Position numbers and translations under genes: made by a program. A DNA stretch of 64,000 bases, taken from positions 23,296 through 87,295 of the forward strand of contig CAWGHH010000001.1 in the NCBI GenBank assembly GCA_963822405.1, written 5' to 3'. The notes beneath the pieces are model-generated. The model was not told the DNA's origin. It saw only the letters and a program-made list of their open reading frames with translations, and ran no database searches. The first letter of the stretch is position 1. Every line of letters starts with the position of its first letter. Positions 1-64,000 of this stretch are shown here, one piece after another. This DNA comes from Candidatus Uhrbacteria bacterium (GTDB taxonomy: Bacteria; Patescibacteriota; Patescibacteriia; UBA9934).

Positions 1-450
1 CCCTTTTATAAGAAGAATTGAATTTACAAGTTCCTCAGTCTCCCGCATGCATGCATCGTAATCCGCATGCGTTCTGTACCACTCGAGCATCGTAAATTCT
101 ACGCTCCACCTCTCCCCCATCTTTTCAACATTTCGAAACACTGGTGTCAGCGTGTAGATCTTGTCGAGCCCCGCGCCGAGCAATTTCTTCATCGAATATT
201 CGGGGCTAGTGATCAAACCAGCTCTTGTCACCCTCACCCCTACCCTCTCCCCTTCGGTGAGAGGAAGAAGCGCACCAATCGTCCTGACATCAACCCCGAT
301 CGGATCAAGGTTCGGTTCCATGCCGGGGGACTTCACGAGGACGGGCGTGCGGACTTCTAAATAATTTTTAGATTGGAAAAAGGCGTGAACTTGGGAGATC
401 ACGCCATTCCATAATTCTGCACGAAGTATCAAATCGTCCTTACCGAGCAT
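1..450 (-). CDS. epmA: Elongation factor P lysine ligase EpmA/GenX-like protein (class II LysRS paralog), N-terminal part; CDS runs off the window start
   Basis: Minus-strand translation from the ATG at 448-450 gives MLGKDDLILRAELWNGVISQVHAFFQSKNYLEVRTPVL...SPEYSMKKLLGAGLDKIYTLTPVFRNVEKMGERWSVEFTMLEWY. This carries class II aaRS motifs 1-2 with no anticodon-binding domain. It is open to position 1 and lies 2 nt downstream of the rpsR stop. Confidence 0.5.
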   Translation of the reverse strand, partial: MLGKDDLILRAELWNGVISQVHAFFQSKNYLEVRTPVLVKSPGMEPNLDPIGVDVRTIGALLPLTEGERVGVRVTRAGLITSPEYSMKKLLGAGLDKIYTLTPVFRNVEKMGERWSVEFTMLEWYRTHADYDACMRETEELVNSILLIKG

Positions 451-452
451 GC

Positions 453-686
453 TTAAGCATTTACGAATGGGAGAAGACCAATGATTCTTGCGCGCTTGAT
501 TTCAACAGCAACTTTACGCTGATGAGCTGCACAAACGCCAGAGCGCTTGCGAGGAACAATCTTACCGAAGGAAGAAACTAGACGCTTCAACATGTCCGTG
601 TTCTTGTAGTCGATAACGATATCCTTGTTAACACAGAAGTAACAGTAACGAGCTGAAGTCTTTGGTTTGGTATTTGGAGGGTTCAT
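453..686 (-). CDS. rpsR: 30S ribosomal protein S18
   Basis: 77-aa ORF with the S18 signature CYFC...VSSFGKIVPRKRSGVCAAHQRKVAVEIKRARIIGLLPF. Confidence 0.9.
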   Translation of the reverse strand: MNPPNTKPKTSARYCYFCVNKDIVIDYKNTDMLKRLVSSFGKIVPRKRSGVCAAHQRKVAVEIKRARIIGLLPFVNA

Positions 687-689
687 AGA

Positions 690-1166
690 TTAAAACGGAA
701 TATCTTCTAACTTAATTTCATCATCCGGAGTTTGTGAGGGTTCAGAAGCAGCAATTGGCGCTTCTTCAAAGTTTGGTGAAGCAACGTATTCCGGCGAGGC
801 GGTGATAGGGGTCGACTTCGATGTCGACCCACCTGGACCGCCGAGCATGATCATGTTTTCGATCACGATTTCTGTGCGGTACTTCTTCACACCGTCCTGT
901 CCTTCCCAATCACGAGTTTGAATACGGCCATCAACGTACACTTTCTTGCCCTTAGTGAGGTACTGCGCGCAGATTTCTGCCAAGCGTCCCCAGGCAACTA
1001 CGTTGTGAAAATCCGCTTCTTCCTTCTTAATCCCCGCTTTGTCCGTATAGGCACGGTTCGTAGCCATTGAGAACGTGGTCACGGATTGTCCGCCAGTAGT
1101 CTTCCGCATCTCTGGATCCCGGGTCAGGTTTCCAATGAGCATTGCTTTGTTGAGTGAGGAAGCCAT
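690..1166 (-). CDS. ssb: Single-stranded DNA-binding protein
   Basis: OB-fold core (MLIGNLTRDPEMRKT...FHNVVAWGRLAEICAQYLTKGKKVYVDGRIQTRDWE), a Gly/Ser-rich linker and an acidic C-terminal tail DDEIKLEDIPF. It sits between rpsF and rpsR. Confidence 0.9.
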   Translation of the reverse strand: MASSLNKAMLIGNLTRDPEMRKTTGGQSVTTFSMATNRAYTDKAGIKKEEADFHNVVAWGRLAEICAQYLTKGKKVYVDGRIQTRDWEGQDGVKKYRTEIVIENMIMLGGPGGSTSKSTPITASPEYVASPNFEEAPIAASEPSQTPDDEIKLEDIPF

Positions 1167-1178
1167 AGGTTTTATCCT

Positions 1179-1658
1179 TTAGACATTCTTCATGATATCC
1201 GAGTCTAAGATCTGATCAAGCTTGTTTGAAAGTTCTTCTGTAGACAACTTCTTCACTGGAGCTTCAGCAACATGATGTTCCCGAGCTGGCTTGTCCTCTC
1301 GTTCGCTAGAACGACGACCTTCTGCCGTAAGTGGAGCAACGTAAGAAATGAGCTTGTAGGCGCCAGATGGGATTCCATCAGGACGACCAACAGTGATATG
1401 ACGAAGAACTTCTTCCGCTAGGCGGAGGTTCTGGTCAATCTTTAACATAGCAGACGCATCAGCGGCTACGTAGAAAAGCATGTATGTACCGTAACGCTCG
1501 CCCTCAATAACGTAGGCTAGCTTCTGCTTGCCCAAGTTAACTGTCTTCTCAATCTTTCCAGCACCTGCCTCAATAACCTTGGAAATCTCACCAGTGACTG
1601 CATCGATCTCGTTATCCGCATAACGGGACGGGATGACTGTCATGATCTCATAGATCAT
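1179..1658 (-). CDS. rpsF: 30S ribosomal protein S6 with extended C-terminus
   Basis: MIYEIMTVIPSRYADNEID...GERYGTYMLFYV, S6-like, first gene of the rpsF-ssb-rpsR arrangement. Confidence 0.8.
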   Translation of the reverse strand: MIYEIMTVIPSRYADNEIDAVTGEISKVIEAGAGKIEKTVNLGKQKLAYVIEGERYGTYMLFYVAADASAMLKIDQNLRLAEEVLRHITVGRPDGIPSGAYKLISYVAPLTAEGRRSSEREDKPAREHHVAEAPVKKLSTEELSNKLDQILDSDIMKNV

Positions 1659-1769
1659 AGGTCTTTGGTCGAGTTCTGCTCGACAGGTGCCAGTTGGAAC
1701 CTTTGGACAATATTTAGTGCCCGAAGATTAGCCGAAAAGGGGTTGTAAAGTCAAGAAGGAACTGCTAGC

Positions 1770-2966
1770 ATGGGCGAATCTATGCAATCCTTTGCCCTTC
1801 TCGGAGCACATCCGAACATCTCACTAGCTGAAATTCATGCCACAACTGGCTCTCAACCTTCTTGGAATGAAGGAGAATTTGCAGTGTTTGATGATGTTCA
1901 ATGGTCTTTTTCTGACCTGCAGAACCGTTTGGGCGGAGTCCAGAAGCTGGGCAGTGTTGTAGGCTCGATCACAAATATTGACACTAAAGAACTAGCCGCA
2001 TTCCTCGGCGCCGATCTAATTGAACAGAGCCCAGAAGGCAAATTGCACGTTGGTGTTAGCGTTTATGGCGAAGACGGTCAAAAGCTGGGTGATGTACGCG
2101 CCAAGCTCAAGAACCTTGGTTTTGATATTAAGAGCTATTTGAAAGAGGCTGGTCGAAGTGCTCGATACGTCATTTCCCGTGATCCAACCCTTTCAAGCGT
2201 AGTCATCAAGAACAACGATTTGCTCAAAAAGGGCGCGGAATTCGTTTTCATTATTCGAAAAGATGACATTTTGATCGGCAAGACGCTTGCAGTCCAGGAC
2301 GTCGATGTTTGGTCACACCGCGACATGGAACGCCCTCGCCGTAACGCCAAGCAGGGCATGTTGCCCCCAAAGCTGGCTCGCATGATGGTGAACTTGGCCG
2401 GCGGGAACATGAACGGCAAAGTTGTACTGGATCCATTTTGTGGCTCTGGCACCGTACTCATGGAAGCTGGTTTGCTTGGTGCTGACAGATTGATAGGCGG
2501 CGATATTGCAGCCATTGCTGTTGAAGACTCAAAAGCAAACCTCATTTGGATTCGTTCTGAGAACCCTTCCATGCCGGAAGCTGAACTTTACGTCTCTAAA
2601 GCTAGTGACGTCGCTTCAAAGATGGGTCCAGGAGAAGTAGACGCCATTATTACTGAAACCTATCTTGGTCGCCCTCGCCGCGGGGTAGAGTCAGTTGAGG
2701 AAGTACAAACAACTATTGACTACGTTGAAACTTTGTATCGCGAAAGCTTCTCTATTCTGAAAACCACCCTAAAACCTGATGGCGTTGTTGTTTTGACCGC
2801 ACCGTTCCATGTTGTCGATGACGAAATTATCGAACTCGATGGCGTGCGTATAATGGAAGAACTTGGCTACACCCATGTGCCAACTCCGTTTGATCCTCTC
2901 ATGTATCGCCACCAGAACCAATTAGTTGGTCGGAAGATTTTGATTTTCCGTCCAACCAAATCCTAG
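1770..2966 (+). CDS. Class I SAM-dependent RNA methyltransferase, THUMP/Trm11/RlmL-like
   Basis: Carries PPKLARMMVNLAG followed by motif I VLDPFCGSGTVLMEAG, typical of N2-guanine/N6-adenine RNA methyltransferases. The N-terminal roughly 200 aa could be THUMP-like. Confidence 0.55.
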   Translation: MGESMQSFALLGAHPNISLAEIHATTGSQPSWNEGEFAVFDDVQWSFSDLQNRLGGVQKLGSVVGSITNIDTKELAAFLGADLIEQSPEGKLHVGVSVYGEDGQKLGDVRAKLKNLGFDIKSYLKEAGRSARYVISRDPTLSSVVIKNNDLLKKGAEFVFIIRKDDILIGKTLAVQDVDVWSHRDMERPRRNAKQGMLPPKLARMMVNLAGGNMNGKVVLDPFCGSGTVLMEAGLLGADRLIGGDIAAIAVEDSKANLIWIRSENPSMPEAELYVSKASDVASKMGPGEVDAIITETYLGRPRRGVESVEEVQTTIDYVETLYRESFSILKTTLKPDGVVVLTAPFHVVDDEIIELDGVRIMEELGYTHVPTPFDPLMYRHQNQLVGRKILIFRPTKS

Positions 2967-2975
2967 GAGGCTTCC

Positions 2976-3191
2976 TTGGCTCAGCTAACGATCGGTGAGA
3001 TCGCACGCAACCCAACGACCTTCCTCCGAATGGTCGTACCTCTCTGCATTGAGCTCCCAACCGTCAGAAATGGTGACCGATATACCATTTTTCAAATTCT
3101 TTCGGATGCTGAATACTTAGTGGAAACCGAGGTGTACAGCGAAGACGAAATGAAGGAGATACTGGCCCTTCCTTTTGGCGATCGGTCTTAA
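2976..3191 (+). CDS. Small hypothetical protein, possibly the 5' part of a frameshifted gene together with 3175..3444
   Basis: 71-aa ORF with no recognisable motifs; it overlaps the next ORF by 17 nt in another frame. Confidence 0.2.
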   Translation: MAQLTIGEIARNPTTFLRMVVPLCIELPTVRNGDRYTIFQILSDAEYLVETEVYSEDEMKEILALPFGDRS

Positions 3192-3444
3192 ACCGTTCGA
3201 ACCAGAGCTACAAGTGCGTGTACTTGTCAGAGCCGTTGAACGGCAACTTCCAGGCATGGAAATATTCGCTCAGGAGTATCCGTTTATCGAGCGTCTCCAG
3301 GCCACAAAAAAGGTGCTCAAAACGTACCCGCACCCCTCAGACAAAGCGCTTCTGCGGGAAATCATCCACCTCATAAGGTGCCATGTACCGAACGCATACG
3401 GCAATCAACCGCCGCGCAGAACCCTATTCATTCCGCCGTTGTGA
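3175..3444 (+). CDS. Small hypothetical protein
   Basis: 89-aa ORF with no recognisable motifs. Confidence 0.2.
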   Translation: MAIGLKPFEPELQVRVLVRAVERQLPGMEIFAQEYPFIERLQATKKVLKTYPHPSDKALLREIIHLIRCHVPNAYGNQPPRRTLFIPPL

Positions 3445-3554
3445 CCGTCAACGCCCAGCCAAAAACTGGGCGTTAAGTTTATATAAAAAGCACCCGCCTA
3501 CACTGACCTACTGGTCTGTGTGGCGGGGCTAAGCTCCGTCTGAGCTCTGACGTG

Positions 3555-4541
3555 TTACTTGGCTTCGGCCGTGCGCAAGTCCGTAGCCAGGATGGCGCGT
3601 TCCACGGCTTCGGCCATGTCCCACGCATCCACGTTGGTACGGCGCCCGCGCCGTTCGCTCTTGCGAGTCTGCCAGGCAAGGAGGAAGCCGGACGAGTGGG
3701 CGAACCAACCGTTCCCGCCGCTACCGATCGTTTCGCCGGCGCGCTCGATCACCTCACGGATAAGCGGGTGATCCATGCGCGTGCGCTCACTGTCCTTCCG
3801 GCGGACCACGATGTTGTCCTTGTCCTCCACGATCACCACGGCGCGGATGCCGTAGTTGCGGAAGAGGACGAGCTGGACGAACTTGATCGGGTCAAAGCAC
3901 AAGGCGACCTTTCCTTCTTCCCGAATGATGATCTTCTGCTTCCTGATCGCTCGGGCCACGTTGGCCTCCGCGTTCATGTAAGCGATCTTCTGACGGACGT
4001 ACAAGCGCAGGTAGTCACGCGCGAAGCACACGAGCTGGTAGTCCGCCCACTCGGGGGACTCGCCAATGCTCTCCGCCTGCTCCCACATGATCCCAACCAT
4101 GATCCGGAAGGTCCCGATCAAGGAGTGATCTGTGATGAACTCGGCGTCGCTCTCGGTCAGGTTCGGGACGATCATGCGGATCCCTTCGGACCCGTACGCC
4201 TCCTGAGAGTCCAGGAACTGCGCGAGGGGCTTGAGCGCGTCCATGATGCGTTTGTCCTCGGCCAATGCGCCGTAGGTCTGGAGAACGGCCTCGAATGCCG
4301 AGTGTACCCGGCCTTCACCGTCTACCTCGCCCTTGAAACCCACACCGCCAGTGTTCAGATCGACTGCGACCTGCATGGGACCCATGTGCCCGTTCCACTC
4401 CGCGTCCATGAAATAGACCTCCGCGTCATTGAACTCGGGGACCAAGCTCATGAACAGGGCTACCGCGAAAGCAGAGTCCGCATTCACACCGCGATGGGTG
4501 TAGATGCGGGGCTGCGAGCTCGCGAGCCCGCTCGCCGACAT
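3555..4541 (-). CDS. Divergent MYG1/UPF0160-like metal-dependent hydrolase homolog
   Basis: The 328-aa minus-strand ORF sits in a GC-rich segment. Its N-terminus IYTHRGVNADSAFAVALF resembles the MYG1 motif THNGTFHCDEALACALL, and its C-terminus WFAHSSGF resembles FVHASGF. Several metal-ligand positions are not conserved. The overlapping 375-aa plus-strand ORF has the low-complexity L/R/V/D/H-rich composition of an antisense GC-rich ORF. Confidence 0.35.
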   Translation of the reverse strand: MSASGLASSQPRIYTHRGVNADSAFAVALFMSLVPEFNDAEVYFMDAEWNGHMGPMQVAVDLNTGGVGFKGEVDGEGRVHSAFEAVLQTYGALAEDKRIMDALKPLAQFLDSQEAYGSEGIRMIVPNLTESDAEFITDHSLIGTFRIMVGIMWEQAESIGESPEWADYQLVCFARDYLRLYVRQKIAYMNAEANVARAIRKQKIIIREEGKVALCFDPIKFVQLVLFRNYGIRAVVIVEDKDNIVVRRKDSERTRMDHPLIREVIERAGETIGSGGNGWFAHSSGFLLAWQTRKSERRGRRTNVDAWDMAEAVERAILATDLRTAEAK

Positions 4542-4714
4542 TCATCGGCCGTTCCTGCTCTGACATACATCACCTCGATTGCTGGGGTTTTCGAACTATT
4601 CCGCTGGCCAGCCTTCGCCGAACCAACCGCGAAGCATAGCAAAAATATGGCCCCTTGTCCATCCCCTTATAGGAGGTGAGACTTGCCAATTTCGCTAATC
4701 TTAGATAAAGTTAT

Positions 4715-5182
4715 TTGGCCTTTGGAGGTTCCATGCTCACCTTGATCGCCCTTTTGGGTCTTGCCGAGGCCGCTCCCCCAGTCACCCAGTCCTCGTACAT
4801 CCTGAACTCTGACGAGCTTACGCTCATCAAGTTCCTGGAACAGAACTGCACGGGAGGCGGTGGCGAACACCCCGGCACGTGCAAAATAGTCATCACGGAC
4901 GATGGCTGGGCCACCGTTACTCCGCCCACCGGAGAACCCATCGTCAATCGCTTGAACGGCGGAAACCCCATCCGCCACGACGGTTACGTCATGGGCTGCT
5001 CTGACCGCTCAGTCTCCGTGGTCTCGTGCACGATTGCCCTTAATCACGTCATGAGCAGTATCGACATGTCCATGGACGGCAAGCCGTTCATCAGCCTCAA
5101 GAACTTCAGGACCGGAACCGAGATCTCGTTCGAAACCGAGAATTACCTCGTCACCGACTCCGGTGTCCTCCAATCCATGTAG
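4715..5182 (+). CDS. Secreted hypothetical protein
   Basis: N-terminal signal peptide MLTLIALLGLAEAAP; no catalytic motifs; GC-rich. Confidence 0.45.
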   Translation: MAFGGSMLTLIALLGLAEAAPPVTQSSYILNSDELTLIKFLEQNCTGGGGEHPGTCKIVITDDGWATVTPPTGEPIVNRLNGGNPIRHDGYVMGCSDRSVSVVSCTIALNHVMSSIDMSMDGKPFISLKNFRTGTEISFETENYLVTDSGVLQSM

Positions 5183-5187
5183 CAGGC

Positions 5188-5236
5188 TCGCACGCCAGCT
5201 ACCAAAAACGCCGACCCCAAGGGCCGGCGTTCTTAT
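5188..5236. terminator. Bidirectional rho-independent terminator between convergent genes
   Basis: Hairpin aaaaacgccgacccc-aag-ggccggcgttcttattt, with an A-run before and a T-run after. Confidence 0.35.
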
Positions 5237-6313
5237 TTACGCCCCGATTCTGAAATGACAAACATCACCGTCTTGCATCACGTATTCCTTCCCCTCGATT
5301 CTAAGCTTTCCCTTATCTCTCGCCCCCGCTTCCCCGCCACACTCAACGAAATCTTGATACGAGATCACTTCTGCGCGAATAAAATTCTTTGTAAAATCTG
5401 TGTGAATTACACCGGCGGCTTCTGGTCCCTTGGCGCCTCGATGCACTGTCCACGCACGAGTTTCAACCTCGCCGGTTGTCAGGAAGGTGATGAGGTCCAG
5501 TAACTCATAACATTTCTTAATCACTTTATCTAGTCCGGATTCTTTCATGCCGAGCGCGTCGAGCATTTCTTTCGCTTCTGCCTCTGGTAGCCCTGCAAGT
5601 TCAGCCTCGATCTTTACTGAAATAGGAACCGCGAATCTTATTGGCCCGAGTGGCGACACCCAATTTGGATCTTTTGCTGACTCTTCATCAGAGTTAACAA
5701 TGTACAAAATAGGTTTGTTTGTTAGCAACTGGATTGTAGCCACCGCCTCCTTCTCCTCATCAGTTAACTCGACAGACAACGCCATCTTTCCCTGACTTAA
5801 AGCATCAAACCACTTCTGTAGCGCAGAAGCTTGTGGCGCAAGGTCAGGATTTTTTCCGCCCTTCATCTTATTATTAGCATTGTCGAGCAACTTCTGGACG
5901 GTCGCATGATCCGCCATGGCCAGTTCGAGCTCGATCACCTCGACATCCCTAGCCGGGTCGACGGAACCGTCAACGTGCATAACGTCCGGGTTCTCGAAAG
6001 AACGCACCACATGCACGATCATGTCCACTTCCCGGATATTCGCTAGAAACTTGTTACCAAGTCCTTCGCCCTTGTGCGCGCCCTTCACAAGACCGGCGAT
6101 ATCAACAAACTCAATAGCAGCCTTTATCTTCTTCGTGGTGTGCGAGATCTCGGCCAGTACATCGACGCGCGGGTCTGGCACTTCAACAACACCGACGTTA
6201 GGTTCGATGGTGCAGAAAGGAAAATTCGCGCAGTCTACCTGCTTTTTTGTAAGGGCTGTAAAAAGGGTTGACTTGCCCACATTCGGGAGGCCAACGATAC
6301 CGACGTTTAGCAT
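5237..6313 (-). CDS. ychF: Ribosome-binding ATPase YchF (Obg-family GTPase)
   Basis: G1 GLPNVGKST; [12 protein letters not shown]; DIAGLVKGA; C-terminal TGS domain [30 protein letters not shown]. Confidence 0.9.
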
Positions 6314-6353
6314 AGACTGGTTACAATAAGAGGCCAGGTTACCTGACTCGTAC

Positions 6354-7430
6354 CTACTTAGTCAAAATAAAGTCCTGCTTTTCTACCGGAATAACTTGTC
6401 CGTCTAAGGCTTTGCTAGCCAGCCCAGCAAAAATCTGCCTAATGGCCTCTTTTTCATTTTTAAGCTTTGCCGCCCTCTGCTCGTCGGACATCTTGCTCCA
6501 ATCCGCATCGTTATATGTCACCGGATTGTCTAAAGACTTTTTTAAATCCTTAATCACGCTTATTTTATTCTCTTTCAGAGCTCGTAAAATAGTCCTCATC
6601 CAGAGCTCATGGTCTTCCATGCCTCTTATTGAAACCTCTTCACCGGTTGGAGATTCTACTTTTTGGCCGTTACAATTTGGATTAAACCCGCCCAAATCTA
6701 CAACATCCATGAGTTTATAAATGGACAAGGTATTTCTTGATAACGGAACCAGCTCAGTCAAATTCGCAGATTCCGGGTTTCGAATGATCTTTGCTAAGGC
6801 CTCGAACCGATTCGCGGGAATATCGTTTCTAGGTTGGCTCACGTCTGCCTCGTCCTCCCTAACTGTAAAAATATATCGGGCATCTTGATTGATTAGTTCA
6901 CTAATCTGTTCGAGCTCGTTAGGTGTTAGCTCGACATCAAATGACAAATTTAATATTCTCACCCGATCACGATTAATTTTCTTCTGCAGACAAAGCTCAT
7001 TAATAAGCGCCGCTCCGGAATTCAAACCGGCTGTCAGCGAATAATTTTCAATCTGCAAAGGCACGAGGTCGAGCTCGGAAGTATTAGCACTGATTGCCTT
7101 AAGCGATTTTTCGGTCACGCCCGCGTCTTCTTTCTGATTGATACTCATGAGTACGCCTTGCAAGCCAGGAATCTTCTCCTTAAGTACCTTCATTTTTTCA
7201 GCGAACAACTTGATAGCATCCTCATCTTTGTTCCAACATCTAACAATCGCCACAACTATAGCCGAGGCTTCAGATTTCGCCTGTTCGAACTTAGTCTCAA
7301 GAACATTTGTTTGTTTCAAACCTAACTCAGACAAATGAATTCTCGGCCTAATACCACGCTCACCAGATTGCTCGATAGAACTAATCATTTCATCAACACC
7401 ACCCTTTCGCCTGGATTCGAATTCAACCAT
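6354..7430 (-). CDS. Hypothetical protein, last gene of the surface-protein operon
   Basis: 358-aa ORF with no recognisable motifs; same strand and tightly spaced after 7442..9799. Confidence 0.45.
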   Translation of the reverse strand: MVEFESRRKGGVDEMISSIEQSGERGIRPRIHLSELGLKQTNVLETKFEQAKSEASAIVVAIVRCWNKDEDAIKLFAEKMKVLKEKIPGLQGVLMSINQKEDAGVTEKSLKAISANTSELDLVPLQIENYSLTAGLNSGAALINELCLQKKINRDRVRILNLSFDVELTPNELEQISELINQDARYIFTVREDEADVSQPRNDIPANRFEALAKIIRNPESANLTELVPLSRNTLSIYKLMDVVDLGGFNPNCNGQKVESPTGEEVSIRGMEDHELWMRTILRALKENKISVIKDLKKSLDNPVTYNDADWSKMSDEQRAAKLKNEKEAIRQIFAGLASKALDGQVIPVEKQDFILTK

Positions 7431-7441
7431 ATGTACGCGGG

Positions 7442-9799
7442 CTAGGGAGTTATCGATGTTGGAGCCGGTATCGTTGTGTCAGCCGGCGGAACGGTAGGTT
7501 CGATTGGCTCGGGAATTACCGGCTTAACCGTTGTCTCGTTCTTTTGCAGCTTATCAAGCCTTGTCTTTACAGTTTCATTGTCTGGATTAGTTGCGACTAG
7601 TTCTTTTAGCAAGTTAATCGCTTTATCTTTCTTACTCTGTGCTTCGTAAGCCACCGAGAGGTACCACTTCACGTTGTCATTCTTTGGATCAAGCGCCAGA
7701 GCACGTTCAAGCTCAGTTGCCGCCAGGTCATTCTTGCCTTGGCGCAAGTAGAGAAGCGACAGCTGAATGCTGACACCGACATCTTTTGGACTAATAGCGC
7801 GAGTAACTTCCATGCTCTGCACAGCACCAGCGAGATCGCCTTTTCGCTCAGAAACGAATGACGAATAATACCGAGCCGAAGCATAATCACCCTTTAAGGC
7901 AATTGCTTTTGTAAGCGCGTCACCGGCTTTAGTTAGTGCTTCCGCCTGCGCGTCTTTAGCCTTCTTGGCGTCTGCCTCAACCTTTCCGTCAATTAACGGA
8001 TTCAGCAAATCAGAACGGACGATGTACGCTCGAGCTACATCAACTAAATATTTTGGGTTATTTGGCGCGAGTGAAGCAGCCTTTTCTGATGCACCTATAG
8101 CCTTACTATTTGCATCTGCCATCACAGAGGAAAATTCTCTATAAACGGTGGCCAACATTTGCCAGTTAGCAATGCTATTTGGCCCAATATTTACAGCAGC
8201 AATTGCCGAATTAACTGTCGCAGATGAATATCCTTGGAGAGCCGTAGGATCAGCCTTTGGATCAGCTGCCAAGGTGGACGTCTGGATCAACAAGGCGTTT
8301 GATAGGTTTCGATAGTATGAATCGTTGTGGGGGTTGAGCGTAGCAGCACTGTTCAAAAGCTTGATGACATCGGCTGCTGGTGCGCCTTCTTTATCTCGAG
8401 CCACAGCTTTGGCAAACGCCATTTCGGCGCCGTACCGAGTGATCGACAAGAACAGTGAAATCATGACGCCGACTGTCCCGAGCAAAGCAACAAAACTCGA
8501 CAATAAAGCTAGCCGAGGAGAATGTGCATGAGAAACTTCCTTACTTTGCGGTAAAGCAATAGCCGCTATCCAAGCTGTAAACAAGACCAAGATAAATAAT
8601 GTTGTCACAGTAAAGGAGAACATGAAAAAGGCAATAGCAATCGTCACCCAACCAATAACCGGAGGCAAAATTCTATCCCAATCAGGTTTAGTCGAAACAA
8701 CCGCTCGGAAGACGAATAGTATAAGCGCCAACGGAAATAATAGCGCGGCAATAATTCCTAGAATGCCGTAAGTAGCCAGCATAGTGAAGAACTCACTCAT
8801 GGCAGAACTAAAGCGCGTATCCCAGAACAAACTAGAATTCAGTTCCGCAGGCGAATACTGCGTGTAATCTATTCCGAATGTCCCCGGCCCTGAACCAATT
8901 AGTGGGTGTGCGGCCAAGGTTTGAGAAACCACGGTCATTGAAGACTTCAGGTTCAAGCTAACCTCCGGCGGGAATTTTCCATGCAACGGCGAAGGGATAA
9001 ATAGAAAAACAATCGCGAGCGCCAAAAATAGTCCAGGAATTGTTAAGACCGCCGTCTTTTGTAGCAATTCCGGTCGAGCAAACACGAAGGTAAACAGGAA
9101 AAGCGTTGTAGCGATAACCATCACCCACAACAACACTGAATCAAAGGCTATAAGCGCGAGCGCGGCCGTGAAAGCCGTGACTCCAAAGCTGATAGCGGTA
9201 ATTATTTGTTGTCGAGCTGAAGTTCGGCGACCGGTAGTGAGATACGTACTAACTCCGAACATTGTCATAGTCACCAAATAAACGGCAAAAGCAGTAGGCA
9301 CGCCGATAGTATTTTGGAATGGCGGAATAGATAGGCCAAAAAACGTCAAAAAAGACAAAAAGCCGGTTATCGCAGAACCTACCAGTAATGACGTGGTGAT
9401 GTCCCGTTGCAACTTCTCGTCTTCAAAGAAAACCGAGCCTAATAGCATCAAGAAGTACAACAGAACTCCCAAAAGTAAACTCGAGTGCTCCTGTCCACCC
9501 TCGCCCATGAAGCTAGTGGAAGGAGCCAGCGAGAAAGCACTAGATAGTGCCGCAATAGCTAAGAATACAATAGGTAAAAGCAAAACCGGATGTGTTTTTA
9601 CGTGGAGCGACTTGGTCAATGCCATGCCCAAAAATGATGTAGCCGCAATTCCCGTCCCCAAAATCACCAGAATGAACGATTTATTAAAGTCGAACACGTC
9701 CGTAGTCCACGGGAACATGACAAGCGGTACTAAAATTGCCGCTAGGCACCAAAGCACCCGAGAAATCTTCAGTAACATGAGGCCAATTTTGTGGGACAT
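7442..9799 (-). CDS. Polytopic membrane protein of the O-antigen ligase/polymerase type fused to C-terminal TPR repeats
   Basis: The N-terminal roughly 440 aa contain at least 10 predicted TM helices. The C-terminal roughly 300 aa are TPR-like (for example LSLLYLRQGKNDLAATELERALALDPKNDNVKWYLSVAYEA). The protein ends with a Pro/Thr-rich tail ...TTIPAPTSITP. Its start overlaps the stop of the upstream gene. Confidence 0.55.
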   Translation of the reverse strand: MSHKIGLMLLKISRVLWCLAAILVPLVMFPWTTDVFDFNKSFILVILGTGIAATSFLGMALTKSLHVKTHPVLLLPIVFLAIAALSSAFSLAPSTSFMGEGGQEHSSLLLGVLLYFLMLLGSVFFEDEKLQRDITTSLLVGSAITGFLSFLTFFGLSIPPFQNTIGVPTAFAVYLVTMTMFGVSTYLTTGRRTSARQQIITAISFGVTAFTAALALIAFDSVLLWVMVIATTLFLFTFVFARPELLQKTAVLTIPGLFLALAIVFLFIPSPLHGKFPPEVSLNLKSSMTVVSQTLAAHPLIGSGPGTFGIDYTQYSPAELNSSLFWDTRFSSAMSEFFTMLATYGILGIIAALLFPLALILFVFRAVVSTKPDWDRILPPVIGWVTIAIAFFMFSFTVTTLFILVLFTAWIAAIALPQSKEVSHAHSPRLALLSSFVALLGTVGVMISLFLSITRYGAEMAFAKAVARDKEGAPAADVIKLLNSAATLNPHNDSYYRNLSNALLIQTSTLAADPKADPTALQGYSSATVNSAIAAVNIGPNSIANWQMLATVYREFSSVMADANSKAIGASEKAASLAPNNPKYLVDVARAYIVRSDLLNPLIDGKVEADAKKAKDAQAEALTKAGDALTKAIALKGDYASARYYSSFVSERKGDLAGAVQSMEVTRAISPKDVGVSIQLSLLYLRQGKNDLAATELERALALDPKNDNVKWYLSVAYEAQSKKDKAINLLKELVATNPDNETVKTRLDKLQKNETTVKPVIPEPIEPTVPPADTTIPAPTSITP

Positions 9800-9802
9800 A
9801 TT

Positions 9803-12800
9803 TTATGGAGTGATTGTCGGATCAATAGGAGTCGGATCCACAGGGGAATCGACCGGCGCAACGGGGTCAGCTGGTACAGGATCGATCGTCGCGGGGTCAA
9901 CCGGGGCATCAATCGGTACCGTCAGATCAACTATTGGCGGATCAACGGGCATCGGGTCAACCGGAGCGGGGTCAACTACGCCAGCAACTACTGGTTCTGG
10001 TACAGGAACCGGAGTTGGTTCAGGTGCCGGTGTCACAAGTTGCGGCTCGTGGTCTTTCTCGTAGGCGATCACAAGCCAGTCGACCAAAATGCCGGTCGAT
10101 GCACCCGTGTCATGGATGATGAATCCCCCATTTGAACGATCGGTCACGTAAATCTGACCAGTTGCCCCAGCCGGCGTGACAAGAACTCTGTAAGAAGCAG
10201 TATTTGAAATGATCTGATTAAAGTGCACGTCTACATCAGAGAAGGTAACGGTAGCGATACCATTTTGCAATGTACTTGTCCCCGAGAGCTCAACCGTTCG
10301 CTCGGTGGTCGCTGCTGGATACGTGCTTACCAAGTCACCAGCAAATGATTTAACTTGCTTGATCACTGCGCCCTGTGTTGTGAAGTCACCGTTCTCGGCA
10401 ATTTTCCAGGCTCCACCAATCCCTTCCATCGAACCAACTGACAAAATGTTTCCACCATTCATGTTAAGCGCGCCAGAAAGGTCCAGTCCGTTCGACGAAG
10501 TAATTCCGGATACAGTGTTGCTAACATCCGGCGCCGCGTTCGTTCCACTGCCCGAATAATATGATGCACGAATGAATGCGACAACCTGACCAGCTCCGCT
10601 CGACCATGGCTCCATTGCGTAACCAAGAATCGGCCCAGCCTTAGTCGCTTTCATCGCCACACCCGGAGTCGACGAGGTGGTCAACGGATCGCCAATCGCG
10701 ACTGCGCCATTTTCGTCAGAAACATTCGTTGGCACTCGACCAGACAACGCGATTGGATAGCTTCCCGCCTTGTACTCACCGGCAAGGAAACCTGGACGCG
10801 TCGAAACGACACCAACGAGCTTCTCGTCGTACTTAGTTGTCCCCGACTTCTTTACACCTTGTGCGTGATCTGCAAATACAACTACTTCACCAGCCGCAAG
10901 AGTTTCATCCGATGGGAACATTTCAGCAAAATCATATGAACCAACATTCCAACCAGCGGCGTTTGTTTTCATGTAACCACCACCAACTGACGAATCGTAG
11001 AAAATGTATGCGTTTGTTTGGGTAAGTCCGCGATCTGATGGATACAAATTACCAGACACTAGAATATCACCGCTGTTTGTAATAGAAGCTATTTCGCCAC
11101 CAAGGTTATTCTCAAAGGCTAAACGATATTTGCTAAGCGAGTTGACCTTGGTTCGCAATCCCATGTTTACGTCGATCGAGGTTGCACCATCCCAACCGCT
11201 ACCAGCCAGCAATAAGGCGTGCGAACTCTGAGTCTGAGTCGATGCAGTGGCTCGGGCAAGAGAAGACAATTGAAGATCGCCACTGATTGCCAATGCCGAT
11301 CCGTCTGCAGCTAACATGTTTCCGCCGTACCAAGTGTTGTCGATAAATACCGTAATCGTTGTCATGCCAACGCCATTAAAGCTCGTTAGCGCGCGACCAA
11401 CTACGCGACCAGGAGCCGTTGCCTTCATGGCGTAACCGGGAGTTGAGGAAGCCGTTAGATAGTCGCCCGCAATAATAGGACCGTTCTCACTTGTCACATG
11501 AAGTGGAACTCGACCATCAAGTGCAATAGGCAAAGGGTGCGCGCCCTGGTCTCGAACATTCGTACCAATTGTTTCGTTAGGCGAGGTAGAAACAATGCCG
11601 AAAAGTAAATCAGCGGAAGTGGCACGTGTTAATACTGGCAGTGATTTTGTCACGGTTCCAGACAATATCTCACCGGTAAAAGCGTCACTCTCCTGCGCTT
11701 GATACGTAAACATTGATGACGTGAGCGCAACGATGTCTCCGTTCGTCGGAGTTCCGTCTGTCTCATACCATTCGGCGTAGTCAGCCGGTGCGCCAGAACA
11801 AACAACAAGTGCTCGGAACACCGCGGTAGTATCCGAGTTTGCACCAGAGTGACAGACACCGTTAGTGGTGGCCGTGCCGCCAAAGTTCATTGTAAAATCA
11901 CCAGCAGTTGTCACCTGCCAAGCGGTTCCGCCGATGATTGAGGCAGTTGTACCGGCCGTACTGTTTCCGATAGTAATGACGTCGGTAGTTGAAGCGTTCG
12001 TTGCGATGTTGATCGTGTCGCCACCATTGGATACAACTCCTCCAATATTTGTCGTCTTAGCACCACCACCATCGTTTAATCCTAGAACTGCCGTACCGGT
12101 AAGATCCGTGTTTGCGCCCCTAATCCATGCCGAACTTGATGCATGAAAACTACCAATAGTAATCGAGTCTGCGCTAGTCGCGTCCGTAGCAATCTGTATA
12201 GAATTCGCTCGATCTACATCTACCCCACCTATTTTAATGGTCGAGGAATCAGCCGCGGCATTCAAGAAATTAAAAGTAGCGGAGGTTGACGTAAAGTCTC
12301 CTCCATTCATGGCGATATCACCGGCGTTAGTGATTGACCAGTCATTACCACCAGTCAGAGTAAGGAGTGTAGATGCGTGTGAATTTCCGATAGCAATAGT
12401 GTCCGCAGTTGTGCCTTCTGTTGCTAAGTTTATTGTAGTTGCGGAGTCGGCAATAGAACCAACGGTAATAGTAGAGGAAGAAGTAGTCTCACCCATATAT
12501 ACTGTTCCTCCCTGTATACGAACGTTGTTGCCTCCGTAAAGATCCAGCGTAGATGAGGCATGCATGCTTCCGATGGTAACGTTGTCTGCCGAAGTAGCAT
12601 CTGTCGCTATTCGAACTTGGTTTGCACGATCGCTATCCACACCACCAATATCAATATTAGACGAGTTAGTCGCCAAATCAAGGAAATTAAAGGTGGCGGA
12701 TGTTGAAGTAATGTCTCCGCCGTTTAGCGCCAAATCATCAGCCGATGTAATTAATCCGGCACCGGAAACGCTCCAAGCAGTTCCGCCGGTCAGTGAAAGC

Positions 12801-14827
12801 GTCGTTGCAGCATTCGTATTCCCTACGCTTATGGTGTCCTGAAAAGCGGCTCCGGTGCCAATATTGATCGACGTCGCTATCCCCAAACCATCATTAATGC
12901 TTATCAACCCCGATTTTAAATTCATCACAGATGATGCATGCGCGCTGCCAATAGAAACCGTGTCCGCAGAGGTGGCATCAGTAGCGATGCTGATCGTGTT
13001 AGCTAAATCCGTTCCCACACCACCGATATCGATCGTTGGTGTATCACCGGTATTATCCAAAAAATTGAATCCGACTGTTGCAGAGGAAGTAATTGCTGAG
13101 AAAAATGGAGAGTTCAAGGCCAGACCGTTTGCCAACGTCAACAGACCGCTTGCGTCTAGCGACCAACTAGGTCCACCGATCAGTGCTAAAGTTGTAGCAA
13201 CGTTCGAGTTTCCAATGCTAATCGTATCTCCAGCCGTCGCATCTAGACCGATGTTGATCGTATCTGCATCTGAATAATTGGCAATGTCGATCGTGTCACA
13301 AGCAGCCGAGTTACAAAGAGACATGCTAGTCGCATTAGTATTTCCGATGGCGAGCACCCCAGCCGAAGCTTTGTCTAAGCTTGCAGACGTAAGATTCAAA
13401 AATGTACCCAAGCCGTTATTCGCTATGCTCCAATTAGCACTAGTCAAATCAATAGAGTCAGAAGCCTCACCGATAGAAATAGTGTTAGCATTAAAACTCG
13501 TTCCGATGCTTAGCGAAGCACAGGCAGGTGAGTTACAAAGCGTTAGAGAAGTAGCATTTACGCCACCGATTGTTAATGCTCCAGCGGCATTTGTATCCAG
13601 CCCTTGGTTAACCGCGATATTAATCGTTCCGGCAGATGAAACATCGAAATTTGTAAAATCAATGGCGCCAGTAGTTCCAATAATATTATTATCGCCGACC
13701 GATAAAGCGTTCGTGTAGTCAGTGTCAGTCGCAACTATAGCGGTCGTCGATGCGGCAGATGCGGAAAGGGTTAGCACGCCAGTCGATGAGATATTCCAAT
13801 CATCACCACCGGTGAGCGAAACGGTAGTTCCAGCATTTCCATTTCCCATGATAATCGTGTCCGCGCTGGTTCCGTTCGTGGCGATGTTGAGGTTATTCGC
13901 AATATCAACAATCGGACCAGATCCGCCAATGTTGATCGTGGCCGAATCTCCAGTGGCGTTCAATAGATTGAATGTCCCAGCCGTAGAAGTAAAATCTCCT
14001 CCGTTTAACGCAAGGTCGGCACTGCTAGTAATGTTGCTTGCGGTAGAAATAACATTCACTGAAGTTAAGATCAGGTCGCCCGATGTGTTGGTTGATAATG
14101 TTGCGCCAGGAATAGCGGCACCGGAATTATAAATACGGATAAGACCGTTAAGTGTACTGTCGGTTCCAAGGTTTAGCTCAGCAAGAGACTCATCAAAGAA
14201 AAACTTACCAGCGGCTGGCGTCACTCCACCAATAACAAAATCATCAGTCGCCGAAGTCAAATACGTATATGTACCACCGTCAGTAAACAACGAAGTAAAG
14301 GCGCTCGAGTCTAAACCGTCGAGGGTGTCAGCGTTTAAAGCGTAAGGCGCAGCGACAATCTGTTTTCGAGGTGAAAGTATTTCACCATTAACGGTAACTT
14401 CGAGATAGACGCCAGCATTGTTGCCAAAAACTGTATCAGCGATGGCGGCATAAGGAACGCCGGCGGCGGTATCACCAAGATTTTCTGAAAAAAGGCCATC
14501 AGTTAGCGTGACTGTTCGAGCCGCTGGGGCCACACAAGTAGCAGAAGCGTTTGACCACAAACATGTACCACCGGAAAGCGCATCATAAAACTCGAACTTC
14601 ATGCTCGCTGTTGTCGCCGCCACCGGCACGCCGTTAGTATTAAGAATTCTGCCTTGATAACTTGTAATGTTTGGGGCGCTTGCGGCATGCGTAGAAACGC
14701 CGAAAAACGCGGAGAGGGCCGCGAAGCCGATCAAAACGGGCACGAGGAGAAGCCTCGCAATTACTTGCGGGAATCCGTGGTGTGCACGTTGATTCATGTA
14801 GTTACTAAACTGTGTCGAGCGCCACAT
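9803..14827 (-). CDS. Giant secreted cell-surface protein (1674 aa) with tandem Thr/Ser/Ala/Gly/Asn-rich repeats
   Basis: Signal peptide/TM LLLVPVLIGFAALSAFFGVSTHAASA. At least 5 tandem roughly 100-aa repeats (LTGG..WS..G.L......ALNGGDITSTSATFNFLD.....S.I.IGGV..DRAN...IATDATSAD..TIGS.HASS). Two C-terminal roughly 60-aa repeats (GRVP..V.ENG....GD.LT.SSTPG.AMKAT). Pro/Asp/Val-rich C-terminal tail ending ...DPTPIDPTITP. No internal stops over 5 kb. Confidence 0.7.
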   Translation of the reverse strand: MWRSTQFSNYMNQRAHHGFPQVIARLLLVPVLIGFAALSAFFGVSTHAASAPNITSYQGRILNTNGVPVAATTASMKFEFYDALSGGTCLWSNASATCVAPAARTVTLTDGLFSENLGDTAAGVPYAAIADTVFGNNAGVYLEVTVNGEILSPRKQIVAAPYALNADTLDGLDSSAFTSLFTDGGTYTYLTSATDDFVIGGVTPAAGKFFFDESLAELNLGTDSTLNGLIRIYNSGAAIPGATLSTNTSGDLILTSVNVISTASNITSSADLALNGGDFTSTAGTFNLLNATGDSATINIGGSGPIVDIANNLNIATNGTSADTIIMGNGNAGTTVSLTGGDDWNISSTGVLTLSASAASTTAIVATDTDYTNALSVGDNNIIGTTGAIDFTNFDVSSAGTINIAVNQGLDTNAAGALTIGGVNATSLTLCNSPACASLSIGTSFNANTISIGEASDSIDLTSANWSIANNGLGTFLNLTSASLDKASAGVLAIGNTNATSMSLCNSAACDTIDIANYSDADTINIGLDATAGDTISIGNSNVATTLALIGGPSWSLDASGLLTLANGLALNSPFFSAITSSATVGFNFLDNTGDTPTIDIGGVGTDLANTISIATDATSADTVSIGSAHASSVMNLKSGLISINDGLGIATSINIGTGAAFQDTISVGNTNAATTLSLTGGTAWSVSGAGLITSADDLALNGGDITSTSATFNFLDLATNSSNIDIGGVDSDRANQVRIATDATSADNVTIGSMHASSTLDLYGGNNVRIQGGTVYMGETTSSSTITVGSIADSATTINLATEGTTADTIAIGNSHASTLLTLTGGNDWSITNAGDIAMNGGDFTSTSATFNFLNAAADSSTIKIGGVDVDRANSIQIATDATSADSITIGSFHASSSAWIRGANTDLTGTAVLGLNDGGGAKTTNIGGVVSNGGDTINIATNASTTDVITIGNSTAGTTASIIGGTAWQVTTAGDFTMNFGGTATTNGVCHSGANSDTTAVFRALVVCSGAPADYAEWYETDGTPTNGDIVALTSSMFTYQAQESDAFTGEILSGTVTKSLPVLTRATSADLLFGIVSTSPNETIGTNVRDQGAHPLPIALDGRVPLHVTSENGPIIAGDYLTASSTPGYAMKATAPGRVVGRALTSFNGVGMTTITVFIDNTWYGGNMLAADGSALAISGDLQLSSLARATASTQTQSSHALLLAGSGWDGATSIDVNMGLRTKVNSLSKYRLAFENNLGGEIASITNSGDILVSGNLYPSDRGLTQTNAYIFYDSSVGGGYMKTNAAGWNVGSYDFAEMFPSDETLAAGEVVVFADHAQGVKKSGTTKYDEKLVGVVSTRPGFLAGEYKAGSYPIALSGRVPTNVSDENGAVAIGDPLTTSSTPGVAMKATKAGPILGYAMEPWSSGAGQVVAFIRASYYSGSGTNAAPDVSNTVSGITSSNGLDLSGALNMNGGNILSVGSMEGIGGAWKIAENGDFTTQGAVIKQVKSFAGDLVSTYPAATTERTVELSGTSTLQNGIATVTFSDVDVHFNQIISNTASYRVLVTPAGATGQIYVTDRSNGGFIIHDTGASTGILVDWLVIAYEKDHEPQLVTPAPEPTPVPVPEPVVAGVVDPAPVDPMPVDPPIVDLTVPIDAPVDPATIDPVPADPVAPVDSPVDPTPIDPTITP

Positions 14828-17255
14828 TCACCGTTAATGGTGCGGGCTCTTTCTTATCCCGGTAATCAATAGGGCGAACAATTTTTTCCGCAAACCCCGT
14901 TTTAGAGAAGCTTACGTAATACTCGTTCGGACCTAAAAGGAAAGAATAACGGCCACGGTTATCCGTGAGCGTAGACTCGACAAGTTTATTATACCGCGGT
15001 TCGAAGAGCCGCACGACAACATTCCCCAGGGGAGCTTTTCCAACAGTCGCATCAACGATTCCCCAGCCCTTCGGCTTCTTCGGAGTGGCCAATCGAATAG
15101 AAATTAACAAGGTAACAATTTGCACACCAAGACCGATTCCAGAAAACACCCCCGGCAATGTAACGAACACGAAAAATGAGAGCAAAACACCAGTTGGCGC
15201 AGCAACCTTTTGAAGAGTGCGCAAAAATCGTTTCATTTTTAGTCTGTGTTCACCTTGATGCGCCGGCGCTTCAGACGGATCCATTGGAATATTCGCCGCA
15301 ATAGTCGCGTCTTTTTCGCTGACGGTTATGAGCTGCGAAGTATAAACATCAAGAAATACTCCGTCATCCTTAATGCCGGCCGAATAAACACTTGGAAAAA
15401 TGAATCCCCCTTTAGCGACCTTAAGTTTGTAGACGCCCGGCTCTGGCACGAATAGAAAATACTTTCCTTCAGCATTAGAAACCGCTGACTTAATCAGTCG
15501 GTTATCCGAGACTCGATATAGCCTAACTACCGCGAGCTCAACAGGGATCTTCGTCACTGCGTTATACACTACACCGTAAGCCTTTCGTTTTCGACGATTA
15601 AAAAGCAATAATGGCGAGGTGATTAGGTATTGGAGATACGCGCCAAGGTTAAAACTCGAGGCCAAGACTATAGTTGAGGAAGCCGCTACCGCAGCCGTTA
15701 CTGGCGCCGCCACAGTAGCCGTTGCCTGTGCTTCTGGCGACGAAAGAACCTCATTAATTGCGGCCACCGCCTGAGTAGCAGCCACACTTACCGCAGTCAC
15801 CGTCTTCGCAACTTGTGGGGGCAAGACAGCAAGAATAGGCGAAGGTTCAGGAGTCACAATCGGGACAACAACTTCGGCAGTTCGTCGAAGCTCGATCGAT
15901 CCTGACAAGACATGGTCCCGTGATGCAGTAGAAATTGTAGCGGTTTCATATCCATCACGTTCCGCGACTAACGTATAGCTTCCATCCGGTACATACCAAC
16001 CAAAAGTTCCATTAATCGTTGTGCGCTGTGGATTAGATTCGCCAAAAGAAGACGCATTCCATAACGTTTGTGCGCCGGAATATACAGTGACTATTACATT
16101 TTCTACTGGTCGTCGCACGCCATTTACTATTTCATAAACTAAACCGTAAGAACTTGGTTGTACCGCGACTGGAACAACTTTAGTCCCCCCACTTTTTCGA
16201 GTCACAACTACATTGAGCACGTCGCTTCCAGTCGGAGCCTGAATTAACCCCTGGTAAGTATCCGGGGATATTTGCGACAAAATATAATTGGCGTCGCCAA
16301 TCACTACCATCACCGCACTAACATCCGTCGGGTTCGTCACAGACACGCGCACAACCGGCGTAGTTCCGGGCAACACACTAATCTGACCACCGACGAGCGA
16401 TAGTGGGATACCTCCAGCTGTTACCGTAACTGAAACATCAATATCGGTTGGAAGTGCACTTCCACCAGATGGCGGAGTTGATGGCGTCGGTGCAGGCGAA
16501 GGACTCGGTGGAGTCGGGGTTGGAGTAGGTTCCGGTGTGGGGGTTGGGGTTGGCTCAGGAGTTGGCGTTGGTGGAGGTTCTGGAGGAACAACCGGAGGTT
16601 CAGGTGGCGGTTCTGGCGGTGGTGCCGGTGGCGGCCCAGAAGGTGGAGGCACTGGGATAACTTCCGTGATCACGGATCCCGACACCCCAGACGTCGAGGC
16701 ACTAATAATCGGTAAAGGAATCGAGCCCCTATTCAATGATGTCCCGGCTAAATCAATATAATACGTACCTGCAGTAGATGGATTAGTAATCTTATTCGCC
16801 CCCGTTCCAGATGATGACGCGTTTGTTCCGATCTCAATTCCCACCACATGACCGGCAATGATCGAGCCTCCATCACCAGCACAAACAGTGATCGTGAACA
16901 CGTTCACCACTCGATCCACAGACATCTGTTCGACTCCCGTACAATCAGCCGCCGTGGTTCGGTCAACGCCATTGTCAGTCACGTCAACATCATCTTCAAT
17001 AATAGAGGAAGCCGTGAATCCGCTTGGGAACGTTAATATAACCGTCTCTCCTTCATCCCATGCATCAGGACTAGCTAACGTGAATAAAAACGAGTGATTC
17101 GACGGCTGACTAATGACTATCGTACTTGGCTGATCGGAAAGATTTGTGACCACGTCAGTGACCGCCTGTACGTTCGAAATAGGAAAAACACCCATCAAAA
17201 AAAGGGTGATAATACAAAACATCGCGGCACGCTGCAAAAAAAATCTCACAGGCAA
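14805..17255 (-). CDS. Surface protein with a Pro/Thr-rich linker and carboxypeptidase-regulatory-like (CarboxypepD_reg/Cna-B-like) beta-sandwich domains
   Basis: Signal peptide; a roughly 70-aa PT/PE linker (PPPEPPPEPPVVPPEPPPTPTPEPTPTPTPEPTPTPTPPSPSP); three segments with CarboxypepD_reg-type motifs (YSGAQ...DGSYTLVAERDGYETA; AEGKYFLFVPEPGVYKLKVAKGGF; NRGRYSFLLGPNEYYVSFSKTGF); interspersed hydrophobic helices. It overlaps the start of the 1674-aa gene by 23 nt. Confidence 0.6.
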   Translation of the reverse strand: MPVRFFLQRAAMFCIITLFLMGVFPISNVQAVTDVVTNLSDQPSTIVISQPSNHSFLFTLASPDAWDEGETVILTFPSGFTASSIIEDDVDVTDNGVDRTTAADCTGVEQMSVDRVVNVFTITVCAGDGGSIIAGHVVGIEIGTNASSSGTGANKITNPSTAGTYYIDLAGTSLNRGSIPLPIISASTSGVSGSVITEVIPVPPPSGPPPAPPPEPPPEPPVVPPEPPPTPTPEPTPTPTPEPTPTPTPPSPSPAPTPSTPPSGGSALPTDIDVSVTVTAGGIPLSLVGGQISVLPGTTPVVRVSVTNPTDVSAVMVVIGDANYILSQISPDTYQGLIQAPTGSDVLNVVVTRKSGGTKVVPVAVQPSSYGLVYEIVNGVRRPVENVIVTVYSGAQTLWNASSFGESNPQRTTINGTFGWYVPDGSYTLVAERDGYETATISTASRDHVLSGSIELRRTAEVVVPIVTPEPSPILAVLPPQVAKTVTAVSVAATQAVAAINEVLSSPEAQATATVAAPVTAAVAASSTIVLASSFNLGAYLQYLITSPLLLFNRRKRKAYGVVYNAVTKIPVELAVVRLYRVSDNRLIKSAVSNAEGKYFLFVPEPGVYKLKVAKGGFIFPSVYSAGIKDDGVFLDVYTSQLITVSEKDATIAANIPMDPSEAPAHQGEHRLKMKRFLRTLQKVAAPTGVLLSFFVFVTLPGVFSGIGLGVQIVTLLISIRLATPKKPKGWGIVDATVGKAPLGNVVVRLFEPRYNKLVESTLTDNRGRYSFLLGPNEYYVSFSKTGFAEKIVRPIDYRDKKEPAPLTVNVALDTV
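16470..16670. repeat. Low-complexity GGT/GGA/GGC microsatellite-like tract encoding the PT/PE linker
   Basis: ggttggggttgg / ggtggcggttctggcggtggtgccggtggcgg reiterations, which are potential slipped-strand indel sites. Confidence 0.4.
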
Positions 17256-17258
17256 TCA

Positions 17259-18119
17259 TTAAGTGCGACGCCGCACTAAACTGATTATACCAAGAAGGAC
17301 GAGTGCCAATGCTAACACCGCACCGAAAATAACAATCGGCGGAATAAACGTAACAAATGTCTGGGCGAGTTTTGCATCACCGTCCCAGAGTTCAAACCTA
17401 TACGACCCAAGTAAAAACTTTGAAAATCCAGTTTTTGCCGGCCAATTTAGCGAAACCCCACGAATGGTTCCTGGTGGTAAATGTTTTGGCTCATTAGAAA
17501 GCTGACCCCGGCCAACTTCACGACCAAATGGCCCGATTATTCGGACTTCATTCGGTAAAATTATCGTCTCTTCGCCATCATTTTGAAATACTGCTGATAT
17601 CATCGTGCTTTTTCCAAAGGTAACTGCTGGAGTGGCGGCGAATGAGTCAATAATCATTGACCGCGTCATCCGACCAGGAACATGAATAAACAACATCGAA
17701 GCCACAGAGGCTTGAACATTACCAACAGACGTCGAGTTCCCCTTCTCAGTGACAAGAATTACCACTGTCGGAGATTGTGCATCGACCCCTGTCGGCAAGC
17801 TCACCGATATATCGATCGTCCGCGAAGAGTGCGGTTCGAGTATGAACGTGCTGGGCAATGCAGAAATTGCCGTTTTCAAGTCTCCAGCTAACGCAGTAAA
17901 GGAGATTTCTTCGGCCTGTTTTCCAAAAACTGCTTCAACAAAAGAAATATCGTAATTCCTCAGTAAATCAGTATCGTTTTTTACTAAAATCGTTGCTGTC
18001 GCCTTTTCGCCGGGCATCACCGTTAGATCTGAAGCACTGGGTTCAATAGTCGCCCCAAACGCAAACAGTGGCGTCGCAAAAGATGTGATCAAGGTCAACA
18101 AGACTGCAAATCGACGCAT
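17259..18119 (-). CDS. Small surface protein with an N-terminal signal peptide and a C-terminal TM anchor followed by basic residues (CscA/DUF916-DUF3324-like architecture)
   Basis: N-terminal signal peptide MRRFAVLLTLITSFATPLFAFGA; C-terminus IVIFGAVLALALVLLGIISLVRRRT. Confidence 0.5.
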   Translation of the reverse strand: MRRFAVLLTLITSFATPLFAFGATIEPSASDLTVMPGEKATATILVKNDTDLLRNYDISFVEAVFGKQAEEISFTALAGDLKTAISALPSTFILEPHSSRTIDISVSLPTGVDAQSPTVVILVTEKGNSTSVGNVQASVASMLFIHVPGRMTRSMIIDSFAATPAVTFGKSTMISAVFQNDGEETIILPNEVRIIGPFGREVGRGQLSNEPKHLPPGTIRGVSLNWPAKTGFSKFLLGSYRFELWDGDAKLAQTFVTFIPPIVIFGAVLALALVLLGIISLVRRRT

Positions 18120-18120
18120 A

Positions 18121-19041
18121 TTAATAGTTCCCTACGAACACGAAAGTTAGCGTTTGCGAATATGAACCATTCGGCTGAGTATCGTTAACCCCAACCTTCA
18201 GTGTCAAAAAATCTCGCGCCTTTAGCGAATTATCAGTTCTACTCGCCACCTCCTGAAGTACGCCCGTGATCGGCGCATCCTGAGTATCGAATGTCGAACC
18301 AGCCAACGAAACATCGGACGATCGGGCTCCATATTCGTTAGCGTTGGCCGTAACTGTTCCATCGGATACATCCGGGATCGTTCCCGCGCTGCCAGATAAA
18401 TCCTGATTTTCAAACATATACACGCTATAGCCGCTCGAAACGTCAGCCGCAGCGTCCCAACCCACAATTCCCGTATTCACAACGGATGTCGAAAATGCCC
18501 CAAAAGGCAAAGAGGTGCCACTTAGTTTGTAAACAAAGTCATTTGAACCGTCGATCACCGGCGCCACGCCTCCGTCTTTCAGCTCGTCAACGGTCAATGT
18601 CGAGCCTCCAACTACGGTTATTCGGCCAATTCCAGAAACCTGCAAGGCGCCCAGGTCCTGAATCACCGCAATATAGTCCCCAACTGAATACCCGGCGACG
18701 GAAGTGACGGTTACAACATTGCTGACCAAGAAGGTGGCGGCAACCTGACTAGATGAATCCTGGGAAAAAACTGAAAAAGAAACCGTTGGATCGTAAATTC
18801 CCGCTCTAAAACCCGCATCTTCCCGGTAAGTTGCCGACGAACTTATCCCCAACGTCGTGCCAAAGTTATCCCGAACCTTGTATGAAGCCGAATTACTCGT
18901 ATCCCCTCCTCCGGGTCCAATTGAGTCCCACTGAATTTGGTAATTGCCTGAGGACATATTTGACTCAGCATGAAAAGTGGCTGAGGTTAGCCAAATAGCT
19001 ATCAGGCCAAAACACAAATTTAAAAATTTAAGGGTCTTCAT
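18121..19041 (-). CDS. Secreted Ser/Thr/Gly-rich protein, first gene of the surface operon
   Basis: Signal peptide MKTLKFLNLCFGLIAIWLTSATFHA; predicted beta-rich; ends LTFVFVGNY. Confidence 0.5.
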   Translation of the reverse strand: MKTLKFLNLCFGLIAIWLTSATFHAESNMSSGNYQIQWDSIGPGGGDTSNSASYKVRDNFGTTLGISSSATYREDAGFRAGIYDPTVSFSVFSQDSSSQVAATFLVSNVVTVTSVAGYSVGDYIAVIQDLGALQVSGIGRITVVGGSTLTVDELKDGGVAPVIDGSNDFVYKLSGTSLPFGAFSTSVVNTGIVGWDAAADVSSGYSVYMFENQDLSGSAGTIPDVSDGTVTANANEYGARSSDVSLAGSTFDTQDAPITGVLQEVASRTDNSLKARDFLTLKVGVNDTQPNGSYSQTLTFVFVGNY

Positions 19042-19093
19042 ACCTCCTTATGAACACTATAAGTACTCAGGAACTTTTCCACAAGCAAAAAGC

Positions 19094-19303
19094 TGTGGAT
19101 AACCCTTCTTTTTTTGTCTACACTAGCGTAGCCAAACCTATTAACTCTCTATCCACAGCTTATCCCCAACCATGTGTAATGATTTACAGATAATGATTTC
19201 ATTACAGAGCAACTAGCCTCCATTGGTTAATATGCAGCTTTGTTTTTGCCCTCCGAATCATCACACATGCAACTTATACACACGAGTACACAGTTTATCC
19301 CCA
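19094..19303. promoter_or_regulatory. Cluster of four DnaA-box-like 9-mers plus an inverted/direct repeat operator-like element, upstream of the surface operon
   Basis: TGTGGATAA at 19094-19102 is a perfect reverse complement of TTATCCACA. cTATCCACA at 19149-19157, TTATCCcCA at 19160-19168 and TTATCCcCA at 19295-19303 are 1-mismatch boxes. An inverted repeat TGTAATGA-N16-TCATTACA at 19173-19204 contains a direct repeat TAATGATTT x2. Confidence 0.35.
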
Positions 19304-19561
19304 GACCTCGTTTCATATGTTTCGTACATTTACCGAACGATAGATCAATATTACAAAAAACACCCCGTTAGAGGCGTCTCACTCGAATGCAGTTGATTAT
19401 AGATCGAAAAACACCGAAATTACACGAAACAATAAAACCCTCTAAAATGCGTCCTGGCTAGGAGCAGGCGCGGCGCAGGACGAGACGTACTTAATGGTAC
19501 GTAGAGTCCGAGCCCAGTGCCAGCGACAACGCCAGGGCGAATTTTAGTGGGTTTTATATAC

Positions 19562-19637
19562 TGGTGGACCAATGGGGATTCGAACCCCAGGCCTCGGCAA
19601 TGCGAATGCCGCGCTCTACCAACTGAGCTATTGGCCC
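19562..19637 (-). tRNA. tRNA-Ala (anticodon CGC)
   Basis: The reverse complement folds as GGGCCAA TA GCTCAGTTGGTAGAGC G CGGCA TTCGCAT TGCCG AGGCC TGGGG TTCGAAT CCCCA TTGGTCC A CCA. It has the G3:U70 Ala identity pair and an encoded CCA. Confidence 0.8.
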
Positions 19638-19638
19638 A

Positions 19639-19714
19639 TGGTGCCCTCACCTGGAATCGAACCAGGATCTAAGGCTTAGGAAGCCCCTGTTCTATCCAAT
19701 TGAACTATGAGGAC
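19639..19714 (-). tRNA. tRNA-Arg (anticodon CCU)
   Basis: The reverse complement folds as GTCCTCA TA GTTCAATTGGATAGAAC A GGGGC TTCCTAA GCCTT AGATC CTGGT TCGATTC CAGG TGAGGGC A CCA. It lies 1 nt from tRNA-Ala. Confidence 0.75.
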
Positions 19715-19843
19715 TTGCCTTTTCGCACAAGATTATGGCTAATCTTAGCTCTTTCTAATCACTAGTGTCGCAAAACACTTTTACTTCGTGGTATACTGTT
19801 AGCTCGCTAAAAAAGTATAAGAGATTGAACCATCTAGGTCAAT

Positions 19844-20947
19844 ATGCAAAACCTACTTCTACCCCTAATAATCGCATTACTTCTCATTGTTGTTGGTCTC
19901 CTTGTGGTCGTTGTCCGCAAGTCTCTCGCATCAAACACCGCTGGCACTGACGATCTCGCTCGCCGGCTCCAGGAAATGCGCGAGGAACTACAACGCACCC
20001 AATTTGAATCGCGTCAGGAGATCCAGGTGCACCTCACACGCGTCAACGATCAGGTCTACAAAGGAATGTCCGACTCGCAGAGATCACAGCAGGTGCAACA
20101 CGAACATACATCAAAAATCATTCAAGACATTACGAACCGACTCGCCTCACTCGACACGACCAATAAACAGGTTCTCGACTTTTCGGCACAACTCAAGCAG
20201 CTACAAGACATTCTGAAGAACCCAAAGCAACGCGGAATCGTCGGCGAATATTTTCTAGAGACCGCCTTGAAGAATGTTTTGCCACCAGATCATTATCAAA
20301 TGCAGTATAAATTTCAAAACGGCGAAATTGTCGACGCGGCGATATTTATCGAAGGAAAAATTATTCCGATCGATGCAAAATTTAGTTTAGAAAACTACAA
20401 TCGACTCTCAACCGAAACAAATCCGCAAGAAAAAGAAAAACTCGAAAAGTTATTTGTTGGAGACCTCAAACTTCGCATTCAAGAGACGTCAAAATACATT
20501 CGGCCGAACGAAGGAACCATGGATTTTGCTTTCATGTTCATCCCACACGAAGCGGTCTATTATGATCTACTTGTAAACAAAGTCGGCGCAGTGGCAGACG
20601 AGACAGACAGCTTGATCGCCCGTGCCGCCAGCAAGTATCGCGTTATCATCGTGTCGCCAACGTCGTTCTTCGCCTATCTACAAACAGTATTACAAGGCCT
20701 GCGAGCGTTGAAGATTCAAGAAGACGCGCAAATAATTCAGCAACAGGTTGGCGAGCTCGGCAAACACGTTCGAGCTTACGCCGACTACCACGGTAAGGTC
20801 GCGAAAAACCTCGCAACAACCGTAAATCAATTCAACCTATCCGGCGGGGAACTGAAAAAAATCGTAAAAGACGTGTCGAAGATTACTCAAACAGACATCG
20901 TCGAAGCATTAGAAATAGAGGTCGTCGACAAACCTGCACTTGAATAA
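19844..20947 (+). CDS. rmuC: DNA recombination protein RmuC
   Basis: N-terminal TM helix, long coiled-coil region, then the conserved RmuC C-terminal nuclease-like core FDFAFMFIPHEAVYYDLL...YRVIIVSPTSFFAYLQTV. Confidence 0.8.
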   Translation: MQNLLLPLIIALLLIVVGLLVVVVRKSLASNTAGTDDLARRLQEMREELQRTQFESRQEIQVHLTRVNDQVYKGMSDSQRSQQVQHEHTSKIIQDITNRLASLDTTNKQVLDFSAQLKQLQDILKNPKQRGIVGEYFLETALKNVLPPDHYQMQYKFQNGEIVDAAIFIEGKIIPIDAKFSLENYNRLSTETNPQEKEKLEKLFVGDLKLRIQETSKYIRPNEGTMDFAFMFIPHEAVYYDLLVNKVGAVADETDSLIARAASKYRVIIVSPTSFFAYLQTVLQGLRALKIQEDAQIIQQQVGELGKHVRAYADYHGKVAKNLATTVNQFNLSGGELKKIVKDVSKITQTDIVEALEIEVVDKPALE

Positions 20948-21041
20948 GCTCGAATGAGTGAGACAAAACAAAATCCCCGCGAGGAATGCTTAGTCGGCAA
21001 TCCGACGACATTCCGAACGGGGGTTTGTTTTGTGGAACGAA

Positions 21042-21308
21042 TTATTTCTTCGCCTTATTGAGCGCGAGCATTGTTCGGCTCTTTACGCGATCAACGGTGT
21101 TACGTTTCATGAGGTTCTGAGTAACGGCCTTGTCTAGCATCTGGCCGAGATCGGTCATGAGCTTCGTGGCTTCATCGAACTTCTTCGCTTCGACAAGCTT
21201 ACGGAGTGTGCGACGAGTATAAGCAATCTTAGCTTTAGCATCAGAGTTACGAGCACCACGAACCTTTGACTTACGGAGTGCTTTTTCTGCGTTCTTGAGA
21301 ATTGGCAT
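21042..21308 (-). CDS. rpsT: 30S ribosomal protein S20
   Basis: MPILKNAEKALRKSKVRGARNSDAKAKIAYTRRTLRKL...MLALNKAKK, characteristic S20. Confidence 0.85.
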   Translation of the reverse strand: MPILKNAEKALRKSKVRGARNSDAKAKIAYTRRTLRKLVEAKKFDEATKLMTDLGQMLDKAVTQNLMKRNTVDRVKSRTMLALNKAKK

Positions 21309-21492
21309 AGTGTATTAAAACGGCATAGCCGTCCTTACAGCGCATTGGCGCCGTAGCAATCCGGCTAAGCCGGACCAGTAAATTAGTGCGGGAACTATAG
21401 TGAAAAAAGGGAGGGAAGTCAAGAAAATGAAAACCCCCACCTCTGGCCGCCCGTTGGGCCGGAAGTGGGGGATATGATGTTCTGATATCAGC

Positions 21493-23658
21493 TCAACTTC
21501 CTGGACCTCTGCGGGGTTTTCCGAGAAAATCAAACCAATCGATCCAGCCAATACCAGTGTAGGCCCGCTGAGGCTCGCGGGGCAATCGAGTGTCTTCGTC
21601 GCAAGAGCTACGATACTCATGTCTTGTTCTAGGAGCAGGGAGACACAGCTGAATGGCAGCCTTGGCTTCTTCGATCGTTTCGTACCTATCGTACTTATCC
21701 TGTGGCGGCTTTGTTTGACCGAGAAAATCGCACCAATCAACCCAACCTTTTCCGGCGTAGGTTGTATTGGGATTACTATGCAACCGAGGATCTTGTTTGT
21801 AGACTTTATCGTAGTCCCTTCCCACCTTCGGTACCGGATTCAACAGCTGCACGGCCGCCTTGGCCTCTTCGATCGTTCTGTATTTCTCCTGCGGTCTTGT
21901 CTGACCGAGAAAGTCATACCAATTGATCCAACCTGTATCAGCATAATGTTCATTGGGCGTGACGGGCAACCGAGGATCTTGTTTGTAGACTTTATCGTAG
22001 TCCCTTCCCACCTTCGGTACCGGATTCAACAGCTGCACGGCCGCCTTGGCCTCTTCGATCGTTCTGTATTTCTCCTGCGGTCTTGTCTGACCGAGAAAGT
22101 CATACCAATTGATCCAACCTTTTCCGGCGAATGTTTGACGGGGATTAGACGGCAACCGAGGATCATTCATGTAGACGTCCGAATACTCCGGCTCCGACTT
22201 CGGTACCTGATTCAACAGCTGCACGGCCGCCTTGGCTTCTTCGATCGTTTCGTACTTCTCCTGCGGCCTTGTTTGGCCGAGAAAGTCATACCAATCGATC
22301 CAACCACATTCAGCGTAGATCTTTTGAGGTCCAGACGGCAACCGAGGATCATTCATGTAGACGTCCGAATACTCCGGCCCCGACTTCGGTACCGAGTTCA
22401 ACAGTTGCACAGCCACCTTTGCCTCATGGTAGCTGTAGAAAGGAACACTGAGTCGTTCAAGTACCTCGATGAGATCTCGAACATCCTCACTAAACTCAAT
22501 CATCCAACCCGTGTCGCTCACCACGATTCCCTCGGGTTTTTCGGCTTCACCAATGTGTTTGGTGATTTCGAGCTTGAGTTCGTTGACGGCGATGATGCGG
22601 TCGCAGTTGGCAACGAAGTCGAGGACGGTGATGCGGTGCTTGAGGGGAGTCTTGCGCGTTCCGCGTCCGAGTTGCTGAAGCCAGACCGTCATGCTGTCCG
22701 TTGACCGCAAGAACAGAATGAGCTCGGCATCAGGGATGTCTACGCCCTCGTTCAACTTATCGACAACGAAGATGGTTTTGAGCACTCCATCACGAAAGTC
22801 CTGGAGCGTCTGCGCCATCACTTTGATAGGCAGCTTAGAGTGGTACGGCTTCGCATTCGGGAATTGCGCCAGCACCATATCAAGATGCGTAAGCGAGTTA
22901 CAGAAGATGATGGTCTTCTTCACTCCCTCACCCTCAGTCCTGGCAATGCGCGCAATCTCCTCAAGGCGTTCCTCAAGGAAAATCGTGTCGTCAATTTGCC
23001 GGCGGCTGACGGTTCGATCGCCACCCGTAATCTTACGGATGAGCTCGCGCAGCTTCTTGATGCTGATGTTGTCCGTCATCACCTTGTAATCCACTTGCGC
23101 CAACCAACCGTCCGCAATGCCGCGGGCAAGCGGGTAGCTGTAGACTTCCTCTCCAAAGATGTCGCGAATGTCCTGACCGTCCATACGGTCTGGCGTCGCG
23201 GTCATCCCAAGGAGGAACTTGGGCGTGAAGTGCTCGATCACTTTCTTGTACTGCACCGCCTGCCCGTGGTGGGCCTCGTCAACAATGATGTACGTGAAAG
23301 CGTCCGGCAGAAACTCGTCCAGCATGTTCAACATGGTCTGGAAGGTGACGAAGAGAATCTGCGCGTCGGTATTTTCCGTTTCCGCACTCGTGATGATCCC
23401 CGTTCGGCGAGAACCATCAAATGCTTCGTCGAACTCCTTCCGCGCTTGACGAAGAATATCCGTCGTGTGGGCAAGAAAAAGCAACTGCTCGTTATCCTTC
23501 AAGTGTGTACGTGAGAACCGAGCTGACACCACAGTCTTTCCAAGGCCGGTTGCAAGCACAATAAGCGCGCTCTTGATCTCTTTGGCAACCATGACATCGA
23601 GCGTTTCGAGCACATCGAGCTGGTAGGGACGAAGAAGCTTTTCCGCAGTGATGCTCAT
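21493..23658 (-). CDS. Superfamily-2 helicase (type III restriction res-subunit/DEAD-like ATPase) with five C-terminal tandem repeats of about 63 aa
   Basis: N-terminus: Walker A ATGLGKT, DEAH box IIVDEAHH, motif III GMTATP, motif VI QQLGRGTR. C-terminus: 5 repeats TIEEAKAAVQLLN.VPK...Y..VY..DPRLP..P...YA..GWI.WYDFLGQTRPQEKY. Confidence 0.7.
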   Translation of the reverse strand: MSITAEKLLRPYQLDVLETLDVMVAKEIKSALIVLATGLGKTVVSARFSRTHLKDNEQLLFLAHTTDILRQARKEFDEAFDGSRRTGIITSAETENTDAQILFVTFQTMLNMLDEFLPDAFTYIIVDEAHHGQAVQYKKVIEHFTPKFLLGMTATPDRMDGQDIRDIFGEEVYSYPLARGIADGWLAQVDYKVMTDNISIKKLRELIRKITGGDRTVSRRQIDDTIFLEERLEEIARIARTEGEGVKKTIIFCNSLTHLDMVLAQFPNAKPYHSKLPIKVMAQTLQDFRDGVLKTIFVVDKLNEGVDIPDAELILFLRSTDSMTVWLQQLGRGTRKTPLKHRITVLDFVANCDRIIAVNELKLEITKHIGEAEKPEGIVVSDTGWMIEFSEDVRDLIEVLERLSVPFYSYHEAKVAVQLLNSVPKSGPEYSDVYMNDPRLPSGPQKIYAECGWIDWYDFLGQTRPQEKYETIEEAKAAVQLLNQVPKSEPEYSDVYMNDPRLPSNPRQTFAGKGWINWYDFLGQTRPQEKYRTIEEAKAAVQLLNPVPKVGRDYDKVYKQDPRLPVTPNEHYADTGWINWYDFLGQTRPQEKYRTIEEAKAAVQLLNPVPKVGRDYDKVYKQDPRLHSNPNTTYAGKGWVDWCDFLGQTKPPQDKYDRYETIEEAKAAIQLCLPAPRTRHEYRSSCDEDTRLPREPQRAYTGIGWIDWFDFLGKPRRGPGS
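21782..22119. repeat. Perfect 152-bp direct repeat (186-bp period) inside the helicase C-terminal repeat array
   Basis: The sequence aaccgaggatcttgtttgtagactttatcgtagtcccttcccaccttcggtaccggattcaacagctgcacggccgccttggcctcttcgatcgttctgtatttctcctgcggtcttgtctgaccgagaaagtcataccaattgatccaacct occurs at 21782-21933 and again at 21968-22119. The whole array, about 21600-22450, is made of diverged copies. Confidence 0.7.
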
Positions 23659-23752
23659 GACACACTCCTAAATCAAATTGTGAAGGAATTTCTGGGACTA
23701 TTTGAAGCGACAGAACAGAGATATTTACCATCAAAAGAGTGATTTCGTCAAT

Positions 23753-24811
23753 CTAAATTAGCCATTCACTAACTAGTCGATCAACCGAAATGGCCGGTTT
23801 GATGCCAGATTTCATGGCCAGGTCCAGTTTTTGGGCGAGGGCGTGGGTTTTGGCAAGGTCGATGGCGGCCCAGGAACGAACCTCGGCCAGGAGCTTTTGG
23901 GCAACAAATGGGTGAATAGCTAGTAGGGAAGCGATGTCTTGTTTTTGAGCCTTAGGATTGTCGTCGAGAACTGAACGAGCCTGAATAAGTAGACGAATTT
24001 GGCGAAGAAGCATGCCGAACAAGGCAAAATCGTCGCCACCTGCTTTACGCTCGCTGAATAACTTGTCGAGTGCCTTGCGCGGGACAGGCGAGGCAAGCGC
24101 GTCCATAAAGCCAAAAATGTCGGCCTCGTAATCCGCGCGCACGAGTAAATCAACCATTTCCATTGTTACCGGTTCATGTCGAGCGTATGCCGAAAGTTTT
24201 TCTAGCTCGCCACCAGTTCGCCAGGCGTCATCTTTGGTTCGTCGTAATATCTCATCGAGTACCGACGGCGTGATAGTAAGACCGAGCTTGACCACACGCT
24301 CACGCGCCCAAGCAATTAGTTCGGCGCCGGCTAAACGCGGAAGGGGATATGTGTGCACGTTCGGGAGAATCGATAATGTCTTGCCGAGTTCTTTCTTGGA
24401 AAAGTTTTCAACCGACAAATCATCTGAAAAAATTACAACGCTAGACTCTGGCGCTCGCTCGAACCCCGCAATCCACGGCTTCGCTTCCGCCTTTGTTACA
24501 GACTCGACCAAACCAGTGATAATAATTAGTCGTTTCTCAGATAAAAATGGCGAGGCCTGAACCGCATTTAAAATCTTCCCAGGCTCAAGATCAGACTTCG
24601 CCGTAATCACAAACTCATCGACATTCATTGCCGCTGGGTCATATTTTTCCAAGAATTTCTTTTTGAGATCGTCGACGCGTTCTTTTACGCGTAAGTGATC
24701 GTCACCGTAAACAAAGAGGAGCATACAGGGAGGGCCGACATAGAAGTCGGCCCATACAATACACCACGTTTGACCCTTCATGGGAAGACGGAGTAACGTT
24801 TCGCGGTGCAT
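23753..24811 (-). CDS. holA: DNA polymerase III delta subunit
   Basis: N-terminal region (LLFVYGDDHLRVKERVDDLKKKF...) and clamp-loader C-terminal helical domains fit the delta subunit. The likely true start is the internal Met of MLLFVYG. holA neighbouring rpsT is a conserved arrangement. Confidence 0.65.
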   Translation of the reverse strand: MHRETLLRLPMKGQTWCIVWADFYVGPPCMLLFVYGDDHLRVKERVDDLKKKFLEKYDPAAMNVDEFVITAKSDLEPGKILNAVQASPFLSEKRLIIITGLVESVTKAEAKPWIAGFERAPESSVVIFSDDLSVENFSKKELGKTLSILPNVHTYPLPRLAGAELIAWARERVVKLGLTITPSVLDEILRRTKDDAWRTGGELEKLSAYARHEPVTMEMVDLLVRADYEADIFGFMDALASPVPRKALDKLFSERKAGGDDFALFGMLLRQIRLLIQARSVLDDNPKAQKQDIASLLAIHPFVAQKLLAEVRSWAAIDLAKTHALAQKLDLAMKSGIKPAISVDRLVSEWLI

Positions 24812-25427
24812 GTCTGGAGGGAACTTGAGCTCAACACCGCGGCAGCTTGTACATAATCGGGAAACCCGTCGGAAGGTGATGATTGTTCTCTATGCGCTCG
24901 GCATGGATCTCAAAACCATTTGGGAAGTCATGGAAAGCATTGGCGCTGATCCAAAACAAATTCGACGGGATCTCAAGCACGTTAGAAATGCTTTGACCCC
25001 CGGAACGGATCCATATCGCGTTTTGCTTTTCACTCTGGCACTCGTGACCATGGAAGAAAAGTATCAGAACATGGCCAACGGTGAAGTGATTTTGTTCAAA
25101 GAAGCCCTGGAAGTATGGTGCGAGATCGACAAAGTGATCACCGGCTCGATCTGGGCATTGCACGCCCTCTTGATTGAGCATGAGATCGGCCTGGGCGAGG
25201 GAGTAGCGCCAGACTTTTTCGTTCACGAGGTATTCAAGGTGTTCCTTGATCCAACAACTGACCTGGAAGATCTCCCCGGCGACGAAGATGAATTTGATGA
25301 TTTCATCGTGAGTGCGGTTGTGAAGTTCGTAAACGCGCTCATAACGCCTGAGAACGTGAATGATCGCGAAGTAGACAATAGCCCGTTTGGCGGCAAGGGC
25401 TGGGGAGCTGCTGAAGGCGAAGGATAA
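24780..25427 (+). CDS. Hypothetical protein with an acidic C-terminus (true start probably MIVLYALG, about 24879)
   Basis: ORF only; no recognisable motifs. Confidence 0.35.
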   Translation: MGRRSNVSRCMSGGNLSSTPRQLVHNRETRRKVMIVLYALGMDLKTIWEVMESIGADPKQIRRDLKHVRNALTPGTDPYRVLLFTLALVTMEEKYQNMANGEVILFKEALEVWCEIDKVITGSIWALHALLIEHEIGLGEGVAPDFFVHEVFKVFLDPTTDLEDLPGDEDEFDDFIVSAVVKFVNALITPENVNDREVDNSPFGGKGWGAAEGEG

Positions 25428-25451
25428 CCGAATCGGGACTCGCAGACGCCT

Positions 25452-26012
25452 GTGGCACAGCCCGGGCGTCGATATTTTTTGGTAAACTGTGCGTATATGA
25501 ATCCAATCGTCGCCTTAGTTGGCCCTTCCGGGGCTGGCAAAACTAGCCTAATAGATCGAGCTGTGGCGGCCATGCCAGACAGATTTGATCGAGTCATCTC
25601 ATTCACTACTCGAGCAAAAAGAACCGAAGCAGATTCTTTGTATTACGAATTTGTCTCGCGCGAAGAAGTGGAAAAACGTAAAGCCGACGGCATTGTCGTG
25701 CAACTGGTCGAGTTCAACGGAAATTATTACGGAACTGATAAACCGCATGTTGAAGGTGTACTCAAAAACAAAATCGGCATTCTCGCTGTTATTGAACAAG
25801 GGATTCAAACTTACATCGACGCCGGAATTCCTATTGTCGTCGTGAAAATCGAACCGGTCGGTTACAAAACTCGGGAAGGTCGAGCCGAGGCCGACAAATT
25901 ACGCGAGCAAATTCCGATCAAAATAGATAAAACGATTATAAATAATTTCAGCGAAGGGGGACTTGAGCGCGCCACCCATGAGCTCGTTGAATTCTTGCGA
26001 ACTTGCGAATAA
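25452..26012 (+). CDS. Guanylate-kinase-like P-loop nucleotide kinase (paralog 1)
   Basis: Walker A VGPSGAGKTS, then FTTRAKRTEADSLYYEFVSREEVE...FNGNYYGT, which matches the GMP-kinase TTR..R..E..G..Y.FVS...F......F.GN.YGT pattern. Confidence 0.55.
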   Translation: MAQPGRRYFLVNCAYMNPIVALVGPSGAGKTSLIDRAVAAMPDRFDRVISFTTRAKRTEADSLYYEFVSREEVEKRKADGIVVQLVEFNGNYYGTDKPHVEGVLKNKIGILAVIEQGIQTYIDAGIPIVVVKIEPVGYKTREGRAEADKLREQIPIKIDKTIINNFSEGGLERATHELVEFLRTCE

Positions 26013-26048
26013 TTTGATAGAACACTCCAGCCATATAGGGAGTGTCAC

Positions 26049-26615
26049 ATGAAGACCAACGAAGAATCGAGGTCCAATGAATCGTTCATCATTGCGCTTG
26101 TGGGAGGAAGCGGAGCAGGCAAGAGCGTAATCGCCGAAGGAGTGACGGAGAAACAACCTTGGCGGTTTGGCCTGTTGCCCGGCTTCATGACTCGGTCGTT
26201 TCGCAAGGGCGAAGACAAACTGAACCTGGAAATCGTTCCCCACAAAGAAGGCCGCAAACGATTCGAAGCGTTCAAGGCAGGGGACACCAGCCTGTTCGTA
26301 AACGTATCCGAATGTACGGGAACGTATTACGGGAATACGCGGTTGACCGTTGATACGTTTTTGAAGCGGCGCCTCGCTATCAAAGACCTGAACGTAGACG
26401 GCGTGATCAACCTCCGGAAGGCTGGCTACCGCGTGGACGTAGTGTTCGTACAGCCAACTGGTCACACCCCACGTCCGGGTCGGGAAAAGATCGATCTCCT
26501 CGAGGCCGCTCGATATCCGAGTCTCGAACCAAAATTTACGGTGTTCACAGATCACCGCAATCGACGGTTCGATCCGACTCGCTGCATTCAACGCATTCTG
26601 GGAGAGTACAGCTAA
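26049..26615 (+). CDS. Guanylate-kinase-like P-loop kinase (paralog 2, divergent)
   Basis: VGGSGAGKS; FMTRSFRKGEDKL; CTGTYYGNT. Same fold family as the upstream gene but only distantly related to it. Confidence 0.5.
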   Translation: MKTNEESRSNESFIIALVGGSGAGKSVIAEGVTEKQPWRFGLLPGFMTRSFRKGEDKLNLEIVPHKEGRKRFEAFKAGDTSLFVNVSECTGTYYGNTRLTVDTFLKRRLAIKDLNVDGVINLRKAGYRVDVVFVQPTGHTPRPGREKIDLLEAARYPSLEPKFTVFTDHRNRRFDPTRCIQRILGEYS

Positions 26616-26703
26616 AAAAGGGCCCGCGTCGGTACGTCGACGCCGGCCTTCTCTATTTTTTACTCGAGCTCGCCCCAACGTTTCCAATTCTGGTATCAAT
26701 GAC

Positions 26704-27455
26704 TCAAGAAAGCTTCTTCAGATGAGATGACTTGAGAAGCGATTTCATCTGAATAATGGCAGTGTCGTTCAGCGCCATCAGTCGATCAGATTGCACCAAG
26801 CCTCTGCGAATGAACTCCGCGTTCAAGCTTTCAAGGTTCGCCAAACACACGAGTTGCACCACATCAGCGTGATCACGAACGTTGCCAGGAAGCTTCCGGT
26901 TCTTATCGCGCCATTCTTTTGCAGTAAATCCAAAAAGCGCCTTATTCAAGACATCAGCTTCGGATGCGTAAATTTGCATCGCAGCCGCCTTTGATATTTT
27001 TGCGGGAATGATATGTTCCTTGATTGCATCGGTATGGATGCGATAATTCACTTTTGCTAGCATGCGCTTAGTATCCCAGCCTAATGCAAGACGTTCCCCC
27101 TCCTCTTCTTTCATCCGTTGGAACTCTTTGATCAAGTAGAGCCGAAACTCTACGTTAATCCAAGCGGCAAATTCAAATGCGATGTCCTTATGAGCAAAGG
27201 TTCCGCTGTTATATCGGCCCCGTTTAGAAATAATCCCTTTTGCCTGAGTCGCCGTGATCCACCTACTCGGTGTCAGCGAAAATCCGTTTGATCCGGCCTC
27301 ACTTCTAAACCCATCGAATTCGATGGGTTAAAAACCGGATTTTCGAAACACTTTACCAAGTCTTCGCCAATAAAATAATTATGTGGCAACCAAAAACACC
27401 CGTCGCCATACTTATTGAGGATGAGTACCTCGCAAAGATGATGAAGAGTGTGTTT
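26704..27455 (-). pseudogene. Bro-N/KilA-N domain (phage antirepressor-like) gene remnant, frameshifted and without an ATG start
   Basis: The frame of 26704..27135 extends stop-to-stop to 27327 as ...SKRGRYNSGTFAHKDIAFEFAAWINVEFRLYLIKEFQRMKEEE, the Bro-N core motif. The preceding N-terminal part (...NKYGDGCFWLPHNYFIGEDLVKCFENPVF...) lies in a different frame at 27273-27452. No ATG is present, and the tracked ORF starts at TTG. Confidence 0.4.
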
Positions 27456-27526
27456 GGACTTTTATGGAGTAGAGCGAAATGAGAATCCAATAGCCCACCT
27501 CTAGACCCCTCACCTACGTTCGGGGA

Positions 27527-30163
27527 CTATTCAAGTTCACCCCATCTTTTTCCAACCTCGACATCAACCAGTAATGGAACCTCAAGCGACACAACTCCTG
27601 ACATAATCTTTGGAATTTCTTTTTTTGCTTTCTCGACGTCTTCTTCATGAACCTCAAAAACTAATTCGTCGTGCACTTGCAGAAGCATCTTTACTCGAAG
27701 ACCGGATTTGCGAATCCACTCGTCCATTTTGATCATTGCCATTTTGATAATATCGGCGTTTGAACCTTGGACTGGCATATTCATCGCCATTCTTTCGGAG
27801 GCAGCGACGAGTTGAGGGATGCCGGATTGAATGTCGGGCAAATAGCGGCGTCGACCAAACATAGTTTCAACATATCCATCTACTCGCGCTTTCATTTTCG
27901 ATGCGTCGATGAAGGCTGCGATACCGGGATGTACTACAAAGTACTTTTCAATAAACTGTTTAGCTTCCTCGTAACTCATTTTTGTTCGCCGACCAAGGGC
28001 GCGTGCCCCAACTCCGTACAAAATACTAAAGTTCGTCGCTTTTGCATGTTCGCGCTGTTCTTTTGTCACGGCTGACTCGTCGATGCCGTAAATCTCAGCC
28101 GCCGTGCGTTTGTGAATGTCAGCGCCATCATGGAAGGCTCGCAAAAACGACTCGTCCTTACTCATAACTGCGGCGAGTCGAAGTTCGATCTGCGAATAGT
28201 CGGCCGCGATCAAGTCATAACCAGGATCTGAAATAAATGCTTTACGAATTTCACGTCCAAGTTCGGAGCGCACCGGAATATTCTGCATGTTCGGGTTGGT
28301 CGAACTCAACCGACCAGTCGCTGCGACGGTTTGGTTGTAAGTAGTGTGGATTCGACCATCTTTGCCAACAAGTTGGGGCAGGGAATCGGCATAGGTTGAC
28401 TTCAGCTTCGCAATCTCTCGATACTCGCCCATGAGTGGAACAATTTCGTGCTCGTCTTCCAGCTTTTCGAGTTCTTGAGCGGCCGTCGAGTAACCCGTCT
28501 TCGTCTTCTTAATCCCCTTGGTCGGCAACCCAAGGTCGATGAATAGAATCTCGGCCAGCTGAGAAGGGGAGTTAACATTAAATTCTTTACCGGCAAGTTT
28601 GTGAATCTGCTTGGTGAGTTTGTCGATCGTTTTCTCAAATTGATCAGCCAGACTCGTCAGCTTTTCCTTGTCGACCAGTATTCCGTCGAGTTCCATTTTA
28701 AACAGAACCGGAATCAGTGGCATCTCGACTTCCTCGAACAACTTTAACATTTTCTCCTCAACTAATTTCTTCTGAAGAGATTCTTTTAATGGAAAGAGTA
28801 GGGGAACAATTTCACTTATCGTCGCTGTTTCTTCTAGCTGTAACCCGAGATTCTCGTTGAGTACCTCAGCGAATGCAAGTTCACGACCACCTGGCGCAAG
28901 GAGATACGCGGCCACCATGGTGTCAAAAATTGCTTTCTTACGTAGTGACTCGAGCACCTCAATTCCTTGCCTAGCAAATACATGATAAATAGCTTTCAGA
29001 TCATGACCGACGATCATATCCGCTCGTGACAGAACCTCGACTACTTGTTGCAACTCAGTTGCGTTAACAGAATTCGACTTCCAAAATGAAGAACCATCCG
29101 TCAGGATTAACGCCCCCACAGACTCGCCGAACAGATCTTGTTGTTTCTCCTCTAGAAGAATTCCGATCTGTTTCAAATCCAATTCGAACATGCTACCAAC
29201 AGATTTCATTGCACCGGATTTCGCACCCTTCCCCCTCTTAGGGGGAGCAGAGGGGGTCGATGAGATGGTTGGGGTGAGGGTTGCATTCTCATACTTCTTT
29301 ATCAACGTTCGAAACTCAAGATCGCGGAACATCTTCAATAACAGCTCTTTGTCTGGCGTGGTTCTTGTTGCGGACTCGTAAGAAAATTCTTTCAAGGGAA
29401 CGTCACGAACAACGGTCACTAACCGACGCATGAGCTCGACGGTCTTCTCCTGGCCCGAAAACTTTCTTACGAACTTCTCTGGAAGTGATTCTGTTTTCAT
29501 CGCTTCCATGATTCCGTTAACCGAACCATACGCTTTCAATAATTCGAGCGCGCCTTTCTCTCCGATACCCGCTATACCCGGCAAATTATCTGAGGTATCA
29601 CCGATAAGTGTCTTATAATCAATCAATCCGCTCGGCTCAAGTCCGTAGCGTGCCTTCACTGCAGCCTCGTCATAAATTTTTACCTCAGACAAACCTTTCA
29701 CAAAGAAAACAACTTTCGTATTTGGCGAAACAAGCTGCAGTGAGTCAAGATCACCGGTCACGATCAATGTTTCGAGGTCTCCTCTGTCTTCATTCATCTG
29801 TGAAATAGTTCCAATAATGTCATCGGCCTCAAAACCCTTAACATCGAGCGACGGGATTCCGTAGGCTCGAAGAATTTCCTGTATAATAGGAATTTGCGCG
29901 TAGAGTTCATCAGCTTTTTTCTCACGGTGAGCCTTATACGGTGCGTATTCAGCGTTACGAAATGTTCCACCGGGCAAGTCCCACGCCACGGTCATGTAGT
30001 CTGGATGAAAAGTCGACAACATTTTCTCAATCACGTTTGTAAAACCGTAAGCAGCATTCACAACTCGACCATCAGCGGTAGTCAAAGGGGGAATAGCGTG
30101 CCAGGCGCGGTGCAACAAAGCGTTACCATCAAGCACTAAAAATATTTTCTTCTGGTTTGACAT
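27527..30163 (-). CDS. polA: DNA polymerase I
   Basis: 878 aa. 5'-3' exonuclease N-terminus (LVLDGNALLHRAWHA...GFEADDIIGT). Central domain and polymerase palm/fingers (RRxxKxxNFGxxYG as RTKMSYEEAKQFIEKYF; LLQVHDELVFEV). Confidence 0.9.
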   Translation of the reverse strand: MSNQKKIFLVLDGNALLHRAWHAIPPLTTADGRVVNAAYGFTNVIEKMLSTFHPDYMTVAWDLPGGTFRNAEYAPYKAHREKKADELYAQIPIIQEILRAYGIPSLDVKGFEADDIIGTISQMNEDRGDLETLIVTGDLDSLQLVSPNTKVVFFVKGLSEVKIYDEAAVKARYGLEPSGLIDYKTLIGDTSDNLPGIAGIGEKGALELLKAYGSVNGIMEAMKTESLPEKFVRKFSGQEKTVELMRRLVTVVRDVPLKEFSYESATRTTPDKELLLKMFRDLEFRTLIKKYENATLTPTISSTPSAPPKRGKGAKSGAMKSVGSMFELDLKQIGILLEEKQQDLFGESVGALILTDGSSFWKSNSVNATELQQVVEVLSRADMIVGHDLKAIYHVFARQGIEVLESLRKKAIFDTMVAAYLLAPGGRELAFAEVLNENLGLQLEETATISEIVPLLFPLKESLQKKLVEEKMLKLFEEVEMPLIPVLFKMELDGILVDKEKLTSLADQFEKTIDKLTKQIHKLAGKEFNVNSPSQLAEILFIDLGLPTKGIKKTKTGYSTAAQELEKLEDEHEIVPLMGEYREIAKLKSTYADSLPQLVGKDGRIHTTYNQTVAATGRLSSTNPNMQNIPVRSELGREIRKAFISDPGYDLIAADYSQIELRLAAVMSKDESFLRAFHDGADIHKRTAAEIYGIDESAVTKEQREHAKATNFSILYGVGARALGRRTKMSYEEAKQFIEKYFVVHPGIAAFIDASKMKARVDGYVETMFGRRRYLPDIQSGIPQLVAASERMAMNMPVQGSNADIIKMAMIKMDEWIRKSGLRVKMLLQVHDELVFEVHEEDVEKAKKEIPKIMSGVVSLEVPLLVDVEVGKRWGELE

Positions 30164-31137
30164 ATAGGGTTCAGTTTGTGAACATCATACGCGACTCTAT
30201 GGAAAACTTCGATGTATTGATTGTAGGTGCTAGTTTTTCTGGGCTAACCTTGGCACATCATCTCCCTAAACACCTAAAAGTGCTGATTGTTGACGCTAAA
30301 CCAGCCGCCGGCAGCACCGTTGAATCAACCGGCCTCATAACTACGAAGACTCGCGCCGAGTTCTCATCGTTCTTCGCGATAGACCGCTATATCACAAACC
30401 CAATTAGCGCAATCTGTGTAGTTGCTCCAGGCTTTTCCGACTATTTCGTCTCGACTGTTCGTGAACCGTGGATTTATCAGACAGACACAAAAGCACTCAT
30501 CGCCGCACTCGCCGCATCTCTACCACCGAACGTAACTTTGAAGATGGCGACGGCATTCTTGACGACGAACAAGCCAACGAACCCAACTTCAGCAACCATT
30601 CGAACTGTCGGTTCAGAACCAGAAGCAATAACAATTAAGTTCCTGGTTGGCGCAGATGGTGGGCGCTCTAAAGTTGCGTCGACGAATCCGTCACTAAGCA
30701 GAAACTCAAAGTTTCTCTTTGGTTACGAACAAGTATTCTTCGGCGACGTCTTACTTGGTCCAAAACCAGAGGAAACAATTTTTCATTATTGGTTTGGCGA
30801 ATTTTCACTCGGTTATGGCGGATGGTTGTCGCCAACAGTTGTTGATGGCCGCAAAGCATTCCGCATCGGCTTAGCTAAACTCATGAAAGATAGAGGTGAA
30901 GCAAAAACACAAATGGAATTGTTCATGGCTAAGCTGGTCGAACTCGGTCATATTAAAGTCGAAGGCGAAATCACGGCTCCCGGCTATGTTTTCGGCTCGC
31001 ATATTCCCATTGGCGGACCTCGTTTGAAGATCGCCGACGGAAACATGCTCTTAATCGGCGATGCCGCTGGATTCTGTGGTGCGTTTGCCGCCGACGGCAT
31101 CAAGGGCTCGGTAATCTCCGGCAAAGAAGCGGCGTAG
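30157..31137 (+). CDS. FAD-dependent oxidoreductase of the geranylgeranyl-reductase family, N-terminal roughly 75% (interrupted)
   Basis: Rossmann motif DVLIVGASFSGL; GDAAGF near the C-terminus. The ORF ends at a TAG after ...GSVISGKEAA, but the protein continues in the +1 frame. Confidence 0.6.
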   Translation: MTYRVQFVNIIRDSMENFDVLIVGASFSGLTLAHHLPKHLKVLIVDAKPAAGSTVESTGLITTKTRAEFSSFFAIDRYITNPISAICVVAPGFSDYFVSTVREPWIYQTDTKALIAALAASLPPNVTLKMATAFLTTNKPTNPTSATIRTVGSEPEAITIKFLVGADGGRSKVASTNPSLSRNSKFLFGYEQVFFGDVLLGPKPEETIFHYWFGEFSLGYGGWLSPTVVDGRKAFRIGLAKLMKDRGEAKTQMELFMAKLVELGHIKVEGEITAPGYVFGSHIPIGGPRLKIADGNMLLIGDAAGFCGAFAADGIKGSVISGKEAA

Positions 31138-31138
31138 A

Positions 31139-31450
31139 GTCATCGCGCATTACCTCGACGGCCGAACGGAAGCCTTGAAAAAGTTTAGAAAGCGCATGAA
31201 CGAACACGGCGGAATCATGAAGTACTATGTCCGCCAAATGGGCTACCGCGCTATTTGGGACATGATGAAAACGGACAGATCATTCAGAGCAATGTATGAC
31301 ATCATTGCCAGCGAACACGAAACATTCCTGGAACAATTCTGTGACAGTAAAGATCGCCACCGCTCTCTAGTCTGGACCGTTCTCAAACCCCAACACTTCG
31401 AAAAACTCAGCAAGTACGCGTGGTATATCCTGTGCGACCTAGTAAAGTAG
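31139..31450 (+). CDS. C-terminal part of the same geranylgeranyl-reductase-like gene in a shifted frame
   Basis: Frame-2 translation (R)VIAHYLDGRTEALKKFRKRMNEHGGIMKYYVRQ... continues the expected GGR C-terminal helical domain directly after GKEAA. The combined length of about 430 aa is typical for the family. Confidence 0.4.
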   Translation, partial: VIAHYLDGRTEALKKFRKRMNEHGGIMKYYVRQMGYRAIWDMMKTDRSFRAMYDIIASEHETFLEQFCDSKDRHRSLVWTVLKPQHFEKLSKYAWYILCDLVK

Positions 31451-31512
31451 CCGAAAACTCTTGATTTTTCGGCCAATATCTGCTACTGTATCTGCGGTTA
31501 TGCACTTTTGAT

Positions 31513-31587
31513 GCCCTAGTAGCTCAATGGATAGAGCAGGGCTCTTCTAAGGCCTTGATGTTGGTTCGATTCCAACCTGGGGCACCA
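31513..31587 (+). tRNA. tRNA-Arg (anticodon UCU)
   Basis: GCCCTAG TA GCTCAATGGATAGAGC A GGGCT CTTCTAA GGCCT TGATG TTGGT TCGATTC CAACC TGGGGC A CCA. Confidence 0.75.
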
Positions 31588-31642
31588 ATAGCACATAACA
31601 AAAAATACGGTCAGGCATTTGCCGAACCGTATTTTTGTATAT

Positions 31643-32293
31643 TTACTCTATGTAGTAACCCGTTCCCCAAGTCATGCCTACGCCACCGGTCTCCTCATTT
31701 TGCGACCAAGTCGCTGGATCAGAATCTACTACTGTATACGTTCCTGGTTCGAGTGTTACGTCCGGCGAAGCTGCCCAATAAACACTTGGTGCACCGCCTT
31801 GGCCATCCGAAGTAGTGACCGCCCAAGGACCAAAAATCTTTCCGTTAGAGTCTTTTAGGCCGAGTGTTCCGCCCGGCGAGCCCTTTGCGTCATTCCAATG
31901 ATAGGTCGTCAAAGTCTTAAGCTGAGCTTTTTTCTCGAGTGTGAAGATGGCCGATGTTCCGCCATTAAACACCGCCATTATGCTGCCGATATTGAATAGC
32001 TCGACTGAAGCCTTATCAGTGGTCGACGCTGGTTCCTCGTACTTCAAAACTTCGCCGGTTGTCACTTCTGCCTTCTTCTGACTTTCCTCATACTGCAAGT
32101 CACTCAACCTTGTCGTTTTCCCATTTTCATCCTCAATAAATATTTGATCCGTCGACTTATTTGGATTCTCTTTCGCATACTCTTCTGCGGCTGCTCGCGT
32201 ACTGCGATAGACCTCATCGCATCCCGCCGTTATTAAAAAAGCGGACACGGCTCCAATTACTAACAAACCCTTACCAAAAGAAAATTTGTTCAT
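31643..32293 (-). CDS. Putative lipoprotein
   Basis: Signal peptide with lipobox LITAGC; otherwise unknown. Confidence 0.5.
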   Translation of the reverse strand: MNKFSFGKGLLVIGAVSAFLITAGCDEVYRSTRAAAEEYAKENPNKSTDQIFIEDENGKTTRLSDLQYEESQKKAEVTTGEVLKYEEPASTTDKASVELFNIGSIMAVFNGGTSAIFTLEKKAQLKTLTTYHWNDAKGSPGGTLGLKDSNGKIFGPWAVTTSDGQGGAPSVYWAASPDVTLEPGTYTVVDSDPATWSQNEETGGVGMTWGTGYYIE

Positions 32294-32362
32294 AAGTTAC
32301 CTCAAGTATAGCTAACTGCATCAAAAAAATAAAAAACCTTCCATATAATGAAAGGTTTTTTA

Positions 32363-32438
32363 TGGGGTGGCTAACGGGAATCGAACCCGTACTAAAGGCA
32401 CCACAAGCCTTTGTGATAACCGTTTCACTATAGCCACC
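32363..32438 (-). tRNA. tRNA-His (anticodon GUG) with an encoded G-1
   Basis: The reverse complement is G-GTGGCTA TA GTGAAACGGTTATCAC A AAGGC TTGTGGT GCCTT TAGTA CGGGT TCGATTC CCGT TAGCCAC C CCA. The extra 5' G can pair with the discriminator C73. Confidence 0.75.
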
Positions 32439-32516
32439 ATAATCCGAACGCACACAACCGTATCATGAATCTATTGGAAAATCAAGCCTCTTTCGTGGTA
32501 CAAATGCACAATCCCT

Positions 32517-33143
32517 ATGAATACCGTCCAAAAATCCGAACTCATCTCCCTCGCTCGCTCGATTATAAGTAGCACCGACCCGTCGCACGACATATTACAC
32601 GCCCTTCGAGTCCTTAAACTCGTCGAACGGATAGGGGAGGCGGAAGGAGCGAATCTCGACGTTTTGATTCCAGCGGCGCTGTTTCATGACGCGATTAGTT
32701 ATCCGAAGAATGACCCAAGAAGCAAGTTATCGTCTATTGAAAGTGGCGAGCTCGTAACCAAGATCCTTGGCGAGCTTGAGTGGTATCCAGTAGAACTAAT
32801 CCCAAAAGTCTCAGCCGCAATTACAAAATGTTCATTCTCGAAGAATTTACCAAAAGACAACCTCGAAGAATATATTTTGCAGGATGCGGACATGATGGAA
32901 GTTTTAGGCGCGCTCGCCGTTGCTCGCATCTTTTCTACCGGTGGCCGAATATCCCGAGAGTTCTACCATGAAACCGATCCTCTCGGGATTAATCGAGCAC
33001 CCGGATACAACAACCTCGATATGCTAACCACCAGATGCATGGCTGCGTACGATCGGCTTCACACCAAAACCGCACAGGAAATAGGGAAGTCGCGACTCGA
33101 ATTTTTGAAAACGTTTAAGAAACAGTTTATTGATGAGATTTGA
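32517..33143 (+). CDS. HD-superfamily metal-dependent phosphohydrolase
   Basis: His...His-Asp motif: SHDILHALRV ... ALFHDAISYP ... QDADMMEVLG. Confidence 0.55.
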   Translation: MNTVQKSELISLARSIISSTDPSHDILHALRVLKLVERIGEAEGANLDVLIPAALFHDAISYPKNDPRSKLSSIESGELVTKILGELEWYPVELIPKVSAAITKCSFSKNLPKDNLEEYILQDADMMEVLGALAVARIFSTGGRISREFYHETDPLGINRAPGYNNLDMLTTRCMAAYDRLHTKTAQEIGKSRLEFLKTFKKQFIDEI

Positions 33144-33188
33144 CGGCTGTGAACTTCCCAGGCACTCTCTCGCGTCGACCATAATCAA

Positions 33189-33752
33189 ATGGTCGCCGAA
33201 TTACTCGCTTTGGAGGTTCCCATGTTCGCATTGTTCCTGCTTGGTTCCGCGTTCGCCGGTGACGCATTTGTTCAGCTCCAGGCTGATACTGCGGTTGCTC
33301 TGGCTGATAGAGTTGTCGACGAGCGCGTCAAAGTGCTCATCGAGAAACCACTCAACGAAAAAGTGAGTTTGAGCGTCTTCACGCTCGTGAGTCCGGCATA
33401 TGGCGAGCTGATCGTCGGTCCGACACTTCACGTCCAGAAACTGGCACTCAATGTCAGTATTGGGATCGAAACCGCGGACATGCCACTCCGTGGTGAAGTG
33501 TACATTTTGTGGGCTAATGATCGCTACACGTTCCTCGCCTCCGCTGAAACCGGTGGCTCCGGTCCTTGGTACGTCGGGTATGCTATCCGCACTATCGGAC
33601 ATCTCACCGTCGGCGTGTTGACGCAGAGGTTCGACGGTATCGGGCCACGAATCGGCGTCACGTCACACGGCTTCGAGCTGTGGACCTCGCCGATGTACGA
33701 CTACGAAGACGGTACAACGAACATCGTCTCCGGCATCAGCTGGATTCCGTGA
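33189..33752 (+). CDS. Secreted hypothetical protein, at the start of a GC-rich island
   Basis: Signal peptide MFALFLLGSAFAG (an internal start at about 33222); beta-rich composition. A competing antisense ORF 33201..33602 is shorter and looks like junk. Confidence 0.35.
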   Translation: MVAELLALEVPMFALFLLGSAFAGDAFVQLQADTAVALADRVVDERVKVLIEKPLNEKVSLSVFTLVSPAYGELIVGPTLHVQKLALNVSIGIETADMPLRGEVYILWANDRYTFLASAETGGSGPWYVGYAIRTIGHLTVGVLTQRFDGIGPRIGVTSHGFELWTSPMYDYEDGTTNIVSGISWIP

Positions 33753-33873
33753 CATACAGGCAACGCTCGCGTTCCCCACAAAGCCCTGACCGCAATCGTC
33801 GGGGTTTTTCTTTTGCATTGAATAAAGACCGACCCCATCCGAGCGTGCTCGGGCGGGGTCGTTAGGTAAAATT

Positions 33874-34638
33874 CTATTTCGCTCGCACGATGTGGCACGG
33901 CCAGCAGTCATAACCACCCGTAGAAGCGGTGGACACGTAGATCGTGTATGTGGAATCCGACCGTGGCTCAAACCGCTGGTTCATCGGATCTGCGTCGCAC
34001 GTTCGGTAGTCATGTTGGAAATTCAACGTCATTTTCCGAGCACCGGCAACAATGCTGGTCGTCGTCGAGGTGATGAGCGCCCTACACTCAGGTGGGTGTG
34101 ACGGATTCCCCCTCAACAAGTCTTGCATGACTACAAACAGCATGGCCGCCGACGGAACACGCAACCGAATCTTGTACTCTCGCTCGTAGGTCCTGAGGAC
34201 CGTCTCGAGGTTCTCCGTAGCCCCGAAACCGATTCCCTTAACCGGCAAGCAGAAGATGATGTCACCCTCATGAACCATCTCGTCGCCCACGAGCGGCGAA
34301 TGTTCACCCGCAATCCGCGGACCGTCACCGGCCTCCAGGTCACGAGCCGAAGCCGCATGGAGAAATGACCGATCCTTCAGAACTCGCCAAGCCACGTTAC
34401 CGTCCCAACCCAGGATTTTGGCCGGCACGGCATACTTTCGGTACATGGCCTTCAGATGGTCCGGTACGGATTCGAGAGAAAGCGGAGTCGCCCATGGGGC
34501 AGAAACCAACTCTTCCCGAAAGTTCTCGGCCCACCTCCTCACGTCTGCCGGGTGCTGAACGATCAGGAGCAAATCCCTATCATCCGTCTCCCTCAGAAAC
34601 TCAGCCAACTCCCGAGGCGTTACATACTCACGTCCCAT
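33874..34638 (-). CDS. Hypothetical protein, GC-rich island
   Basis: 254-aa ORF with no motif recognised. Confidence 0.35.
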   Translation of the reverse strand: MGREYVTPRELAEFLRETDDRDLLLIVQHPADVRRWAENFREELVSAPWATPLSLESVPDHLKAMYRKYAVPAKILGWDGNVAWRVLKDRSFLHAASARDLEAGDGPRIAGEHSPLVGDEMVHEGDIIFCLPVKGIGFGATENLETVLRTYEREYKIRLRVPSAAMLFVVMQDLLRGNPSHPPECRALITSTTTSIVAGARKMTLNFQHDYRTCDADPMNQRFEPRSDSTYTIYVSTASTGGYDCWPCHIVRAK

Positions 34639-34760
34639 GACTACTCCTTCTGTCCGTGTTCGGACTACAAACGGCTTGTGCCGCAGGGAAGGCGGATTGA
34701 GTCCGGCTTCAAAAATAATTTATCAACTTTCACAAATATTGGCAAACATAAGCTAATTTC

Positions 34761-36287
34761 TTGACACTGCTCAAAATTTGGCCAACAATCGCCCTAGTTC
34801 ATTCGAACTGGGAGGTTTCCATGGATCAGCCGTTTGTTCTTTGTGGCACGATCAATGACCGTCTTCATGGTGGAGTTAGCATCACCAAAGAAGAACGCGG
34901 GATCATCAATCATCGCAGTTTTCTTCGACTTCACAACATTCGCCAGCTCGGTAATCTGTATCTAGTGTTCCCATCGGCAACCCACACCCGTTTCGAGCAC
35001 TCGATCGGAGTGATGGATCTGGCGGATCGGCTGTTCTTGGGTGCTAAACTCGAAAGCAAAAAGTCCGCTGACTCGCTGGCGCCGCTCGACACGGCTGGGC
35101 CGGGCGTAGGAGTGCGATTGTATGAGCTCGACAGCAAGGTCGAAGAACAGTTGCGTCGAACACTACGAATTTGCGCACTGGCTCATGACCTTGGCCACGG
35201 GCCGTTCTCACACAACTTCGAGCCCTTCACGCCAAAGGTGGAGGAAATTGCGAAGTTACTTGAAGACCCACGTCTAGCAGTCCTTCTGCCGTACCGTGAA
35301 GCGGTGTTGGCGGCGGACAAGCACGGTCGCGTCAAACACGAGGCGATCTCCGTCATTCTGTTCACCATGCTCTGGCTCGACAACTGCCCGGGCGACAGTG
35401 AAATGCCCGCGGCTTTGGCATCAGTACTTTTGGGCGCCAAGCCTGAAGGTGCGGCGCCCGAACTCAAGCCGTGGATTCCGTTCATTCGAGACATCGTCAG
35501 CTCGGCGCCGATTGACGCTGACCGCATGGACTACTTGGAACGGGATTCGCGGGGAGTCGGAACCAGCTACGGGCTCTTCGACCATTCACGGATCTTCAAG
35601 TCAGTGGTGTGCGCAAAAAGTATTGATGACGATTCGTTCCGGCTCGGCTGGCGCGAAAATGGCCTGGCAACGATTGACCACTTCGTCCATGCCCGCTACC
35701 AGATGTTCCGGCAGATCTACGTTCACAAGACGTACCGCGCCATGGAACTTATGCTGGACGAGATCGGTCGGGAAGTAGATACGAACAACTTGTCCCTCGT
35801 GGACACGTCGTCCGTAGACGCACTTGTGAATTCCTATGAACGCCTGACTGATGACCACTTCGTCAGCCTGATCTCCGGGAATACCCCGAGTGATTTGCAG
35901 AAGAACGCGAAGGTCATGAAGCTTGGGCGGGCCTTCAAGAACCGACAGCTGTGGAAACGAGTGGTCGAGTGTGATCTGCGAGATGACGTGGAACACATTC
36001 GCGAAGAACTGAAGAAGAACCACCCGGAAGCAATCCTCATCGCGGACAGTCGGCCACTGAACGCCATGAAGGACATGAAAAAAGCGACCTACCTCATGAG
36101 GAAGACCGCGAACGATCGGTACGTGTACGCCGGCGCCGAAGCCTGGCTTGAGGCCTCAGTGATCCTCAAGGCACTCACCACAACGCCAGAGTCAGCAACT
36201 CGCATCTACCTGGCGCAAACGGGTGAGTCAGACCTCTTGCAGCAATTGCGCCACGAAGCAACCGCCATCATCCTCCGAAAACGTTAG
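34761..36287 (+). CDS. SAMHD1/dGTPase-family HD-domain dNTP triphosphohydrolase-like protein
   Basis: PFVLCGTINDRLHGGVSITKEERGIINHRSFLRLHNIRQLGNLYLVFPSATHTRFEHSIGV aligns almost position-for-position with the SAMHD1 block [50 protein letters not shown]. Further down, LAHDLGHGPFSH (HD motif) and DADRMDYLERDS. The true start is probably the internal Met of MDQPFV at about 34821. Confidence 0.65.
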   Translation: MTLLKIWPTIALVHSNWEVSMDQPFVLCGTINDRLHGGVSITKEERGIINHRSFLRLHNIRQLGNLYLVFPSATHTRFEHSIGVMDLADRLFLGAKLESKKSADSLAPLDTAGPGVGVRLYELDSKVEEQLRRTLRICALAHDLGHGPFSHNFEPFTPKVEEIAKLLEDPRLAVLLPYREAVLAADKHGRVKHEAISVILFTMLWLDNCPGDSEMPAALASVLLGAKPEGAAPELKPWIPFIRDIVSSAPIDADRMDYLERDSRGVGTSYGLFDHSRIFKSVVCAKSIDDDSFRLGWRENGLATIDHFVHARYQMFRQIYVHKTYRAMELMLDEIGREVDTNNLSLVDTSSVDALVNSYERLTDDHFVSLISGNTPSDLQKNAKVMKLGRAFKNRQLWKRVVECDLRDDVEHIREELKKNHPEAILIADSRPLNAMKDMKKATYLMRKTANDRYVYAGAEAWLEASVILKALTTTPESATRIYLAQTGESDLLQQLRHEATAIILRKR

Positions 36288-36335
36288 CACTGCGCAAAGC
36301 CCCGACGGCACTCGTCGGGGCTTATCTTTTTACTT

Positions 36336-37181
36336 TTACTTTTTCTTCCTCGGCAACAGTTTCACTTTCTTCTGCACAAGTTTATGAATGTGTTCTTCGG
36401 CCGGAAGGTCCTCTGGCATAGTTCCATCGAGCTTTTCGATCGTCTCGCGAACAATACGACCAACCCGGCGGTGCGTGGCACTTGCCATTTCTTCGTTCCG
36501 GATATTGTCTTTCTTGAGAAGGGCGTCTGTCTGAGTAATGCGGAATAAATTCGCCGCAAGCTCCTCCGAGCCCGCATAATCAAGTAGATCGCCTTTCGCA
36601 ATTCCTTTCTTTTTCTTGATTTGTTCTTGGGTCAGATTATAAAGACCCAAATAACCCGCATTATTGAACTTCCCAAAATTTTCAACGCCCGCAGCCTTAG
36701 CGGTCTTCGCCAGCCGTACATTTTTATGAGAAACATCTTGTCGAATGAACATTCGCTTACCGTCATCATCAAGCATCTCAAACAACTCTTGTTTGCGAGT
36801 CTGCACGGCGAAATAGGTTTGCGCAAAAGCGATCTCAGGTTTTCGTGGATCGCCGTTTTGGGCGACGAGATAACAAGCAAAACGAGAGAGATGATAATCG
36901 AGCAGTTTTCTCTTTGTATTTGAACCGATATCAACCATTTTACCGGCGCCGGTAAAATGGTCTTCGATTGCCTGTTGCGTAGACACGCAAACAGCCTTCG
37001 CTCGAAGAATTGCTTCTTGAAACTTCTGCCACTTGGCATACCCAAGTAAAGGCATCAGCTCTCTCGCCTCCCAATATTCAAAACCGTTCTCGTCGACTTT
37101 CTTGATCGACTCGAAATCCTTATGTAGCGAAACCGGCACAATGTTATTGTTCGGCATATGTTCGTATAGTAGCATAAACAA
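36336..37181 (-). CDS. dinD: DNA-damage-inducible protein D-like (DinD; Bro-N-related N-terminus)
   Basis: [38 protein letters not shown] and [15 protein letters not shown] closely match E. coli DinD ([52 protein letters not shown]). Confidence 0.7.
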   Translation of the reverse strand: [281 protein letters not shown]

Positions 37182-37211
37182 AAACCGACCTCACGGCCGG
37201 TCTGTGCAAAA

Positions 37212-38141
37212 CTATTTTGCCTTCTTCTTATCATGAAACTCTTTGTACACGCGTCCGAGTTCCTTATCCGTAATGTGCGTGTAAACCTGCGTCGTCGTAA
37301 TCGACTCATGGCCGAGGAGGGATTGCACCGCGCGGATGTCGGCGCCGTTGCGTAGGAGGTCGGTCGCGTAGGTGTGACGCAATGTGTGTGGGGTGACACG
37401 CTTAGTGATGCCGGCCAGGCGGGCGTAGCGGTCGACGATGCGTTGCACCGAGCGGGGAGTGAGCGGATGAGAAGTGGTCGATGAGTGCCGAGCGCGGTCG
37501 TGTCGAACAAATAAGAATGGGGAAGTGTCTTTGCGATGATCGAGATATGCTTTGATCGCTCGTCGGGCATCCTCCGACAAATATACAACGCGATGTTTCT
37601 TGCCTTTACCGAGCACCGTGAACTCGTCGCGCTTCAGATTGATGTTATCGATCTTCAAGGTCGATGCCTCAGACACACGCGTGCCGGTCGAAAAGAGCAG
37701 CTCGAGCAACGCCTTGTCACGGTAACCAACAATTGTCGGGTCACTTAGAGGACCAGCTCGAAAACGCTCGAACTCCTCAGACTCGAGGAAACTCACGTTA
37801 CGAGTGCCCTGTTTGGCAAGCTCGATTTTCTCCGCGGCCATACTCTTCACATCACGCTTGGCGAGGTACTTAAGGAATGATCGAAGAGCGATTAAGTGAT
37901 AGTTCTGCGTATTCTTCTTCAAGTTTGTCTCTTCTCGACCAGAAATGTCCCGATTTAGGTGCAAACGGTAATTTCGCACCATCTCCATCGTAATTTCCTG
38001 TGGATTAGGGTGCTTTGCCCAATCCGAAAACCTGGTTAAGTAAAAATGGTAGTTCTTAATTGTCTTATCAGACCGTCCGCGTTCAATTTCAAGATATTCA
38101 AGGAATTCTTTAATATATTTGGCAAGTATATTCTTTGGCAT
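37212..38141 (-). CDS. xerC: Tyrosine recombinase, XerC/XerD family
   Basis: N-terminal SAM-like domain. Catalytic residues in order: R (LLFSTGTRVSE), K (LGKGKK), HxxR (HTLRHTYAT) and the Tyr nucleophile (LLGHESITTTQVYTH). Confidence 0.75.
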   Translation of the reverse strand: MPKNILAKYIKEFLEYLEIERGRSDKTIKNYHFYLTRFSDWAKHPNPQEITMEMVRNYRLHLNRDISGREETNLKKNTQNYHLIALRSFLKYLAKRDVKSMAAEKIELAKQGTRNVSFLESEEFERFRAGPLSDPTIVGYRDKALLELLFSTGTRVSEASTLKIDNINLKRDEFTVLGKGKKHRVVYLSEDARRAIKAYLDHRKDTSPFLFVRHDRARHSSTTSHPLTPRSVQRIVDRYARLAGITKRVTPHTLRHTYATDLLRNGADIRAVQSLLGHESITTTQVYTHITDKELGRVYKEFHDKKKAK

Positions 38142-38440
38142 AGGGGAGGTTGTGTCGTAAATTATACACCACTCAGTGTGCGGACAACTGGTTGACTATT
38201 CCTATAATTTGGCTTACTCTACCTGTTCTGCGACTAAAACCCGCAGTACACACGCTCTTTTTCACCCCTCAGCATCTTCGGAGCCACCGTGGCTTTGCCT
38301 CCCCGCCGCAGAAACCCAGACATTGAACGCTGGCTATCGCTCTACCACCTTGGTGGAGAAGACGGGCTCTCGCTCGTCACCAGATCTCCAATCGAATTCC
38401 CCCTTGAGTTCACCGCCACCAACATCCCGCCGGAGGTTAT

Positions 38441-38652
38441 CGATGAAAAACAGGATTCCAAACGATCCAAGTGAAGTCGGATACGGTACTGACGTGCCCC
38501 GCGATAGGGCATCTGATCTCCCGCCGCCCCCTCCAAGCCGGCCGGAAGTCTCGCCCTGCGATGGAAACGTGATCGTCGCGAAAAGTCCCGACGGCAGCGT
38601 CATGTACACCGGTTTCCGCGACTCCGACGGACTCGACGAGCTGTTCGTGTAG
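38441..38652 (+). CDS. Small Pro-rich hypothetical protein (70 aa) in a GC-rich patch
   Basis: MKNRIPNDPSEVGYGTDVPRDRASDLPPPPPSRPEV... (internal start of the tracked ORF 38176..38652). Confidence 0.25.
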
Positions 38653-38653
38653 C

Positions 38654-38833
38654 ATGGAAGCAAAAGACAAAGCCGTTCTCTTCAATCCGGCACTTTCCGA
38701 AGACAAGGCGAATGCCATTAAAGCCTGGATGAAAGCCACGTATCCACCAGAGGAAACGAAGGCTCCGGCAAAAACCACGCCAGACTCTGTATTCGCCAGC
38801 CCTTACGGACCGCCGGACGGTGACGCCTACTAA
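38654..38833 (+). CDS. Small hypothetical protein (59 aa)
   Basis: MEAKDKAVLFNPALSEDKANAIKAWMKATYPPEETKAPAKTTPDSVFASPYGPPDGDAY. Its ATG lies 1 nt after the previous stop. Confidence 0.2.
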   Translation: MEAKDKAVLFNPALSEDKANAIKAWMKATYPPEETKAPAKTTPDSVFASPYGPPDGDAY

Positions 38834-38857
38834 AGAAGCCGCCCGCGTGCGACTTAT

Positions 38858-38898
38858 GACCTTTAACCCTGTACCTAACGGTATAGGGTTCTTTTTTT
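38858..38898 (+). terminator. Rho-independent terminator
   Basis: aaccctgtacctaacggtatagggttcttttttt. Confidence 0.4.
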
Positions 38899-39012
38899 GA
38901 CACTTTACCCCTTTTACTCTATTCTTCCCCTGCATTCTTTTATATAGCGTTAGCCCCGGTTTATGGCTTGAGCAAGCCGTTTACTGAGACGATCGCATGA
39001 ATCCATATTGAT

Positions 39013-39279
39013 ATGCTCGACAAGACAAAGAAAGAGAAGCTCATTAAGAAGTTTCGTACGCATGAGTCTGATACAGGTTCACCACAGGTCCAGATCGCTA
39101 TCCTTACGGAAGAGGTCAAAGAGCTGACGAACCACTTAAAGACCCACCGCAAGGACTTTAGCTCCCGCCGTGGACTAGTGAAGAAGGTTGCAGAACGCCG
39201 CCGTCTTCTCAAGTACTTGGAGCGCGAGAACGAAGCAGCGTACCGCACAATTCTTGAGGAACTTGGATTGAAGAAATAA
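39013..39279 (+). CDS. rpsO: 30S ribosomal protein S15
   Basis: MLDKTKKEKLIKKFRTHESDTGSPQVQIAILTEEVKELTNHLKTHRKDFSSRRGL... Confidence 0.9.
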   Translation: MLDKTKKEKLIKKFRTHESDTGSPQVQIAILTEEVKELTNHLKTHRKDFSSRRGLVKKVAERRRLLKYLERENEAAYRTILEELGLKK

Positions 39280-39345
39280 ATTGAACCCGACCTCGCACCG
39301 TTGGTGTGAGGTCGGTTTTCAAAACTTAATCACTTTTCATTACCT

Positions 39346-40014
39346 ATGTTAGATTTTTCGAATCGACGGGTTGGCGTCTTCATAGACGTTCAAAACATGT
39401 ACTACAGTGCGCGCAACATTTACGGCAGCAAGGTTAATTACGGAAACATAGTTAAGGCAGCGGCCGGAAATCAGAAACTTATTCGGGCGGTTGCGTATAC
39501 CATTTCGACCAAGACAGGAGATGAATTGCCATTTTTCGAAGCCTTGCACAAGTCTGGCATCGAAGTAAACACCAAAGAACTTCTAGAATACGAGTCAGGT
39601 CAGAAGAAAGGGGATTGGGACGTGGGCATCACGGTCGACATCATCCGCATGCTTGATACGCTCGACGTCGTGGTCATCGTTTCTGGTGACGGAGATTACG
39701 TGCCACTTGGCGAATACATCAAGAACAAGGGTCGAGTATTCCATGTTGTAAGTTTCCGCGAGTCGACCTCTGGCAAACTTGTCGAAGAAGCCGACATCTA
39801 CACAAACTTGTCTGATAACTTGAACGAATTCCTGATCCGTGATGCAAAATATCGCCCAGCCCAGCAACGTGTTGGATCGACAACTGACACGTTTGACGAT
39901 GTGATTGCAGAACAGAGTGAAAATCAGTTCAAGGGCACAGCGCGAACGCCGGTCGCACCACTGACCCCCACCAACGCACCAAAGCGCCGAGGGAGACCAG
40001 TAAAATCAGCGTAG
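39346..40014 (+). CDS. NYN-domain (LabA-like) protein with a basic C-terminal tail
   Basis: VGVFIDVQNMYYS ... VVIVSGDGDYVPL PIN-like acidic residues; C-terminus PKRRGRPVKSA. Followed by a GTCGAC-core hairpin terminator at 40012-40036. Confidence 0.6.
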   Translation: MLDFSNRRVGVFIDVQNMYYSARNIYGSKVNYGNIVKAAAGNQKLIRAVAYTISTKTGDELPFFEALHKSGIEVNTKELLEYESGQKKGDWDVGITVDIIRMLDTLDVVVIVSGDGDYVPLGEYIKNKGRVFHVVSFRESTSGKLVEEADIYTNLSDNLNEFLIRDAKYRPAQQRVGSTTDTFDDVIAEQSENQFKGTARTPVAPLTPTNAPKRRGRPVKSA

Positions 40015-40072
40015 GGGTCGACCTCTGTGTCGACCAACAATAAAGAACGTAGAAGGGTAAAATAAAATATAT

Positions 40073-42295
40073 ATGCAAACATCGCACTCGATTGATCTTG
40101 GAGGAAAAAAGTTAACAATTGAAACGGGTAAGTTTGCTAAGGCTGCAAACGGTAGCTGTACCGTTCGTTACGGAGACACCGTCGTGCTCGTCACGGCTGT
40201 TATGAGTAAGGATGCTCGCCCAGGCTTGGGATTCTTCCCTCTCATGGTCGAGTTTGAGGAGAAGCTGTACGCCGCTGGCCGTATCAAGGGCTCAAGATTC
40301 ATCAAGCGCGAAGGCCGACCAACTGATGAAGCTGTTCTGGCTGCTCGTTTTATTGATCGTGCTATTCGCCCGTTGTTCGACCACAGAATGTCCAATGACG
40401 TACAGGTTATTGTCACCGTGTTGGCCTTCGACGGCGAGCATGACGCTGACATCCCTGGATTTATTGGCGCCGCCTGCGCACTCCACATGTCTGACATTCC
40501 ATGGAACGGCCCGATTGCCGTTACTCGCGTAAACAAAGATGCCCAAGGCAAGTTTATTGCGAACGGTACTTATGCCGATCGCGAGTTGTCGAGATTTGAC
40601 GTTGATGTAGCCGGCACGCCAGACAAAGTCATCATGCTAGAAGCTGGTTGTGACCAAGCTCCAGAACAAGAAATTATTGACGCTATCGTTTTTGGCCAGA
40701 AGCAACTTGGCCCAGTGATCGAGTTAATCGAAAAGGTTCGCGCTGAAGTAGGCAAGCCAAAGCTAGACCTTTTCACTCCAAAGAGTGACGATGCTAAACG
40801 CGTAGTCGAAAAAACTGCCGACGTAAATGCTATCCTCGCACCATTCGCCGCAAAAACTATTGACGAGCTGTTCTTTGGCGCGCCAAAAGCCACAAAGTCG
40901 GAACGCTATGCGGCAAAAGATGAGCTCAAGAAACGCGTTGTCGCCTTCTTAACTGAACAAGGCCAGGACGAAGAGGGAATCATCATCGGCAAAGGCTTGC
41001 TGAGCGAAATACTCGACGCCGAAATTGGCCGAAACATTATTGAAGGTGGCAAGCGCGTTGACGGCCGAGGACTCGACGAGATCCGCGAGCTAACAAGTGA
41101 AGCAGGTTTGTTGCCATGCGTTCACGGTTCCGGTTTATTCTCACGCGGCGAAACCCAGGTTCTCTCGGTGGTTACCCTCGGCGCACCTGGCGACAAGCAG
41201 ACACTCGACGGCATGGAACTAGTTGGCGAACGCCGCTTCATGCACCACTACAATTTCCCTCCATTCTCAGTTGGTGAAGCGAAGCCATTGCGCGGAACTG
41301 GCCGACGTGAAGTTGGTCATGGCGCACTGGCTGAAAAAGCTTTAGCCTTCATGATTCCAGATAAGGAGCTCTTCCCGTACACCGTGCGCGTAGTTTCTGA
41401 AGTTCTTGGTTCGAATGGTTCAAGCTCTATGGGTTCAACTTGCGGTACTTCACTCGCGCTTATGGACGCCGGTGTGCCAATCAAGGCAGCCGTTGCCGGT
41501 CTAGCCATGGGACTCGCGTCTGATGGAAAACGTTTTCAAGTCATCACCGACTTGCAGGATCTTGAAGACGGCGAGGGCGGAATGGACTTCAAAATTACCG
41601 GTACCCGAACTGGCGTCACCGCTATTCAGCTCGACACAAAAACCGATGGTATCCCTCACAACGTAGTAGTCGAGGCCGTTACCAAGGCGCAAATTGCTCG
41701 CATGAAGATCCTCGACGTAATGGCTTCAGCAATTGCCGAACCTCGCGCCGAGCTCTCACCGAATGCTCCAAGAATCATCACTATCAACATCAACCCAGAC
41801 AAGATTCGGGAGGTAATTGGTTCGGGTGGTAAAACAATCAACGAGATTATCGAAAAAACCGGTGTGTCCGATATCGATATCGAACAGACTGGCTTAGTCA
41901 TGATCACTTCGCCAGACGCAGAGTCTGCCCAGAAGGCGTATGATTGGATCTATAACCTAACCCGTGATCTTGAAGTAGGCGAGGTTTTCCACGGCGAAGT
42001 TGTCAGACTCATGGACTTCGGCGCCTTTGTCCAGGTACTTCCTGGAAAGGACGGCCTAGTTCACGTGTCCGAAATGGCACCATGGCGCGTAGAAAAGGTA
42101 ACTGACGTAGTAAACGTTGGCGATAAAGTACACGTAAAGGTCATTGAGATCGACGAAAAGGGACGCGTCAACTTGTCCATGAAGGCCGCTGAGGGCAACG
42201 TCTACACAGACGAAATGAAAGCCAAAGCCGGCACCGGCAGCGCCCCTTCCGGCCGCCGACCAGACTCAAAACCACAGGGAAAGCGTTACGACTAA
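40073..42295 (+). CDS. pnp: Polyribonucleotide nucleotidyltransferase (PNPase)
   Basis: Two RNase PH domains, then a KH domain (IGSGGKTINEI) and an S1 domain (GEVFHGEVVRLMDFGAFV) at the C-terminus. Confidence 0.9.
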   Translation: MQTSHSIDLGGKKLTIETGKFAKAANGSCTVRYGDTVVLVTAVMSKDARPGLGFFPLMVEFEEKLYAAGRIKGSRFIKREGRPTDEAVLAARFIDRAIRPLFDHRMSNDVQVIVTVLAFDGEHDADIPGFIGAACALHMSDIPWNGPIAVTRVNKDAQGKFIANGTYADRELSRFDVDVAGTPDKVIMLEAGCDQAPEQEIIDAIVFGQKQLGPVIELIEKVRAEVGKPKLDLFTPKSDDAKRVVEKTADVNAILAPFAAKTIDELFFGAPKATKSERYAAKDELKKRVVAFLTEQGQDEEGIIIGKGLLSEILDAEIGRNIIEGGKRVDGRGLDEIRELTSEAGLLPCVHGSGLFSRGETQVLSVVTLGAPGDKQTLDGMELVGERRFMHHYNFPPFSVGEAKPLRGTGRREVGHGALAEKALAFMIPDKELFPYTVRVVSEVLGSNGSSSMGSTCGTSLALMDAGVPIKAAVAGLAMGLASDGKRFQVITDLQDLEDGEGGMDFKITGTRTGVTAIQLDTKTDGIPHNVVVEAVTKAQIARMKILDVMASAIAEPRAELSPNAPRIITININPDKIREVIGSGGKTINEIIEKTGVSDIDIEQTGLVMITSPDAESAQKAYDWIYNLTRDLEVGEVFHGEVVRLMDFGAFVQVLPGKDGLVHVSEMAPWRVEKVTDVVNVGDKVHVKVIEIDEKGRVNLSMKAAEGNVYTDEMKAKAGTGSAPSGRRPDSKPQGKRYD

Positions 42296-42299
42296 ATGT

Positions 42300-42323
42300 A
42301 AGGGTTTGGCGGCGCCAAACCCA
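42300..42323 (+). terminator. Palindromic terminator element AAGGGTTTGGCGGCGCCAAACCC
   Basis: Perfect hairpin 5 nt after the pnp stop. A near-identical element follows the PBP1A gene at 60464-60486. Confidence 0.45.
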
Positions 42324-42339
42324 TACGCCCCCTACGCCA

Positions 42340-43563
42340 ATGCAATCCCTACACATACCCATCCAAGATAACCCAACCCGCCAAAAAATCTGGCGGGTTG
42401 TGGTATTTGTGGCTCCACTTCTGGCCACTTCTATGATTTCCGCCTTAGCTTTTCGCGCATACACCGTCCTAGACACACTTTCTTCTTTTGCGCCCGCCAG
42501 CGCCGAGCTCGGAATCAGAATCATCAAAACTCCAAGCACTGCAAACGTTTTAGAGGATAAATTTCACGGAACGACACTCTTTCCAAACGCACCTTTTACC
42601 CTCGACGAAATTTCTGAGTGGTCAAAACGAGGAAGCGAAGTATTCTTGAATGAAACCGGCATTGTCGGTGTCGCGATTGCCGGCAAGGTACCCGAGGACA
42701 CGCTAACCGAATCTCGAGCCCTTGGTTTTATCGTAAAGCAACGCTTTGGTGGCACATATATTGGAACTGAGGAACCGGCGACAATCAAACTAGCTGTTCG
42801 CCTTCCTATAGCCACCATGTTGCCCTGGTATAACGGCGAGGCATACTCGGCTAAAAACCATATCTCTGCCCCTCTGCGTCTAAACGAACAGTCGCTAACG
42901 ATCAGTGGGCTCGGTCGAACAGGTGGTTCAAGCGCTACAACCACCGACCAATCATTAGCCAACGTCAGCATTTCATCAGAAGAGGCGCAAAACCTCTTAG
43001 GCTTTGATGTTCCTCTAATTTTTCCTGGCTTACGAGCTCTCGAAGAACAAATGATCGAACATGGATTTTCAATGTCCCTTGGTCAAGATTCAGAAGGAAC
43101 GCCTTACTCGTTTAACATTCCAGGCGGGAATCTCTCTCGAGAAGACCTAGAAAACGGGGTCAGCGAACTATATTACACAAGCAGTCTAATCACGGTTCCG
43201 TTCAAGGATGTCTACACTAGCCTGGACGAACTGGTCTCAAACTCAACGGCCAAGCCGGTAACAACAAGCGATCCGTCGGCAACTATTACAACAATTGGCG
43301 ACAATACGGGCACACTGGTTCGAGCCGCAGAAACCACGCACGGCCTGATTTTAACCAATAGAGCAGTAAACATTGGAGATTCTTCGACCAACGGAACCGG
43401 CAGCAGCACCTGCTTGGCACGCGCCAATCAGTGGGTTTCGTTTATAGGCCTAAATGGACTCCTTCCAGCACGTTTGTCCACGCCAGGCATGACAATCATC
43501 CAAAAACTGCTCTCAAGCCAAGAAATTGCTTTTTCGAACCACCGAACTCGGGTCTGCTGGTGA
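42340..43563 (+). CDS. Hypothetical membrane-anchored protein
   Basis: N-terminal TM IWRVVVFVAPLLATSMISALAF; Ser/Thr-rich; no motifs. Confidence 0.4.
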   Translation: MQSLHIPIQDNPTRQKIWRVVVFVAPLLATSMISALAFRAYTVLDTLSSFAPASAELGIRIIKTPSTANVLEDKFHGTTLFPNAPFTLDEISEWSKRGSEVFLNETGIVGVAIAGKVPEDTLTESRALGFIVKQRFGGTYIGTEEPATIKLAVRLPIATMLPWYNGEAYSAKNHISAPLRLNEQSLTISGLGRTGGSSATTTDQSLANVSISSEEAQNLLGFDVPLIFPGLRALEEQMIEHGFSMSLGQDSEGTPYSFNIPGGNLSREDLENGVSELYYTSSLITVPFKDVYTSLDELVSNSTAKPVTTSDPSATITTIGDNTGTLVRAAETTHGLILTNRAVNIGDSSTNGTGSSTCLARANQWVSFIGLNGLLPARLSTPGMTIIQKLLSSQEIAFSNHRTRVCW

Positions 43564-43739
43564 TAAAGTGTGGATAAGTGGTGAGTTATGCACACTTTTT
43601 GTATTCGATAGCTGAATACCTATGGTGTTACCTTATGCACAGCTGGAAGGAATTTCGCTAACGTCAGCAGTTGATAACTAATATACAAAATGTACTCAGG
43701 GTTTATACTAGTTATGTAATCGTTCTTTCCACAAAACCT

Positions 43740-44075
43740 ACCTACGCCCTTCCTGGGTGTGGGAATGACAGGGGTAAGTTCCCGAAGCCCCAAAACTCTT
43801 CGGGAGGTACCTCACTTGCACTCCTCCTCTTTTGGAAAAACGAATGACCACGGAAGCAATGCGTAGCAATTCGTGAACCCAAAAGAGGGGTAGGGCAGGC
43901 GTCAGTCAGGCTTGAAGGACAGGAGGACATGAGTTATTGAGTAAAGCGCGATGAGGACAACTCGCCGGCTTCACCCAATATCACATGCCTGGGTCCCCAG
44001 GCTGCCCGGGGGCTCAACCGCAGGGAGATGCAATGCACCGCCCATTCGCGACCGCGCCCCCTTTTCAATTTGCAG
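43740..44075 (+). ncRNA. Candidate structured non-coding RNA (about 340 nt, GC-rich, ORF-free) ending in an intrinsic-terminator-like hairpin; identity unresolved
   Basis: No plausible ORF in any frame. Nested hairpins: cccgaag-N10-cttcggg and ggagg-N15-cctcc. A long 3' stem gggggctcaacc...gcgcccccTTTTcaattt. An AT-rich promoter-like stretch with TATACT lies upstream at about 43704. Searches by eye for RNase P P4, the tmRNA 3' tRNA-like end and SRP domain IV motifs were negative. Confidence 0.2.
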
Positions 44076-44111
44076 TAGATCAAGTATTGTGGTCGAAAGC
44101 ACTATTTTTTT

Positions 44112-44495
44112 ATGGCCAAAGCTCTTTCCGCAAAATTTATTGAAGAGATGAAAGGTCTTCTCGGAGTTGAGAAGACTAAGCTTGATAAAGAGCTGTCTCA
44201 ATTTACACACCGTGATCCAAAAAATCCTGGTGTTTTGATTACAGAATACAAAGACGTTGGCAGCGACGAGGGTGAAAACGCCTATGAAGTCGCCCAGTTC
44301 AGCGATAACCTTTCCCTTGAACAGGAGCTTGAATCTGCCCTCAAGGACGTAAACTCGGCCATCAAAGCCATGGACAAGGGCGCCTACGGAACGTGCAAAT
44401 ACTGTCAGCAGCAGATCAGCGAAGCTCGCCTACGCATTCGTCCAACCTCAACTTCCTGCGTAGCCTGCAAGAAAACGCTCACTCAGGAACTTTAG
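44112..44495 (+). CDS. DksA/TraR-family C4 zinc-finger protein (YteA-like)
   Basis: C-terminal CKYC...N17...CVAC zinc finger preceded by a coiled-coil region. Confidence 0.55.
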   Translation: MAKALSAKFIEEMKGLLGVEKTKLDKELSQFTHRDPKNPGVLITEYKDVGSDEGENAYEVAQFSDNLSLEQELESALKDVNSAIKAMDKGAYGTCKYCQQQISEARLRIRPTSTSCVACKKTLTQEL

Positions 44496-44496
44496 T

Positions 44497-44961
44497 ATGA
44501 CTCGCGCCCAGTTCTTTACTGGCGCAGGGGTAGTGTTCGTCTTGTCCGTGATAGACGCGCTAGCCAAATGGTGGGCGATTGGTTACGCGGTTCCAGCAAA
44601 CTCCAACACAATTCCCGCTGTCTTCGCGTTTGCACTCCACAAAAATCCCGGCATTGCTTTTGACATCCCTGTGCCGTTTTACATTATCCTGCCTCTGACT
44701 CTAGCTATCATAATTTTATTTGGTAGCTATTTTGGACGAGCGTCATTCATCGAAAACAAACTTACCGAATCTCTCGCTTGCCTCATGGTTTGTCTAGGGG
44801 CACTCGGTAACTTTCTAGATAGATTTGTTAATGGTTTTACTACAGATTACCTCATAATTTTTCACACTTCGGCTATAAACATTTCAGACTTATTGATTCT
44901 CATCGGAATGATTGGTTTCTTGTGGTACCATAAGAGCAACCCCCAGATCGAGAAAATTTAA
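44497..44961 (+). CDS. lspA: Lipoprotein signal peptidase (signal peptidase II)
   Basis: Four TM segments with conserved NPGIAF, GALGNFLDR and TTDYLIIF blocks. Confidence 0.7.
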   Translation: MTRAQFFTGAGVVFVLSVIDALAKWWAIGYAVPANSNTIPAVFAFALHKNPGIAFDIPVPFYIILPLTLAIIILFGSYFGRASFIENKLTESLACLMVCLGALGNFLDRFVNGFTTDYLIIFHTSAINISDLLILIGMIGFLWYHKSNPQIEKI

Positions 44962-44987
44962 ATTAAAACTCCCCATACTATTTTTGT

Positions 44988-46556
44988 ATGGGTTTTGCTT
45001 TTGTAAGTGCAGCTACGGTATTTGGACTTGAGGCAGTTCATGTTGAGGTCGAGGCCGACATCTCAAAAGGTTTGCCGAAGTTTCATGTCGTTGGTTTACC
45101 AGACACAGCTACCAGCGAGGCGCGTGAACGCGTACGATCAGCGATTAAAAATAGCGGCTTACGATTTCCGCGCCCAGTAATCACCGTAAATCTCGCACCG
45201 GCTAGCCTAAAAAAGCACGGTGCGGCTTATGATTTACCAATTGCCCTTGGCATTCTAATTGCTGATGGAACAATTCCGCCAAAGGCACTGGATAAAATTC
45301 TCGTGCTGGGCGAATTGGCTCTTGATGGTCGAATCCGAACGACCACCGGCGTATTACCCTGCGTCATGATGGCCAAGAAAACTGGCTTTACTGGTGTAAT
45401 CGTCCCCGAGGAAAACGCTCCCGAAGCCTCACTCATAGAAGGCATGAACGTTTATCCAGTTAAAAACTTAATGTCCCTAGTTAAGCAACTCGTGGATGGC
45501 GAACTTCTCCCTCTTTCCAAGAGGGAGTTAGAGGGAGTCGGTGGGTGGTCGCGCCCGAGCTCCTGCGAGGGAACCCGCATCAGGATGGGCACCGACTTCT
45601 CTGACATTGCCGGCCAATCACAAGCCAAACGCGCGCTTGAAATTGCGGCGTCTGGCGGGCACAACGTGCTCTTGATCGGGTCGCCGGGAAGCGGCAAAAC
45701 GCTTTTAGCGCGTTCGCTGCCTGGCATTCTCCCGCCACTTTCGTTCGACGAGGCACTCGAAATCACTGCAATCCATTCGGTTCACGGTAGCCTCGACAAA
45801 GACGAAGTGCTTTTACGTGATCGACCGTTCCGCTCACCACATCACAGCGCAAGTGGCGTGGCGCTCGTAGGTGGCGGCGGAAATCCTAAACCCGGCGAAA
45901 TTACGCTCGCGCACAGAGGCGTGCTATTTCTTGACGAGTTTCCAGAGTTTCCGCGCCACGCGCTCGAACATCTACGACAACCCCTAGAAGAAGGCCGAGT
46001 AACAGTTTCACGCGCCGCCGGTAGCGTGGTATTTCCCGCCAGGTTTATGCTCGTGGCCGCCATGAACCCATGCCCGTGCGGTTACGCTTTCGACCAAGAG
46101 CGCAGATGCGTTTGTACAAAATTCGTCAAAGAAAGGTATCGCCAAAAAATTTCCGGGCCTCTACTTGATCGAATCGATCTAATCGTCGAAGTTCCGAGGC
46201 TACCTCTATCGTCCTTCAGCGAAGTAGTTCGCGAAAACTCGCAAACGGTGTGCGATCGAGTGACTCGCGCGCGGGAAATAGCTCGACAAAGATATGAACA
46301 AATACACATAAGTACAAATGCCGAGCTTGGGGCGAGCACACTCAAACATTTTTGCGTACTCAATGATGATGATTTGGCGTTCTTTCAAAAAGCCGCTGAG
46401 TCACTCAGGCTATCCGCTCGCGCATACACACGAATCCTTAAGGTCGCCCGCACAATTGCTGACCTAAACGAAATGCCCACGATTGAACGCGGGCATCTCA
46501 TGGAGGCTCTTCAGTTTAGATCAACGCTTACCGGAGATAATCAAGAGGATTCTTAA
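44988..46556 (+). CDS. comM: Mg-chelatase-like AAA+ ATPase ComM/YifB
   Basis: N-terminal ChlI-like domain, Walker A GSPGSGKT, arginine finger and C-terminal Mg-chelatase subunit domain; 522 aa. Confidence 0.8.
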   Translation: MGFAFVSAATVFGLEAVHVEVEADISKGLPKFHVVGLPDTATSEARERVRSAIKNSGLRFPRPVITVNLAPASLKKHGAAYDLPIALGILIADGTIPPKALDKILVLGELALDGRIRTTTGVLPCVMMAKKTGFTGVIVPEENAPEASLIEGMNVYPVKNLMSLVKQLVDGELLPLSKRELEGVGGWSRPSSCEGTRIRMGTDFSDIAGQSQAKRALEIAASGGHNVLLIGSPGSGKTLLARSLPGILPPLSFDEALEITAIHSVHGSLDKDEVLLRDRPFRSPHHSASGVALVGGGGNPKPGEITLAHRGVLFLDEFPEFPRHALEHLRQPLEEGRVTVSRAAGSVVFPARFMLVAAMNPCPCGYAFDQERRCVCTKFVKERYRQKISGPLLDRIDLIVEVPRLPLSSFSEVVRENSQTVCDRVTRAREIARQRYEQIHISTNAELGASTLKHFCVLNDDDLAFFQKAAESLRLSARAYTRILKVARTIADLNEMPTIERGHLMEALQFRSTLTGDNQEDS

Positions 46557-47838
46557 ACTTGCCGTTTACAATAACTTCGAAGTGCAAGTGAGTTCCAGTT
46601 GAATTTCCAGTTGAGCCACAACGACCAAGGGGAACGCCGGTAGTAATCTGCTGACCGGACTTCACGTATAGCTGGTGGAAGTGACCATAGCGCGTCACAA
46701 TGCCGTTGCCGTGGTTAATTTCGACCACGTTTCCGTAGCCACGTTTTGTGCCGGCGAACTGTACAATTCCATCAGCCGCGGCGTAGTTATCATTTGTGCT
46801 TGTGCCATCAGCATGACCGTTACAATCAATGTCTAAACCAGTGTGCGTCCACGAAAGACCGCGAACAACGTATTTCAAATCAGTTGGCCACAGCATCTTA
46901 CCAACCGCCGGTTTAGCACCAGAGGTACCCGAAGATGAAGGCGTGCTCGTAAAAATGTCCTTCACGGCAACCGTTCTGACAACTGGCTTTGGAGCTGGCG
47001 CTTGGAATTCACCGCCAGGAATTATTAGTTTAGTGCCGAGCGTTAAAGCCGAACCACTAGCTAGTTTGTTATAGGCCAATACGTCCGTAGCAGCTACACC
47101 GTACTTTTTAGCAATGGCAATGATCGAATCTCCGCTCTTCACGGTGTGAGTCACCCCAGAAACTGGCAGAATTTCTAGCGAATCTCCCGGCTTAATCAGG
47201 GAACGCACGGTTAGGTTATTCGACCACAATAGTGTGTTCAAGGTGATGCCGAACTTATGCGCAATAGTGGAAAGGGTGTCGCCGTTACCAACCATGTAAG
47301 CTACTACGCCTTCTCTTGGGGCAAGTGTATCGGCAGTTGTCGAGCTCACCGAGCCTTGTGACAGAATACCCTCGCCTAAAACTAAACTGGTCGGCACAAA
47401 AGTGCTTTCCGTATTCAAGCGAATAAATGGCCTAAGCGTACTTTCGTCTATAACTTGCGAAGCCACTGGACGGGAGTAGTCAGCATACTGATCAATAACC
47501 TGAACGTCCTGGTCAGTAACAATCGCGTACAACAAGCTCTTCTCCCCAAAGTTTTGCGCCTCAGCTCGAGCCTGGGTAAATTGTAAATTTCCTCCGACGG
47601 CCACAAAAACTACTAAAATCACGGCGCCGTGAATGGTATAGCGATTAGAAAGAAAAAACATGAAGCGGTTCTTGGCTGGCCTGTACCAAGTGCTGAGCCG
47701 TTTCTGCAAAGCGAATAAAACACCGTATACCGGCAAAATAGCCACGTGAAGAAGTGCCCTGGCAAGTGGCGAAAACAAGCGTCCAAAGAATCTACCAACA
47801 GACAATATACCCCGCTTAGCAGTTACCAGTAGCCCCAC
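46528..47838 (-). CDS. M23-family metallo-endopeptidase with two LysM domains and an N-terminal membrane anchor
   Basis: LysM: YMVGNGDTLSTIAHKFGITLNTLLWSNN and HTVKSGDSIIAIAKKYGVAATDVLAYNKL. M23: HTGLDIDCNGH...GYGNVVEINHGNGIVTRYGHF...GSTGNSTGTHLHFEV. Confidence 0.8.
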   Translation of the reverse strand: MGLLVTAKRGILSVGRFFGRLFSPLARALLHVAILPVYGVLFALQKRLSTWYRPAKNRFMFFLSNRYTIHGAVILVVFVAVGGNLQFTQARAEAQNFGEKSLLYAIVTDQDVQVIDQYADYSRPVASQVIDESTLRPFIRLNTESTFVPTSLVLGEGILSQGSVSSTTADTLAPREGVVAYMVGNGDTLSTIAHKFGITLNTLLWSNNLTVRSLIKPGDSLEILPVSGVTHTVKSGDSIIAIAKKYGVAATDVLAYNKLASGSALTLGTKLIIPGGEFQAPAPKPVVRTVAVKDIFTSTPSSSGTSGAKPAVGKMLWPTDLKYVVRGLSWTHTGLDIDCNGHADGTSTNDNYAAADGIVQFAGTKRGYGNVVEINHGNGIVTRYGHFHQLYVKSGQQITTGVPLGRCGSTGNSTGTHLHFEVIVNGKFKNPLDYLR

Positions 47839-47981
47839 AAAAATGAGGCCAAGACGGATTAAAAATGGCGAAGGTTGGCGCGTAATAATAGAATTTAGTT
47901 GCTCACTCAGTATACCTCATTTAAGTTGACTAAACAAGAAGAATCTATATAATCTCGGGCATCAAATAACCTTCTCCTTTT

Positions 47982-48953
47982 ATGTCTCACAAAGTTGAAA
48001 CTCTAGAAAAGAATCGCGTCAAACTCACTATTACTATTCCGGCTGATGAAGTGGTTGAGGGAATGCACCACGCTGCTGACCGCGTGTCTGAAGAATCAAC
48101 AATTCCTGGATTCCGTCCTGGAAAAGCTCCCTACGAAACCGTTGTTAAGCGTATGGGTGAGATGAAATTGCTTGAGGCGGCCACTGAAGAACTTATCCGC
48201 AACGCCTTTGTAAAAGCCATGATCGAAGAAGATCTTTCAACTGTCGGCCAACCATATTTTGCTGTAGAAAAGATGGCGCCGGGAAATGATTTAGTGTTTA
48301 CCGCCGAGATGTCCCTAATGCCTACAGTAACTAAACTCGCCGATTACAAAGCTCTAACCGTCAAAGCAGAGTCTGCTGAAGCGACTCCCGAGATGGTAGA
48401 AAAAGCGAAATCCGATTTGTTAACCATGCGCATGAAAGAAACTCGCGCCGAAGCTGGCAAAGAATTGGTAAAAGGGGACAAGGCCGTAGTTAATCTCGGG
48501 ATGAAAAAGGATGGCGTAGTGCTTGAAGGTGGTGAGGCTCAAAACCACGCAGTCTACACAAATGAACCACATTACATCCCAGGCTTTGTCGAGGCCATTC
48601 TGGGCGCTAAAGAAGGCGAAGAGCGCTCGTTCAAACTCAAGTTCCCAAGCGATCATTACCAGAAGCACATTGCCGGCCAAGACGTAGACTTCAATGTAAA
48701 GCTAAATGAAATCTTCGCGATCCAACTTCCTGATTACAATGACGAATTCGCAAAATCTGTTGGCATCGGTTCAGTTGAAGAGCTAAACAAAAAGCTAACC
48801 GAAAACTTGAACGTAGAAAAGGCCGCCGAAGAATCTCGTCGCCAAGAGAAAACTGTACTTGAATTACTCGCCGAGAAGTCTACGTTCGATGAGTTCAGCG
48901 ATCTCCTTGTAAACCAAGAAATTGATAAAATGGTCGAGGAACTAAAACAGTGA
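47982..48953 (+). CDS. tig: Trigger factor, N-terminal ribosome-binding and PPIase domains; interrupted by an in-frame TGA
   Basis: Signature GFRPGKAP near the N-terminus and an FKBP-type PPIase segment. The ORF ends ...VEELKQ followed by TGA. Confidence 0.8.
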   Translation: MSHKVETLEKNRVKLTITIPADEVVEGMHHAADRVSEESTIPGFRPGKAPYETVVKRMGEMKLLEAATEELIRNAFVKAMIEEDLSTVGQPYFAVEKMAPGNDLVFTAEMSLMPTVTKLADYKALTVKAESAEATPEMVEKAKSDLLTMRMKETRAEAGKELVKGDKAVVNLGMKKDGVVLEGGEAQNHAVYTNEPHYIPGFVEAILGAKEGEERSFKLKFPSDHYQKHIAGQDVDFNVKLNEIFAIQLPDYNDEFAKSVGIGSVEELNKKLTENLNVEKAAEESRRQEKTVLELLAEKSTFDEFSDLLVNQEIDKMVEELKQ

Positions 48954-48968
48954 GCCTTTGATCAGGGC

Positions 48969-49271
48969 ATGGAGTGGGAAAAGTACATGTCGTCTATTGG
49001 CAAGTCACTGACCGAAATGAAACTAGACTTCACGCCTCAGGCCATCACTCGCCTAAAAGTCGCCCTTGTCTTGAACGAGGTAGCGAAGCTCGAGAAAATC
49101 ACTCCTTCTGCTGACGAAATCGACAAGGAGGTAGACGAAGTCGCCAAAACCGTTGGCGAAAACAAAGAAGCCAAAGAATACGTCTTTTCCCCAGCCTTCC
49201 GCGACCGCATTGAACACCAAGTAAAAAACCGCAAAGTAGTGCAGTTCTTAAACGGAATGATGGTGAAATAA
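48969..49271 (+). CDS. tig: Trigger factor C-terminal domain, in the same frame as 47982..48953 after the TGA
   Basis: MEWEKYMSSIGKSLTEMKLDFTPQAITRLKVALVLNEVAKLEKITPSADEIDKEV matches the trigger factor C-terminal arm. 47982, 48954 and 48969 are all in one frame, and the total length of about 428 aa is canonical for trigger factor. Confidence 0.6.
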   Translation: MEWEKYMSSIGKSLTEMKLDFTPQAITRLKVALVLNEVAKLEKITPSADEIDKEVDEVAKTVGENKEAKEYVFSPAFRDRIEHQVKNRKVVQFLNGMMVK

Positions 49272-49413
49272 CCATCGCGGTAGGGGTCGACCCATGCGTC
49301 GACCCGATCCTGAACGAAAGCGAAGGATCCAGAGGTGGTGCCATTGGAACGGCTCTCGACGCATGTCGGGGGCTTTTTCATTTGCCAAAACCTCATATTT
49401 CTGCTAATCTTCC

Positions 49414-49962
49414 TTGTCGATTCGTAACCCGAAACCGACTGGAGTAACCATGTACCCAAACTTTGAACGCTTAAAAGCGATCGAAAACGAATTCCTCCGC
49501 ACCGCGATCTACACCGCCACCGGAGAAGAAAGGGAACGGCTCGAGAAAGCGTTCCCTGAGTACTACGTCTCGATCCTGAACGATATTCGCATTCCTGCCT
49601 CGATCCTGCGCAAAAACGCACGTCAACGGCAGCTCGATGCAGGAAACGGTGATGATGGGTGTACGAAGCTCTGGACCGAAATCGGCTGGAGCGAAGACCT
49701 GGCATGCTTGGATGTTCCGCTCAAGAAGTGGGGAGTTGAAACATCTCGGCTACCCGACGAAATCTGGAGTCAGCTCGCGGGCCAGGAAGTCAGGGGCGGA
49801 ATCGAAGTTGAATACATGGGACAGAAGTTCCTACTCGTCTTCTTCTGTGATGAAAACGGCCCCGGTCTCGACCTTGGCGATCACTTCCCGGAAAAACGAG
49901 AGCCAGAATGGAACGACTGGTACACCTTCGTCCACTCCCGCTTCATCGATCTCACCTCGTAG
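49414..49962 (+). CDS. Hypothetical protein in a GC-rich patch
   Basis: 182-aa ORF with a likely start at MYPNFERL; no motifs. Confidence 0.35.
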   Translation: MSIRNPKPTGVTMYPNFERLKAIENEFLRTAIYTATGEERERLEKAFPEYYVSILNDIRIPASILRKNARQRQLDAGNGDDGCTKLWTEIGWSEDLACLDVPLKKWGVETSRLPDEIWSQLAGQEVRGGIEVEYMGQKFLLVFFCDENGPGLDLGDHFPEKREPEWNDWYTFVHSRFIDLTS

Positions 49963-50015
49963 TCGGCACCGCCGACCAACACCGCCCGTCCGGACTAACC
50001 ATCTGACGGGCGTTT

Positions 50016-50231
50016 TCATTTGCTGAAGTCTTCTTCGCCCAACTCGGACTGTCGTAATATTGATCGAAAGGTACCGTACGGAACTTCTTTCCCATGAGTT
50101 GGGACAATAACCGTCAAAGTCGGTCTGCCAATTTTCCGATACTTAGCGTGTGAACCATTTTGAGAAACAAACAAAAAACCGTTCAGCTCGAGAACCTTCA
50201 GGATCACTCGAAGAAGAACGGGTTTAGGCAT
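50016..50231 (-). CDS. hicA: HicA-family toxin (mRNA interferase)
   Basis: 71 aa; LKVLELNGFLFVSQNGSHAKYRK...TLTVIVPTHGKEVPYGTFRSILRQ matches the HicA/YcfA fold pattern (G.H..............P.H...L..GTL..IL.Q). Confidence 0.6.
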   Translation of the reverse strand: MPKPVLLRVILKVLELNGFLFVSQNGSHAKYRKIGRPTLTVIVPTHGKEVPYGTFRSILRQSELGEEDFSK

Positions 50232-50438
50232 GTGCTACGGCCAGGATTTGAATCTCTGCGCGCTGTACGGTCGGCCGTTTCAATGGTCGGTCGGCAAAAT
50301 ATAAATCCAAGGCCTCGCCCAAATTTTTCAAAGCCAACTTTTTCGTCTTTCCAAAACTCGCCACGTCAACATCCAAACACTGGGAAACAAAGTATTTCCC
50401 TTCTTTATATACAACCGACGTGAATTCGACATCTTTCA
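50224..50438 (-). CDS. hicB: HicB-family antitoxin (UPF0150)
   Basis: The start MKDVEF is preceded by a strong RBS AAGGAGAT. FTSVVYKEGKYFVSQCLDVDVASFGKTKKLALKNLGEALDLYF has the HicB N-terminal pattern. It overlaps the hicA start by 8 nt. The tracked 108-aa ORF probably over-extends at the 5' end. Confidence 0.5.
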
Positions 50439-50548
50439 TATCTCCTTGATCATACAACGCCGGCCAAAATTTGCCAAAAGCCCAAAATAATGCGAATATC
50501 TCGCCGCGAATCGTCGCATAGGTTGAACGACTACAGCTGGAGGCTTCC

Positions 50549-50872
50549 ATGACTACTCAGGTACTTTCCTTGAGCACGAACCGAGCAAATTCGAGTCGAA
50601 ACCTGGTAGGCAGACTTTCGTTCTTACTGGCTGGAGTCAAGCCAATCCATGACCCGGCAACCTCATCCGTGGGCATCTGGAATATTGGATTGAATAGCGA
50701 ATGGCAGATCATTCGATCGGCAGATGAACCAAGGCCACCGATCCAAAGCTATCTGCTTCTCTACACCGGCAATGATCCCGGAATGATCAGCGATACGTTT
50801 AGAACCGCGCTGGCCGTCACGATCAAGGCTCTAGTTCCGGGCGTAGATACGTGCGCTCTGATCGACAAATAA
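50549..50872 (+). CDS. Hypothetical protein
   Basis: 107-aa ORF, weak. Confidence 0.2.
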   Translation: MTTQVLSLSTNRANSSRNLVGRLSFLLAGVKPIHDPATSSVGIWNIGLNSEWQIIRSADEPRPPIQSYLLLYTGNDPGMISDTFRTALAVTIKALVPGVDTCALIDK

Positions 50873-51022
50873 CCAGCCTTCTTTCGCGCCCGTCCGGACT
50901 CATCATCCGGCGGGCGGATTCATTTTCAGAACTTTTTCAACTTTACAGCTTTTTCAACTTTTTCCCCGGCGGAGCTGGGTCCGGCTATGCCGGAAACTTT
51001 CTTTACGATACAATTTCTGTAT

Positions 51023-51874
51023 ATGAGATTAGGCGCGCATGTATCGGCAGCGGGAGGTTTATGGAAAGCGGGGATTTATGGCGAGGAACTCGGGTGCGAG
51101 GTAATTCAGATATTCGGCCGACCACCACAGAGTTTTGCGGTTAAGCCTATAACTGATGAAGAAGCAGAAAAATTTAAAGCGTCGATGTTGAAACACAAGA
51201 TACAGGACGTCTACATGCACGCCCCGTATTTGATTAACTTGGCCTCACCAAACAATCACGTTTATCACGGTTCGATTAACACTATTCGCCAAGAACTTGA
51301 ACGCGGTACTCAGCTTGGCGTCAAAGCAGTCATGTTTCATCCCGGTTCAGCTCGAACAGTCGGTCAGGAGAAGGGGATCGAGATGGTCAGCGAGGCCCTA
51401 AACAAAATCCTCGATGGCTACGAAGGCTCCTGCCAATTACTCGTCGAGATCTCCGCTGGTGCAGGCGATGTGATGGGAGACACGTTTGAAGAAATCGCCG
51501 AATTCATTGACGGCGCAGAACGACACGCAGACATTGGCGTCTGCTTTGATACGCAACATGCATTCGCCTCCAGCTATGATTTGCGAACCGCCAAGGATGT
51601 CGACAAAACCTTTAAGCTGTTTGATAAAACTATCGGCCTAGACAAGCTCGTCGCGTCGCATTGCAATGACTCGAAGGTAGTCTTTGAATCGCACAAAGAT
51701 CGCCATGAGCATCTCGGCTTAGGATTAATGGGCGTCGAGGCATTTAAGGCCATCGTCCAGCACCCCCTCTTACAAAACATCGACCTAATTCTCGAAACGC
51801 CCTACTCCGGTGGCGGCGGAAACGATCCCGACCGCGTCAAAGACATGGCACTGTTAAAGAGTTTTCGGAAGTAG
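51023..51874 (+). CDS. nfo: Endonuclease IV (AP endonuclease, TIM-barrel)
   Basis: MRLGAHVSAAGG...HAPYLINLAS...MFHPGS...VEISAGAG...GVCFDTQHAFASSYDL...HCNDSK...RHEHLGLGLMG...LILETP; all Nfo metal-binding blocks are present. Confidence 0.85.
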   Translation: MRLGAHVSAAGGLWKAGIYGEELGCEVIQIFGRPPQSFAVKPITDEEAEKFKASMLKHKIQDVYMHAPYLINLASPNNHVYHGSINTIRQELERGTQLGVKAVMFHPGSARTVGQEKGIEMVSEALNKILDGYEGSCQLLVEISAGAGDVMGDTFEEIAEFIDGAERHADIGVCFDTQHAFASSYDLRTAKDVDKTFKLFDKTIGLDKLVASHCNDSKVVFESHKDRHEHLGLGLMGVEAFKAIVQHPLLQNIDLILETPYSGGGGNDPDRVKDMALLKSFRK

Positions 51875-51876
51875 AT

Positions 51877-52167
51877 ATGCAACTCTCGGTTAAAGTAAAA
51901 CCAAACGCAAAAGTGACCAAGGTGGTTCGCTGGCTAGACGAGAAGACGGTCGAGATCGCGATTCACGCGCCACCAAAAGAGGGGAAGGCAAATGCGGAAC
52001 TTATTCGGTTCCTGGCAGACAAGCTCGACACGTCAAAAACCTCGATTAATATTGTGTCTGGCTCAATGGCCAAACTAAAACGCGTTGAATTACCCTCGGC
52101 GTACGGATTTGGCGGCGCCAAATCGCTACGCCAAATTCTTGCCGAAGACCAACCTCGCCTTTTGTAA
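51877..52167 (+). CDS. DUF167/YggU-family protein
   Basis: 96 aa; LSVKVKPNAKVTKVV.....EIAIHAPPKEGKANAELIRFLADKL pattern of the UPF0235 family. Confidence 0.55.
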   Translation: MQLSVKVKPNAKVTKVVRWLDEKTVEIAIHAPPKEGKANAELIRFLADKLDTSKTSINIVSGSMAKLKRVELPSAYGFGGAKSLRQILAEDQPRLL

Positions 52168-53062
52168 TATGGATCAAAACGAAGCTCGGGCATCTTATGA
52201 AGCGGAAATGCAAACGCGTAGGCACTTGGCCGAAAACCTTCCAGAAGCAATCGAAAACGCCATGGAGATAGAGGGATTTCTAGCAGCTGACGAAAAAGGT
52301 GCGCTCATGGGCTTGGCACTTGATGTAAAACCAGCCGTCTTTATTGCTACCGCCGGAGATCTAGAGGCCGTGAAGGAAGAACTAATAAGGTGGGGTTCAA
52401 ACTTTCAGCTGGTTGGGGATTTGGTTGTAAACAAAAGAGCGCTTTTAAAATCAATGGCCGAACAAAGTGATGTAGCCGAAGAATTTGGCTGGGACTTTAC
52501 GAAATCGCTCGAAGAAAATCTTGCCAAAGTTAGTACGAACGAAACGGGTCCAAACCAATATCGAGCACTAACTGGTCTGGTTCTCGGGTATCCCGAAAAG
52601 GCCGTTCGTGATTTTGCACGTGCTAACGAACTGTTAAAGGCGGGCATACCGAGACCTTACGACTTCTTTAATGTGGGCTCTAACACTGGAAGCGAACAAA
52701 GACTGAGCTTGGACAACTGGGACGCAGAAGATATCCAATTACTCAAAAAAATGTCACGAGCAGATCGCGAAGTCACAGAAAGTAACCGGAAACTTTTACG
52801 TGAAGAACGAGTAGTCGCCGACCGAGAATACAGGTCTCAAATGATCAAAGAAAATGCTCAACTACTGCGCGGTTGGTATAAGAAATACTTTAATGCCTCA
52901 CCTGAAGACGCAAATTTTCTCTTGTCACTCCATGGCGTGATCATATCAACTCCAGACGGCAAACCAGTCTACACCTACGTCGAATCATCACAAGGCGATT
53001 CAGCTGACACGGCGGATCTACGAATGAAGGTTGGCAAGGCATTTCACGAAGTTGGCCTTTAA
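52085..53062 (+). CDS. Hypothetical protein (likely start MDQNEARAS, about 52169)
   Basis: ORF only. Confidence 0.4.
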   Translation: MNYPRRTDLAAPNRYAKFLPKTNLAFCNMDQNEARASYEAEMQTRRHLAENLPEAIENAMEIEGFLAADEKGALMGLALDVKPAVFIATAGDLEAVKEELIRWGSNFQLVGDLVVNKRALLKSMAEQSDVAEEFGWDFTKSLEENLAKVSTNETGPNQYRALTGLVLGYPEKAVRDFARANELLKAGIPRPYDFFNVGSNTGSEQRLSLDNWDAEDIQLLKKMSRADREVTESNRKLLREERVVADREYRSQMIKENAQLLRGWYKKYFNASPEDANFLLSLHGVIISTPDGKPVYTYVESSQGDSADTADLRMKVGKAFHEVGL

Positions 53063-53063
53063 A

Positions 53064-53444
53064 CTAAGGCTTGTCGATGCCACCCTCTGTCCATGGGTGA
53101 CACCGAAGAATTCGATGAGCACCACGCGCGCAACCAATGACTACGCCATTTTTCAAAATTGCTTGGCGAGTATATTCAGAACAGCTCGGATAAAACGGGC
53201 AATAACCGTGCGGGTAAAGTATTTTCAAAGGACCGTGGTCAAAGGACACGGTTTTTTGATACATGATGATCGGAATAGTCGCGACGTATCGAACACCATT
53301 ACGACAATAGCCCAGATTTTTTGAAATTGCCTTCAAGGCGCTGTGATTTTTCTGTATAGTCGAGATCAAGCGCTCCTTTGCCGACGAGGAGAACGATGTC
53401 ATAACCTGTTTGCATTCTAGGGAGTAAAGCCTTAGCAATCTCAC
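53064..53444 (-). CDS. yidD: Membrane protein insertion efficiency factor YidD
   Basis: C-terminal core YPHGYCPFYPSCSEYTRQAILKNGVVIGCARGAHRILRCHPWTEGGIDKP; the true start is probably an internal Met. It overlaps the rnpA 3' end as in many genomes. Confidence 0.6.
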   Translation of the reverse strand: MRLLRLYSLECKQVMTSFSSSAKERLISTIQKNHSALKAISKNLGYCRNGVRYVATIPIIMYQKTVSFDHGPLKILYPHGYCPFYPSCSEYTRQAILKNGVVIGCARGAHRILRCHPWTEGGIDKP

Positions 53445-53640
53445 GATATTGTCTCTTTACCCAATTACGATCAACCGCTTTCTTACTAACTTTGGTGCCG
53501 ACAACTACAGTGATTCGAGTGAGCTCGAGTTTGTTCTTTGTATATTTAATTCCGCACACCGCGTCAAAAACGCCCTTCTTTGCCTTGAGGACATCAGAGA
53601 TATCTTTGTCTTTTCTTAGGCGATGTTGTTTTTTTAGCAT
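53299..53640 (-). CDS. rnpA: Ribonuclease P protein component
   Basis: MLKKQHRLRKDKDISDVL...TVVVGTKVSKKAVDRNWVKRQYREIAKAL RnpA signature. Confidence 0.75.
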   Translation of the reverse strand: MLKKQHRLRKDKDISDVLKAKKGVFDAVCGIKYTKNKLELTRITVVVGTKVSKKAVDRNWVKRQYREIAKALLPRMQTGYDIVLLVGKGALDLDYTEKSQRLEGNFKKSGLLS

Positions 53641-53681
53641 ATAAAGAAAACCCGCCGGATGGCGGATTTTTTTAACGTGGG

Positions 53682-53824
53682 CGCTTCTTTAGCGTCAACT
53701 TCTTGCGTCCCTTGAGACGACGTCGTGCAAGCACGTTGCGTCCGTCCTTGGTCTTCATCCGCTGGCGGAAACCATGGACTTTAGCGCGACGCTTCTTCTT
53801 TGGTTGATATGTTCGTTTAGGCAT
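53682..53824 (-). CDS. rpmH: 50S ribosomal protein L34
   Basis: Translated by hand because it is under the 60-aa cutoff of the ORF track: [51 protein letters not shown] hairpin and T-run, aaaacccgccggatggcggattttttt, lie between rpmH and rnpA. Confidence 0.75.
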
Positions 53825-53958
53825 AGAAAAGTAGCCAGAGGATAGCGAAGTTCCGTGGAACCGTCAACTCTCTACAAGATGATACATCATTTTTAGTCTT
53901 CGTCCCACCTCTCGACACAATATTTACACTCGGGGTCGAGGCGAAAACTTACCCCCAA

Positions 53959-54025
53959 ATTATCCCGAGTTATCCACAGTTGTGCAGATTCCCCAATGCT
54001 TGCAATAGTTTGTGGGCTGTGGATA
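53959..54025. promoter_or_regulatory. DnaA boxes upstream of dnaA (autoregulatory/oriC-associated)
   Basis: TTATCCACA is perfect at 53969-53977. TTATCCcgA lies at 53959-53967, and TGTGGATAt (reverse orientation) at 54017-54025. Confidence 0.45.
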
Positions 54026-54071
54026 TATTCGTTATCATTCGGCCATCGTCTATTCCTAAACGCCTCGCGCT

Positions 54072-55475
54072 ATGGAAATTGGTACTCCCATGGATACTCA
54101 TGAGCTCTGGCAAGCAGTCCTTGCCCATGTAGAGCTTAAGATAAGCCGTGCGCATTTTAGCACTTGGTTTAAGAATACATTTATTTGTGATTATCAGCCT
54201 GGCATGTACGTTATTGGCGTGCCAAACAGCCTTTCGCAGACCTGGCTCGAAAAGAAATTCAACAAAGAGATTCTCGAGGCGCTACAAACGTTAACCCCGA
54301 ACCCGATTAGAAGTTTGAAGTGCCGAATTGAAGCAAAACCAGCGGCTTATCAGCCTATTCAGATTGTTACCCCAAAGATTCCTGGCGCCGAGGATTACGG
54401 ATTTACTACTACAGATGGAGGCGCACCGAGCTTGCCACCAACTGGAAACATTACTGTAAATCCAGGCTACTCGTTCCACACTTTCGTTGTCGGGAAGCAA
54501 AACGAGCTTGCGCACGCAGCGTCACAGGCCGTCGCTTCACAGCCAGGAGGCACTTACAATCCGCTCTTTATATATGGTGGCGTAGGACTCGGCAAAACCC
54601 ACCTATTACACGCCATCGCCAATGAAATCCGTCGAAAGTGGCAGGGCGCACGCATCATGTACGTGACCTGCGAGCACTTCACTAACGATTTTATTCACTC
54701 GGTTCGCACTGGTAAGGGCAAGGAGTTTAAGGATCGCTACCGTAATGTCGATCTTCTTCTAATCGACGACATCCAGTTCATCACCGGCAAAGAGGGAACA
54801 CAGGAAGAGTTCTTTCACACCTTCAACACTCTTCACCAGGACAACAAGCAAATCGTCATCTCGTCGGACAGACCGCCAAAATCTATCGCTGGTCTCGAAA
54901 AACGCCTGCAGTCACGCCTCGAGTGGGGCATGTTGGTCGACGTTGGTACTCCCGACCTCGAGACTCGCATCGCTATTCTCGAAAAGAAGTGTATTGAAAA
55001 GGCTTTCCCGCTACCAAAGGACGTTTTACAGTACGTTGCGTCGACGGTCTTCTCAAACGTTCGTGAACTCGAGGGTGCGCTCAACAAAATTATCGCCGTA
55101 CACCAGTTTAGGAACATCGAACCAACGCTCGAAACGATCAAACCGATCATTTCCAGCTTCGAATCAGAAAATGTTAAAAAAACTGTTACTCCTCGCCAGG
55201 TTATCATCGTCGTCGCGGCCTACTTCGACATTCAGATCGAGGACGTGCTTGGTAAGAGTCGTGAGAAACGACTCGCATTCCCTCGCCAAATCATCATGTT
55301 CTTGCTGCGTGAGGAAATGAAGAGCTCGTATCCAACCATCGGTGCAGAACTCGGTGGTCGAGATCACACTACGGCCATGCACGCACACTCGAAGATCAAA
55401 AATATGATCGACTCGGATGACAAGCTACAAAAAGATCTAGAGCTGATCAAACAAAAACTCTACACGGGAGCCTAA
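54072..55475 (+). CDS. dnaA: Chromosomal replication initiator protein DnaA
   Basis: AAA+ Walker A GGVGLGKTHL, Walker B LLLIDDIQF, sensor motifs, and a C-terminal DNA-binding domain (REKRLAFPRQIIMFLLREEMKSSYPTIGAELGGRDHTTAMHA). Confidence 0.9.
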   Translation: MEIGTPMDTHELWQAVLAHVELKISRAHFSTWFKNTFICDYQPGMYVIGVPNSLSQTWLEKKFNKEILEALQTLTPNPIRSLKCRIEAKPAAYQPIQIVTPKIPGAEDYGFTTTDGGAPSLPPTGNITVNPGYSFHTFVVGKQNELAHAASQAVASQPGGTYNPLFIYGGVGLGKTHLLHAIANEIRRKWQGARIMYVTCEHFTNDFIHSVRTGKGKEFKDRYRNVDLLLIDDIQFITGKEGTQEEFFHTFNTLHQDNKQIVISSDRPPKSIAGLEKRLQSRLEWGMLVDVGTPDLETRIAILEKKCIEKAFPLPKDVLQYVASTVFSNVRELEGALNKIIAVHQFRNIEPTLETIKPIISSFESENVKKTVTPRQVIIVVAAYFDIQIEDVLGKSREKRLAFPRQIIMFLLREEMKSSYPTIGAELGGRDHTTAMHAHSKIKNMIDSDDKLQKDLELIKQKLYTGA

Positions 55476-55733
55476 AGTGGATGAAGTGTGCATAAGTAGG
55501 TGGATATGGGGATGGATAAGTATGGGGATAGAGTTGCGGACAAAACGTGGACAGAGTAGAAAGGTTAGGAGCGTGACAAGTTATCCCACACTCTCTCACA
55601 ATTGTTATCAGCTTTGCTCCACAGGGTAAAAAGCTGAAACGCTTTGAAGGACGGGGACTTCACACGTTATCCACTTCATCCACAGACTCACTGTTACTAC
55701 TAGTTATCTTATTTATATATATCAGAAGCATCT
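55476..55733. other. Putative chromosomal replication origin (oriC) between dnaA and dnaN
   Basis: DnaA-box-like 9-mers: TTATCCACt at 55667-55675, TcATCCACA at 55676-55684, TTATCCCACA at 55581-55590, and reverse-orientation GTGGATat/GGATAAG around 55478-55520. An AT-rich unwinding element tagttatcttatttatatatatcag lies at about 55700-55725. Confidence 0.6.
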
Positions 55734-56867
55734 GTGAAACTCTCCTGTACAAGAGAAAACATTCATCAGGGACTGACCATCGTGAGTCATATAAGTGGGA
55801 AGAGTGCCAACCTGCCAATCTTGAATAACGTTCTACTGAGAGCAGATGTGGCCGGACTCAAGCTAACGGCGACTAACCTGGACATGACCGTTACTTGTTC
55901 TGTTAGAAGTAAGGTCGATCAACCAGGCGAATACACCGTTCCCGCCAAATTAATCGCTGATTACGTTTCGTTGCTACCGGACGAACGGGTGGATTTGGAT
56001 CTTTTGGATGCAACCCTCTCGGTTGTGTGTGGAACGTCGAAGACAAAGATCAATGGTTTGGCGCCTAGCGAGTTTCCTTTGGTGCCTTCAGTGACTGGTG
56101 GGGTGAAATTCACCGTTCCTGTAGCTCCGTTTGATGCCGCGCTGGCCCAGACACTCTTTTCTGTATCGACTAGTGAGGCCAGACAGGTTTTGACTGGTGC
56201 TTATCTCGAGTTCGACGGCAATAAAAAGATTCTGACTATTGCCGCCACGGATTCCTACAGACTTGGCGAGCGCCAGATAACCCTAACTGGGGATATCATG
56301 GGGGAAAGAAAGGTAGTTGTCCCCAGCAGAACTTTAGCTGAACTTCGCCGTATCTTTGGAGTCTTGCGTGACGCCGTCGAAATCCCGGAAACACTCGAAA
56401 TCGAAATCACGGACAATCAAGTTGCTTTCCGCTATGGGAGCGTCGAGCTCTCGAGCAGGACGATCGACGGAGTTTATCCCGACTATCGACAGATTATCCC
56501 CAAGACAAGCGCCACCGAGATCATTGTAAATAAGGCGGTATTCGGCCAGGCTGTTCGTCGCGCTAGCTTATTCTCTAAGGCCGGGCTGTTCGATGTGAAG
56601 CTCGAGGTTAAGGCTGGCGTGAACGAGATCGTGCTTTCGGCAACTGATGCTGGTCGCGGAGACCACACCGTTGCAGTCGAAGGAGAAGTAACCGGAATCG
56701 ATAACTCGGTAACCCTGAACTTCCGCTATTTACTCGACGGCATCAACGCGATGACGAGCGAAAAAGTAATCGTGAAGATCATTGATGCTACAAATCCTTG
56801 TCTGCTAGTTCCGTACGAACAACCAGACGAGAAATACCTGTACATCGTGATGCCAATTAGGCAGTAA
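55734..56867 (+). CDS. dnaN: DNA polymerase III beta sliding clamp
   Basis: GTG start; 377 aa; three-domain clamp with LLRADVAGLKLTATNLDM, GAYLEFDGNKKILTIAATDSYRL and C-terminal LVPYEQPDEKYLYIVMPIR. Confidence 0.9.
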   Translation: MKLSCTRENIHQGLTIVSHISGKSANLPILNNVLLRADVAGLKLTATNLDMTVTCSVRSKVDQPGEYTVPAKLIADYVSLLPDERVDLDLLDATLSVVCGTSKTKINGLAPSEFPLVPSVTGGVKFTVPVAPFDAALAQTLFSVSTSEARQVLTGAYLEFDGNKKILTIAATDSYRLGERQITLTGDIMGERKVVVPSRTLAELRRIFGVLRDAVEIPETLEIEITDNQVAFRYGSVELSSRTIDGVYPDYRQIIPKTSATEIIVNKAVFGQAVRRASLFSKAGLFDVKLEVKAGVNEIVLSATDAGRGDHTVAVEGEVTGIDNSVTLNFRYLLDGINAMTSEKVIVKIIDATNPCLLVPYEQPDEKYLYIVMPIRQ

Positions 56868-56903
56868 TCAATCATAAAATCCCGGTTTCCCGGGATTTTA
56901 TAT

Positions 56904-57473
56904 TTACTTTGTTTTGTAGACTACGATCTTTACTGTCTTGCGACCAAAGTGGCGCGCGGCAGAGAGATCATCCATCCAGATGTCCATATTGTTCTTGTAG
57001 CGCGTATTCATACGGTCTTCGACAATGAAGACCTTATCACCGAAAAGTTCCGGCATTTTGATACGAGTACCGAACGGGATCTGGTTAGTGGCAACCACAC
57101 CGTCACGCACGTGCGTCTGGGACGCAGTGATGAACGGGGTAGAGTCACATTCCTCAACACGGGACGTGTAGGCAGAAACCTGCATATAGCGGATTGCTAC
57201 ACCTTCACGGTCCTTGTTTTCAGGAAGAACACCGTAATCCTTGGTTTCATTCTGCATGGCAGACACCTGAAGGGCTACGGTTTTATCCGCAAATGCCCCA
57301 AGGTTTGTGGTAGCGTCTACGCTTAACGGCAGGGCAAAATAGCCAAGCGCCAAGACCATAACGGCTACTACACCGGATTCAACCGGGGATGCCTTGATGT
57401 AGGTAGGAATGTTGCGGATAGTGTTGATCATAAGACGTCTATAATAGCAGAAAATGAGCTTTCTGTCAAGCAA
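56904..57473 (-). CDS. 3D-domain protein (MltA/YuiC-like cell-wall-binding or lytic domain) with an N-terminal membrane anchor
   Basis: C-terminal YTSRVEECDSTPFITASQTHVRDGVVATNQIPFGTRIKMPELFGDKVFIVEDRMNTRYKNNMDIWM matches the 3D (three-Asp) domain. Confidence 0.55.
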   Translation of the reverse strand: MLDRKLIFCYYRRLMINTIRNIPTYIKASPVESGVVAVMVLALGYFALPLSVDATTNLGAFADKTVALQVSAMQNETKDYGVLPENKDREGVAIRYMQVSAYTSRVEECDSTPFITASQTHVRDGVVATNQIPFGTRIKMPELFGDKVFIVEDRMNTRYKNNMDIWMDDLSAARHFGRKTVKIVVYKTK

Positions 57474-57570
57474 AAAAGCCTATTTTATAGCTAAGATTAG
57501 CCAAAGTATAAGGGCGGTCTTTTGTCGAAAACTCACAGCTCGGGTATGATATCCGGCAAGACCGATCTTT

Positions 57571-60456
57571 ATGCATAAATATTCCCAGGGACAGTTAAAA
57601 AACGGCCTCAAGGGCATTGCGGACAGACTCAAGAGGGGCTGGCGAGGAATGAACAAAAAAACGCTCCTGAAAAACCTATTTTTAGCCTGTTTAGCCTTTG
57701 GCCTTTTTTGCATTATCCTCGTTGCTGGCACTTTCGCTTGGTATGCAAAGGATTTGCCCAATCCGAACGGCTTGGCGAGTCGCCAGGTGTCACAATCAAC
57801 TAAGATTTATGACCGTACTGGGACTCATTTGCTGTATCAGATTGCTTTGAACGGCAAGCGTACACTAGTCACCATCGACCAAATACCGGCGTACGTTAAG
57901 AACGCAACTATTACCGCCGAAGATAGAACTTTCTACGAGCACGGCGGATTTAGTCTTCGCGGATATGTACGTATTGCCTGGCATTATCTCTTGTCGTTTG
58001 GTCGAGTTAAAGAGGGTGCTTCGACCATCACTCAACAGCTAGTAAAGAACACCATTCTTTCAAACGAAGTGACAATTTCTAGAAAACTCAAAGAGCTCAT
58101 CTTGTCAGTCGCGCTTGAGCGAATGTATACCAAAGACCAGATTTTGCAGATGTATTTAAACGAGATCGCCTACGGTTCGGCAAACTACGGCATTGAGGCA
58201 GCTTCTGAACAATACTTTGGTAAGCAAGCCAAGGATCTGACCCTTGCTCAAAGCGCAACATTAGCGGCTATTCCACAGAGACCGAATGCATTTATTAACC
58301 ATCCAGACTTGCTTAAGGAGCGTCGCGATTGGATTTTGAATGGCATGGTGGACGAGGGGTACGCAACTCGGGAAGAAGCTGACGCCGCGCTCAAAGAAGA
58401 GACGCCGGTGAATACAGTTGTTAGCAATTTAACGGTTGCGCCTCACTTTGTTCTTTGGGTGAAGGGGTTGCTTGAAGATAAATACTCGCCTCGACTTGTG
58501 GAGACGGGTGGTTTGAAGATCATCACTACACTCGACTATGACAAGGAGGTGTTGGCCGAAAAAGCAGTGAAAGACGGAGTAGATACAAACGGCAAGCTAT
58601 ATAATTTCTCTGATGCCGGGTTGCTGTCGCTCGACCCAAAAACCGGCCAGATCCTGGCCATGGTTGGCTCGCCAGACTTTAATAACGTTGAAAATGACGG
58701 ACAGGTCAACGTAACTATTCAGCCTCTTCAGCCTGGTTCAAGCATTAAGCCGATCGTTTACGCCGCGGCGTTTGAGAAGGGCTACACGCCAAACACCTTG
58801 GTTTGGGATGACCTAACTACATTCCAAACACCCACCGGTCCATATAGCCCAAAAAACTACGACATACATAATCAGGAACGAGGCCTCATTTCACTTCGTA
58901 AAGCGCTGCAGGGTTCGTTAAACATCCCGGCGGTTAAGGTTTTGTATCTAGTCGGTATCGATAACGCTGTTCGATTTGCGAACAGACTTGGATATTCAAC
59001 CCTTGATCCCGCGAAAACTGGTTTGTCGATGGTACTTGGAGGTGCAGAGGTGAAGATGACGGAGCATGCCGCTGCCTACGCGGTCTTTGCGAACGGCGGA
59101 ACGTATCACGAACCAACGGGAATTCTGCGCGTCGAGAACCCAGACGGCTCTGTGCTTGAAGAGTGGAAGGATGAGGAGCACCAAGGAGAACGTGTTATCG
59201 ACTCGAACTTGGCTGCGACGATCAGTAATGTTTTATCTGACAATGACGCTCGATCTTATGTTTTCGGCTCTAATAATTGGCTGGTAGTTACTGGTCGATC
59301 AGTTGCCGCCAAAACCGGAACGACTAACGAATACAAAGACGCTTGGACAATGGGTTACACCCCTTCACTCGTAGCTGGCGTGTGGGTTGGAAATGCGGAC
59401 GGCACGAAGATGAAGCGAGCTGACGGTTCGCAGGTAGCGGCGCCAATCTGGAATGCGTACATGAAGGGCGCGTTAAATGGCACGCCCGTGGAGGCATTTC
59501 CGAAGGCGGATATTCCTCTTACCGGCAAAGACATACTGGATGGAAAAATGGCTGGTACGCCGGTGACGATAGATACGGCTAGCGGAAAACTCGCGACCGA
59601 GCTAACTCCAGATCGTTTCCGTAAAGAAGTTTTGTGCGGTTCGTATCACGACATTTTACAGTTCGTTGATAAGGATAATCCGACCGGACCGGTTCCAGAA
59701 CATCCAGAAAAAGATCCAAACTATAAAGTTTGGGAAGCTAATCTTCTCGACTACATCGCTAGACATAACGCCGATCTAAAAGATGGCGAGAAGCCACTTG
59801 AGAACTGCACCGCGCCAACAGAATATGACGATGTGCATACGCTAGCTAACAAGCCGGGAATGTCCATGATGTTCCCCTTGAATGATTATTCCGTAGGGCG
59901 ATCATTCGCTACGCAGATAGCGGTCGAACTACACAGATCGTTCTCCAGAATTGAATACACGGTGGACGGTGTCTATGTTGCGACTTCGTTTTCAACTAGC
60001 GGCGCAACGATAGTCCTGCCAGGCTGGGTTCAGCAGGGAAGTCATTCGTTCGCGGCTACAGTTTATGACGACGTAGATAACAACTCGACCGCGACGGCAA
60101 TTATCAATGTGCTCGACGCGGGTAGCCAAGGCTCTTTCACGATCACAAATCCATTCAACGGACAGACGATCGAAAAGTCCTTTCCAACATATGCCGTGGT
60201 CGTTGAGGTGCCTCACGCGAGCGATTACACTGCGCTCATAGTTACCGCGCGTAATATCTGGACTGGAGCAACTGTTCCAGTCGGGACCATCTCTTCGCCA
60301 CCTTCTATTGCGTCGATCGGCTGGACATTGCCAGCCCCTGGTGACTACACTCTGGAGGCAGAGGCAATTAGCGCGACAGGACAAACCCTCACCGCAACCC
60401 CAGTGAAAGTGCTTGTCCGTGATCCGCTACCGACGTCGATAGTACCTACCCCGTAA
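57571..60456 (+). CDS. mrcA: Class A penicillin-binding protein (PBP1A: glycosyltransferase plus transpeptidase) with an extra C-terminal beta-rich domain
   Basis: The likely start is MNKKTLLKNLF at about 57649, followed by a TM anchor. GT51 motifs (EDRTFYEHGG; GASTITQQLVKN; RKLKELIL). Transpeptidase motifs (SIKP; SLN; KTGTT). About 230 extra C-terminal residues. Confidence 0.85.
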   Translation: MHKYSQGQLKNGLKGIADRLKRGWRGMNKKTLLKNLFLACLAFGLFCIILVAGTFAWYAKDLPNPNGLASRQVSQSTKIYDRTGTHLLYQIALNGKRTLVTIDQIPAYVKNATITAEDRTFYEHGGFSLRGYVRIAWHYLLSFGRVKEGASTITQQLVKNTILSNEVTISRKLKELILSVALERMYTKDQILQMYLNEIAYGSANYGIEAASEQYFGKQAKDLTLAQSATLAAIPQRPNAFINHPDLLKERRDWILNGMVDEGYATREEADAALKEETPVNTVVSNLTVAPHFVLWVKGLLEDKYSPRLVETGGLKIITTLDYDKEVLAEKAVKDGVDTNGKLYNFSDAGLLSLDPKTGQILAMVGSPDFNNVENDGQVNVTIQPLQPGSSIKPIVYAAAFEKGYTPNTLVWDDLTTFQTPTGPYSPKNYDIHNQERGLISLRKALQGSLNIPAVKVLYLVGIDNAVRFANRLGYSTLDPAKTGLSMVLGGAEVKMTEHAAAYAVFANGGTYHEPTGILRVENPDGSVLEEWKDEEHQGERVIDSNLAATISNVLSDNDARSYVFGSNNWLVVTGRSVAAKTGTTNEYKDAWTMGYTPSLVAGVWVGNADGTKMKRADGSQVAAPIWNAYMKGALNGTPVEAFPKADIPLTGKDILDGKMAGTPVTIDTASGKLATELTPDRFRKEVLCGSYHDILQFVDKDNPTGPVPEHPEKDPNYKVWEANLLDYIARHNADLKDGEKPLENCTAPTEYDDVHTLANKPGMSMMFPLNDYSVGRSFATQIAVELHRSFSRIEYTVDGVYVATSFSTSGATIVLPGWVQQGSHSFAATVYDDVDNNSTATAIINVLDAGSQGSFTITNPFNGQTIEKSFPTYAVVVEVPHASDYTALIVTARNIWTGATVPVGTISSPPSIASIGWTLPAPGDYTLEAEAISATGQTLTATPVKVLVRDPLPTSIVPTP

Positions 60457-60463
60457 CCAGCGT

Positions 60464-60486
60464 AAGGGTTTGGCGATGCCAAACCC
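60464..60486 (+). terminator. Palindromic terminator element AAGGGTTTGGCGATGCCAAACCC (second copy of the 42300 element)
   Basis: Perfect hairpin 8 nt after the PBP1A stop. Confidence 0.45.
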
Positions 60487-60500
60487 ACAACACCAAACAT

Positions 60501-61058
60501 ATGAAAAAACTGCTGATTGGATTGATTGGAATAATGCTTGTTGGTGCCGGCTGTATCCCTGTTGCCAATAAACCTGTAGAGGGAAAATGGCAGCTGGCCT
60601 TTGATCTACCATCTGGTTGGATAATGGTCGAGCCATATGATGTGCCGAGCGAAGGCAAAATCAAGCCTCTCAACGAAGGCGTACGACGAGATGATTCAGA
60701 GGTGTATCTGCAGAGCTCAAACACGCCAATTTGTCTCACAACTGGGGGCGCGTGTGCCGAAGGCTCAATTGTGAACACGGGCAACTTAATTTACGTTACG
60801 ATTCTTGACCCGCACAGAAGTTTTGACGCTAGCAAGCTAACGGATCTGAAGAATGGTTTTTACTTGAAGCCAGCCCCAGCTGAGCCTACAGGTGGTCCAG
60901 CGGCCATAGCTCGTGAAATGTATTATCTAAAGACAGATAAGGGCGTCTATCAGTTTGAATACATGGGTGACGCAAACACCATCAAAAATATTATTCTGTC
61001 TGCTAAGTTAGTTGCTCACTTTACAGACGTTCCAGTTGTTGAAGTGCAGACGAAGTAG
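60501..61058 (+). CDS. Putative lipoprotein
   Basis: Signal peptide with lipobox LVGAGC. Confidence 0.5.
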   Translation: MKKLLIGLIGIMLVGAGCIPVANKPVEGKWQLAFDLPSGWIMVEPYDVPSEGKIKPLNEGVRRDDSEVYLQSSNTPICLTTGGACAEGSIVNTGNLIYVTILDPHRSFDASKLTDLKNGFYLKPAPAEPTGGPAAIAREMYYLKTDKGVYQFEYMGDANTIKNIILSAKLVAHFTDVPVVEVQTK

Positions 61059-61061
61059 CCA

Positions 61062-61126
61062 CAAAACAAAACACCCGTGTTGCTTCGAAAATGGAGTCGG
61101 ATTACCTCCTGGCATTTTCTCAGCAA
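61062..61126. terminator. Long perfect hairpin, a bidirectional terminator
   Basis: aacaaaacacccgtgttgc-N27-gcaacacgggtgttttgttttg. Confidence 0.5.
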
Positions 61127-61152
61127 CACGGGTGTTTTGTTTTGTATTTTGA

Positions 61153-61228
61153 TGGAGGCCGCGGCCGGGGTTGAACCGGCGCATAGAGGTTTTGCAGACC
61201 ACCGCGTTAACCACTTCGCCACGCGGCC
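61153..61228 (-). tRNA. tRNA-Cys (anticodon GCA)
   Basis: The reverse complement is GGCCGCG TG GCG AAGTGGTTAA CGC G GTGGT CTGCAAA ACCTC TATGC GCCGG TTCAACC CCGGC CGCGGCC U CCA. U73 is the discriminator, a Cys identity element. Confidence 0.75.
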
Positions 61229-61254
61229 ACGAACGAAAAGAAATGTAGCAGATA

Positions 61255-63081
61255 GTGCGCTATAATTCAACCGTTATGCCGAACAAGGAGGAGAAGTCTT
61301 TCGGCTGGAGGGATGCGTGGGGGATGCTTTCGGGTTCCTTCAGGGGGCCCGGCGGTTATTACGCCGGGGTTTTGTTGTTGATATTTATCGCTGCGGTTGG
61401 GCAGGTCGCGGAGCCTCTTTTGTATGGCAAGATCGTCGACGGCATTGTTAGTGCCGTAGCCGTAAATGGCTTGTCGAGTTTGGTCCAGGATCTGACTTAC
61501 TTTGTCCTTCTGTGGGCCGTCGCTGCCATTCTTGGCTCGGCCGCTAAAGAATTTAGTCAGTGGCTAAGCTTCAAAGCTGGCAATAAAGTTTGGGATCAAT
61601 TTTCAAGTTTCGCCCTAAAAAGAATTCTCGATTGGGATCCTGAGCGTTTTGGTCGAGTGTCCCTAGGCGCGCTCGCGAAGAGGCTCGATCGTGCCGGCGA
61701 GGCTTCTTGGGAAGTGGCGGCTCGTACAGTTGTTGACGTTGTGCCGACGATTATTACTTTCGTCGTATTTTTCATTGTCGGTCTGGTTCTCGATTGGCGC
61801 ATGACCTTGGTTTCTTTGGCGACTGTACCGATTCTTTTCGGTCTCACATTCTTTGCTTACAAGTGGGCAGACAAGCGGCAGGAACAGCTAAACGAAGCCT
61901 GGGAGGAGGTTTCACGCAAGCTGTATGAAATCGTGGCGAACATCATTCCGATTAAGGCATTCGTGGCAGAGCGTCGAATGTTGCGCGAATACAACACATT
62001 GGTCGACGTCGGGTTAGCTCGACAAACAAAACTGAATACAGTTTGGACCACGCTCGACTTTTTGAACTCGGCGACTCGGTTCGTGGCGCGGTTTCTCACT
62101 CTTGGTGCCGGTATTTTGTTCATATCGCAGGGCACGTTGACGCTTGGTGTGCTCGTCGCCTTTCTCGGCATGATGTCTTACATCTTGGCGCCGTTCGACT
62201 ACTTGCTCGCGAATATTCTGCGCCGATCAAGCGAGGCGAAGAGCGCATTTTCACGTTTGCACGACGATTGGTACGCCGAAAGGAAAGTCGCCGAGATTGC
62301 TAAACCAAAACATCTCAAAGATTTGAAGGGCGAGTTAGTTTTCGACAAAATTTCTTATCGCTACAAGGGCTCTTCGAATGATGTCTTATCGAACGTTTCC
62401 CTTCACGTTAAGGCCGGAACAAGCTTAGCCATTGTCGGTCCTTCGGGCGGCGGCAAGAGCACGCTTGTGCGCATGATTAACCGTTTCCTCGATCCGACTT
62501 CGGGAGCACTTTACCTCGACGGTATCAATGTGAAGGACGCTGACATCGATGAACTTCGTCGTTCCGTTGGCGTCGTGCATCAGGACACGGTGATGTTCAA
62601 CGAGAGCATTTTCGAAAACATTAAATTCGCAAAGCCTTCCGCAACAAAGGATGATGTTATTGCCGCATGTAAAAAAGCACAGGCGCATGAGTTTATTACT
62701 CGAATGACGAACGGCTACGACACCATCGTCGGCGAACGAGGCGCACGATTATCCGGTGGCGAACGCCAGCGTCTTGCCCTTGCCCGCGTGTTCCTCGCCG
62801 ACGCGCCGATCCTCATCCTTGACGAGTCAACGAGCGCGCTCGACTCAGAAACCGAAGCAAAATTACAAACCGCGCTGACCTCGGCCATGAAAGGCAGAAC
62901 AACCGTCATCATTGCGCATAGACTCTCGACCGTTTACATGGCGGAACAAATCGCCGTTATCGAAAGGGAAGTGTCGTTGAACTCGGAACGCATGATGAGT
63001 TGCTCGCAGAGGGAGGGTTGTATGAGAAGCTTTGGAGATTGCAGAGCGGGGGATACTTGCCGGAGTAGCACGTCATTTTGA
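61255..63081 (+). CDS. ABC exporter, fused permease-ATPase (MsbA/multidrug type); 3' end frameshifted
   Basis: Six-TM N-terminal domain. Walker [11 protein letters not shown]-loop, signature [13 protein letters not shown], Walker B ILILDES, H-loop IAHRLS. The last roughly 35 codons of the tracked frame are junk; the authentic C-terminus ([34 protein letters not shown], stop at 63066-63068) is in the -1 frame. Confidence 0.8.
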
Positions 63082-63092
63082 TCCTCCCCCCT

Positions 63093-63120
63093 TACCCCCT
63101 CCACTTCGTGGAGGGGGAGA
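63093..63120 (+). terminator. Hairpin cccctccac-ttcg-tggagggg downstream of the ABC exporter
   Basis: 9-bp GC-rich stem with a tetraloop; only a weak T-run follows. Confidence 0.3.
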
Positions 63121-63229
63121 AGTGCATCGGCCCCCGAGCGTAGGTGAGGGGGCTAGAGGTGGTGGATTGGACTTTTTATTAATATCGCAGTAATATTTTC
63201 GGTCCACAAACTTATAGCTTGGAGGGGAA

Positions 63230-64000
63230 ATGGACAGGAGGAATAGGGGCTGGATCACTGTCGCAACGTTTGTGCTCGGTTTATTCGCGGTGCTTTGGTT
63301 ATCTGTTACTGATAGCCGAAAGATCGGGAGTCCGATGGTCGAACGGGCGCCGGATTTGCCTAAAACTGCGGAGAACGCAAATAAGCCGAGGCCGGTTGTG
63401 CGGGAATCGGTCGGGATCAATGTCCAGATGTTGGCGGTAGAAGGAGAAGTGGTGGTGCGTACGCCAGAGCAGGTTAGGTTGGCCGCGTTCGTAGATGAGG
63501 TGCTCACGCCGTTGGCGTCAGAGATTGCCTCCAGTTATCCGATTGATAGTTTGCGCGCTGAGTTCAGAAGTGTGCTCATCAATAAAGTGCAGATGAGCTG
63601 GGTATTGAGTAATTACGTTTTGAGCGCGGATGTCATGGCTCGGTGTGTTGGCCCGGGAGCCGGTCACGGCGAGATTGAAGTCTACATTCCCAAAATGGAA
63701 CGGGAATATAGGAACCTGGATCGCGATACCTTCACCGATATCTTTGTTGCAGTGCTTTTGCACGAGTATCGGCACTTCCAAACCGCGGGGTGTAGTAAAG
63801 ACAGGGCAAGGGAGTCGGCCGACCAGAATGAGTCTGAAACTTGGTGGTGGGAGTGCGATCACGTATTTGCTCAGATGCGGGCGCACGGTCGCCTGCAAAA
63901 TCTGCCACCAACCAATGGCTCGGCTCATGGTCTCGCGGCATATGACGCTTCTCACGGCGACATAAACGCTCCCGAGTGGAAAGCGTTCATGGACGCGAAG
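63230..64000 (+). CDS. Membrane-anchored protein with an HEXXH motif (putative zinc metallopeptidase-like); 3' end beyond the window
   Basis: Missing from the ORF track because no stop occurs within the window. The RBS ggagggg precedes the ATG. MDRRNRGWITVATFVLGLFAVLWL TM segment, then VAVLLHEYRHF (HEXXH). The frame is open to position 64000. Confidence 0.4.
   Translation, partial: MDRRNRGWITVATFVLGLFAVLWLSVTDSRKIGSPMVERAPDLPKTAENANKPRPVVRESVGINVQMLAVEGEVVVRTPEQVRLAAFVDEVLTPLASEIASSYPIDSLRAEFRSVLINKVQMSWVLSNYVLSADVMARCVGPGAGHGEIEVYIPKMEREYRNLDRDTFTDIFVAVLLHEYRHFQTAGCSKDRARESADQNESETWWWECDHVFAQMRAHGRLQNLPPTNGSAHGLAAYDASHGDINAPEWKAFMDAK

What the first reader, a model, noticed from the sequence alone, without database searches (positions are those of the whole stretch)
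6354..19041. Thirteen-kb co-directional operon of secreted and surface proteins ending in an O-antigen-ligase-like/TPR membrane protein
- **Operon layout.** Six minus-strand genes have overlapping or closely spaced stops and starts: 18121..19041, 17259..18119, 14805..17255, 9803..14827, 7442..9799 and 6354..7430.
- **Encoded proteins.** Two small signal-peptide proteins, one with a C-terminal TM anchor plus RRRT. An 816-aa protein with a PT linker and CarboxypepD_reg-like domains. A 1674-aa beta-repeat giant. A polytopic membrane protein with TPR repeats. An unknown 358-aa protein.
- **What is absent.** No sortase, LPXTG motif, pilin or type IV pilus ATPase is visible, so this is not a canonical pilus or sortase locus.
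- **Interpretation.** The architecture (chaperone-like small proteins, an adhesin-like giant and a Wzy/O-antigen-ligase-like enzyme) suggests a dedicated surface-appendage or S-layer-like assembly and glycosylation module. For an episymbiotic or small-genome bacterium it would be a candidate host-attachment apparatus.
Basis: partly seen in the sequence, partly recalled or inferred. Interest (0 to 1): 0.75.

Follow-up and report, generated by a model that had tools for sequence, protein, structure and literature searches.

The report
Divergent Pam-type pilus and fibre operon
This operon from an Uhrbacteria-type ultrasmall (CPR) bacterium encodes a distant, stripped-down relative of the recently described "Pam" pilus, comprising one pilin and one membrane-anchored chaperone. 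They sit beside a giant tail-fibre-like adhesin and two membrane proteins, so the operon is probably a host-attachment appendage, and a variant of a known kind.

Summary
**Observation.** Confirmed. Six tightly packed minus-strand ORFs lie at exactly the stated coordinates. Five of them form a block conserved in order across 68 Uhrbacteria/Patescibacteria species. The sixth (358 aa) is found in none of them.

**Identity.**
- **306-aa protein:** a distant homologue of the CPR Pam pilins. 46 of 48 family members hit NCBIfam PamT and 27 of 48 hit Pam_pilin_C, all below the curated cut-offs.
- **286-aa protein:** folds as a two-domain PapD/WxLIP-type chaperone with a C-terminal TM helix, the hallmark of PamC/PamD.
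- **1674-aa giant:** a tail-fibre-like protein. It has a Bdellovibrio MAT-type N-terminal domain, ~140-aa shaft repeats and two Peptidase_G2-like autochaperone modules.
- **816-aa protein:** a multi-pass membrane protein with a conserved N-terminal ectodomain.
- **785-aa protein:** 11 TM segments plus TPR repeats. Its "O-antigen ligase" label found no HMM or profile support.

**Mechanism (inferred).** Sec export, then chaperone-assisted, usher-less donor-strand assembly of a surface filament or adaptor that is linked to a variable adhesive fibre.

**Novelty.** A new variant of a kind described in a 2026 preprint. It lies in a lineage outside the two classes where that preprint found Pam pilins most prevalent, and it has a different composition.

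**Interest.** Moderate.

The parts
19562..19714 (-). tRNA-Arg(CCT) at 19639-19714 and tRNA-Ala(CGC) at 19562-19637. They mark the conserved upstream boundary of the locus. A promoter-like site lies at 19842-19814.
   Evidence: tRNA-Arg(CCT) lies upstream of the pilin gene, in the same orientation, in 12 of 12 related loci examined; tRNA-Ala(CGC) in 7 of 12.
19042..19561 (-). 520-nt non-coding leader, 57% A+T, ending in the Shine-Dalgarno sequence AAGGAGGT immediately before the pilin ATG.
   Evidence: It is conserved only in the closest relative, L002.
18121..19041 (-). Pam-type pilin, PamT-like, 306 aa. Signal peptide: residues 1-28 (18958-19041). Conserved N-terminal segment, candidate donor strands: residues 29-85 (18787-18957). 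Inserted beta-barrel domain: residues 86-170 (18532-18786). Pilin C-terminal Ig-like domain: residues 171-306 (18124-18531).
17259..18119 (-). Membrane-anchored PapD/WxLIP-like chaperone, PamC/D-like, 286 aa. Signal peptide, two beta-sandwich domains and a C-terminal TM helix at residues 261-285 (17265-17339) ending in RRRT.
   Evidence: AF2 model pLDDT 86.2. Foldseek hits: WxLIP 9i1y/9i25 at E 4e-12; CfaA, CsuC, FimC, DraB, Caf1M and EcpB at 4e-11 to about 5e-8. Pfam WxLIP_PGBD in 6 of 21 family members. A homologous ORF lies directly after the pilin gene in 73 of 74 loci.
14805..17255 (-). 816-aa multi-pass membrane protein. Signal peptide, conserved N-terminal ectodomain (residues ~35-195), PT-rich linker, Ig-like region, then hydrophobic segments (residues ~513-552 and 689-724) interleaved with CarboxypepD_reg domains. 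Proposed base or anchor.
   Evidence: Pfam CarboxypepD_reg, 3 stretches, E 3.2e-17. Hydrophobic segments. Homologues in 68 of 74 loci; in 67 of these the N-terminal domain match spans at least 130 residues, with ~41-68% identity in the aligned set. No detectable similarity to the pilin: hhalign probability 13%.
9803..14827 (-). 1674-aa tail-fibre-like giant. Signal/anchor at residues 26-44. MAT-type N-terminal domain at residues ~45-175 (14303-14695). ~140-aa shaft repeats at residues 271-975 (11903-14017). Two Peptidase_G2-like autochaperone modules with D[YF]AE motifs at residues 1016 and 1299 (11279-11782 and 10448-10960). Pro-rich C-terminal tail.
   Evidence: Bdello_MAT_N E 2.7e-6, hit by 25 of 25 homologues, best 4.3e-11. 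Repeats and duplicated module. Motifs. Pfam Peptidase_G2 in 11 of 22 homologous C-terminal regions (best 6.4e-11) and Phage_cement_2 in 5. Weak PDB profile hits to phi29 gp12 and a tailspike chaperone domain. Homologues in 59 loci, ranging from 1353 aa to more than 4559 aa.
7442..9799 (-). 785-aa polytopic membrane protein, ~11 TM segments, with a conserved GSGPGT[FY] loop and a C-terminal TPR domain. Last conserved gene of the unit; function unresolved.
   Evidence: TPR families. TM segments. Present after the giant in 22 loci, which by my reading of the table are all the loci that extend beyond the giant. No Wzy_C or O-antigen-ligase support.
6354..7430 (-). 358-aa cytoplasmic-type protein of unknown function. 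Probably co-transcribed (11-bp gap) but not part of the conserved system. A terminator-like hairpin follows at 6347-6333.
   Evidence: No Pfam or NCBIfam hit and only a weak PHROG hit. No signal peptide or TM segment. No homologue in any of the 73 other loci. Hairpin.

Best explanation
The locus is a divergent, minimal version of the Pam pilus system of CPR bacteria, which is a chaperone-assisted, usher-less, donor-strand-exchange surface filament. Here it is fused operonically to a MAT/tail-fibre-like adhesin.

**Proposed mechanism.**
1. The first four products are exported by Sec. (The signal peptides are read from the sequence; export itself is inferred.)
2. The 286-aa protein stays tethered in the cytoplasmic membrane by its C-terminal helix. 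It acts as a PapD/PamC-D/WxLIP-type chaperone, holding the incomplete Ig-like C-terminal domain of the 306-aa pilin by strand complementation. (The fold is shown; the function is inferred.)
3. The pilin's conserved N-terminal segment (residues 29-85) is disordered in the monomer model and contains three S-x-x-Y-x-[IV]-x-D-type strand motifs. It supplies the donor strand or strands to the next subunit or to a partner protein, so a filament grows without an usher because there is no outer membrane. (Inferred by analogy with Pam, chaperone-usher and TLP-1 fibrils.)
4. The 816-aa multi-pass protein provides the membrane base or anchor, a role analogous to PamR. (Inferred.)
5. The 1674-aa protein folds as a trimeric fibre, helped by its two Peptidase_G2-like intramolecular chaperone modules, which may then be cleaved off at the D[YF]AE sites. 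It docks through its conserved MAT-type N-terminal domain to a conserved element of the apparatus and presents a variable shaft and tip to the host cell. (Inferred.)
6. The TPR membrane protein is a conserved assembly or modification factor of unknown chemistry.
For: **Pilin homology.**
- NCBIfam PamT and Pam_pilin_C hit the window protein.
- 46 of 48 family members hit PamT and 27 of 48 hit Pam_pilin_C.
- All 10 distant relatives tested hit one or both models. One 240-aa protein aligns over the whole PamT model at 1.1e-17.

**Pilin fold.**
- Residues 29-85 are as conserved as the folded domains yet disordered in the monomer model. This matches the donor strand of the TLP-1 fibril (PMC11494351).

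**Chaperone.**
- Two beta-sandwich domains plus a C-terminal TM helix.
- Best structural matches are WxLIP and chaperone-usher chaperones, E 4e-12 to 1e-8.
- This architecture is what Troman et al. describe for PamC and PamD.

**Fibre.**
- MAT N-terminal domain in 25 of 25 homologues. Peptidase_G2 in 11 of 22.
- The Pam preprint reports a tail-fibre-like protein consistently co-localised with pam operons.

**Conservation.**
- Pilin in 74 of 74 loci, chaperone-like ORF beside it in 73 of 74, 816-aa homologue in 68, giant in 59.
- TPR protein in 22 loci, which by my reading of the table are all the loci that extend beyond the giant.
- These counts cover 68 species.
- The block always sits at the same chromosomal site, next to RmuC and tRNA-Arg(CCT).

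**Gene packing.** Tight junctions, with a strong Shine-Dalgarno sequence only on the pilin gene.
Against: - All Pam and MAT HMM scores are far below the curated cut-offs: 37.8 versus 240 bits for PamT, 14 versus 55 for Pam_pilin_C, and 27-35 versus 60 for MAT_N.
- The closest Pam model is PamT, which the preprint interprets as a non-polymerising tip subunit lacking a donor strand. With only one pilin in the window, polymerisation is not demonstrated.
- The PamA/B architecture (nine-strand N-terminal sandwich, linker strand, C-terminal domain) is not reproduced. Here a beta-barrel is inserted instead.
- No PamR, second chaperone or ATP synthase neighbour is present.
- The solved Pam structures (PDB 25PZ, 25QA) did not appear among the matches, so no direct structural comparison was made.
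- No multimer prediction could be run.
- The roles of the 816-aa and 785-aa proteins rest only on conservation and topology.
Confidence: 0.62

Rival explanations
1. A static surface complex of the WxL/WxLIP (Csc) type rather than a polymerised pilus. The membrane-anchored WxLIP-like protein permanently holds the 306-aa protein by strand insertion. That pair serves as a cell-surface docking platform for the giant fibre and the 816-aa protein, and no filament is formed.
For: - The best structural matches of the 286-aa model are E. faecium WxLIP, free and bound to its WxL partner (9i1y and 9i25, E 4e-12), marginally ahead of the chaperone-usher chaperones.
- Pfam WxLIP_PGBD is hit by 6 of 21 family members.
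- WxLIP is proposed to bind its partner by inserting a beta-hairpin (PMC10599100).
- The only pilin-like gene is most similar to PamT, described as a non-polymerising tip subunit.
- There is a single pilin gene in the window.
Against: - The 306-aa protein has no WxL domain hit.
- No WxL chain appears among its listed structural matches.
- It is homologous to the C-terminal domain shared by Pam pilins that do polymerise.
- Its 57-residue N-terminal segment is conserved but disordered in the monomer model, as expected of a donor strand.
- It is the first gene and the only one with a strong Shine-Dalgarno sequence, as expected of a major structural subunit.
Confidence: 0.22
2. One reading: an S-layer-like or surface-fibre assembly and glycosylation module, in which the TPR membrane protein is a Wzy/O-antigen-ligase-type enzyme that glycosylates or ligates the secreted proteins.
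For: - The 785-aa protein is polytopic, with a conserved extracytoplasmic GSGPGT[FY] loop. From memory, this resembles the GxGxG loop of Wzy_C proteins (sequence).
- PamA carries a modification on Ser356, so a pilin-modifying enzyme would be plausible.
- The gene is conserved at the end of the operon.
Against: - No Wzy_C hit at E <= 0.05 in 14 family members or at E <= 0.1 in the window protein.
- No NCBIfam ligase hit.
- A profile of the membrane domain finds no solved ligase or polymerase.
- hhalign against E. coli WaaL gives probability 0.2%.
- No glycosyltransferase, sugar-nucleotide or S-layer domain is found in the operon.
Confidence: 0.08
3. A domesticated or decaying prophage tail-fibre cassette. 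The giant, with its autochaperone modules and tailspike-like barrel domains, would be phage-derived and the neighbouring genes unrelated.
For: - Peptidase_G2 and Phage_cement_2 hits in the giant's relatives.
- Weak PDB profile hits to phi29 gp12 and a tailspike chaperone domain.
Against: - No PHROG hit for the pilin, chaperone, 816-aa protein or giant.
- No capsid, portal or terminase gene nearby; the neighbours are housekeeping genes.
- The block sits at the same chromosomal site, beside RmuC and tRNA-Arg, in 60 or more species with vertical-looking divergence.
- All products carry bacterial signal peptides or TM anchors.
Confidence: 0.03

Closest known systems
Pam pilus system of Candidatus Mycosynbacter amalyticus (Saccharimonadia); Troman et al. 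2026, bioRxiv 10.64898/2026.03.03.709456; NCBIfam NF058579 (PamT) and NF058581 (Pam_pilin_C)
   Same: - Restricted to CPR bacteria.
- Sec-exported pilin with a homologous Ig-like C-terminal domain and N-terminal region.
- PapD-like chaperone carrying a C-terminal TM helix.
- No usher and no ATPase.
- A tail-fibre-like gene adjacent.
- Operon organisation.
   Different: - One pilin here, against PamA, PamB, PamE and PamT there.
- One chaperone instead of two.
- No RbmA-like PamR. Instead there is an 816-aa multi-pass CarboxypepD_reg protein.
- The pilin has the PamT-like layout plus an inserted ~85-residue beta-barrel, not the nine-strand N-terminal sandwich with a linker strand.
- A conserved TPR membrane protein is added.
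- No ATP synthase, CorB or MFS neighbours in the window.
- Lineage is Uhrbacteria (Parcubacteria group), whereas the preprint found Pam pilins most prevalent in Saccharimonadia and Microgenomatia.
- All HMM scores are far below the curated cut-offs.
Classical and archaic chaperone-usher pili of Gram-negative bacteria (Pap, Fim, Csu, CFA/I)
   Same: - Two-domain chaperone fold.
- Pilin Ig-like fold (CsuA/B, PapA, FimG, CfaB).
- Conserved C-terminal aromatic residue in the pilin (...VGNY).
- Presumed donor-strand complementation and exchange.
   Different: - No usher and no outer membrane.
- The chaperone is membrane-anchored rather than soluble in the periplasm.
- No detectable sequence similarity; the resemblance is in fold only.
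WxL/WxLIP (DUF916-DUF3324) cell-surface clusters of Lactobacillales and Bacillales (PMC10599100; PDB 9i1y, 9i25)
   Same: - The 286-aa protein shares the layout of signal peptide, two Ig-like domains and a C-terminal TM helix, and WxLIP is its top structural match.
- Some family members hit Pfam WxLIP_PGBD.
- Both sit in operons with small and large secreted partners.
   Different: - No WxL domain in any partner protein.
- The partner here is Pam-pilin-like.
- No LPXTG protein.
Bdellovibrio MAT (mosaic adhesive trimer) fibres (Caulton et al. 2024, PMC10769870; NCBIfam NF053851) and phage tailspikes with intramolecular chaperones (phi29 gp12, Peptidase_G2)
   Same: - Signal peptide followed by a conserved beta-rich N-terminal domain of about 130 aa.
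- Long variable repetitive shaft.
- C-terminal autochaperone-type module.
- Predicted role in recognising another cell.
   Different: - The autochaperone is of the Peptidase_G2 type and duplicated, not S74.
- The host is a CPR bacterium with no outer membrane.
- The gene is embedded in a pilin-chaperone operon.
- The N-domain score is below the curated cut-off.
- Trimerisation is untested.
TLP-1a/b pond fibrils (CryoSeek, PMC11494351; PDB 9ikj, 9ikk) and TasA fibres
   Same: - An N-terminal strand that AF2 predicts as disordered but which is the donor strand in the fibril.
   Different: - No sequence similarity.
- The best sequence relatives of TLP-1 are from Flavobacteriales.
- Different helical packing, with the n+4 subunit as donor.

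Membership tests
Pam pilus system (CPR) | The pilin is homologous to the Pam pilin models (PamT, Pam_pilin_C). | tested here: met
   Window protein: PamT 1.3e-9, Pam_pilin_C 0.037. Of 48 family members, 46 hit PamT and 27 hit Pam_pilin_C, best 7.4e-16 and 1.3e-8. All 10 distant relatives tested hit one or both, up to 1.1e-17 over the full PamT model.
Pam pilus system (CPR) | The score reaches the NCBIfam curated cut-off (equivalog or domain level). | tested here: not met
   37.8 bits against 240 for PamT, and 14.1 against 55 for Pam_pilin_C. None of the 10 relatives tested reaches a cut-off.
Pam pilus system (CPR) | PapD-like chaperone carrying a C-terminal transmembrane helix (PamC/PamD). | tested here: met
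   AF2 model with two beta-sandwich domains and a helix at residues 261-285. Foldseek hits to chaperone-usher chaperones and WxLIP at 4e-12 to 1e-8. Sequence comparison with PamC/D themselves was not possible.
Pam pilus system (CPR) | Pilin architecture of PamA/B: nine-strand N-terminal sandwich, linker donor strand and truncated Ig-like C-terminal domain. | tested here: not met
   The model shows a disordered conserved N-terminal segment, an ~85-residue barrel resembling tailspike N-terminal domains, and a C-terminal domain. Shorter relatives lack the barrel. This is the PamT-like layout.
Pam pilus system (CPR) | Multi-pilin operon with PamA/B/E, PamT, two chaperones and the PamR anchor. | tested here: not met
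   Profile searches of every ORF in the window find one pilin and one chaperone only. The RbmA-like fold ranks only 22nd for the 286-aa model.
Pam pilus system (CPR) | Filament assembled by donor-strand exchange. | not testable with these tools
   Needs multimer prediction or cryo-EM. The only support is indirect: a conserved N-terminal segment that is disordered in the monomer model.
Pam pilus system (CPR) | Conserved neighbourhood: tail-fibre-like protein and ATP synthase. | tested here: inconclusive
   A tail-fibre-like giant is present in the operon. No ATP synthase was found among the large ORFs of the window that were scanned.
Chaperone-usher pili | Outer-membrane usher. | tested here: not met
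   No usher domain in any of the six proteins. From general knowledge, Patescibacteria lack an outer membrane.
WxL/WxLIP surface cluster | A partner protein with a WxL domain. | tested here: not met
   No Pfam WxL hit in any of the six proteins. No WxL chain among the listed structural matches of the pilin model.
WxL/WxLIP surface cluster | DUF916-DUF3324 protein with a C-terminal TM helix. | tested here: inconclusive
   WxLIP is the top structural match, and WxLIP_PGBD is hit by 6 of 21 family members (best 3.1e-7). The window protein itself scores only 0.052, below the cut-off.
MAT fibre superfamily (Bdellovibrio) | Conserved beta-rich domain of about 130 aa directly after the signal peptide. 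| tested here: met
   Bdello_MAT_N is hit by 25 of 25 homologues, best 4.3e-11. The window protein scores 1.5e-8 over residues 42-125. All are below the 60-bit cut-off.
MAT fibre superfamily (Bdellovibrio) | Trimeric beta-helical fibre, with an S74 autochaperone in one subfamily. | tested here: inconclusive
   No S74 hit. Peptidase_G2-type modules are found instead. Trimerisation could not be tested.
O-antigen ligase / Wzy_C | Wzy_C domain in the polytopic membrane protein. | tested here: not met
   No hit in 14 family members or in the window protein. No solved ligase is hit by the profile. hhalign against WaaL gives probability 0.2%.
Sortase-dependent pili | Sortase gene and LPXTG sorting signals. 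| tested here: not met
   No LPXTG motif in any of the proteins checked. No sortase domain among the Pfam hits.
Type IV pili | Prepilin-type pilin, PilB/PilT ATPase and PilC platform. | tested here: not met
   None among the Pfam or NCBIfam hits of the operon proteins or of the other large ORFs scanned.

The most novel reading that the evidence does not exclude
The operon encodes a composite 'pilus plus fibre' host-capture organelle that has not been described. A PamT-like subunit, handled by a single membrane-tethered chaperone, would act as the adaptor or stalk. The conserved MAT-type N-terminal domain of a hypervariable trimeric giant fibre, and/or the N-terminal domain of the 816-aa anchor, would be plugged into it by strand complementation.

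This would identify the long-sought docking partner of MAT-type N-terminal domains, left open for Bdellovibrio in PMC10769870. It would also show that donor-strand machinery can mount phage-like fibres on a cell without an outer membrane.
Probability: 0.2. Interest if true: 0.8.

Novelty: new variant of a known kind. Interest (0 to 1): 0.58.

Why it matters
How ultrasmall CPR/Patescibacteria cells find and hold their hosts is largely unknown. The Pam pilus was described only in 2026, from a single cultivated Saccharimonadia species.

- **Wider distribution.** A recognisably related but much simpler pilin-chaperone pair is a fixed, vertically inherited feature of Uhrbacteria, with 68 species found in one scan. 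The profile search found about 1,400 cluster representatives in the wider superfamily. Pipelines that rely on the curated cut-offs would miss all of these.
- **A defined core.** The locus shows a conserved five-gene unit: pilin, chaperone, multi-pass anchor, MAT-like giant fibre and TPR membrane protein.
- **A link between two systems.** It ties donor-strand pili to Bdellovibrio-type adhesive fibres in one operon.
- **Testable hypotheses.** It suggests what MAT N-terminal domains bind, and which parts face the host (the variable shaft) and which face the cell (the conserved N-terminal modules).

Tried and rejected
- **Direct PDB sequence searches** with the pilin, chaperone and giant: nothing meaningful. 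With the pilin profile: only a weak tail-tube hit.
- **PHROGs** on five operon proteins: no support for a phage origin.
- **O-antigen ligase idea.** Four checks gave no support:
  - Pfam on the window protein and on 14 homologues.
  - PDB profile searches with the whole protein and with the membrane domain alone.
  - NCBIfam.
  - hhalign against E. coli WaaL.
- **Is the N-terminal domain of the 816-aa protein pilin-like?** hhalign against the pilin profile gives probability 13% and there is no PDB hit. Rejected.
- **A second pilin or chaperone elsewhere in the window:** none.
- **A conserved regulatory RNA in the 520-nt leader:** no Rfam hit apart from the tRNAs, and conservation only in the nearest relative.
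- **blastp self-comparison of the giant** returned nothing usable. It was replaced by phmmer with one repeat unit.
- **The solved Pam structures (25PZ, 25QA)** did not appear among the matches, so no direct structural comparison was made.

Full report
**1. The observation**

The spacers between them are 1, 3, -23, 3 and 11 bp. Only the first gene is preceded by a strong Shine-Dalgarno sequence, AAGGAGGT. The others look translationally coupled. Public gene calls use slightly later starts for genes 3 and 4 (805 and 1664 aa), which removes the 23-bp overlap.

- The first four products have signal-peptide-like N-termini (read).
- The 286-aa protein has a C-terminal TM helix ending in RRRT.
- The 816-aa protein has a PT-rich linker and three CarboxypepD_reg stretches.
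- The giant is repetitive.
- The 785-aa protein has about 11 hydrophobic segments and C-terminal TPR repeats.
- No LPXTG motif occurs.

**2. Context**

The window is chromosomal DNA of a Patescibacteria bacterium.

*Neighbours.* The nearby genes are housekeeping genes:
- YchF-like GTPase, RmuC, a helicase and the DNA polymerase III delta subunit.
- PolA, PNPase, trigger factor, DnaA and PBP1.

*Upstream.* Two co-oriented tRNA genes, Arg-CCT and Ala-CGC, lie upstream of the operon, followed by a 520-nt leader.

*Relatives.* Close relatives of the first two proteins come from 'Patescibacteria group' and 'Candidatus Uhrbacteria' assemblies. One scan of GTDB species representatives with a peptide pattern from the first protein returned 68 loci. 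Most of them carry those names. The many 'uncultured Gammaproteobacteria' titles on these Patescibacteria-like contigs look like mislabels. The NCBI lineage is Patescibacteria group; Parcubacteria group; Candidatus Uhriibacteriota.

**3. Conservation of the gene block**

I searched 74 fetched loci by tblastn and by profile.

| Component | Loci with a homologue |
|---|---|
| 306-aa pilin | 74 of 74 |
| Homologue of the 286-aa protein directly after it | 73 of 74 (the exception is a contig that ends 151 bp after the pilin gene) |
| 816-aa protein | 68 |
| Giant | 59 |
| 785-aa TPR protein | 22, by my reading of the table every locus that extends beyond the giant |
| 358-aa protein | 0 |
| RmuC upstream | 63 |

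tRNA-Arg(CCT) lies upstream in 12 of 12 loci checked.

The unit is therefore five genes, vertically inherited at a fixed site. The 358-aa gene is a lineage-specific addition with no signal peptide and no family hit.

Rates of change differ informatively.
- The pilin is about 37-79% identical across the loci.
- The N-terminal domain of the 816-aa protein is about 41-68% identical.
- The N-terminal domain of the giant is about 47-80% identical.
- The chaperone falls to 21-25% identity in the more distant loci.
- The middle parts of the 816-aa protein and of the giant are variable in both length and content. Giants range from 1353 aa to more than 4559 aa.

**4. The 306-aa protein is a Pam-type pilin**

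*Sequence evidence.*
- Pfam finds nothing.
- NCBIfam gives PamT ('CPR-type pilus protein') at 1.3e-9 over residues 11-125. It gives Pam_pilin_C at 0.037 over residues 175-306.
- At family level this is robust. Of 48 members, 46 hit PamT (best 7.4e-16) and 27 hit Pam_pilin_C (best 1.3e-8).
- An exhaustive profile search of 1.84 billion cluster representatives found 1404 relatives at E <= 1e-3.
- Many of those relatives are 215-240 aa long and match only residues ~8-90 and ~171-306.
- The window protein is therefore a PamT-sized core with an ~85-residue insertion.
- All ten of these distant relatives that I tested hit PamT and/or Pam_pilin_C. One aligns over the whole PamT model at 1.1e-17.
- Every score is far below the curated cut-offs.

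*What the Pam models represent.* They derive from Troman et al. 2026 (bioRxiv 10.64898/2026.03.03.709456).
- The authors solved the PamA and PamB filaments of Ca. Mycosynbacter amalyticus by cryo-EM.
- They showed donor-strand-mediated assembly.
- They described an operon with PapD-like chaperones that carry a C-terminal TM helix, a tip subunit PamT, an anchor PamR and a co-localised tail-fibre-like protein.

*Structure.*
- The AF2 model has pLDDT 79.7. It shows a signal helix, a disordered stretch at residues 24-82 and a beta-rich body at residues 87-306.
- Foldseek hits chaperone-usher pilins (PapA, CsuA/B, FimG, CfaB) with probability 0.94-1.0 and TM about 0.5 on the target.

*The N-terminal segment.* Residues 29-85 are disordered in the model yet as conserved as the folded domains: mean top-residue frequency 0.66, against 0.61 and 0.64. 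The segment contains three strand-like motifs with alternating hydrophobic residues. In TLP-1, an N-terminal stretch that AF2 also predicts as disordered is the donor strand in the fibril (PMC11494351). TLP-1 is only an analogue, because there is no sequence similarity.

*Start codon.* Met29 is invariant, and some annotations start the protein there at 278 aa. The Shine-Dalgarno sequence supports Met1, which keeps the signal peptide.

**5. The 286-aa protein is a membrane-tethered chaperone**

- The AF2 model (pLDDT 86.2) shows two beta-sandwich domains followed by a helix at residues 261-285.
- Foldseek hits E. faecium WxLIP, alone and bound to its WxL partner (9i1y, 9i25, 4e-12).
- Just behind come the pilus chaperones CfaA, CsuC, FimC, DraB, Caf1M, EcpB, SafB and CupB2, at 4e-11 to about 7e-8.
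- RbmA, the PamR-like fold, ranks only 22nd.
- Six of 21 family members hit Pfam WxLIP_PGBD.

This is the architecture reported for PamC and PamD, and for WxLIP in Firmicutes. The window contains only one pilin and one chaperone.

**6. The giant is a tail-fibre/MAT-like protein**

- Residues 42-125 hit NCBIfam Bdello_MAT_N. All 25 aligned homologues do so, best 4.3e-11 and below the cut-off.
- In Bdellovibrio, MAT fibres carry a conserved ~130-aa N-terminal domain after the signal peptide. It is thought to bind an unidentified surface element, and the tips are variable (PMC10769870).
- Residues 271-975 consist of units of about 140 aa.
- The conserved C-terminal 650 residues contain a duplicated module: residues 1073-1183 against 1290-1460, iE 2e-19. 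D[YF]AE motifs sit at residues 1016 and 1299.
- Eleven of 22 homologous C-terminal regions hit Pfam Peptidase_G2, the intramolecular-chaperone autocleavage domain of phi29 gp12 (best 6.4e-11). Five hit Phage_cement_2.
- PDB profile hits to gp12 and to a tailspike chaperone domain are weak.

**7. The two membrane proteins**

*816-aa protein.* It combines a conserved N-terminal ectodomain, a variable Ig/FnIII-type middle, and TM segments interleaved with CarboxypepD_reg domains. Its N-terminal domain is not detectably pilin-like. I suggest it is the base or anchor, but this is inference only.

Only TPR repeats are recognised. Its function stays open.

**8. Mechanism and rivals**

*Most likely (about 0.6).* A minimal Pam-type system: Sec export, chaperone capture, then usher-less donor-strand assembly. 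It would be anchored by the 816-aa protein and functionally coupled to the MAT-like fibre, whose variable shaft and tip face the host.
- Shown: the homologies, the folds, the operon and its conservation.
- Inferred: polymerisation, who donates strands to whom, anchoring, fibre docking and autocleavage.

*Main rival (about 0.2).* A non-polymerising WxLIP-type surface complex. It is favoured by the PamT-like (tip-type) affinity of the only pilin.

*Minor rivals.* The glycosylation/S-layer reading and the prophage-remnant reading are poorly supported.

**9. Comparison and novelty**

The system works like Pam and chaperone-usher pili and is homologous to Pam components. It fails several membership features:
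- It does not reach the curated cut-offs.
- It lacks the PamA/B pilin architecture.
- It lacks the multi-pilin, PamR and two-chaperone composition.
- It lacks the ATP synthase neighbourhood.

It also adds three conserved genes. It occurs in Uhrbacteria, whereas the preprint found Pam pilins most prevalent in Saccharimonadia and Microgenomatia and searched only for PamA and PamB homologues. A search of the held literature found nothing on an Uhrbacteria pilus.

I therefore rate it a new variant of a known kind, of moderate interest. The main value is the conserved operonic coupling of a donor-strand pilin-chaperone pair with a MAT-type fibre.

Noticed in passing
window 21493-23658 (-), tandem repeat at 21826-22425: A helicase-like ORF of 721 aa carries a 186-bp tandem repeat (3.2 copies, 84% matches). 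In the protein this appears as five repeats of a module of about 60 aa (…YETIEEAKAAVQLLN…GWI[DN]WYDFLGQTRP…) appended to the C-terminus of the helicase core.
   Followed up: no
window 18955-18957 (Met29 of the pilin); P0001, P0008: Met29 is invariant in all 48 aligned pilins. Several public annotations start the protein there at 278 aa, which removes the signal peptide. The strong Shine-Dalgarno sequence lies before Met1, not Met29. The mature N-terminus probably begins close to this Met.
   Followed up: partly
window 19432-19557 (-); L002 8330-8454 and 8568 onward: An imperfect palindrome of about 125 nt follows tRNA-Ala directly. A related element occurs after each of the two tRNAs in the closest relative. 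It may be a terminator or processing element, or a small repeat family.
   Followed up: partly
window 6354-7430 (-): The 358-aa ORF has no signal peptide, no TM segment and no family hit. It is absent from all related loci. In the close relative L002 a different gene on the opposite strand occupies this position. G+C is slightly lower here (0.46). It looks like a lineage-specific insertion at the end of the operon.
   Followed up: partly
loci L008, L012, L015, L018, L021, L023-L025, L028 and others: Many GTDB species-representative records that carry this Patescibacteria-type locus are titled 'uncultured Gammaproteobacteria bacterium', and one is titled 'Methylococcaceae bacterium'. These are probably placeholder or mis-binned labels rather than true gammaproteobacterial occurrences.
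   Followed up: no
window 54072-55475 (+) and the GC-skew minimum near 54-58 kb: dnaA lies about 35 kb from the operon. Cumulative GC skew turns from falling to rising around 54-58 kb, which suggests the replication origin lies inside the window.
   Followed up: no
window 14805-17255 (-), residues ~553-724: The basic stretches after the TM segments of the 816-aa protein (NRRKRK, PKKPKGW) would, by the positive-inside rule, place two CarboxypepD_reg domains in the cytoplasm. That is unusual for this normally extracytoplasmic domain. The topology is unresolved.
   Followed up: no
one search hit list (for example P0215, P0226, P0227, P0284): The pilin superfamily is large, with 1404 cluster representatives. 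It includes short 215-240-aa forms without the inserted barrel and long forms up to 715 aa that share only the N-terminal segment. This suggests the conserved N-terminal segment is a portable module.
   Followed up: partly
window 37212-38141 (-): A tyrosine recombinase (Phage_integrase family, XerC/D-like). tRNA-Arg(TCT) and tRNA-His lie 5-6 kb away at 31513-31587 and 32363-32437. The same genes recur near the locus in relatives (L006, L010, L065, L068).
   Followed up: no

Follow-up and report, generated by a model that had tools for sequence, protein, structure and literature searches.

The window, i.e., the whole analyzed stretch of 64,000 nucleotides from an uncultured, ultra-small CPR bacterium, carries on its minus strand two adjacent genes for a giant secreted protein of 1674 amino acids (9803–14827) and a membrane/TPR protein of 785 amino acids (7442–9799). 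The stop codon of the first and the start codon of the second do not overlap, as had been predicted, but are set apart by a 3-nt gap (TAA-aat-ATG). Both genes form the last pair of a five-gene operon conserved in Uhrbacteria-like Patescibacteria (CPR), in which they follow genes for a Pam-pilin-like protein, a chaperone-like protein and an 816-aa membrane protein. A surface-appendage operon is the best explanation for this arrangement. The giant gene adjoins the membrane/TPR gene at all related loci of at least 31% identity that have upstream DNA; the gene for the Pam-pilin-like protein lies upstream in eight related loci and that for the 816-aa protein upstream of the giant in nine, and the position of the chaperone-like gene is kept as well. 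A 586-kb JGI contig at 43% identity shows the same operon order, and linkage to the fibre/pilus locus spans at least 17 species-level genomes. No genes for glycosyltransferases, flippases or initiating transferases were found in the 64-kb window or beside the operon in the 586-kb contig. The 20 other window proteins that were examined are housekeeping proteins.

The first operon gene (18121–19041, minus strand) encodes a secreted protein of 306 amino acids with a PamT-like N-terminal half and a C-terminal half that resembles the Pam pilin C domain. Its NCBIfam matches, CPR_pilus_PamT (E 1.3e-9) and CPR_Pam_pilin_C (E 0.037), are both far under their cut-offs, with 37.8 bits for PamT against a model cut-off of 240. 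Among its 57 relatives (E≤0.01), 53 match PamT and 33 Pam_pilin_C; informative names were not found among its homologues. The next protein (286 amino acids; 17259–18119, minus strand) features a signal peptide and, after a beta-rich body, a C-terminal TM helix with RRRT behind it. It gave only weak Pfam matches (fn3_5 and WxLIP_PGBD), and no Pam chaperone model matched in the NCBIfam scan. Its architecture, together with the conserved gene order, is reminiscent of the membrane-anchored Pam chaperones PamC and PamD (preprint 10.64898/2026.03.03.709456), and by this analogy it might act as a chaperone. The 816-aa membrane protein (14805–17255, minus strand) combines CarboxypepD_reg (Ig-like) domains (Pfam PF13620, E 3e-17) with internal TM helices and a Pro/Thr-rich linker; a PTPEPTP stretch lies internally. 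It could possibly serve as a platform for assembly or anchoring.

The giant is a secreted modular tail-fibre-like protein, built from an N-terminal module, a repeat shaft, two Peptidase_G2-like domains and a disordered Pro-rich tail. It contains a single N-terminal hydrophobic segment (residues 26–44). As its homologues begin at residue 11, M11 at position 14797 is probably the true start, and with this start the apparent overlap with the upstream 816-aa gene is gone. The signal peptide and conserved N-terminal module (residues 11–200; 14228–14797, minus strand) are kept in about 105 of 119 homologues, and the module weakly matches Bdello_MAT_N, the N-terminal domain model for Bdellovibrio MAT fibres (27 bits at a cut-off of 60, E 2.7e-6). 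It is followed by a variable central shaft (residues ~210–985; 11873–14200, minus strand) that is rich in Thr, Ser, Gly, Ala, Asn and Asp and alignable in only ~20–45 of the 119 homologues. Self-BLAST of fragments revealed shaft repeats with a period of ~140 amino acids and a sub-period of ~70 instead of the ~100-aa period given in the original prediction, which had correctly described the DNA copies as diverged, since no tandem repeats are detectable in the giant at the DNA level. Two Peptidase_G2/intramolecular-chaperone-like domains follow, the first at residues ~1015–1170 (11318–11785, minus strand), placed by PF11962 matches of homologues, and the second at residues ~1290–1427 (10547–10960, minus strand), placed by self-BLAST and homologue mapping. 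In the self-BLAST, the two copies of this duplicated domain span residues 1016–1169 and 1299–1426. PF11962 is matched by five giant homologues with 25–37 bits (cut-off 25), over profile positions ~16–99 of 228 only, and this region of the homologues maps onto two copies in the giant. The giant itself has no Pfam match, PF11962 included, and none in PHROGs; its search against PDB sequences returned nothing but spurious ankyrin matches.

The membrane domain of the 785-aa protein (8435–9799, minus strand) was modeled by AlphaFold (AF2) with a pLDDT of 95.6. In a Foldseek search against the PDB, WaaL (7tpg_B, E 4.1e-5, probability 1.0) was the sole match below 1e-3, with a TM-score of merely 0.40–0.45; a fold search that used the model of the whole protein was dominated by TPR matches and did not inform on the membrane domain. 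Topology prediction yielded 13 TM helices with the N-terminus inside (positive-inside count of 11 versus 0), a 12-TM core and, from TM9 to TM10, a large loop on the outside (residues 268–335). A region equivalent to Wzy_C (O-antigen ligase) at residues ~208–353 (8741–9178, minus strand), with the motifs HPLIGSGPGTF and FWDTRF, was located via the family member P0248, which reaches 31.5 bits against the PF04932 (Wzy_C) cut-off of 31.7 and places profile positions 2–149 on query residues 208–353. Five out of 60 remote family members match PF04932 (E down to 1.5e-10). WaaL of C. metallidurans aligns across the same motifs, and an hP-x-x-G-x-G-x-G-x-F motif with a following G-x-x-G helix is common to the membrane domain and the solved WaaL. 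Direct sequence searches were negative: Pfam (Wzy_C included) and NCBIfam left the membrane domain unmatched even at E≤10 (full protein and residues 1–500 in Pfam), PglL_A (PF15864) came up neither in the Pfam scans of the query nor among the top families for 60 of its relatives, PDB sequences searched by profile returned nothing, and neither the family profile against E. coli WaaL (hhalign) nor E. coli WaaL against the family (phmmer) gave a match. Judged from its modeled fold and from transitive homology, the protein belongs to the WaaL/Wzy_C superfamily as a divergent member. An O-antigen-ligase-like nature, as predicted originally, hence holds at this level, but is not readable from the sequence itself.

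Owing to the 13th TM helix, the ~300-aa TPR domain and the Pro/Thr-rich tail of this protein come to lie outside the membrane; topology prediction places the TPR domain and the tails of both proteins extracytoplasmically. The TPR superhelix (residues ~456–752; 7544–8434, minus strand) was delineated from Pfam TPR families and AF2 helices, and its Foldseek matches include the TPRs of CTPR, OGT and SPINDLY, with PEX5 and Tom71 also among many others. The membrane/TPR family is large (13,102 representatives, i.e., ~13,000 at 50% identity), and its distant lineages have other upstream genes and often no adjoining giant. As the family extends far beyond the association with the giant, its members may be general envelope enzymes.

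Enzymes of the WaaL/PglL type depend on an essential histidine, H338 in E. coli WaaL and H349 in N. meningitidis PglL, and on arginines R215/R288 and R224/R298, respectively (PMC3643930). No column of our 143-sequence alignment of the membrane/TPR family contains a conserved His. The essential His of WaaL and PglL falls on a variable column of the family, and the H-x-H-N of C. metallidurans WaaL aligns to R/x/x/S at query residues 332–335 in HMM alignments; with the low scores of all these alignments, the residue mapping from WaaL to the family is approximate. Candidate basic residues in the family are R329 (70% conserved) and the invariant K40. Strongly conserved polar and glycine motifs that face the outside comprise K40, E279, G302-x-G304, N321 and W326.

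Both proteins of the pair end in ITP, as had been noted before, the giant with ...PVDSPVDPTPIDPTITP (last residues ...IDPTITP) and the membrane/TPR protein with ...PPADTTIPAPTSITP (last residues ...APTSITP). The low-complexity tail of the giant (residues ~1600–1674; 9806–10030, minus strand) consists of 32% Pro, 20% Val and 15% Asp in PVDP-like quasi-repeats, whereas that of the membrane/TPR protein (residues 753–785; 7445–7543, minus strand) is Pro/Thr-rich and disordered in the AF2 model, with a pLDDT below 50 for residues 769–785. Regarding the final 30 residues, they are the most proline-rich of all window ORFs of at least 80 amino acids (33% in the giant and 30% in the membrane/TPR protein). 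A [TS]P end is found in membrane/TPR orthologues down to ~40% identity. A further window protein, which is PBP1A-like, also has a Pro-rich end, ...SIVPTP. Support for the original prediction comes from this protein and from the recurrent Thr-Pro enrichment in both families, but not from the ITP tripeptide, which is not kept between orthologous pairs.

Thr-Pro ends occur in 18 of 120 giants and 21 of 146 membrane/TPR proteins, compared with internal dipeptide frequencies of 1.1–1.6% (uncorrected for phylogeny) and with a single case among ~210 other large ORFs of the same loci (0.5%). We considered a neutral origin of terminal Pro and Thr-Pro through nonsense mutations that hit Glu, Gln or Lys codons of PEP-type repeats; this model predicts 12% terminal Pro and 1–1.6% Thr-Pro, too low for the observed 32–42% and 14–15%. 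The terminal Thr-Pro excess is hence roughly ten-fold over both internal frequencies and the nonsense model. The 30 residues that precede Thr-Pro are unalignable (median identity 0.23–0.27). Many tails end in Glu or Lys, some lineages have Glu- or Lys-rich tails, and Thr is the last residue in only two of 120 giants. Tail compositions of giant and membrane/TPR protein co-vary across 20 genomes (permutation p 0.0007, uncorrected for phylogeny). Terminal tripeptides match in 0.43% of random pairs of giants and membrane/TPR proteins and in one of 20 same-genome pairs, namely the window's own. The exact ITP identity is therefore a coincidence over a real Thr-Pro bias; the family-level excess of terminal Thr-Pro and Pro, without phylogenetic correction, is far past chance.

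Two origins considered in the original prediction could be discarded. A duplicated segment of which the tails would be relics is rejected, as their DNA lacks similarity (local alignment score of 12 versus a shuffle mean of 9.4±1.5 with a maximum of 15) and the terminal codons are not the same, ATC ACT CCA TAA versus ATA ACT CCC TAG. A common sorting or anchoring signal of the classical kinds (LPXTG, PEP-CTERM, GlyGly-CTERM or PGF-CTERM) does not apply because the tails, rich in Pro, Thr, Asp and Glu to the last residue, have neither a hydrophobic helix nor a basic end.

The explanation that we put forward, still rather tentatively, is that the membrane/TPR protein acts on the fibre as a protein O-glycosyltransferase, in analogy to WsfB and to the TfpO/TfpM-pilin pairs. 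The enzyme's donor would be a glycan on an undecaprenyl-diphosphate carrier, and its acceptors would be Ser or Thr within extended, Pro-rich stretches of the fibre encoded beside it, with the acceptor peptide lying in the TPR groove; its own tail might be glycosylated too. The tails would be hypervariable, disordered acceptor or handle segments in which selection may favor Pro, often Thr-Pro, as the final residue or residues. Terminal Pro could cap the chain against exopeptidases, contribute to a recognition element, or do both. In line with the original prediction, enzymes that combine Wzy_C with a C-terminal TPR, such as WsfB and PglL, are predicted protein O-oligosaccharyltransferases (PMC2943079). 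Genes of such enzymes often adjoin their target gene (PMC3643930), and TfpO/TfpM modify the C-terminal Ser/Thr of a pilin encoded immediately upstream (PMC9829042). The adjacency of the two genes and the outside location of the tails fit the idea, raised before, that the giant may be a glycosylation substrate. Its Ser/Thr content of 23% does not, being typical of beta-solenoid fibres and not diagnostic for glycosylation. Against our reading stand a variable column in place of the WaaL/PglL His and no conserved His in 143 family members, the lack of Wzy_C or PglL_A matches in the query, the low TM-score to WaaL, the lack of glycan-assembly genes both in the window and beside the operon of the 586-kb contig, and a family of 13,102 representatives that is far wider than the association with giants. 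Moreover, glycosylation is never mentioned in the cryo-EM preprint on the Pam pilus (10.64898/2026.03.03.709456), and self-cleavage of the Peptidase_G2-like domains, if it takes place as it does in phage fibres, would leave the mature fibre without the giant's tail.

It is possible, if somewhat unlikely, that the membrane/TPR protein instead serves as ligase or polymerase for a non-protein envelope glycopolymer of a monoderm CPR cell, in a step resembling that of Wzy or WaaL by which a surface polysaccharide is attached or extended, with the TPR domain as export or assembly scaffold and the tails as unrelated, generic disordered ends of exported proteins. A WaaL fold and Wzy_C kinship do not separate ligases, polymerases and protein O-transferases; the His typical of ligases and O-transferases is missing, and the family is very large and often found away from a giant fibre. 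TPR motifs also mark polysaccharide export scaffolds, as far as the reference list of PMC2943079 indicates, and Pro/Thr-rich linkers or ends occur elsewhere in the genome, in the 816-aa protein (PTPEPTP) and the PBP1A-like protein. Yet the tight operon linkage, in at least 17 species-level genomes, is to a fibre/pilus locus and not to polysaccharide genes. In the sampled loci, the Thr-Pro end is moreover specific to the giant and membrane/TPR families, and the tails of the two co-vary.

We consider it unlikely that the shared tail has no specific function at all, being a low-complexity spacer that reflects a lineage-wide composition bias and ends in ITP by chance. Tripeptide identity in only one of 20 genome pairs, the missing DNA similarity between the tails, their hypervariability, with Glu- or Lys-rich versions in other lineages, and the disorder of the modeled tail would all fit. 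What such a spacer would not explain is the ten-fold Thr-Pro excess over internal frequencies and the neutral nonsense model, which is missing from other proteins of the same loci and survives in fully diverged tails.

Recognition of C-terminal peptides by TPR domains is well established, e.g., for PEX5 with PTS1 and Hop with EEVD. The membrane/TPR protein might accordingly be a mainly noncatalytic docking platform, whose TPR groove binds the giant's tail and its free Thr-Pro carboxyl end to tether the fibre or hand it over in assembly, with its own tail as an autoinhibitory pseudo-ligand. PEX5 and Tom71 TPRs are among the fold matches, as are many other TPRs, the catalytic His is absent, both tails are extracellular with co-varying compositions, and selection acts on the terminal residues, with drift in the remaining tail. 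We nevertheless regard this role as quite doubtful, because the conserved outside-facing K40, E279, G302-x-G304, N321 and W326 suit an active site rather than a mere anchor, and only 15% of the tails end in Thr-Pro, with many Glu and Lys ends instead. These numbers do not make a single C-terminal tag. It is very unlikely that the outside TPR of the WaaL-fold enzyme reads the free ...x-Thr-Pro end of a disordered Pro-rich tail as a recognition tag, as in PEX5/PTS1 or Hop/EEVD, and that both the enzyme and the surface-fibre proteins are thereby marked for glycosylation at the C-terminus or for covalent tethering to the envelope, in a CPR-specific sorting or anchoring route unrelated to sortases.

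CPR/Patescibacteria live on host cells, and their surface appendages are largely uncharacterized; the description of the Pam pilus dates only from 2026 (preprint 10.64898/2026.03.03.709456). In a different CPR class, the locus analyzed here connects a Pam-like operon with a giant fibre-like protein and an enzyme of WaaL fold with TPR. We arrive at the hypothesis that an O-oligosaccharyltransferase-like enzyme lacking the canonical His acts on Pro-rich tails with Thr-Pro ends. With ~13,000 representatives in the enzyme family, knowledge of the acceptor would annotate a sizeable share of CPR 'dark matter', and glycoengineering might, should the enzyme prove active, gain a new sequon and O-linking enzyme.

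Compared with known systems, the giant shares its modular layout of N-terminal module, variable shaft and C-terminal chaperone-like domains with phage fibres and tailspikes (Peptidase_G2, phi29 gp12 type) and with Bdellovibrio MAT fibres. Unlike phage fibres, however, it is encoded on the chromosome, has a signal peptide and no PHROG match, and carries two tandem G2-like domains, followed by a ~170-aa region and the Pro-rich tail. The Pam pilus of Ca. Mycosynbacter amalyticus is CPR-specific like the operon described here (preprint 10.64898/2026.03.03.709456). Both feature secreted pilin-like proteins (related to PamT and Pam pilin C) and a chaperone-like protein that has a TM helix at its C-terminus, and a protein that resembles tail fibres is consistently co-located with pam operons (same preprint). 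In contrast, the Pam match of our operon is far under the NCBIfam cut-off (38 versus 240 bits), Pam homologues were described mainly in Saccharimonadia and Microgenomatia rather than Uhrbacteria, and neither glycosylation nor a gene of the WaaL/TPR type comes up in the preprint.

Among enzymes, WaaL (PDB 7TPG), the sole significant PDB fold match, has the 12-TM core and the outside TM9–TM10 loop of the membrane domain; its acceptor, the lipid A-core, is missing in CPR bacteria. The membrane/TPR protein differs from WaaL and PglL by an extra TM helix and the ~300-aa outside TPR domain, and neither the essential His nor the PglL_A motif was found. TfpO (PilO) and TfpM are Wzy_C-family enzymes encoded immediately downstream of a filament gene, just as the enzyme gene here starts 3 nt past the fibre gene. 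They modify the last Ser/Thr of the pilin, whereas in the giant Thr is penultimate and Pro last. Furthermore, they comprise only 420–470 amino acids without TPR, compared with 785 amino acids, a 13th TM helix and a TPR domain, they act on type IV pilins of diderm Proteobacteria rather than on a 1674-aa fibre, and the membrane/TPR protein in addition carries a fibre-like tail itself. In WsfB of Paenibacillus alvei and WsaB with WsaA of Geobacillus stearothermophilus, S-layer protein O-oligosaccharyltransferases are found in monoderm bacteria, like the CPR bacterium here. The genes of WsfB and WsaB lie within S-layer glycan clusters, whereas the operon here has no nearby glycan genes, and their partner is an S-layer protein instead of a giant fibre in a Pam-like pilus operon. 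The membrane/TPR protein is under every Wzy_C threshold and has no conserved His, and its likeness to WsfB derives from the description of the architecture. WsfB, like the membrane/TPR protein, fuses a Wzy_C-type polytopic domain to a C-terminal TPR, while in WsaB the TPR is provided separately by the adjacent WsaA (PMC2943079), and the presumed acceptor is in each case, as here, an abundant surface protein.

The giant secreted tail-fibre-like protein (9803..14827, minus strand, 1674 aa) and the membrane/TPR protein encoded after it (7442..9799, minus strand, 785 aa) end in ...PVDSPVDPTPIDPTITP and ...PPADTTIPAPTSITP, respectively. Their last 30 residues are richer in proline than those of any other stop-to-stop ORF of at least 80 aa in the window. 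The core of the original prediction, paired Pro-rich tails both ending in ITP, is real, and its interpretation is supported in part. The genes had been thought to overlap; the junction instead reads ACT CCA TAA aat ATG, with a gap of 3 nt. Since homologues begin at residue 11 of the giant ORF, M11 (14797) is likely the true start. The best homologues were exclusively from Patescibacteria, the majority labelled Candidatus Uhrbacteria. The window is a piece of a 366-kb contig.

A duplicated segment as origin of the shared tail is excluded, because DNA similarity between the tails is no better than chance and their terminal codons differ. Orthologous pairs do not keep the exact tripeptide (ATP/TTL, VTP/LTP, TTP/TSP, VSP/QEP, VTP/VNP etc.), and the same terminal tripeptide occurs in 0.43% of random cross-family pairs; the ITP identity is a coincidence. 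Terminal Thr-Pro, on the other hand, was found in 18 of 120 giants and 21 of 146 membrane/TPR proteins, whereas the frequency of this dipeptide inside the tails is 1.1–1.6% (binomial p about 1e-13 to 1e-17, phylogeny ignored); the two families end in proline in 42% and 32% of cases, respectively. Under a neutral model in which Glu, Gln or Lys codons turn into stops, 1–1.6% Thr-Pro would be expected. Among 267 large ORFs of the window and 35 related loci, ten end in Thr-Pro, nine of them in these two families. The sole other one is a PBP1A-like enzyme of the window (57571..60456, plus strand, 961 aa), also with a Pro-rich end (...DPLPTSIVPTP); this bifunctional peptidoglycan synthase has extra Ig-like domains at its C-terminus. 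The 30 residues ahead of Thr-Pro are unalignable among members (median identity 0.23–0.27, 15 clusters per family). These analyses show that selection acts on the tail terminus, and the Thr-Pro bias in two co-encoded CPR surface-protein families is genuine and previously unremarked. C-terminal proline withstands many carboxypeptidases, and bacteria generally avoid it, as it slows translation termination; its enrichment in these tails is therefore notable. Across 20 genomes, the paired proteins vary together in tail composition (permutation p 0.0007), with shared ancestry and genome composition as confounders. Known sorting signals have a hydrophobic helix and a basic end, and every tail lacks these, which speaks against the proposed C-terminal sorting or anchoring signal.

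The single hydrophobic segment of the giant is an N-terminal signal peptide. Its repeats cover residues ~210–985 with a period of ~140 aa and a sub-period of ~70 aa, rather than the ~100 aa first proposed; their DNA copies have diverged as described, and no DNA tandem repeats were found in the gene. The sole detectable DNA repeat, a 40-nt pair (13297–13336 and 13519–13558, 222 nt apart, 73% identity), coincides with a repeated C-N-S-(P/A)-A-C cysteine pair at residues 431–436 and 505–510, possibly a disulfide-stapled turn inside the repeats. A separate domain is duplicated (residues 1016–1169 and 1299–1426). The giant had no match in Pfam, PHROG or PDB sequences; residues 42–125 weakly matched the NCBIfam N-terminal domain of Bdellovibrio mosaic adhesive trimer fibres. 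Among 119 homologues (1,083–2,834 aa), the N-terminal ~190 and C-terminal ~550 residues are conserved and the repeat shaft varies. Several homologues match Pfam PF11962, the intramolecular-chaperone domain Peptidase_G2 known from phage appendage proteins, and the matched region maps to the two duplicated domains. These domains, together with the variable shaft between conserved ends, point to the layout of a tail-fibre-like adhesin. Its Ser+Thr content of 23% is what beta-rich shafts of this kind commonly show and does not count as evidence of glycosylation.

Upstream of the giant, also on the minus strand, lie genes for an 816-aa Pro-rich membrane protein with CarboxypepD_reg domains (14805–17255), a 286-aa protein with signal peptide and C-terminal TM helix (17259–18119) and a 306-aa secreted protein (18121–19041). 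The 306-aa protein weakly matches NCBIfam CPR_pilus_PamT and CPR_Pam_pilin_C, as do 53 and 33 of its 57 relatives, all under curated cut-offs. The Pam pilus of CPR bacteria is the subject of a 2026 preprint (10.64898/2026.03.03.709456), with pilins joined by donor-strand exchange, chaperones carrying C-terminal TM helices and a protein termed 'tail fibre-like' that consistently lies together with the Pam operon. The order 306, 286, 816, giant, membrane/TPR recurs in a 586-kb contig (43% identity). Comparison of 35 loci from species-representative genomes placed a giant before the membrane/TPR gene wherever identity was at least 31% and upstream DNA was available, and established the operon linkage of the two genes; upstream of related pairs, the 306-aa gene was present in 8 loci and the 816-aa gene in 9. 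In more distant, Staskawiczbacteria-like lineages, other genes neighbour the membrane/TPR homologue; three Staskawiczbacteria-like loci have a different 626–1928-aa protein upstream, with amphipathic or basic ends (...IGKLIKF, ...IKSIMLGR) and not Pro-rich tails. In the 816-aa protein, two hydrophobic stretches alternate with the CarboxypepD_reg domains, and residues ~200–262 form a long internal Pro/Thr linker (PPPSGPPPAPPPEPPPEPPVVPPEPPPTPTPEPTPTPTPEPTPTPTPPSPSPAPTPSTPP).

A 358-aa protein (6354–7430, minus strand) encoded between the membrane/TPR gene and ychF has no match in Pfam or NCBIfam, and none of the 35 related loci has an equivalent; in those loci ychF mostly follows the membrane/TPR gene within a few kb, often directly. 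The gene for the 358-aa protein looks like a genome-specific insertion. Upstream of the operon and on its strand, tRNA-Ala(CGC) and tRNA-Arg(CCT) (19562–19714, minus) lie with a non-coding stretch of ~520 nt between them and the first operon gene; the region's best promoter-like site is TTGACC-17-TATACT (19842–19814). A 721-aa helicase (21493–23658, minus; ResIII, SWI2/SNF2, Helicase_C) unusually also carries INT_rpt ('Integrase repeat unit') at its C-terminus, in four copies. A phage-type tyrosine integrase (309 aa) beside a Bro-N domain protein (36336–38141, minus), a few kb from tRNA-His (32363–32437) and tRNA-Arg (31513–31587), may mark a small integrated element. The replication origin probably lies inside the window, because dnaA and dnaN (54072–56867, plus) are present and the minimum of cumulative GC skew falls at about 54–56 kb.

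In the membrane/TPR protein, Pfam and NCBIfam recognised the TPRs alone, as did fold searches with the full-length AlphaFold model (pLDDT 87). A membrane-domain profile retrieved 13,102 representatives from a library of 1.84 billion proteins, and most of the best 150 share the ~800-aa architecture. Pfam Wzy_C was matched by 5 of 60 distant family members (best E 1.5e-10), one of which covers the whole model in a region corresponding to residues 208–353. For a membrane-only model (143 sequences, pLDDT 95.6), the one solved structure under E 1e-3 was the WaaL O-antigen ligase 7TPG (E 4.1e-5, probability 1.0, TM-score 0.40–0.45), and solved WaaL aligns directly with family members across hP-W-x-G-x-G-x-G-x-F ... 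G-x-x-G. The modelled domain thus shows a WaaL fold. It has 13 TM helices, and because the N-terminus and predicted cytoplasmic loops hold 11 Lys+Arg versus none in the short outside loops, the model places the 68-residue TM9–TM10 loop, the TPR domain (residues 456–752) and the tail outside. Invariant or near-invariant residues facing outside are K40, E279, G302, G304, N321 and W326. The WaaL H-x-H-N motif, which holds the counterpart of E. coli H338 and PglL H349 (PMC3643930), falls on R/x/x/S by approximate mapping, and no conserved histidine was found in the family; the protein is a divergent superfamily member, not a canonical ligase.

By analogy, the membrane/TPR protein is tentatively read, as the likeliest of the explanations considered, as an O-glycosyltransferase acting on the giant fibre. 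It would transfer a lipid-linked glycan to Ser/Thr in the extended Pro-rich segments of the fibre while the TPR domain holds the acceptor, its own tail perhaps being a second acceptor. The original glycosylation reading gains from operon linkage, the WaaL fold and the outside tails; the missing histidine and the lack of glycan genes within the 64-kb window weigh against it. So does the Pam preprint's silence on glycosylation (10.64898/2026.03.03.709456), and the giant's tail might be lost through self-cleavage at the Peptidase_G2-like domains. The membrane/TPR family is, moreover, distributed far more widely than the giant; that it serves as ligase or polymerase for a non-protein glycopolymer fits this spread and the fold, if not the conserved pairing with the giant, and is a rather doubtful alternative. 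The last 17 residues of the membrane/TPR protein are disordered in the AlphaFold model, but functionless spacers are unlikely in view of the selected termini. Least probable is a non-catalytic TPR docking platform, compatible with the absent histidine and at odds with the conserved outside-facing residues.

Glycan transfer to the fibre is suggested because of three precedents. In WsfB and PglL, Wzy_C is joined to a C-terminal TPR; the TPR partner of WsaB is separate (PMC2943079). TfpO/TfpM genes lie directly downstream of the pilin gene, the pilin being glycosylated at a C-terminal Ser/Thr (PMC9829042), and PglL acts on the products of neighbouring genes or on flexible regions of low complexity close to prolines (PMC3643930). 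The pairing of a Wzy_C-family enzyme with an adjacent surface-protein target is known, and the locus described here would be a fresh variant of it.

Follow-up and report, generated by a model that had tools for sequence, protein, structure and literature searches.

A nuclease-free SF2 helicase with five INT_rpt repeats, encoded between holA and rpsT in a Patescibacteria genome, and the gene-conversion mosaic in its repeat array

In a 64-kb stretch of Patescibacteria (CPR) DNA, hereafter the window, we identified an intact, chromosomal gene whose product is a nuclease-free SF2 ATPase carrying five INT_rpt repeats. The gene looks like an accessory, lineage-specific insertion in an ancestral holA-rpsT junction, and a 155-bp identity within its repeat array is a gene-conversion mosaic, in which the flanks are 100% identical and the loop is unit-specific. 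On balance, we favour the reading that the helicase is an accessory DNA translocase without nuclease, targeted by its repeat array and encoded by an inserted gene whose array recombines by gene conversion. The gene and its motor part are laid out as follows.

21493..23658, reverse strand: complete helicase CDS of 721 aa, coding for the SF2 motor and the five INT_rpt repeats
23185..23637, reverse strand: first RecA-like domain, aa 8-158 (ResIII in Pfam), containing Walker A GLGKT and the DEAH box
22654..22935, reverse strand: second RecA-like domain, aa 242-335 (Helicase_C in Pfam), containing motif VI QQLGRGTR
22462..22599, reverse strand: linker between motor and array (aa 354-399), modelled as a helix, a short strand and the onset of a helix at aa 391-404

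The first-pass annotation had read the N-terminal part as a complete DEAH-box SF2 ATPase of the ResIII kind, and this is borne out by Pfam (ResIII at aa 8-158, 3e-36; Helicase_C at aa 242-335, 2e-12) and by conserved motifs. The intact DEAH motor spans aa 8-353 and shows the two RecA-like domains and the intact motifs Q, I (GxGKT), II (DEAH), III (TAT) and VI (QxxGRxxR) of the SF2 ResIII group, with motif residues (Q13, GxGKT 38-42, DEAH 127-130, TAT 153-155, QQxGR 328-332 and R335) that were invariant or nearly so when 86 homologs were compared. An AlphaFold model of the helicase has a mean pLDDT of 90.5, with the motor part above 90. Pfam revealed no nuclease domain in the whole protein and no target-recognition domain, including no match to PF11907 DUF3427. 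The label of a type III res subunit, also given at first, turned out to be just the name of a Pfam domain, and membership of the type III Res subunits was rejected because the helicase has no nuclease domain after the motor and no adjacent Mod methyltransferase gene as partner. Within the 64-kb window, the family-derived HMM detected neither a second helicase paralog nor any other INT_rpt protein.

The C-terminal part consists of five units delimited by Pfam and by the family-derived HMM.

22276..22461, reverse strand: INT_rpt unit 1, aa 400-461
22090..22275, reverse strand: INT_rpt unit 2, aa 462-523
21904..22089, reverse strand: INT_rpt unit 3, aa 524-585
21718..21903, reverse strand: INT_rpt unit 4, aa 586-647
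21520..21705, reverse strand: INT_rpt unit 5, aa 652-713, the unit that diverges most

Five tandem C-terminal repeats had been proposed, and five were recovered: the array matches Pfam PF14882 INT_rpt in five stretches at 125.9 bits (E 7e-37; gathering threshold 26.5 bits), and the family-derived HMM likewise finds five units. The period is 186 nt, corresponding to a unit of 62 aa, with unit 5 shifted by 4 additional residues. The repeat motif described as strict is present but slightly degenerate, reading DPRLH in unit 4 and DTRLP in unit 5. The suggested likeness to HA repeats has to be abandoned, and identity with the HA domain is ruled out, as Pfam HA (PF03457) gave no match at E <= 1 against the 125.9 bits of INT_rpt. 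It had also been considered that the unit might be a well-known domain of known function; it is catalogued in Pfam, but its function is not established, and in the literature we found INT_rpt/PF14882 in lists and in one repeat-modelling table, under the old name PHINT_rpt, with no functional treatment. In the model, the unit is predicted to be small and all-helical, with two longer helices (9-10 residues) and two shorter ones (4-5 residues). A profile search of the PDB with the repeat unit returned just chance matches to designed repeat proteins, Foldseek with the unit model gave no match in the PDB at E <= 10, and the same model found only weak matches in BFVD, to giant-virus SF2 helicases (E 0.04-0.8). 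Across homologs the units are mostly basic (median pI 9; net positive in 72%), whereas units 1-5 of this helicase have net charges of -3, -2, 0, +2 and -3 and the C-terminal part a pI of 6.2; since these units are acidic to neutral, protein binding fits at least as well as DNA binding. The domain partners of INT_rpt, on the other hand, act on DNA.

The gene lies between rpsT (21042-21308, reverse strand) and holA (23753-24811, reverse strand), in a neighbourhood that also holds RmuC and a guanylate-kinase-like gene, with polA nearby, and the nearest methylase-like ORF in the window (1770-2966) is ~19 kb away from the helicase. The following features bear on its expression and insertion.

23665..23669, reverse strand: AGGAG resembling a Shine-Dalgarno site, 6 nt before the ATG, read from the sequence
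21434..21471, reverse strand: probable intrinsic terminator after the helicase, a GC-rich hairpin followed by UUUUCAUUUU (81-nt MFE -31.7 kcal/mol, z -3.4)
21394..21422, reverse strand: rpsT promoter-like site TTGACT-17-TATAGT, whose CTTGAC...CTAT core is invariant in 3/3 relatives
21427..23752, reverse strand: DNA absent from the holA-rpsT gap of L090, L091 and L084, approximate extent from locus comparison

The idea that rpsT and holA are normally neighbours and that the helicase looks inserted between them agrees with the arrangement in relatives, as holA is followed directly by rpsT, with no helicase, in L091 (holA 82% identical), L090 (80%) and L084 (56%), which suggests a lineage-specific insertion. 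A different gene occupies the junction in relative P0263, and the preference for insertion over loss is a matter of parsimony over these four relatives. In an independent assembly of the same organism, the helicase likewise follows holA. The GC3 of the helicase is 0.633 vs 0.507 in holA and 0.517 in rpsT; the junction alignments contained no target-site duplications and no visible transposase or integrase. No sigma-70 promoter upstream of the helicase reached 9/12 of the consensus, thus the gene may be co-transcribed with holA. The probable terminator was missed by a consensus scanner because its hairpin loop exceeds 8 nt.

The helicase is not a one-off and belongs to a large uncharacterised family, with more than 3000 homologs, mostly from Patescibacteria, that carry 0-8 repeats. 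Six homolog loci lie in six different housekeeping contexts and share no conserved gene partner; methyltransferase or nuclease partners, for which the first-pass annotation had advised a search, were not conserved in any of these six neighbourhoods. Relatives from outside the CPR combine PLDc_2, motor and DUF3427, or Mrr_cat and motor, with DUF3427 present in L029, L037 and L038, whereas the CPR proteins begin directly at the motor. CPR sister helicases carry five to six HNH_repeat units or one to four DUF4379 units at the same C-terminal position. The INT_rpt profile matched 5558 cluster representatives in an exhaustive profile search, which was used in place of a word-indexed search with the 62-aa unit profile that had returned just 2 proteins. 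Among the partners of the repeat are other SF2 helicases, the PF13009 integrases (GmtZ/VPA1269) and sigma-70, whose conserved fusion joins sigma-70 (r1.2-r4), helicase and INT_rpt in P0081 and P0097 with 44-49% identity over both halves.

In the reading that we favour, the motor would hydrolyse ATP to translocate on, or remodel, DNA, and the array, sitting where SauUSI-type enzymes carry DUF3427, would probably serve to tether or target the motor, either to a partner protein or to a feature of nucleic acids. As it has no nuclease domain, the helicase would be unable to restrict DNA alone. The first-pass annotation had guessed at a defence or repair helicase. An alternative that we consider rather unlikely, albeit the strongest of its rivals, is a protein that defends against phages or mobile elements and descends from a type IV restriction enzyme of the SauUSI type; its array would sense foreign DNA, and its motor would block replication directly or work with an unlinked nuclease. 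In PADLOC and the PDB, the motor matches best to restriction motors of types IV and I, which favours a defence role: phmmer of the motor against the PDB gave 7clg at 1e-37, together with HsdR 3h1t, RadD and XPB, Foldseek with the full model gave SauUSI at 5e-21 followed by RadD and XPB, and PADLOC gave mREase_IV at 1e-48. The same role would be consistent with an accessory, inserted gene, with a modular and hypervariable recognition position, and with fast evolution, the nearest helicase homolog being 52% identical vs 80-88% for the holA relatives. However, the helicase has no nuclease domain, no partner is conserved in the six loci, and its neighbours here and elsewhere are housekeeping genes rather than a defence island. 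Moreover, the mREase_IV match is limited to profile positions 221-568 of 945, and all 18 PADLOC matches are partial and restricted to the motor, with no system partner genes here or in the six homolog loci. The "ResIII" label alone gives no ground to count the gene in a restriction-modification or defence system.

Less probable still is a housekeeping helicase of CPR repair, recombination or replication restart, comparable to RadD or XPB, with repeats that recruit it to damage or to the replisome. The motor resembles RadD and XPB in structure and sequence, the family is very common in the small CPR genomes, and the DNA-metabolism genes RmuC, holA and polA are around it. Against this, the helicase is missing from the locus in relatives with holA 56-82% identical, its genomic position is not conserved, the C-terminal domain of RadD is absent, and the NCBIfam RadD model NF053632, whose cut-off is 720 bits, gives 100 bits and aligns over the motor only (aa 9-353), which led us to reject RadD membership. 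A transcription-associated DNA translocase, comparable to RapA or to the XPB of TFIIH and acting with RNA polymerase or sigma at promoters, seems very improbable: P0081 and P0097 share the conserved sigma-70 fusion, the P0005 helicase has a sigma-70 gene at a distance of 3 kb and XPB/TFIIH structures are among the top Foldseek matches, but just 2/120 of the homologs listed are sigma-70-fused, no sigma factor adjoins the window gene, and the P0097 locus resembles mobile DNA, with ParB-methylase, SNase and PDDEXK nearby.

As for the array recombination that forms part of the favoured reading, it is recorded in the following stretches of DNA.

21966..22120, no strand assigned: first copy (in gene order) of the exact 155-bp tract, made up of the 31 nt that end unit 2 and the 124 nt that open unit 3
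21780..21934, no strand assigned: second copy (in gene order) of the exact 155-bp tract, made up of the 31 nt that end unit 3 and the 124 nt that open unit 4
21935..21965, reverse strand: unit-3 loop, 31 nt, the P-x-x-P-x-x-x-Y region, sharing only 42-45% identity with its counterparts in units 2 and 4
22147..22192, equal to 22333-22378, no strand assigned: shorter exact tract of 46 nt common to units 2 and 1

The 152-bp identity of adjacent units noticed at the outset was correct, and the maximal exact tract is longer, at 155 bp. The array tracts are the sole exact-repeat family of at least 30 nt in the 64-kb window, thus chance is excluded as its source. The heads of units 3 and 4 are identical at 124/124 nt and the tails of units 3 and 2 at 31/31 nt. 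Recent duplication or gene conversion had been put forward as the cause; recent recombination with the pattern of gene conversion was found, but no duplication of a whole unit. Tandem duplication of an entire unit is ruled out as the origin of the identity, and so is one unequal crossover, because the unit-3 loop matches neither neighbouring loop. Recurrent intragenic gene conversion or unequal recombination homogenises the unit flanks and leaves the short loop unit-specific, and such recombination gave rise to the 155-bp identical tract and accounts for repeat numbers of 0 to 8 across the family. Exact tracts of 59-100 nt, offset by one or two repeat units and mostly in the same register, were present in four other family members, and the complete genome CP064964.1 is among the members with such intragenic tracts. 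Concerted evolution of the arrays is ongoing and mostly spares one loop.

The 155-bp tract was read from a short-read metagenome assembly, which makes its copy number provisional, and the warning that the repeats are an assembly hazard proved justified, since a Logan contig assembled independently from the same organism ends at window position 22349, in unit 1, at sequence shared with unit 2; because the array breaks short-read assemblies, copy numbers in metagenome-assembled genomes are unreliable. An artefact of short-read assembly or polishing, through collapsed or homogenised repeats or a strain chimera, as the source of the 155-bp identity and perhaps of the unit count is hardly credible even though the exact tract exceeds typical assembly k-mers and the Logan contig breaks as it does, given that three different unique loops lie between and beside the copies, so that at least two copies are needed to connect them, that the reading frame is intact, and that independent assemblies of other family members, one of them a complete genome, hold exact tracts of their own.

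A wider proposal, which we put forward as a doubtful one, is that nuclease-less SauUSI-type motors with interchangeable INT_rpt, HNH_repeat or DUF4379 arrays form a CPR-wide class of modular, fast-diversifying DNA-targeting translocases with repeat-coded recognition via loops. Each INT_rpt unit would then provide a specificity-determining loop (P-x-x-P-x-x-x-Y), selection would keep the loops diverse as gene conversion homogenised the scaffold, and array plus motor would act in nuclease-free defence or in promoter and replication remodelling, the second of these roles being the one to which the sigma-70 fusions point. For annotation, the gene should be named an INT_rpt helicase, not an HA-domain helicase or a restriction subunit. 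In this family, widespread in Patescibacteria, the C-terminal position of the motor accepts three different tandem-repeat modules, and one sublineage has fused the helicase to a sigma-70 factor.

Among known systems, sequence similarity places the motor in the ResIII group with SauUSI, type I HsdR, RadD and XPB. The closest solved motor is that of SauUSI, an ATP-dependent type IV restriction endonuclease (PDB 7CLG; PLDc_2, ResIII/Helicase_C and DUF3427), in which one polypeptide likewise carries a module C-terminal to the motor. The window helicase differs in having no N-terminal PLD nuclease, its motor starting at aa 8, and five INT_rpt units in place of DUF3427; it was thus rejected as a SauUSI-like type IV enzyme. 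RadD (YejH), a DNA repair helicase of E. coli (PDB 6JDE, 7R7J, 8H5Y), belongs to the same group as an SF2 motor without nuclease and shows ~24% identity over ~380 residues; however, the window helicase carries the repeat array where RadD has its own C-terminal domain, and its gene is accessory and not conserved in place. Type I HsdR of the EcoAI family was rejected on 141.7 bits with NF046051 against a cut-off of 550, with no hsdM or hsdS nearby. The sister helicases from Patescibacteria whose arrays consist of HNH_repeat (PF18780) or DUF4379 zinc-ribbon (PF14311) units share the same motor (37-43% identity), start at the motor and bear tandem arrays in the same C-terminal place, but their repeat families differ from INT_rpt, and homology between INT_rpt and HNH_repeat was not demonstrable by profile-profile comparison (hhalign probability 24%). 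HA (PF03457) helicases, in which an SF2 helicase is followed by tandem helical repeats of ~60-70 aa, offer an analogy only. The same repeat family occurs in the GmtZ/VPA1269 integrases (PF13009) of Gamma-Mobile-Trio islands, which bear N-terminal INT_rpt arrays of 6-17 repeats; the window array and VPA1269-family proteins encoded on Marinobacter and Pseudomonas plasmids are 35-40% identical over 93-98% of the array. GmtZ differs in its recombinase catalytic domain, its N-terminal array and its Proteobacteria hosts, as opposed to a helicase with a C-terminal array, and it is needed for island mobility in a study that did not address the repeats (bioRxiv 10.1101/2023.03.28.534373). Were the array shown to be a nucleic-acid recognition module, this would also explain the N-terminal arrays of the GmtZ integrases in Gamma-Mobile-Trio islands.

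In this analysis, the helicase gene was found to be an intact ORF in which an SF2 motor is followed by five units of the repeat INT_rpt, numbered in gene order:

21493-23658, minus strand: helicase ORF, intact, 721 aa
aa 400-461 of the helicase: INT_rpt unit 1
aa 462-523 of the helicase: INT_rpt unit 2
aa 524-585 of the helicase: INT_rpt unit 3
aa 586-647 of the helicase: INT_rpt unit 4
aa 652-713 of the helicase: INT_rpt unit 5

The Pfam scan assigned aa 8-158 to ResIII (E 3e-36) and aa 242-335 to Helicase_C, and the SF2 motifs (Q13, GLGKT 38-42, DEAH 127-130, TAT 153-155 and QQLGRGTR 328-335) are invariant or nearly so across homologs in an 86-sequence alignment, bearing out the complete SF2 motor proposed by the first-pass annotation. 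The top PDB sequence match of the motor was 7clg (1e-37), followed by an HsdR fragment, RadD and XPB, and Foldseek with the AlphaFold model of the whole helicase (mean pLDDT 90.5) returned the same order; 7clg is SauUSI, an ATP-dependent type IV restriction endonuclease. The best PADLOC match, mREase_IV (1e-48), covered the motor part alone (221-568 of the 945 profile positions), and NCBIfam equivalog cut-offs were far from reached (142 vs 550 for EcoAI HsdR, 100 vs 720 for RadD). The SF2 motor is intact and belongs to the dsDNA-translocase group, and the helicase carries no nuclease.

Repeat finders gave a period of 186 nt (62 aa), and the five C-terminal repeats noticed earlier were delimited as five 62-aa units. 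Their reported likeness to HA domains did not hold: PF14882 INT_rpt matched the helicase in five stretches (125.9 bits, E 7e-37), whereas Pfam HA was absent even at E <= 1 and was rejected as their identity. INT_rpt stands for 'integrase repeat unit', earlier named PHINT_rpt (PMC8078820). The single-unit model (pLDDT 88.3) predicts a small helical module in which two helices of 9-10 residues precede two of 4-5. A PDB search with the unit profile gave chance matches only, Foldseek of the unit model against the PDB gave no match at E <= 10, and in a viral structure library the unit resembled giant-virus SF2 helicases weakly and nothing more strongly. The weakly INT_rpt-like segment lies in BFVD A0A1V0SLK7, A0A2H4UVX6 and A0A1V0S9X9 (Klosneuvirus, Bodo saltans virus, Catovirus), with Foldseek E 0.2-0.8, probability 0.77-0.97 and TM about 0.7. 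Our literature search found no paper on what INT_rpt does.

The 152-bp identity previously noted within the array is correct, though slightly understated in length: at its full extent the exact tract reaches 155 bp (21780-21934 = 21966-22120), and since it is the sole exact-repeat family of at least 30 nt in the window, chance is excluded. Units 3 and 4 agree at every one of their initial 124 nt, and units 2 and 3 at every one of their final 31 nt, while the 31-nt loop of unit 3 (P-x-x-P-x-x-x-Y region) shares just 42-45% identity with either neighbour; units 1 and 2 are linked by another exact tract of 46 nt. The array is thus a mosaic at the nucleotide level. Neither the recent duplication of an entire unit nor a single simple unequal crossover explains this, because the loop was not copied, and the pattern fits gene conversion tracts crossing unit boundaries, so that only the second half of the earlier suggestion of recent duplication or gene conversion stands. 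Exact tracts of 100, 85, 59 and 59 nt, offset by one or two units, were found in four homolog loci from independent assemblies (L003, L088 in complete genome CP064964.1, L086 and L087); the longest tract begins just past the loop in three of the four, as in the helicase, and includes the loop in L087. Together with the 192 of 451 repeat units from the best 120 homologs whose nearest neighbour lies within the same protein, these tracts make concerted evolution a property of the family. The assembly hazard foreseen earlier was seen directly, as the contig of L089, from the same organism, stops at window position 22349 in sequence common to units 1 and 2, which leaves the copy number as that of one assembly. 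Three different loops flank both copies of the 155-bp tract, which requires at least two copies, and judging from the repeat structure unit-3-like copies could be more numerous than assembled. Two ORFs overlapping the array, 21619-22704 (plus strand, antisense, 361 aa) and 21315-21740 (minus strand, another frame of the helicase strand, 141 aa), are shadow ORFs from repeated sequence, not genes.

The array also sits in a gene that was inserted. Relatives at graded distance were retrieved with a holA probe for the syntenic block polA ... holA, rpsT, RmuC and two secreted proteins, and the gene next to holA was as follows:

L089 (same organism, 99.95% nucleotide identity), holA identity 100%: helicase
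L091, holA identity 82%: rpsT, 40-nt gap
L090 (GCA_041660165.1, Patescibacteria group bacterium), holA identity 80%: rpsT, 174-nt gap
P0263 contig (JGI 3300050046), holA identity 66%: a different 200-aa gene, opposite strand
L084, holA identity 56%: rpsT, about 100-nt gap

The helicase is absent from loci L091, L090 and L084, where holA directly precedes rpsT; by parsimony this adjacency is the ancestral state, and the helicase was acquired as a lineage-specific gain, in agreement with the earlier impression of an insertion. The CTTGAC...CTAT core of the rpsT promoter-like element (TTGACT-17-TATAGT, 21422-21394), which lies directly downstream of a strong hairpin terminator after the helicase, is invariant in all three. 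GC3 is higher in the helicase (0.633) than in rpsT (0.517) and holA (0.507), and neither a target-site duplication nor a recombinase was found at its junctions. In the P0263 contig the 200-aa gene that separates holA from rpsT is unannotated, and a further gene, of 385 aa, separates rpsT from RmuC; insertions may recur at the holA-rpsT junction. The helicase is an accessory, inserted gene whose array evolves by recombination.

The helicase is flanked in the window by RmuC, rpsT, holA, two guanylate-kinase-like genes and polA, and the rest of the window is ordinary chromosome (YchF, PNPase, tRNAs). The holA-polA interval (24780-27135) is variable among relatives; the guanylate-kinase-like genes lie in tandem (25452-26012 and 26049-26615, the second with GC3 0.62), each relative having one, and ORFs 24780-25427 and 26704-27135 have no Pfam match. 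The listed holA ORF (23753-24811, 352 aa counted from the first start codon) probably extends about 25-30 codons too far at the N-terminus; its homologs measure 323-342 aa, and their alignments begin at residue 27-28. A 1.1-kb segment at 3552-4679 has GC 0.61 (z +3.3 vs other genes) and long ORFs on both strands, without Pfam match on either and negative in an Rfam search. Window 32363-38141, which also contains an HD-domain gene, may be an integrated element:

32363-32437: tRNA-His
33189-36287: high-GC3 cluster (0.65-0.67)
36336-37181: Bro-N protein
37212-38141: tyrosine recombinase, which could equally well be chromosomal XerC/D

More than 3000 homologs came up in a word-indexed search, and architectures and repeat counts were read from the best 120, almost all of which combine ResIII, Helicase_C and INT_rpt, with 0 to 8 repeats per protein (mode 4-5). 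Uhrbacteria, Magasanikbacteria, Nomurabacteria and 'Patescibacteria group' are among the names of their sources, and the closest non-self homolog has no more than 45-52% identity among the matches listed. NCBI gives relatives the name 'integrase repeat-containing protein'; the architecture is already catalogued, though uncharacterised. Relatives outside Patescibacteria (CPR) show either PLDc_2, motor and DUF3427 (about 1050 aa; Streptomyces, Brevibacillus, Phocaeicola) or Mrr_cat and motor, whereas in Patescibacteria proteins the motor stands at the very start without any nuclease domain. The C-terminal slot of the CPR clade holds, interchangeably, INT_rpt, HNH_repeat (PF18780, 5-6 copies) or DUF4379 zinc ribbons (PF14311, 1-4 copies), which is modular swapping at one position; the replacements occur in L009, L010, L007, L004 and P0114 (Saccharibacteria, Nomurabacteria, other Patescibacteria). 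A profile-profile comparison of INT_rpt with HNH_repeat was not significant (24% probability).

The motor would move along DNA or remodel it, and the array would direct it to a target. As a further-reaching reading, which we think quite improbable, the targeting that the array gives to this nuclease-free motor would be repeat-coded. Indirect evidence points to a nucleic-acid role for the array. INT_rpt occurs in 5558 cluster representatives in an exhaustive profile search, including large PF13009 integrases (6-17 N-terminal repeats), other SF2 helicases, stand-alone arrays and one sigma-70 fusion; such partners (recombinases, helicases, a sigma factor) and the mostly basic homolog units (median pI 9) argue for that role. 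However, the units of the window helicase are acidic to neutral, which speaks against it and suits protein-protein contact, so that tethering would also fit. Ancestry, patchy distribution and rapid diversification suggest a defence protein, as the first-pass annotation had proposed beside repair, but the helicase has neither nuclease nor partners: six homolog loci gave six different neighbourhoods, housekeeping throughout (MiaB and ThrRS; Der and RNase III; RuvC; glycosyltransferases and TyrRS/TrpRS; CTP synthase; Wzy), without the recurrent methyltransferase or nuclease whose search had been proposed. An ORF with DNA-methylase-like domains (1770-2966; UPF0020, N6_N4_Mtase) is some 19 kb away from the helicase, non-adjacent and with no evident link. 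Work in transcription is suggested solely by the sigma-70 fusion, whose two clusters P0081 and P0097 keep both halves conserved at 44-49% identity, but the P0097 locus looks like mobile DNA. The fusion (1049-1126 aa; locus L093, 5001-8381) joins sigma-70 regions 1.2-4, a DnaA-C-like HTH, helicase and INT_rpt, and ParB_N-N6_N4 methylase, SNase and PDDEXK genes also lie at the P0097 locus. A core repair protein is undermined by the missing gene at this locus in close relatives.

Compared with known systems, SauUSI has its recognition domain at the position where the helicase carries the C-terminal INT_rpt array. On proteobacterial plasmids the array sits in the 'VPA1269 family protein', which corresponds to GmtZ, the integrase of Gamma-Mobile-Trio islands, which is needed for island mobility and whose repeats were not dissected in that study (bioRxiv 10.1101/2023.03.28.534373); the INT_rpt array is what GmtZ and the helicase share.
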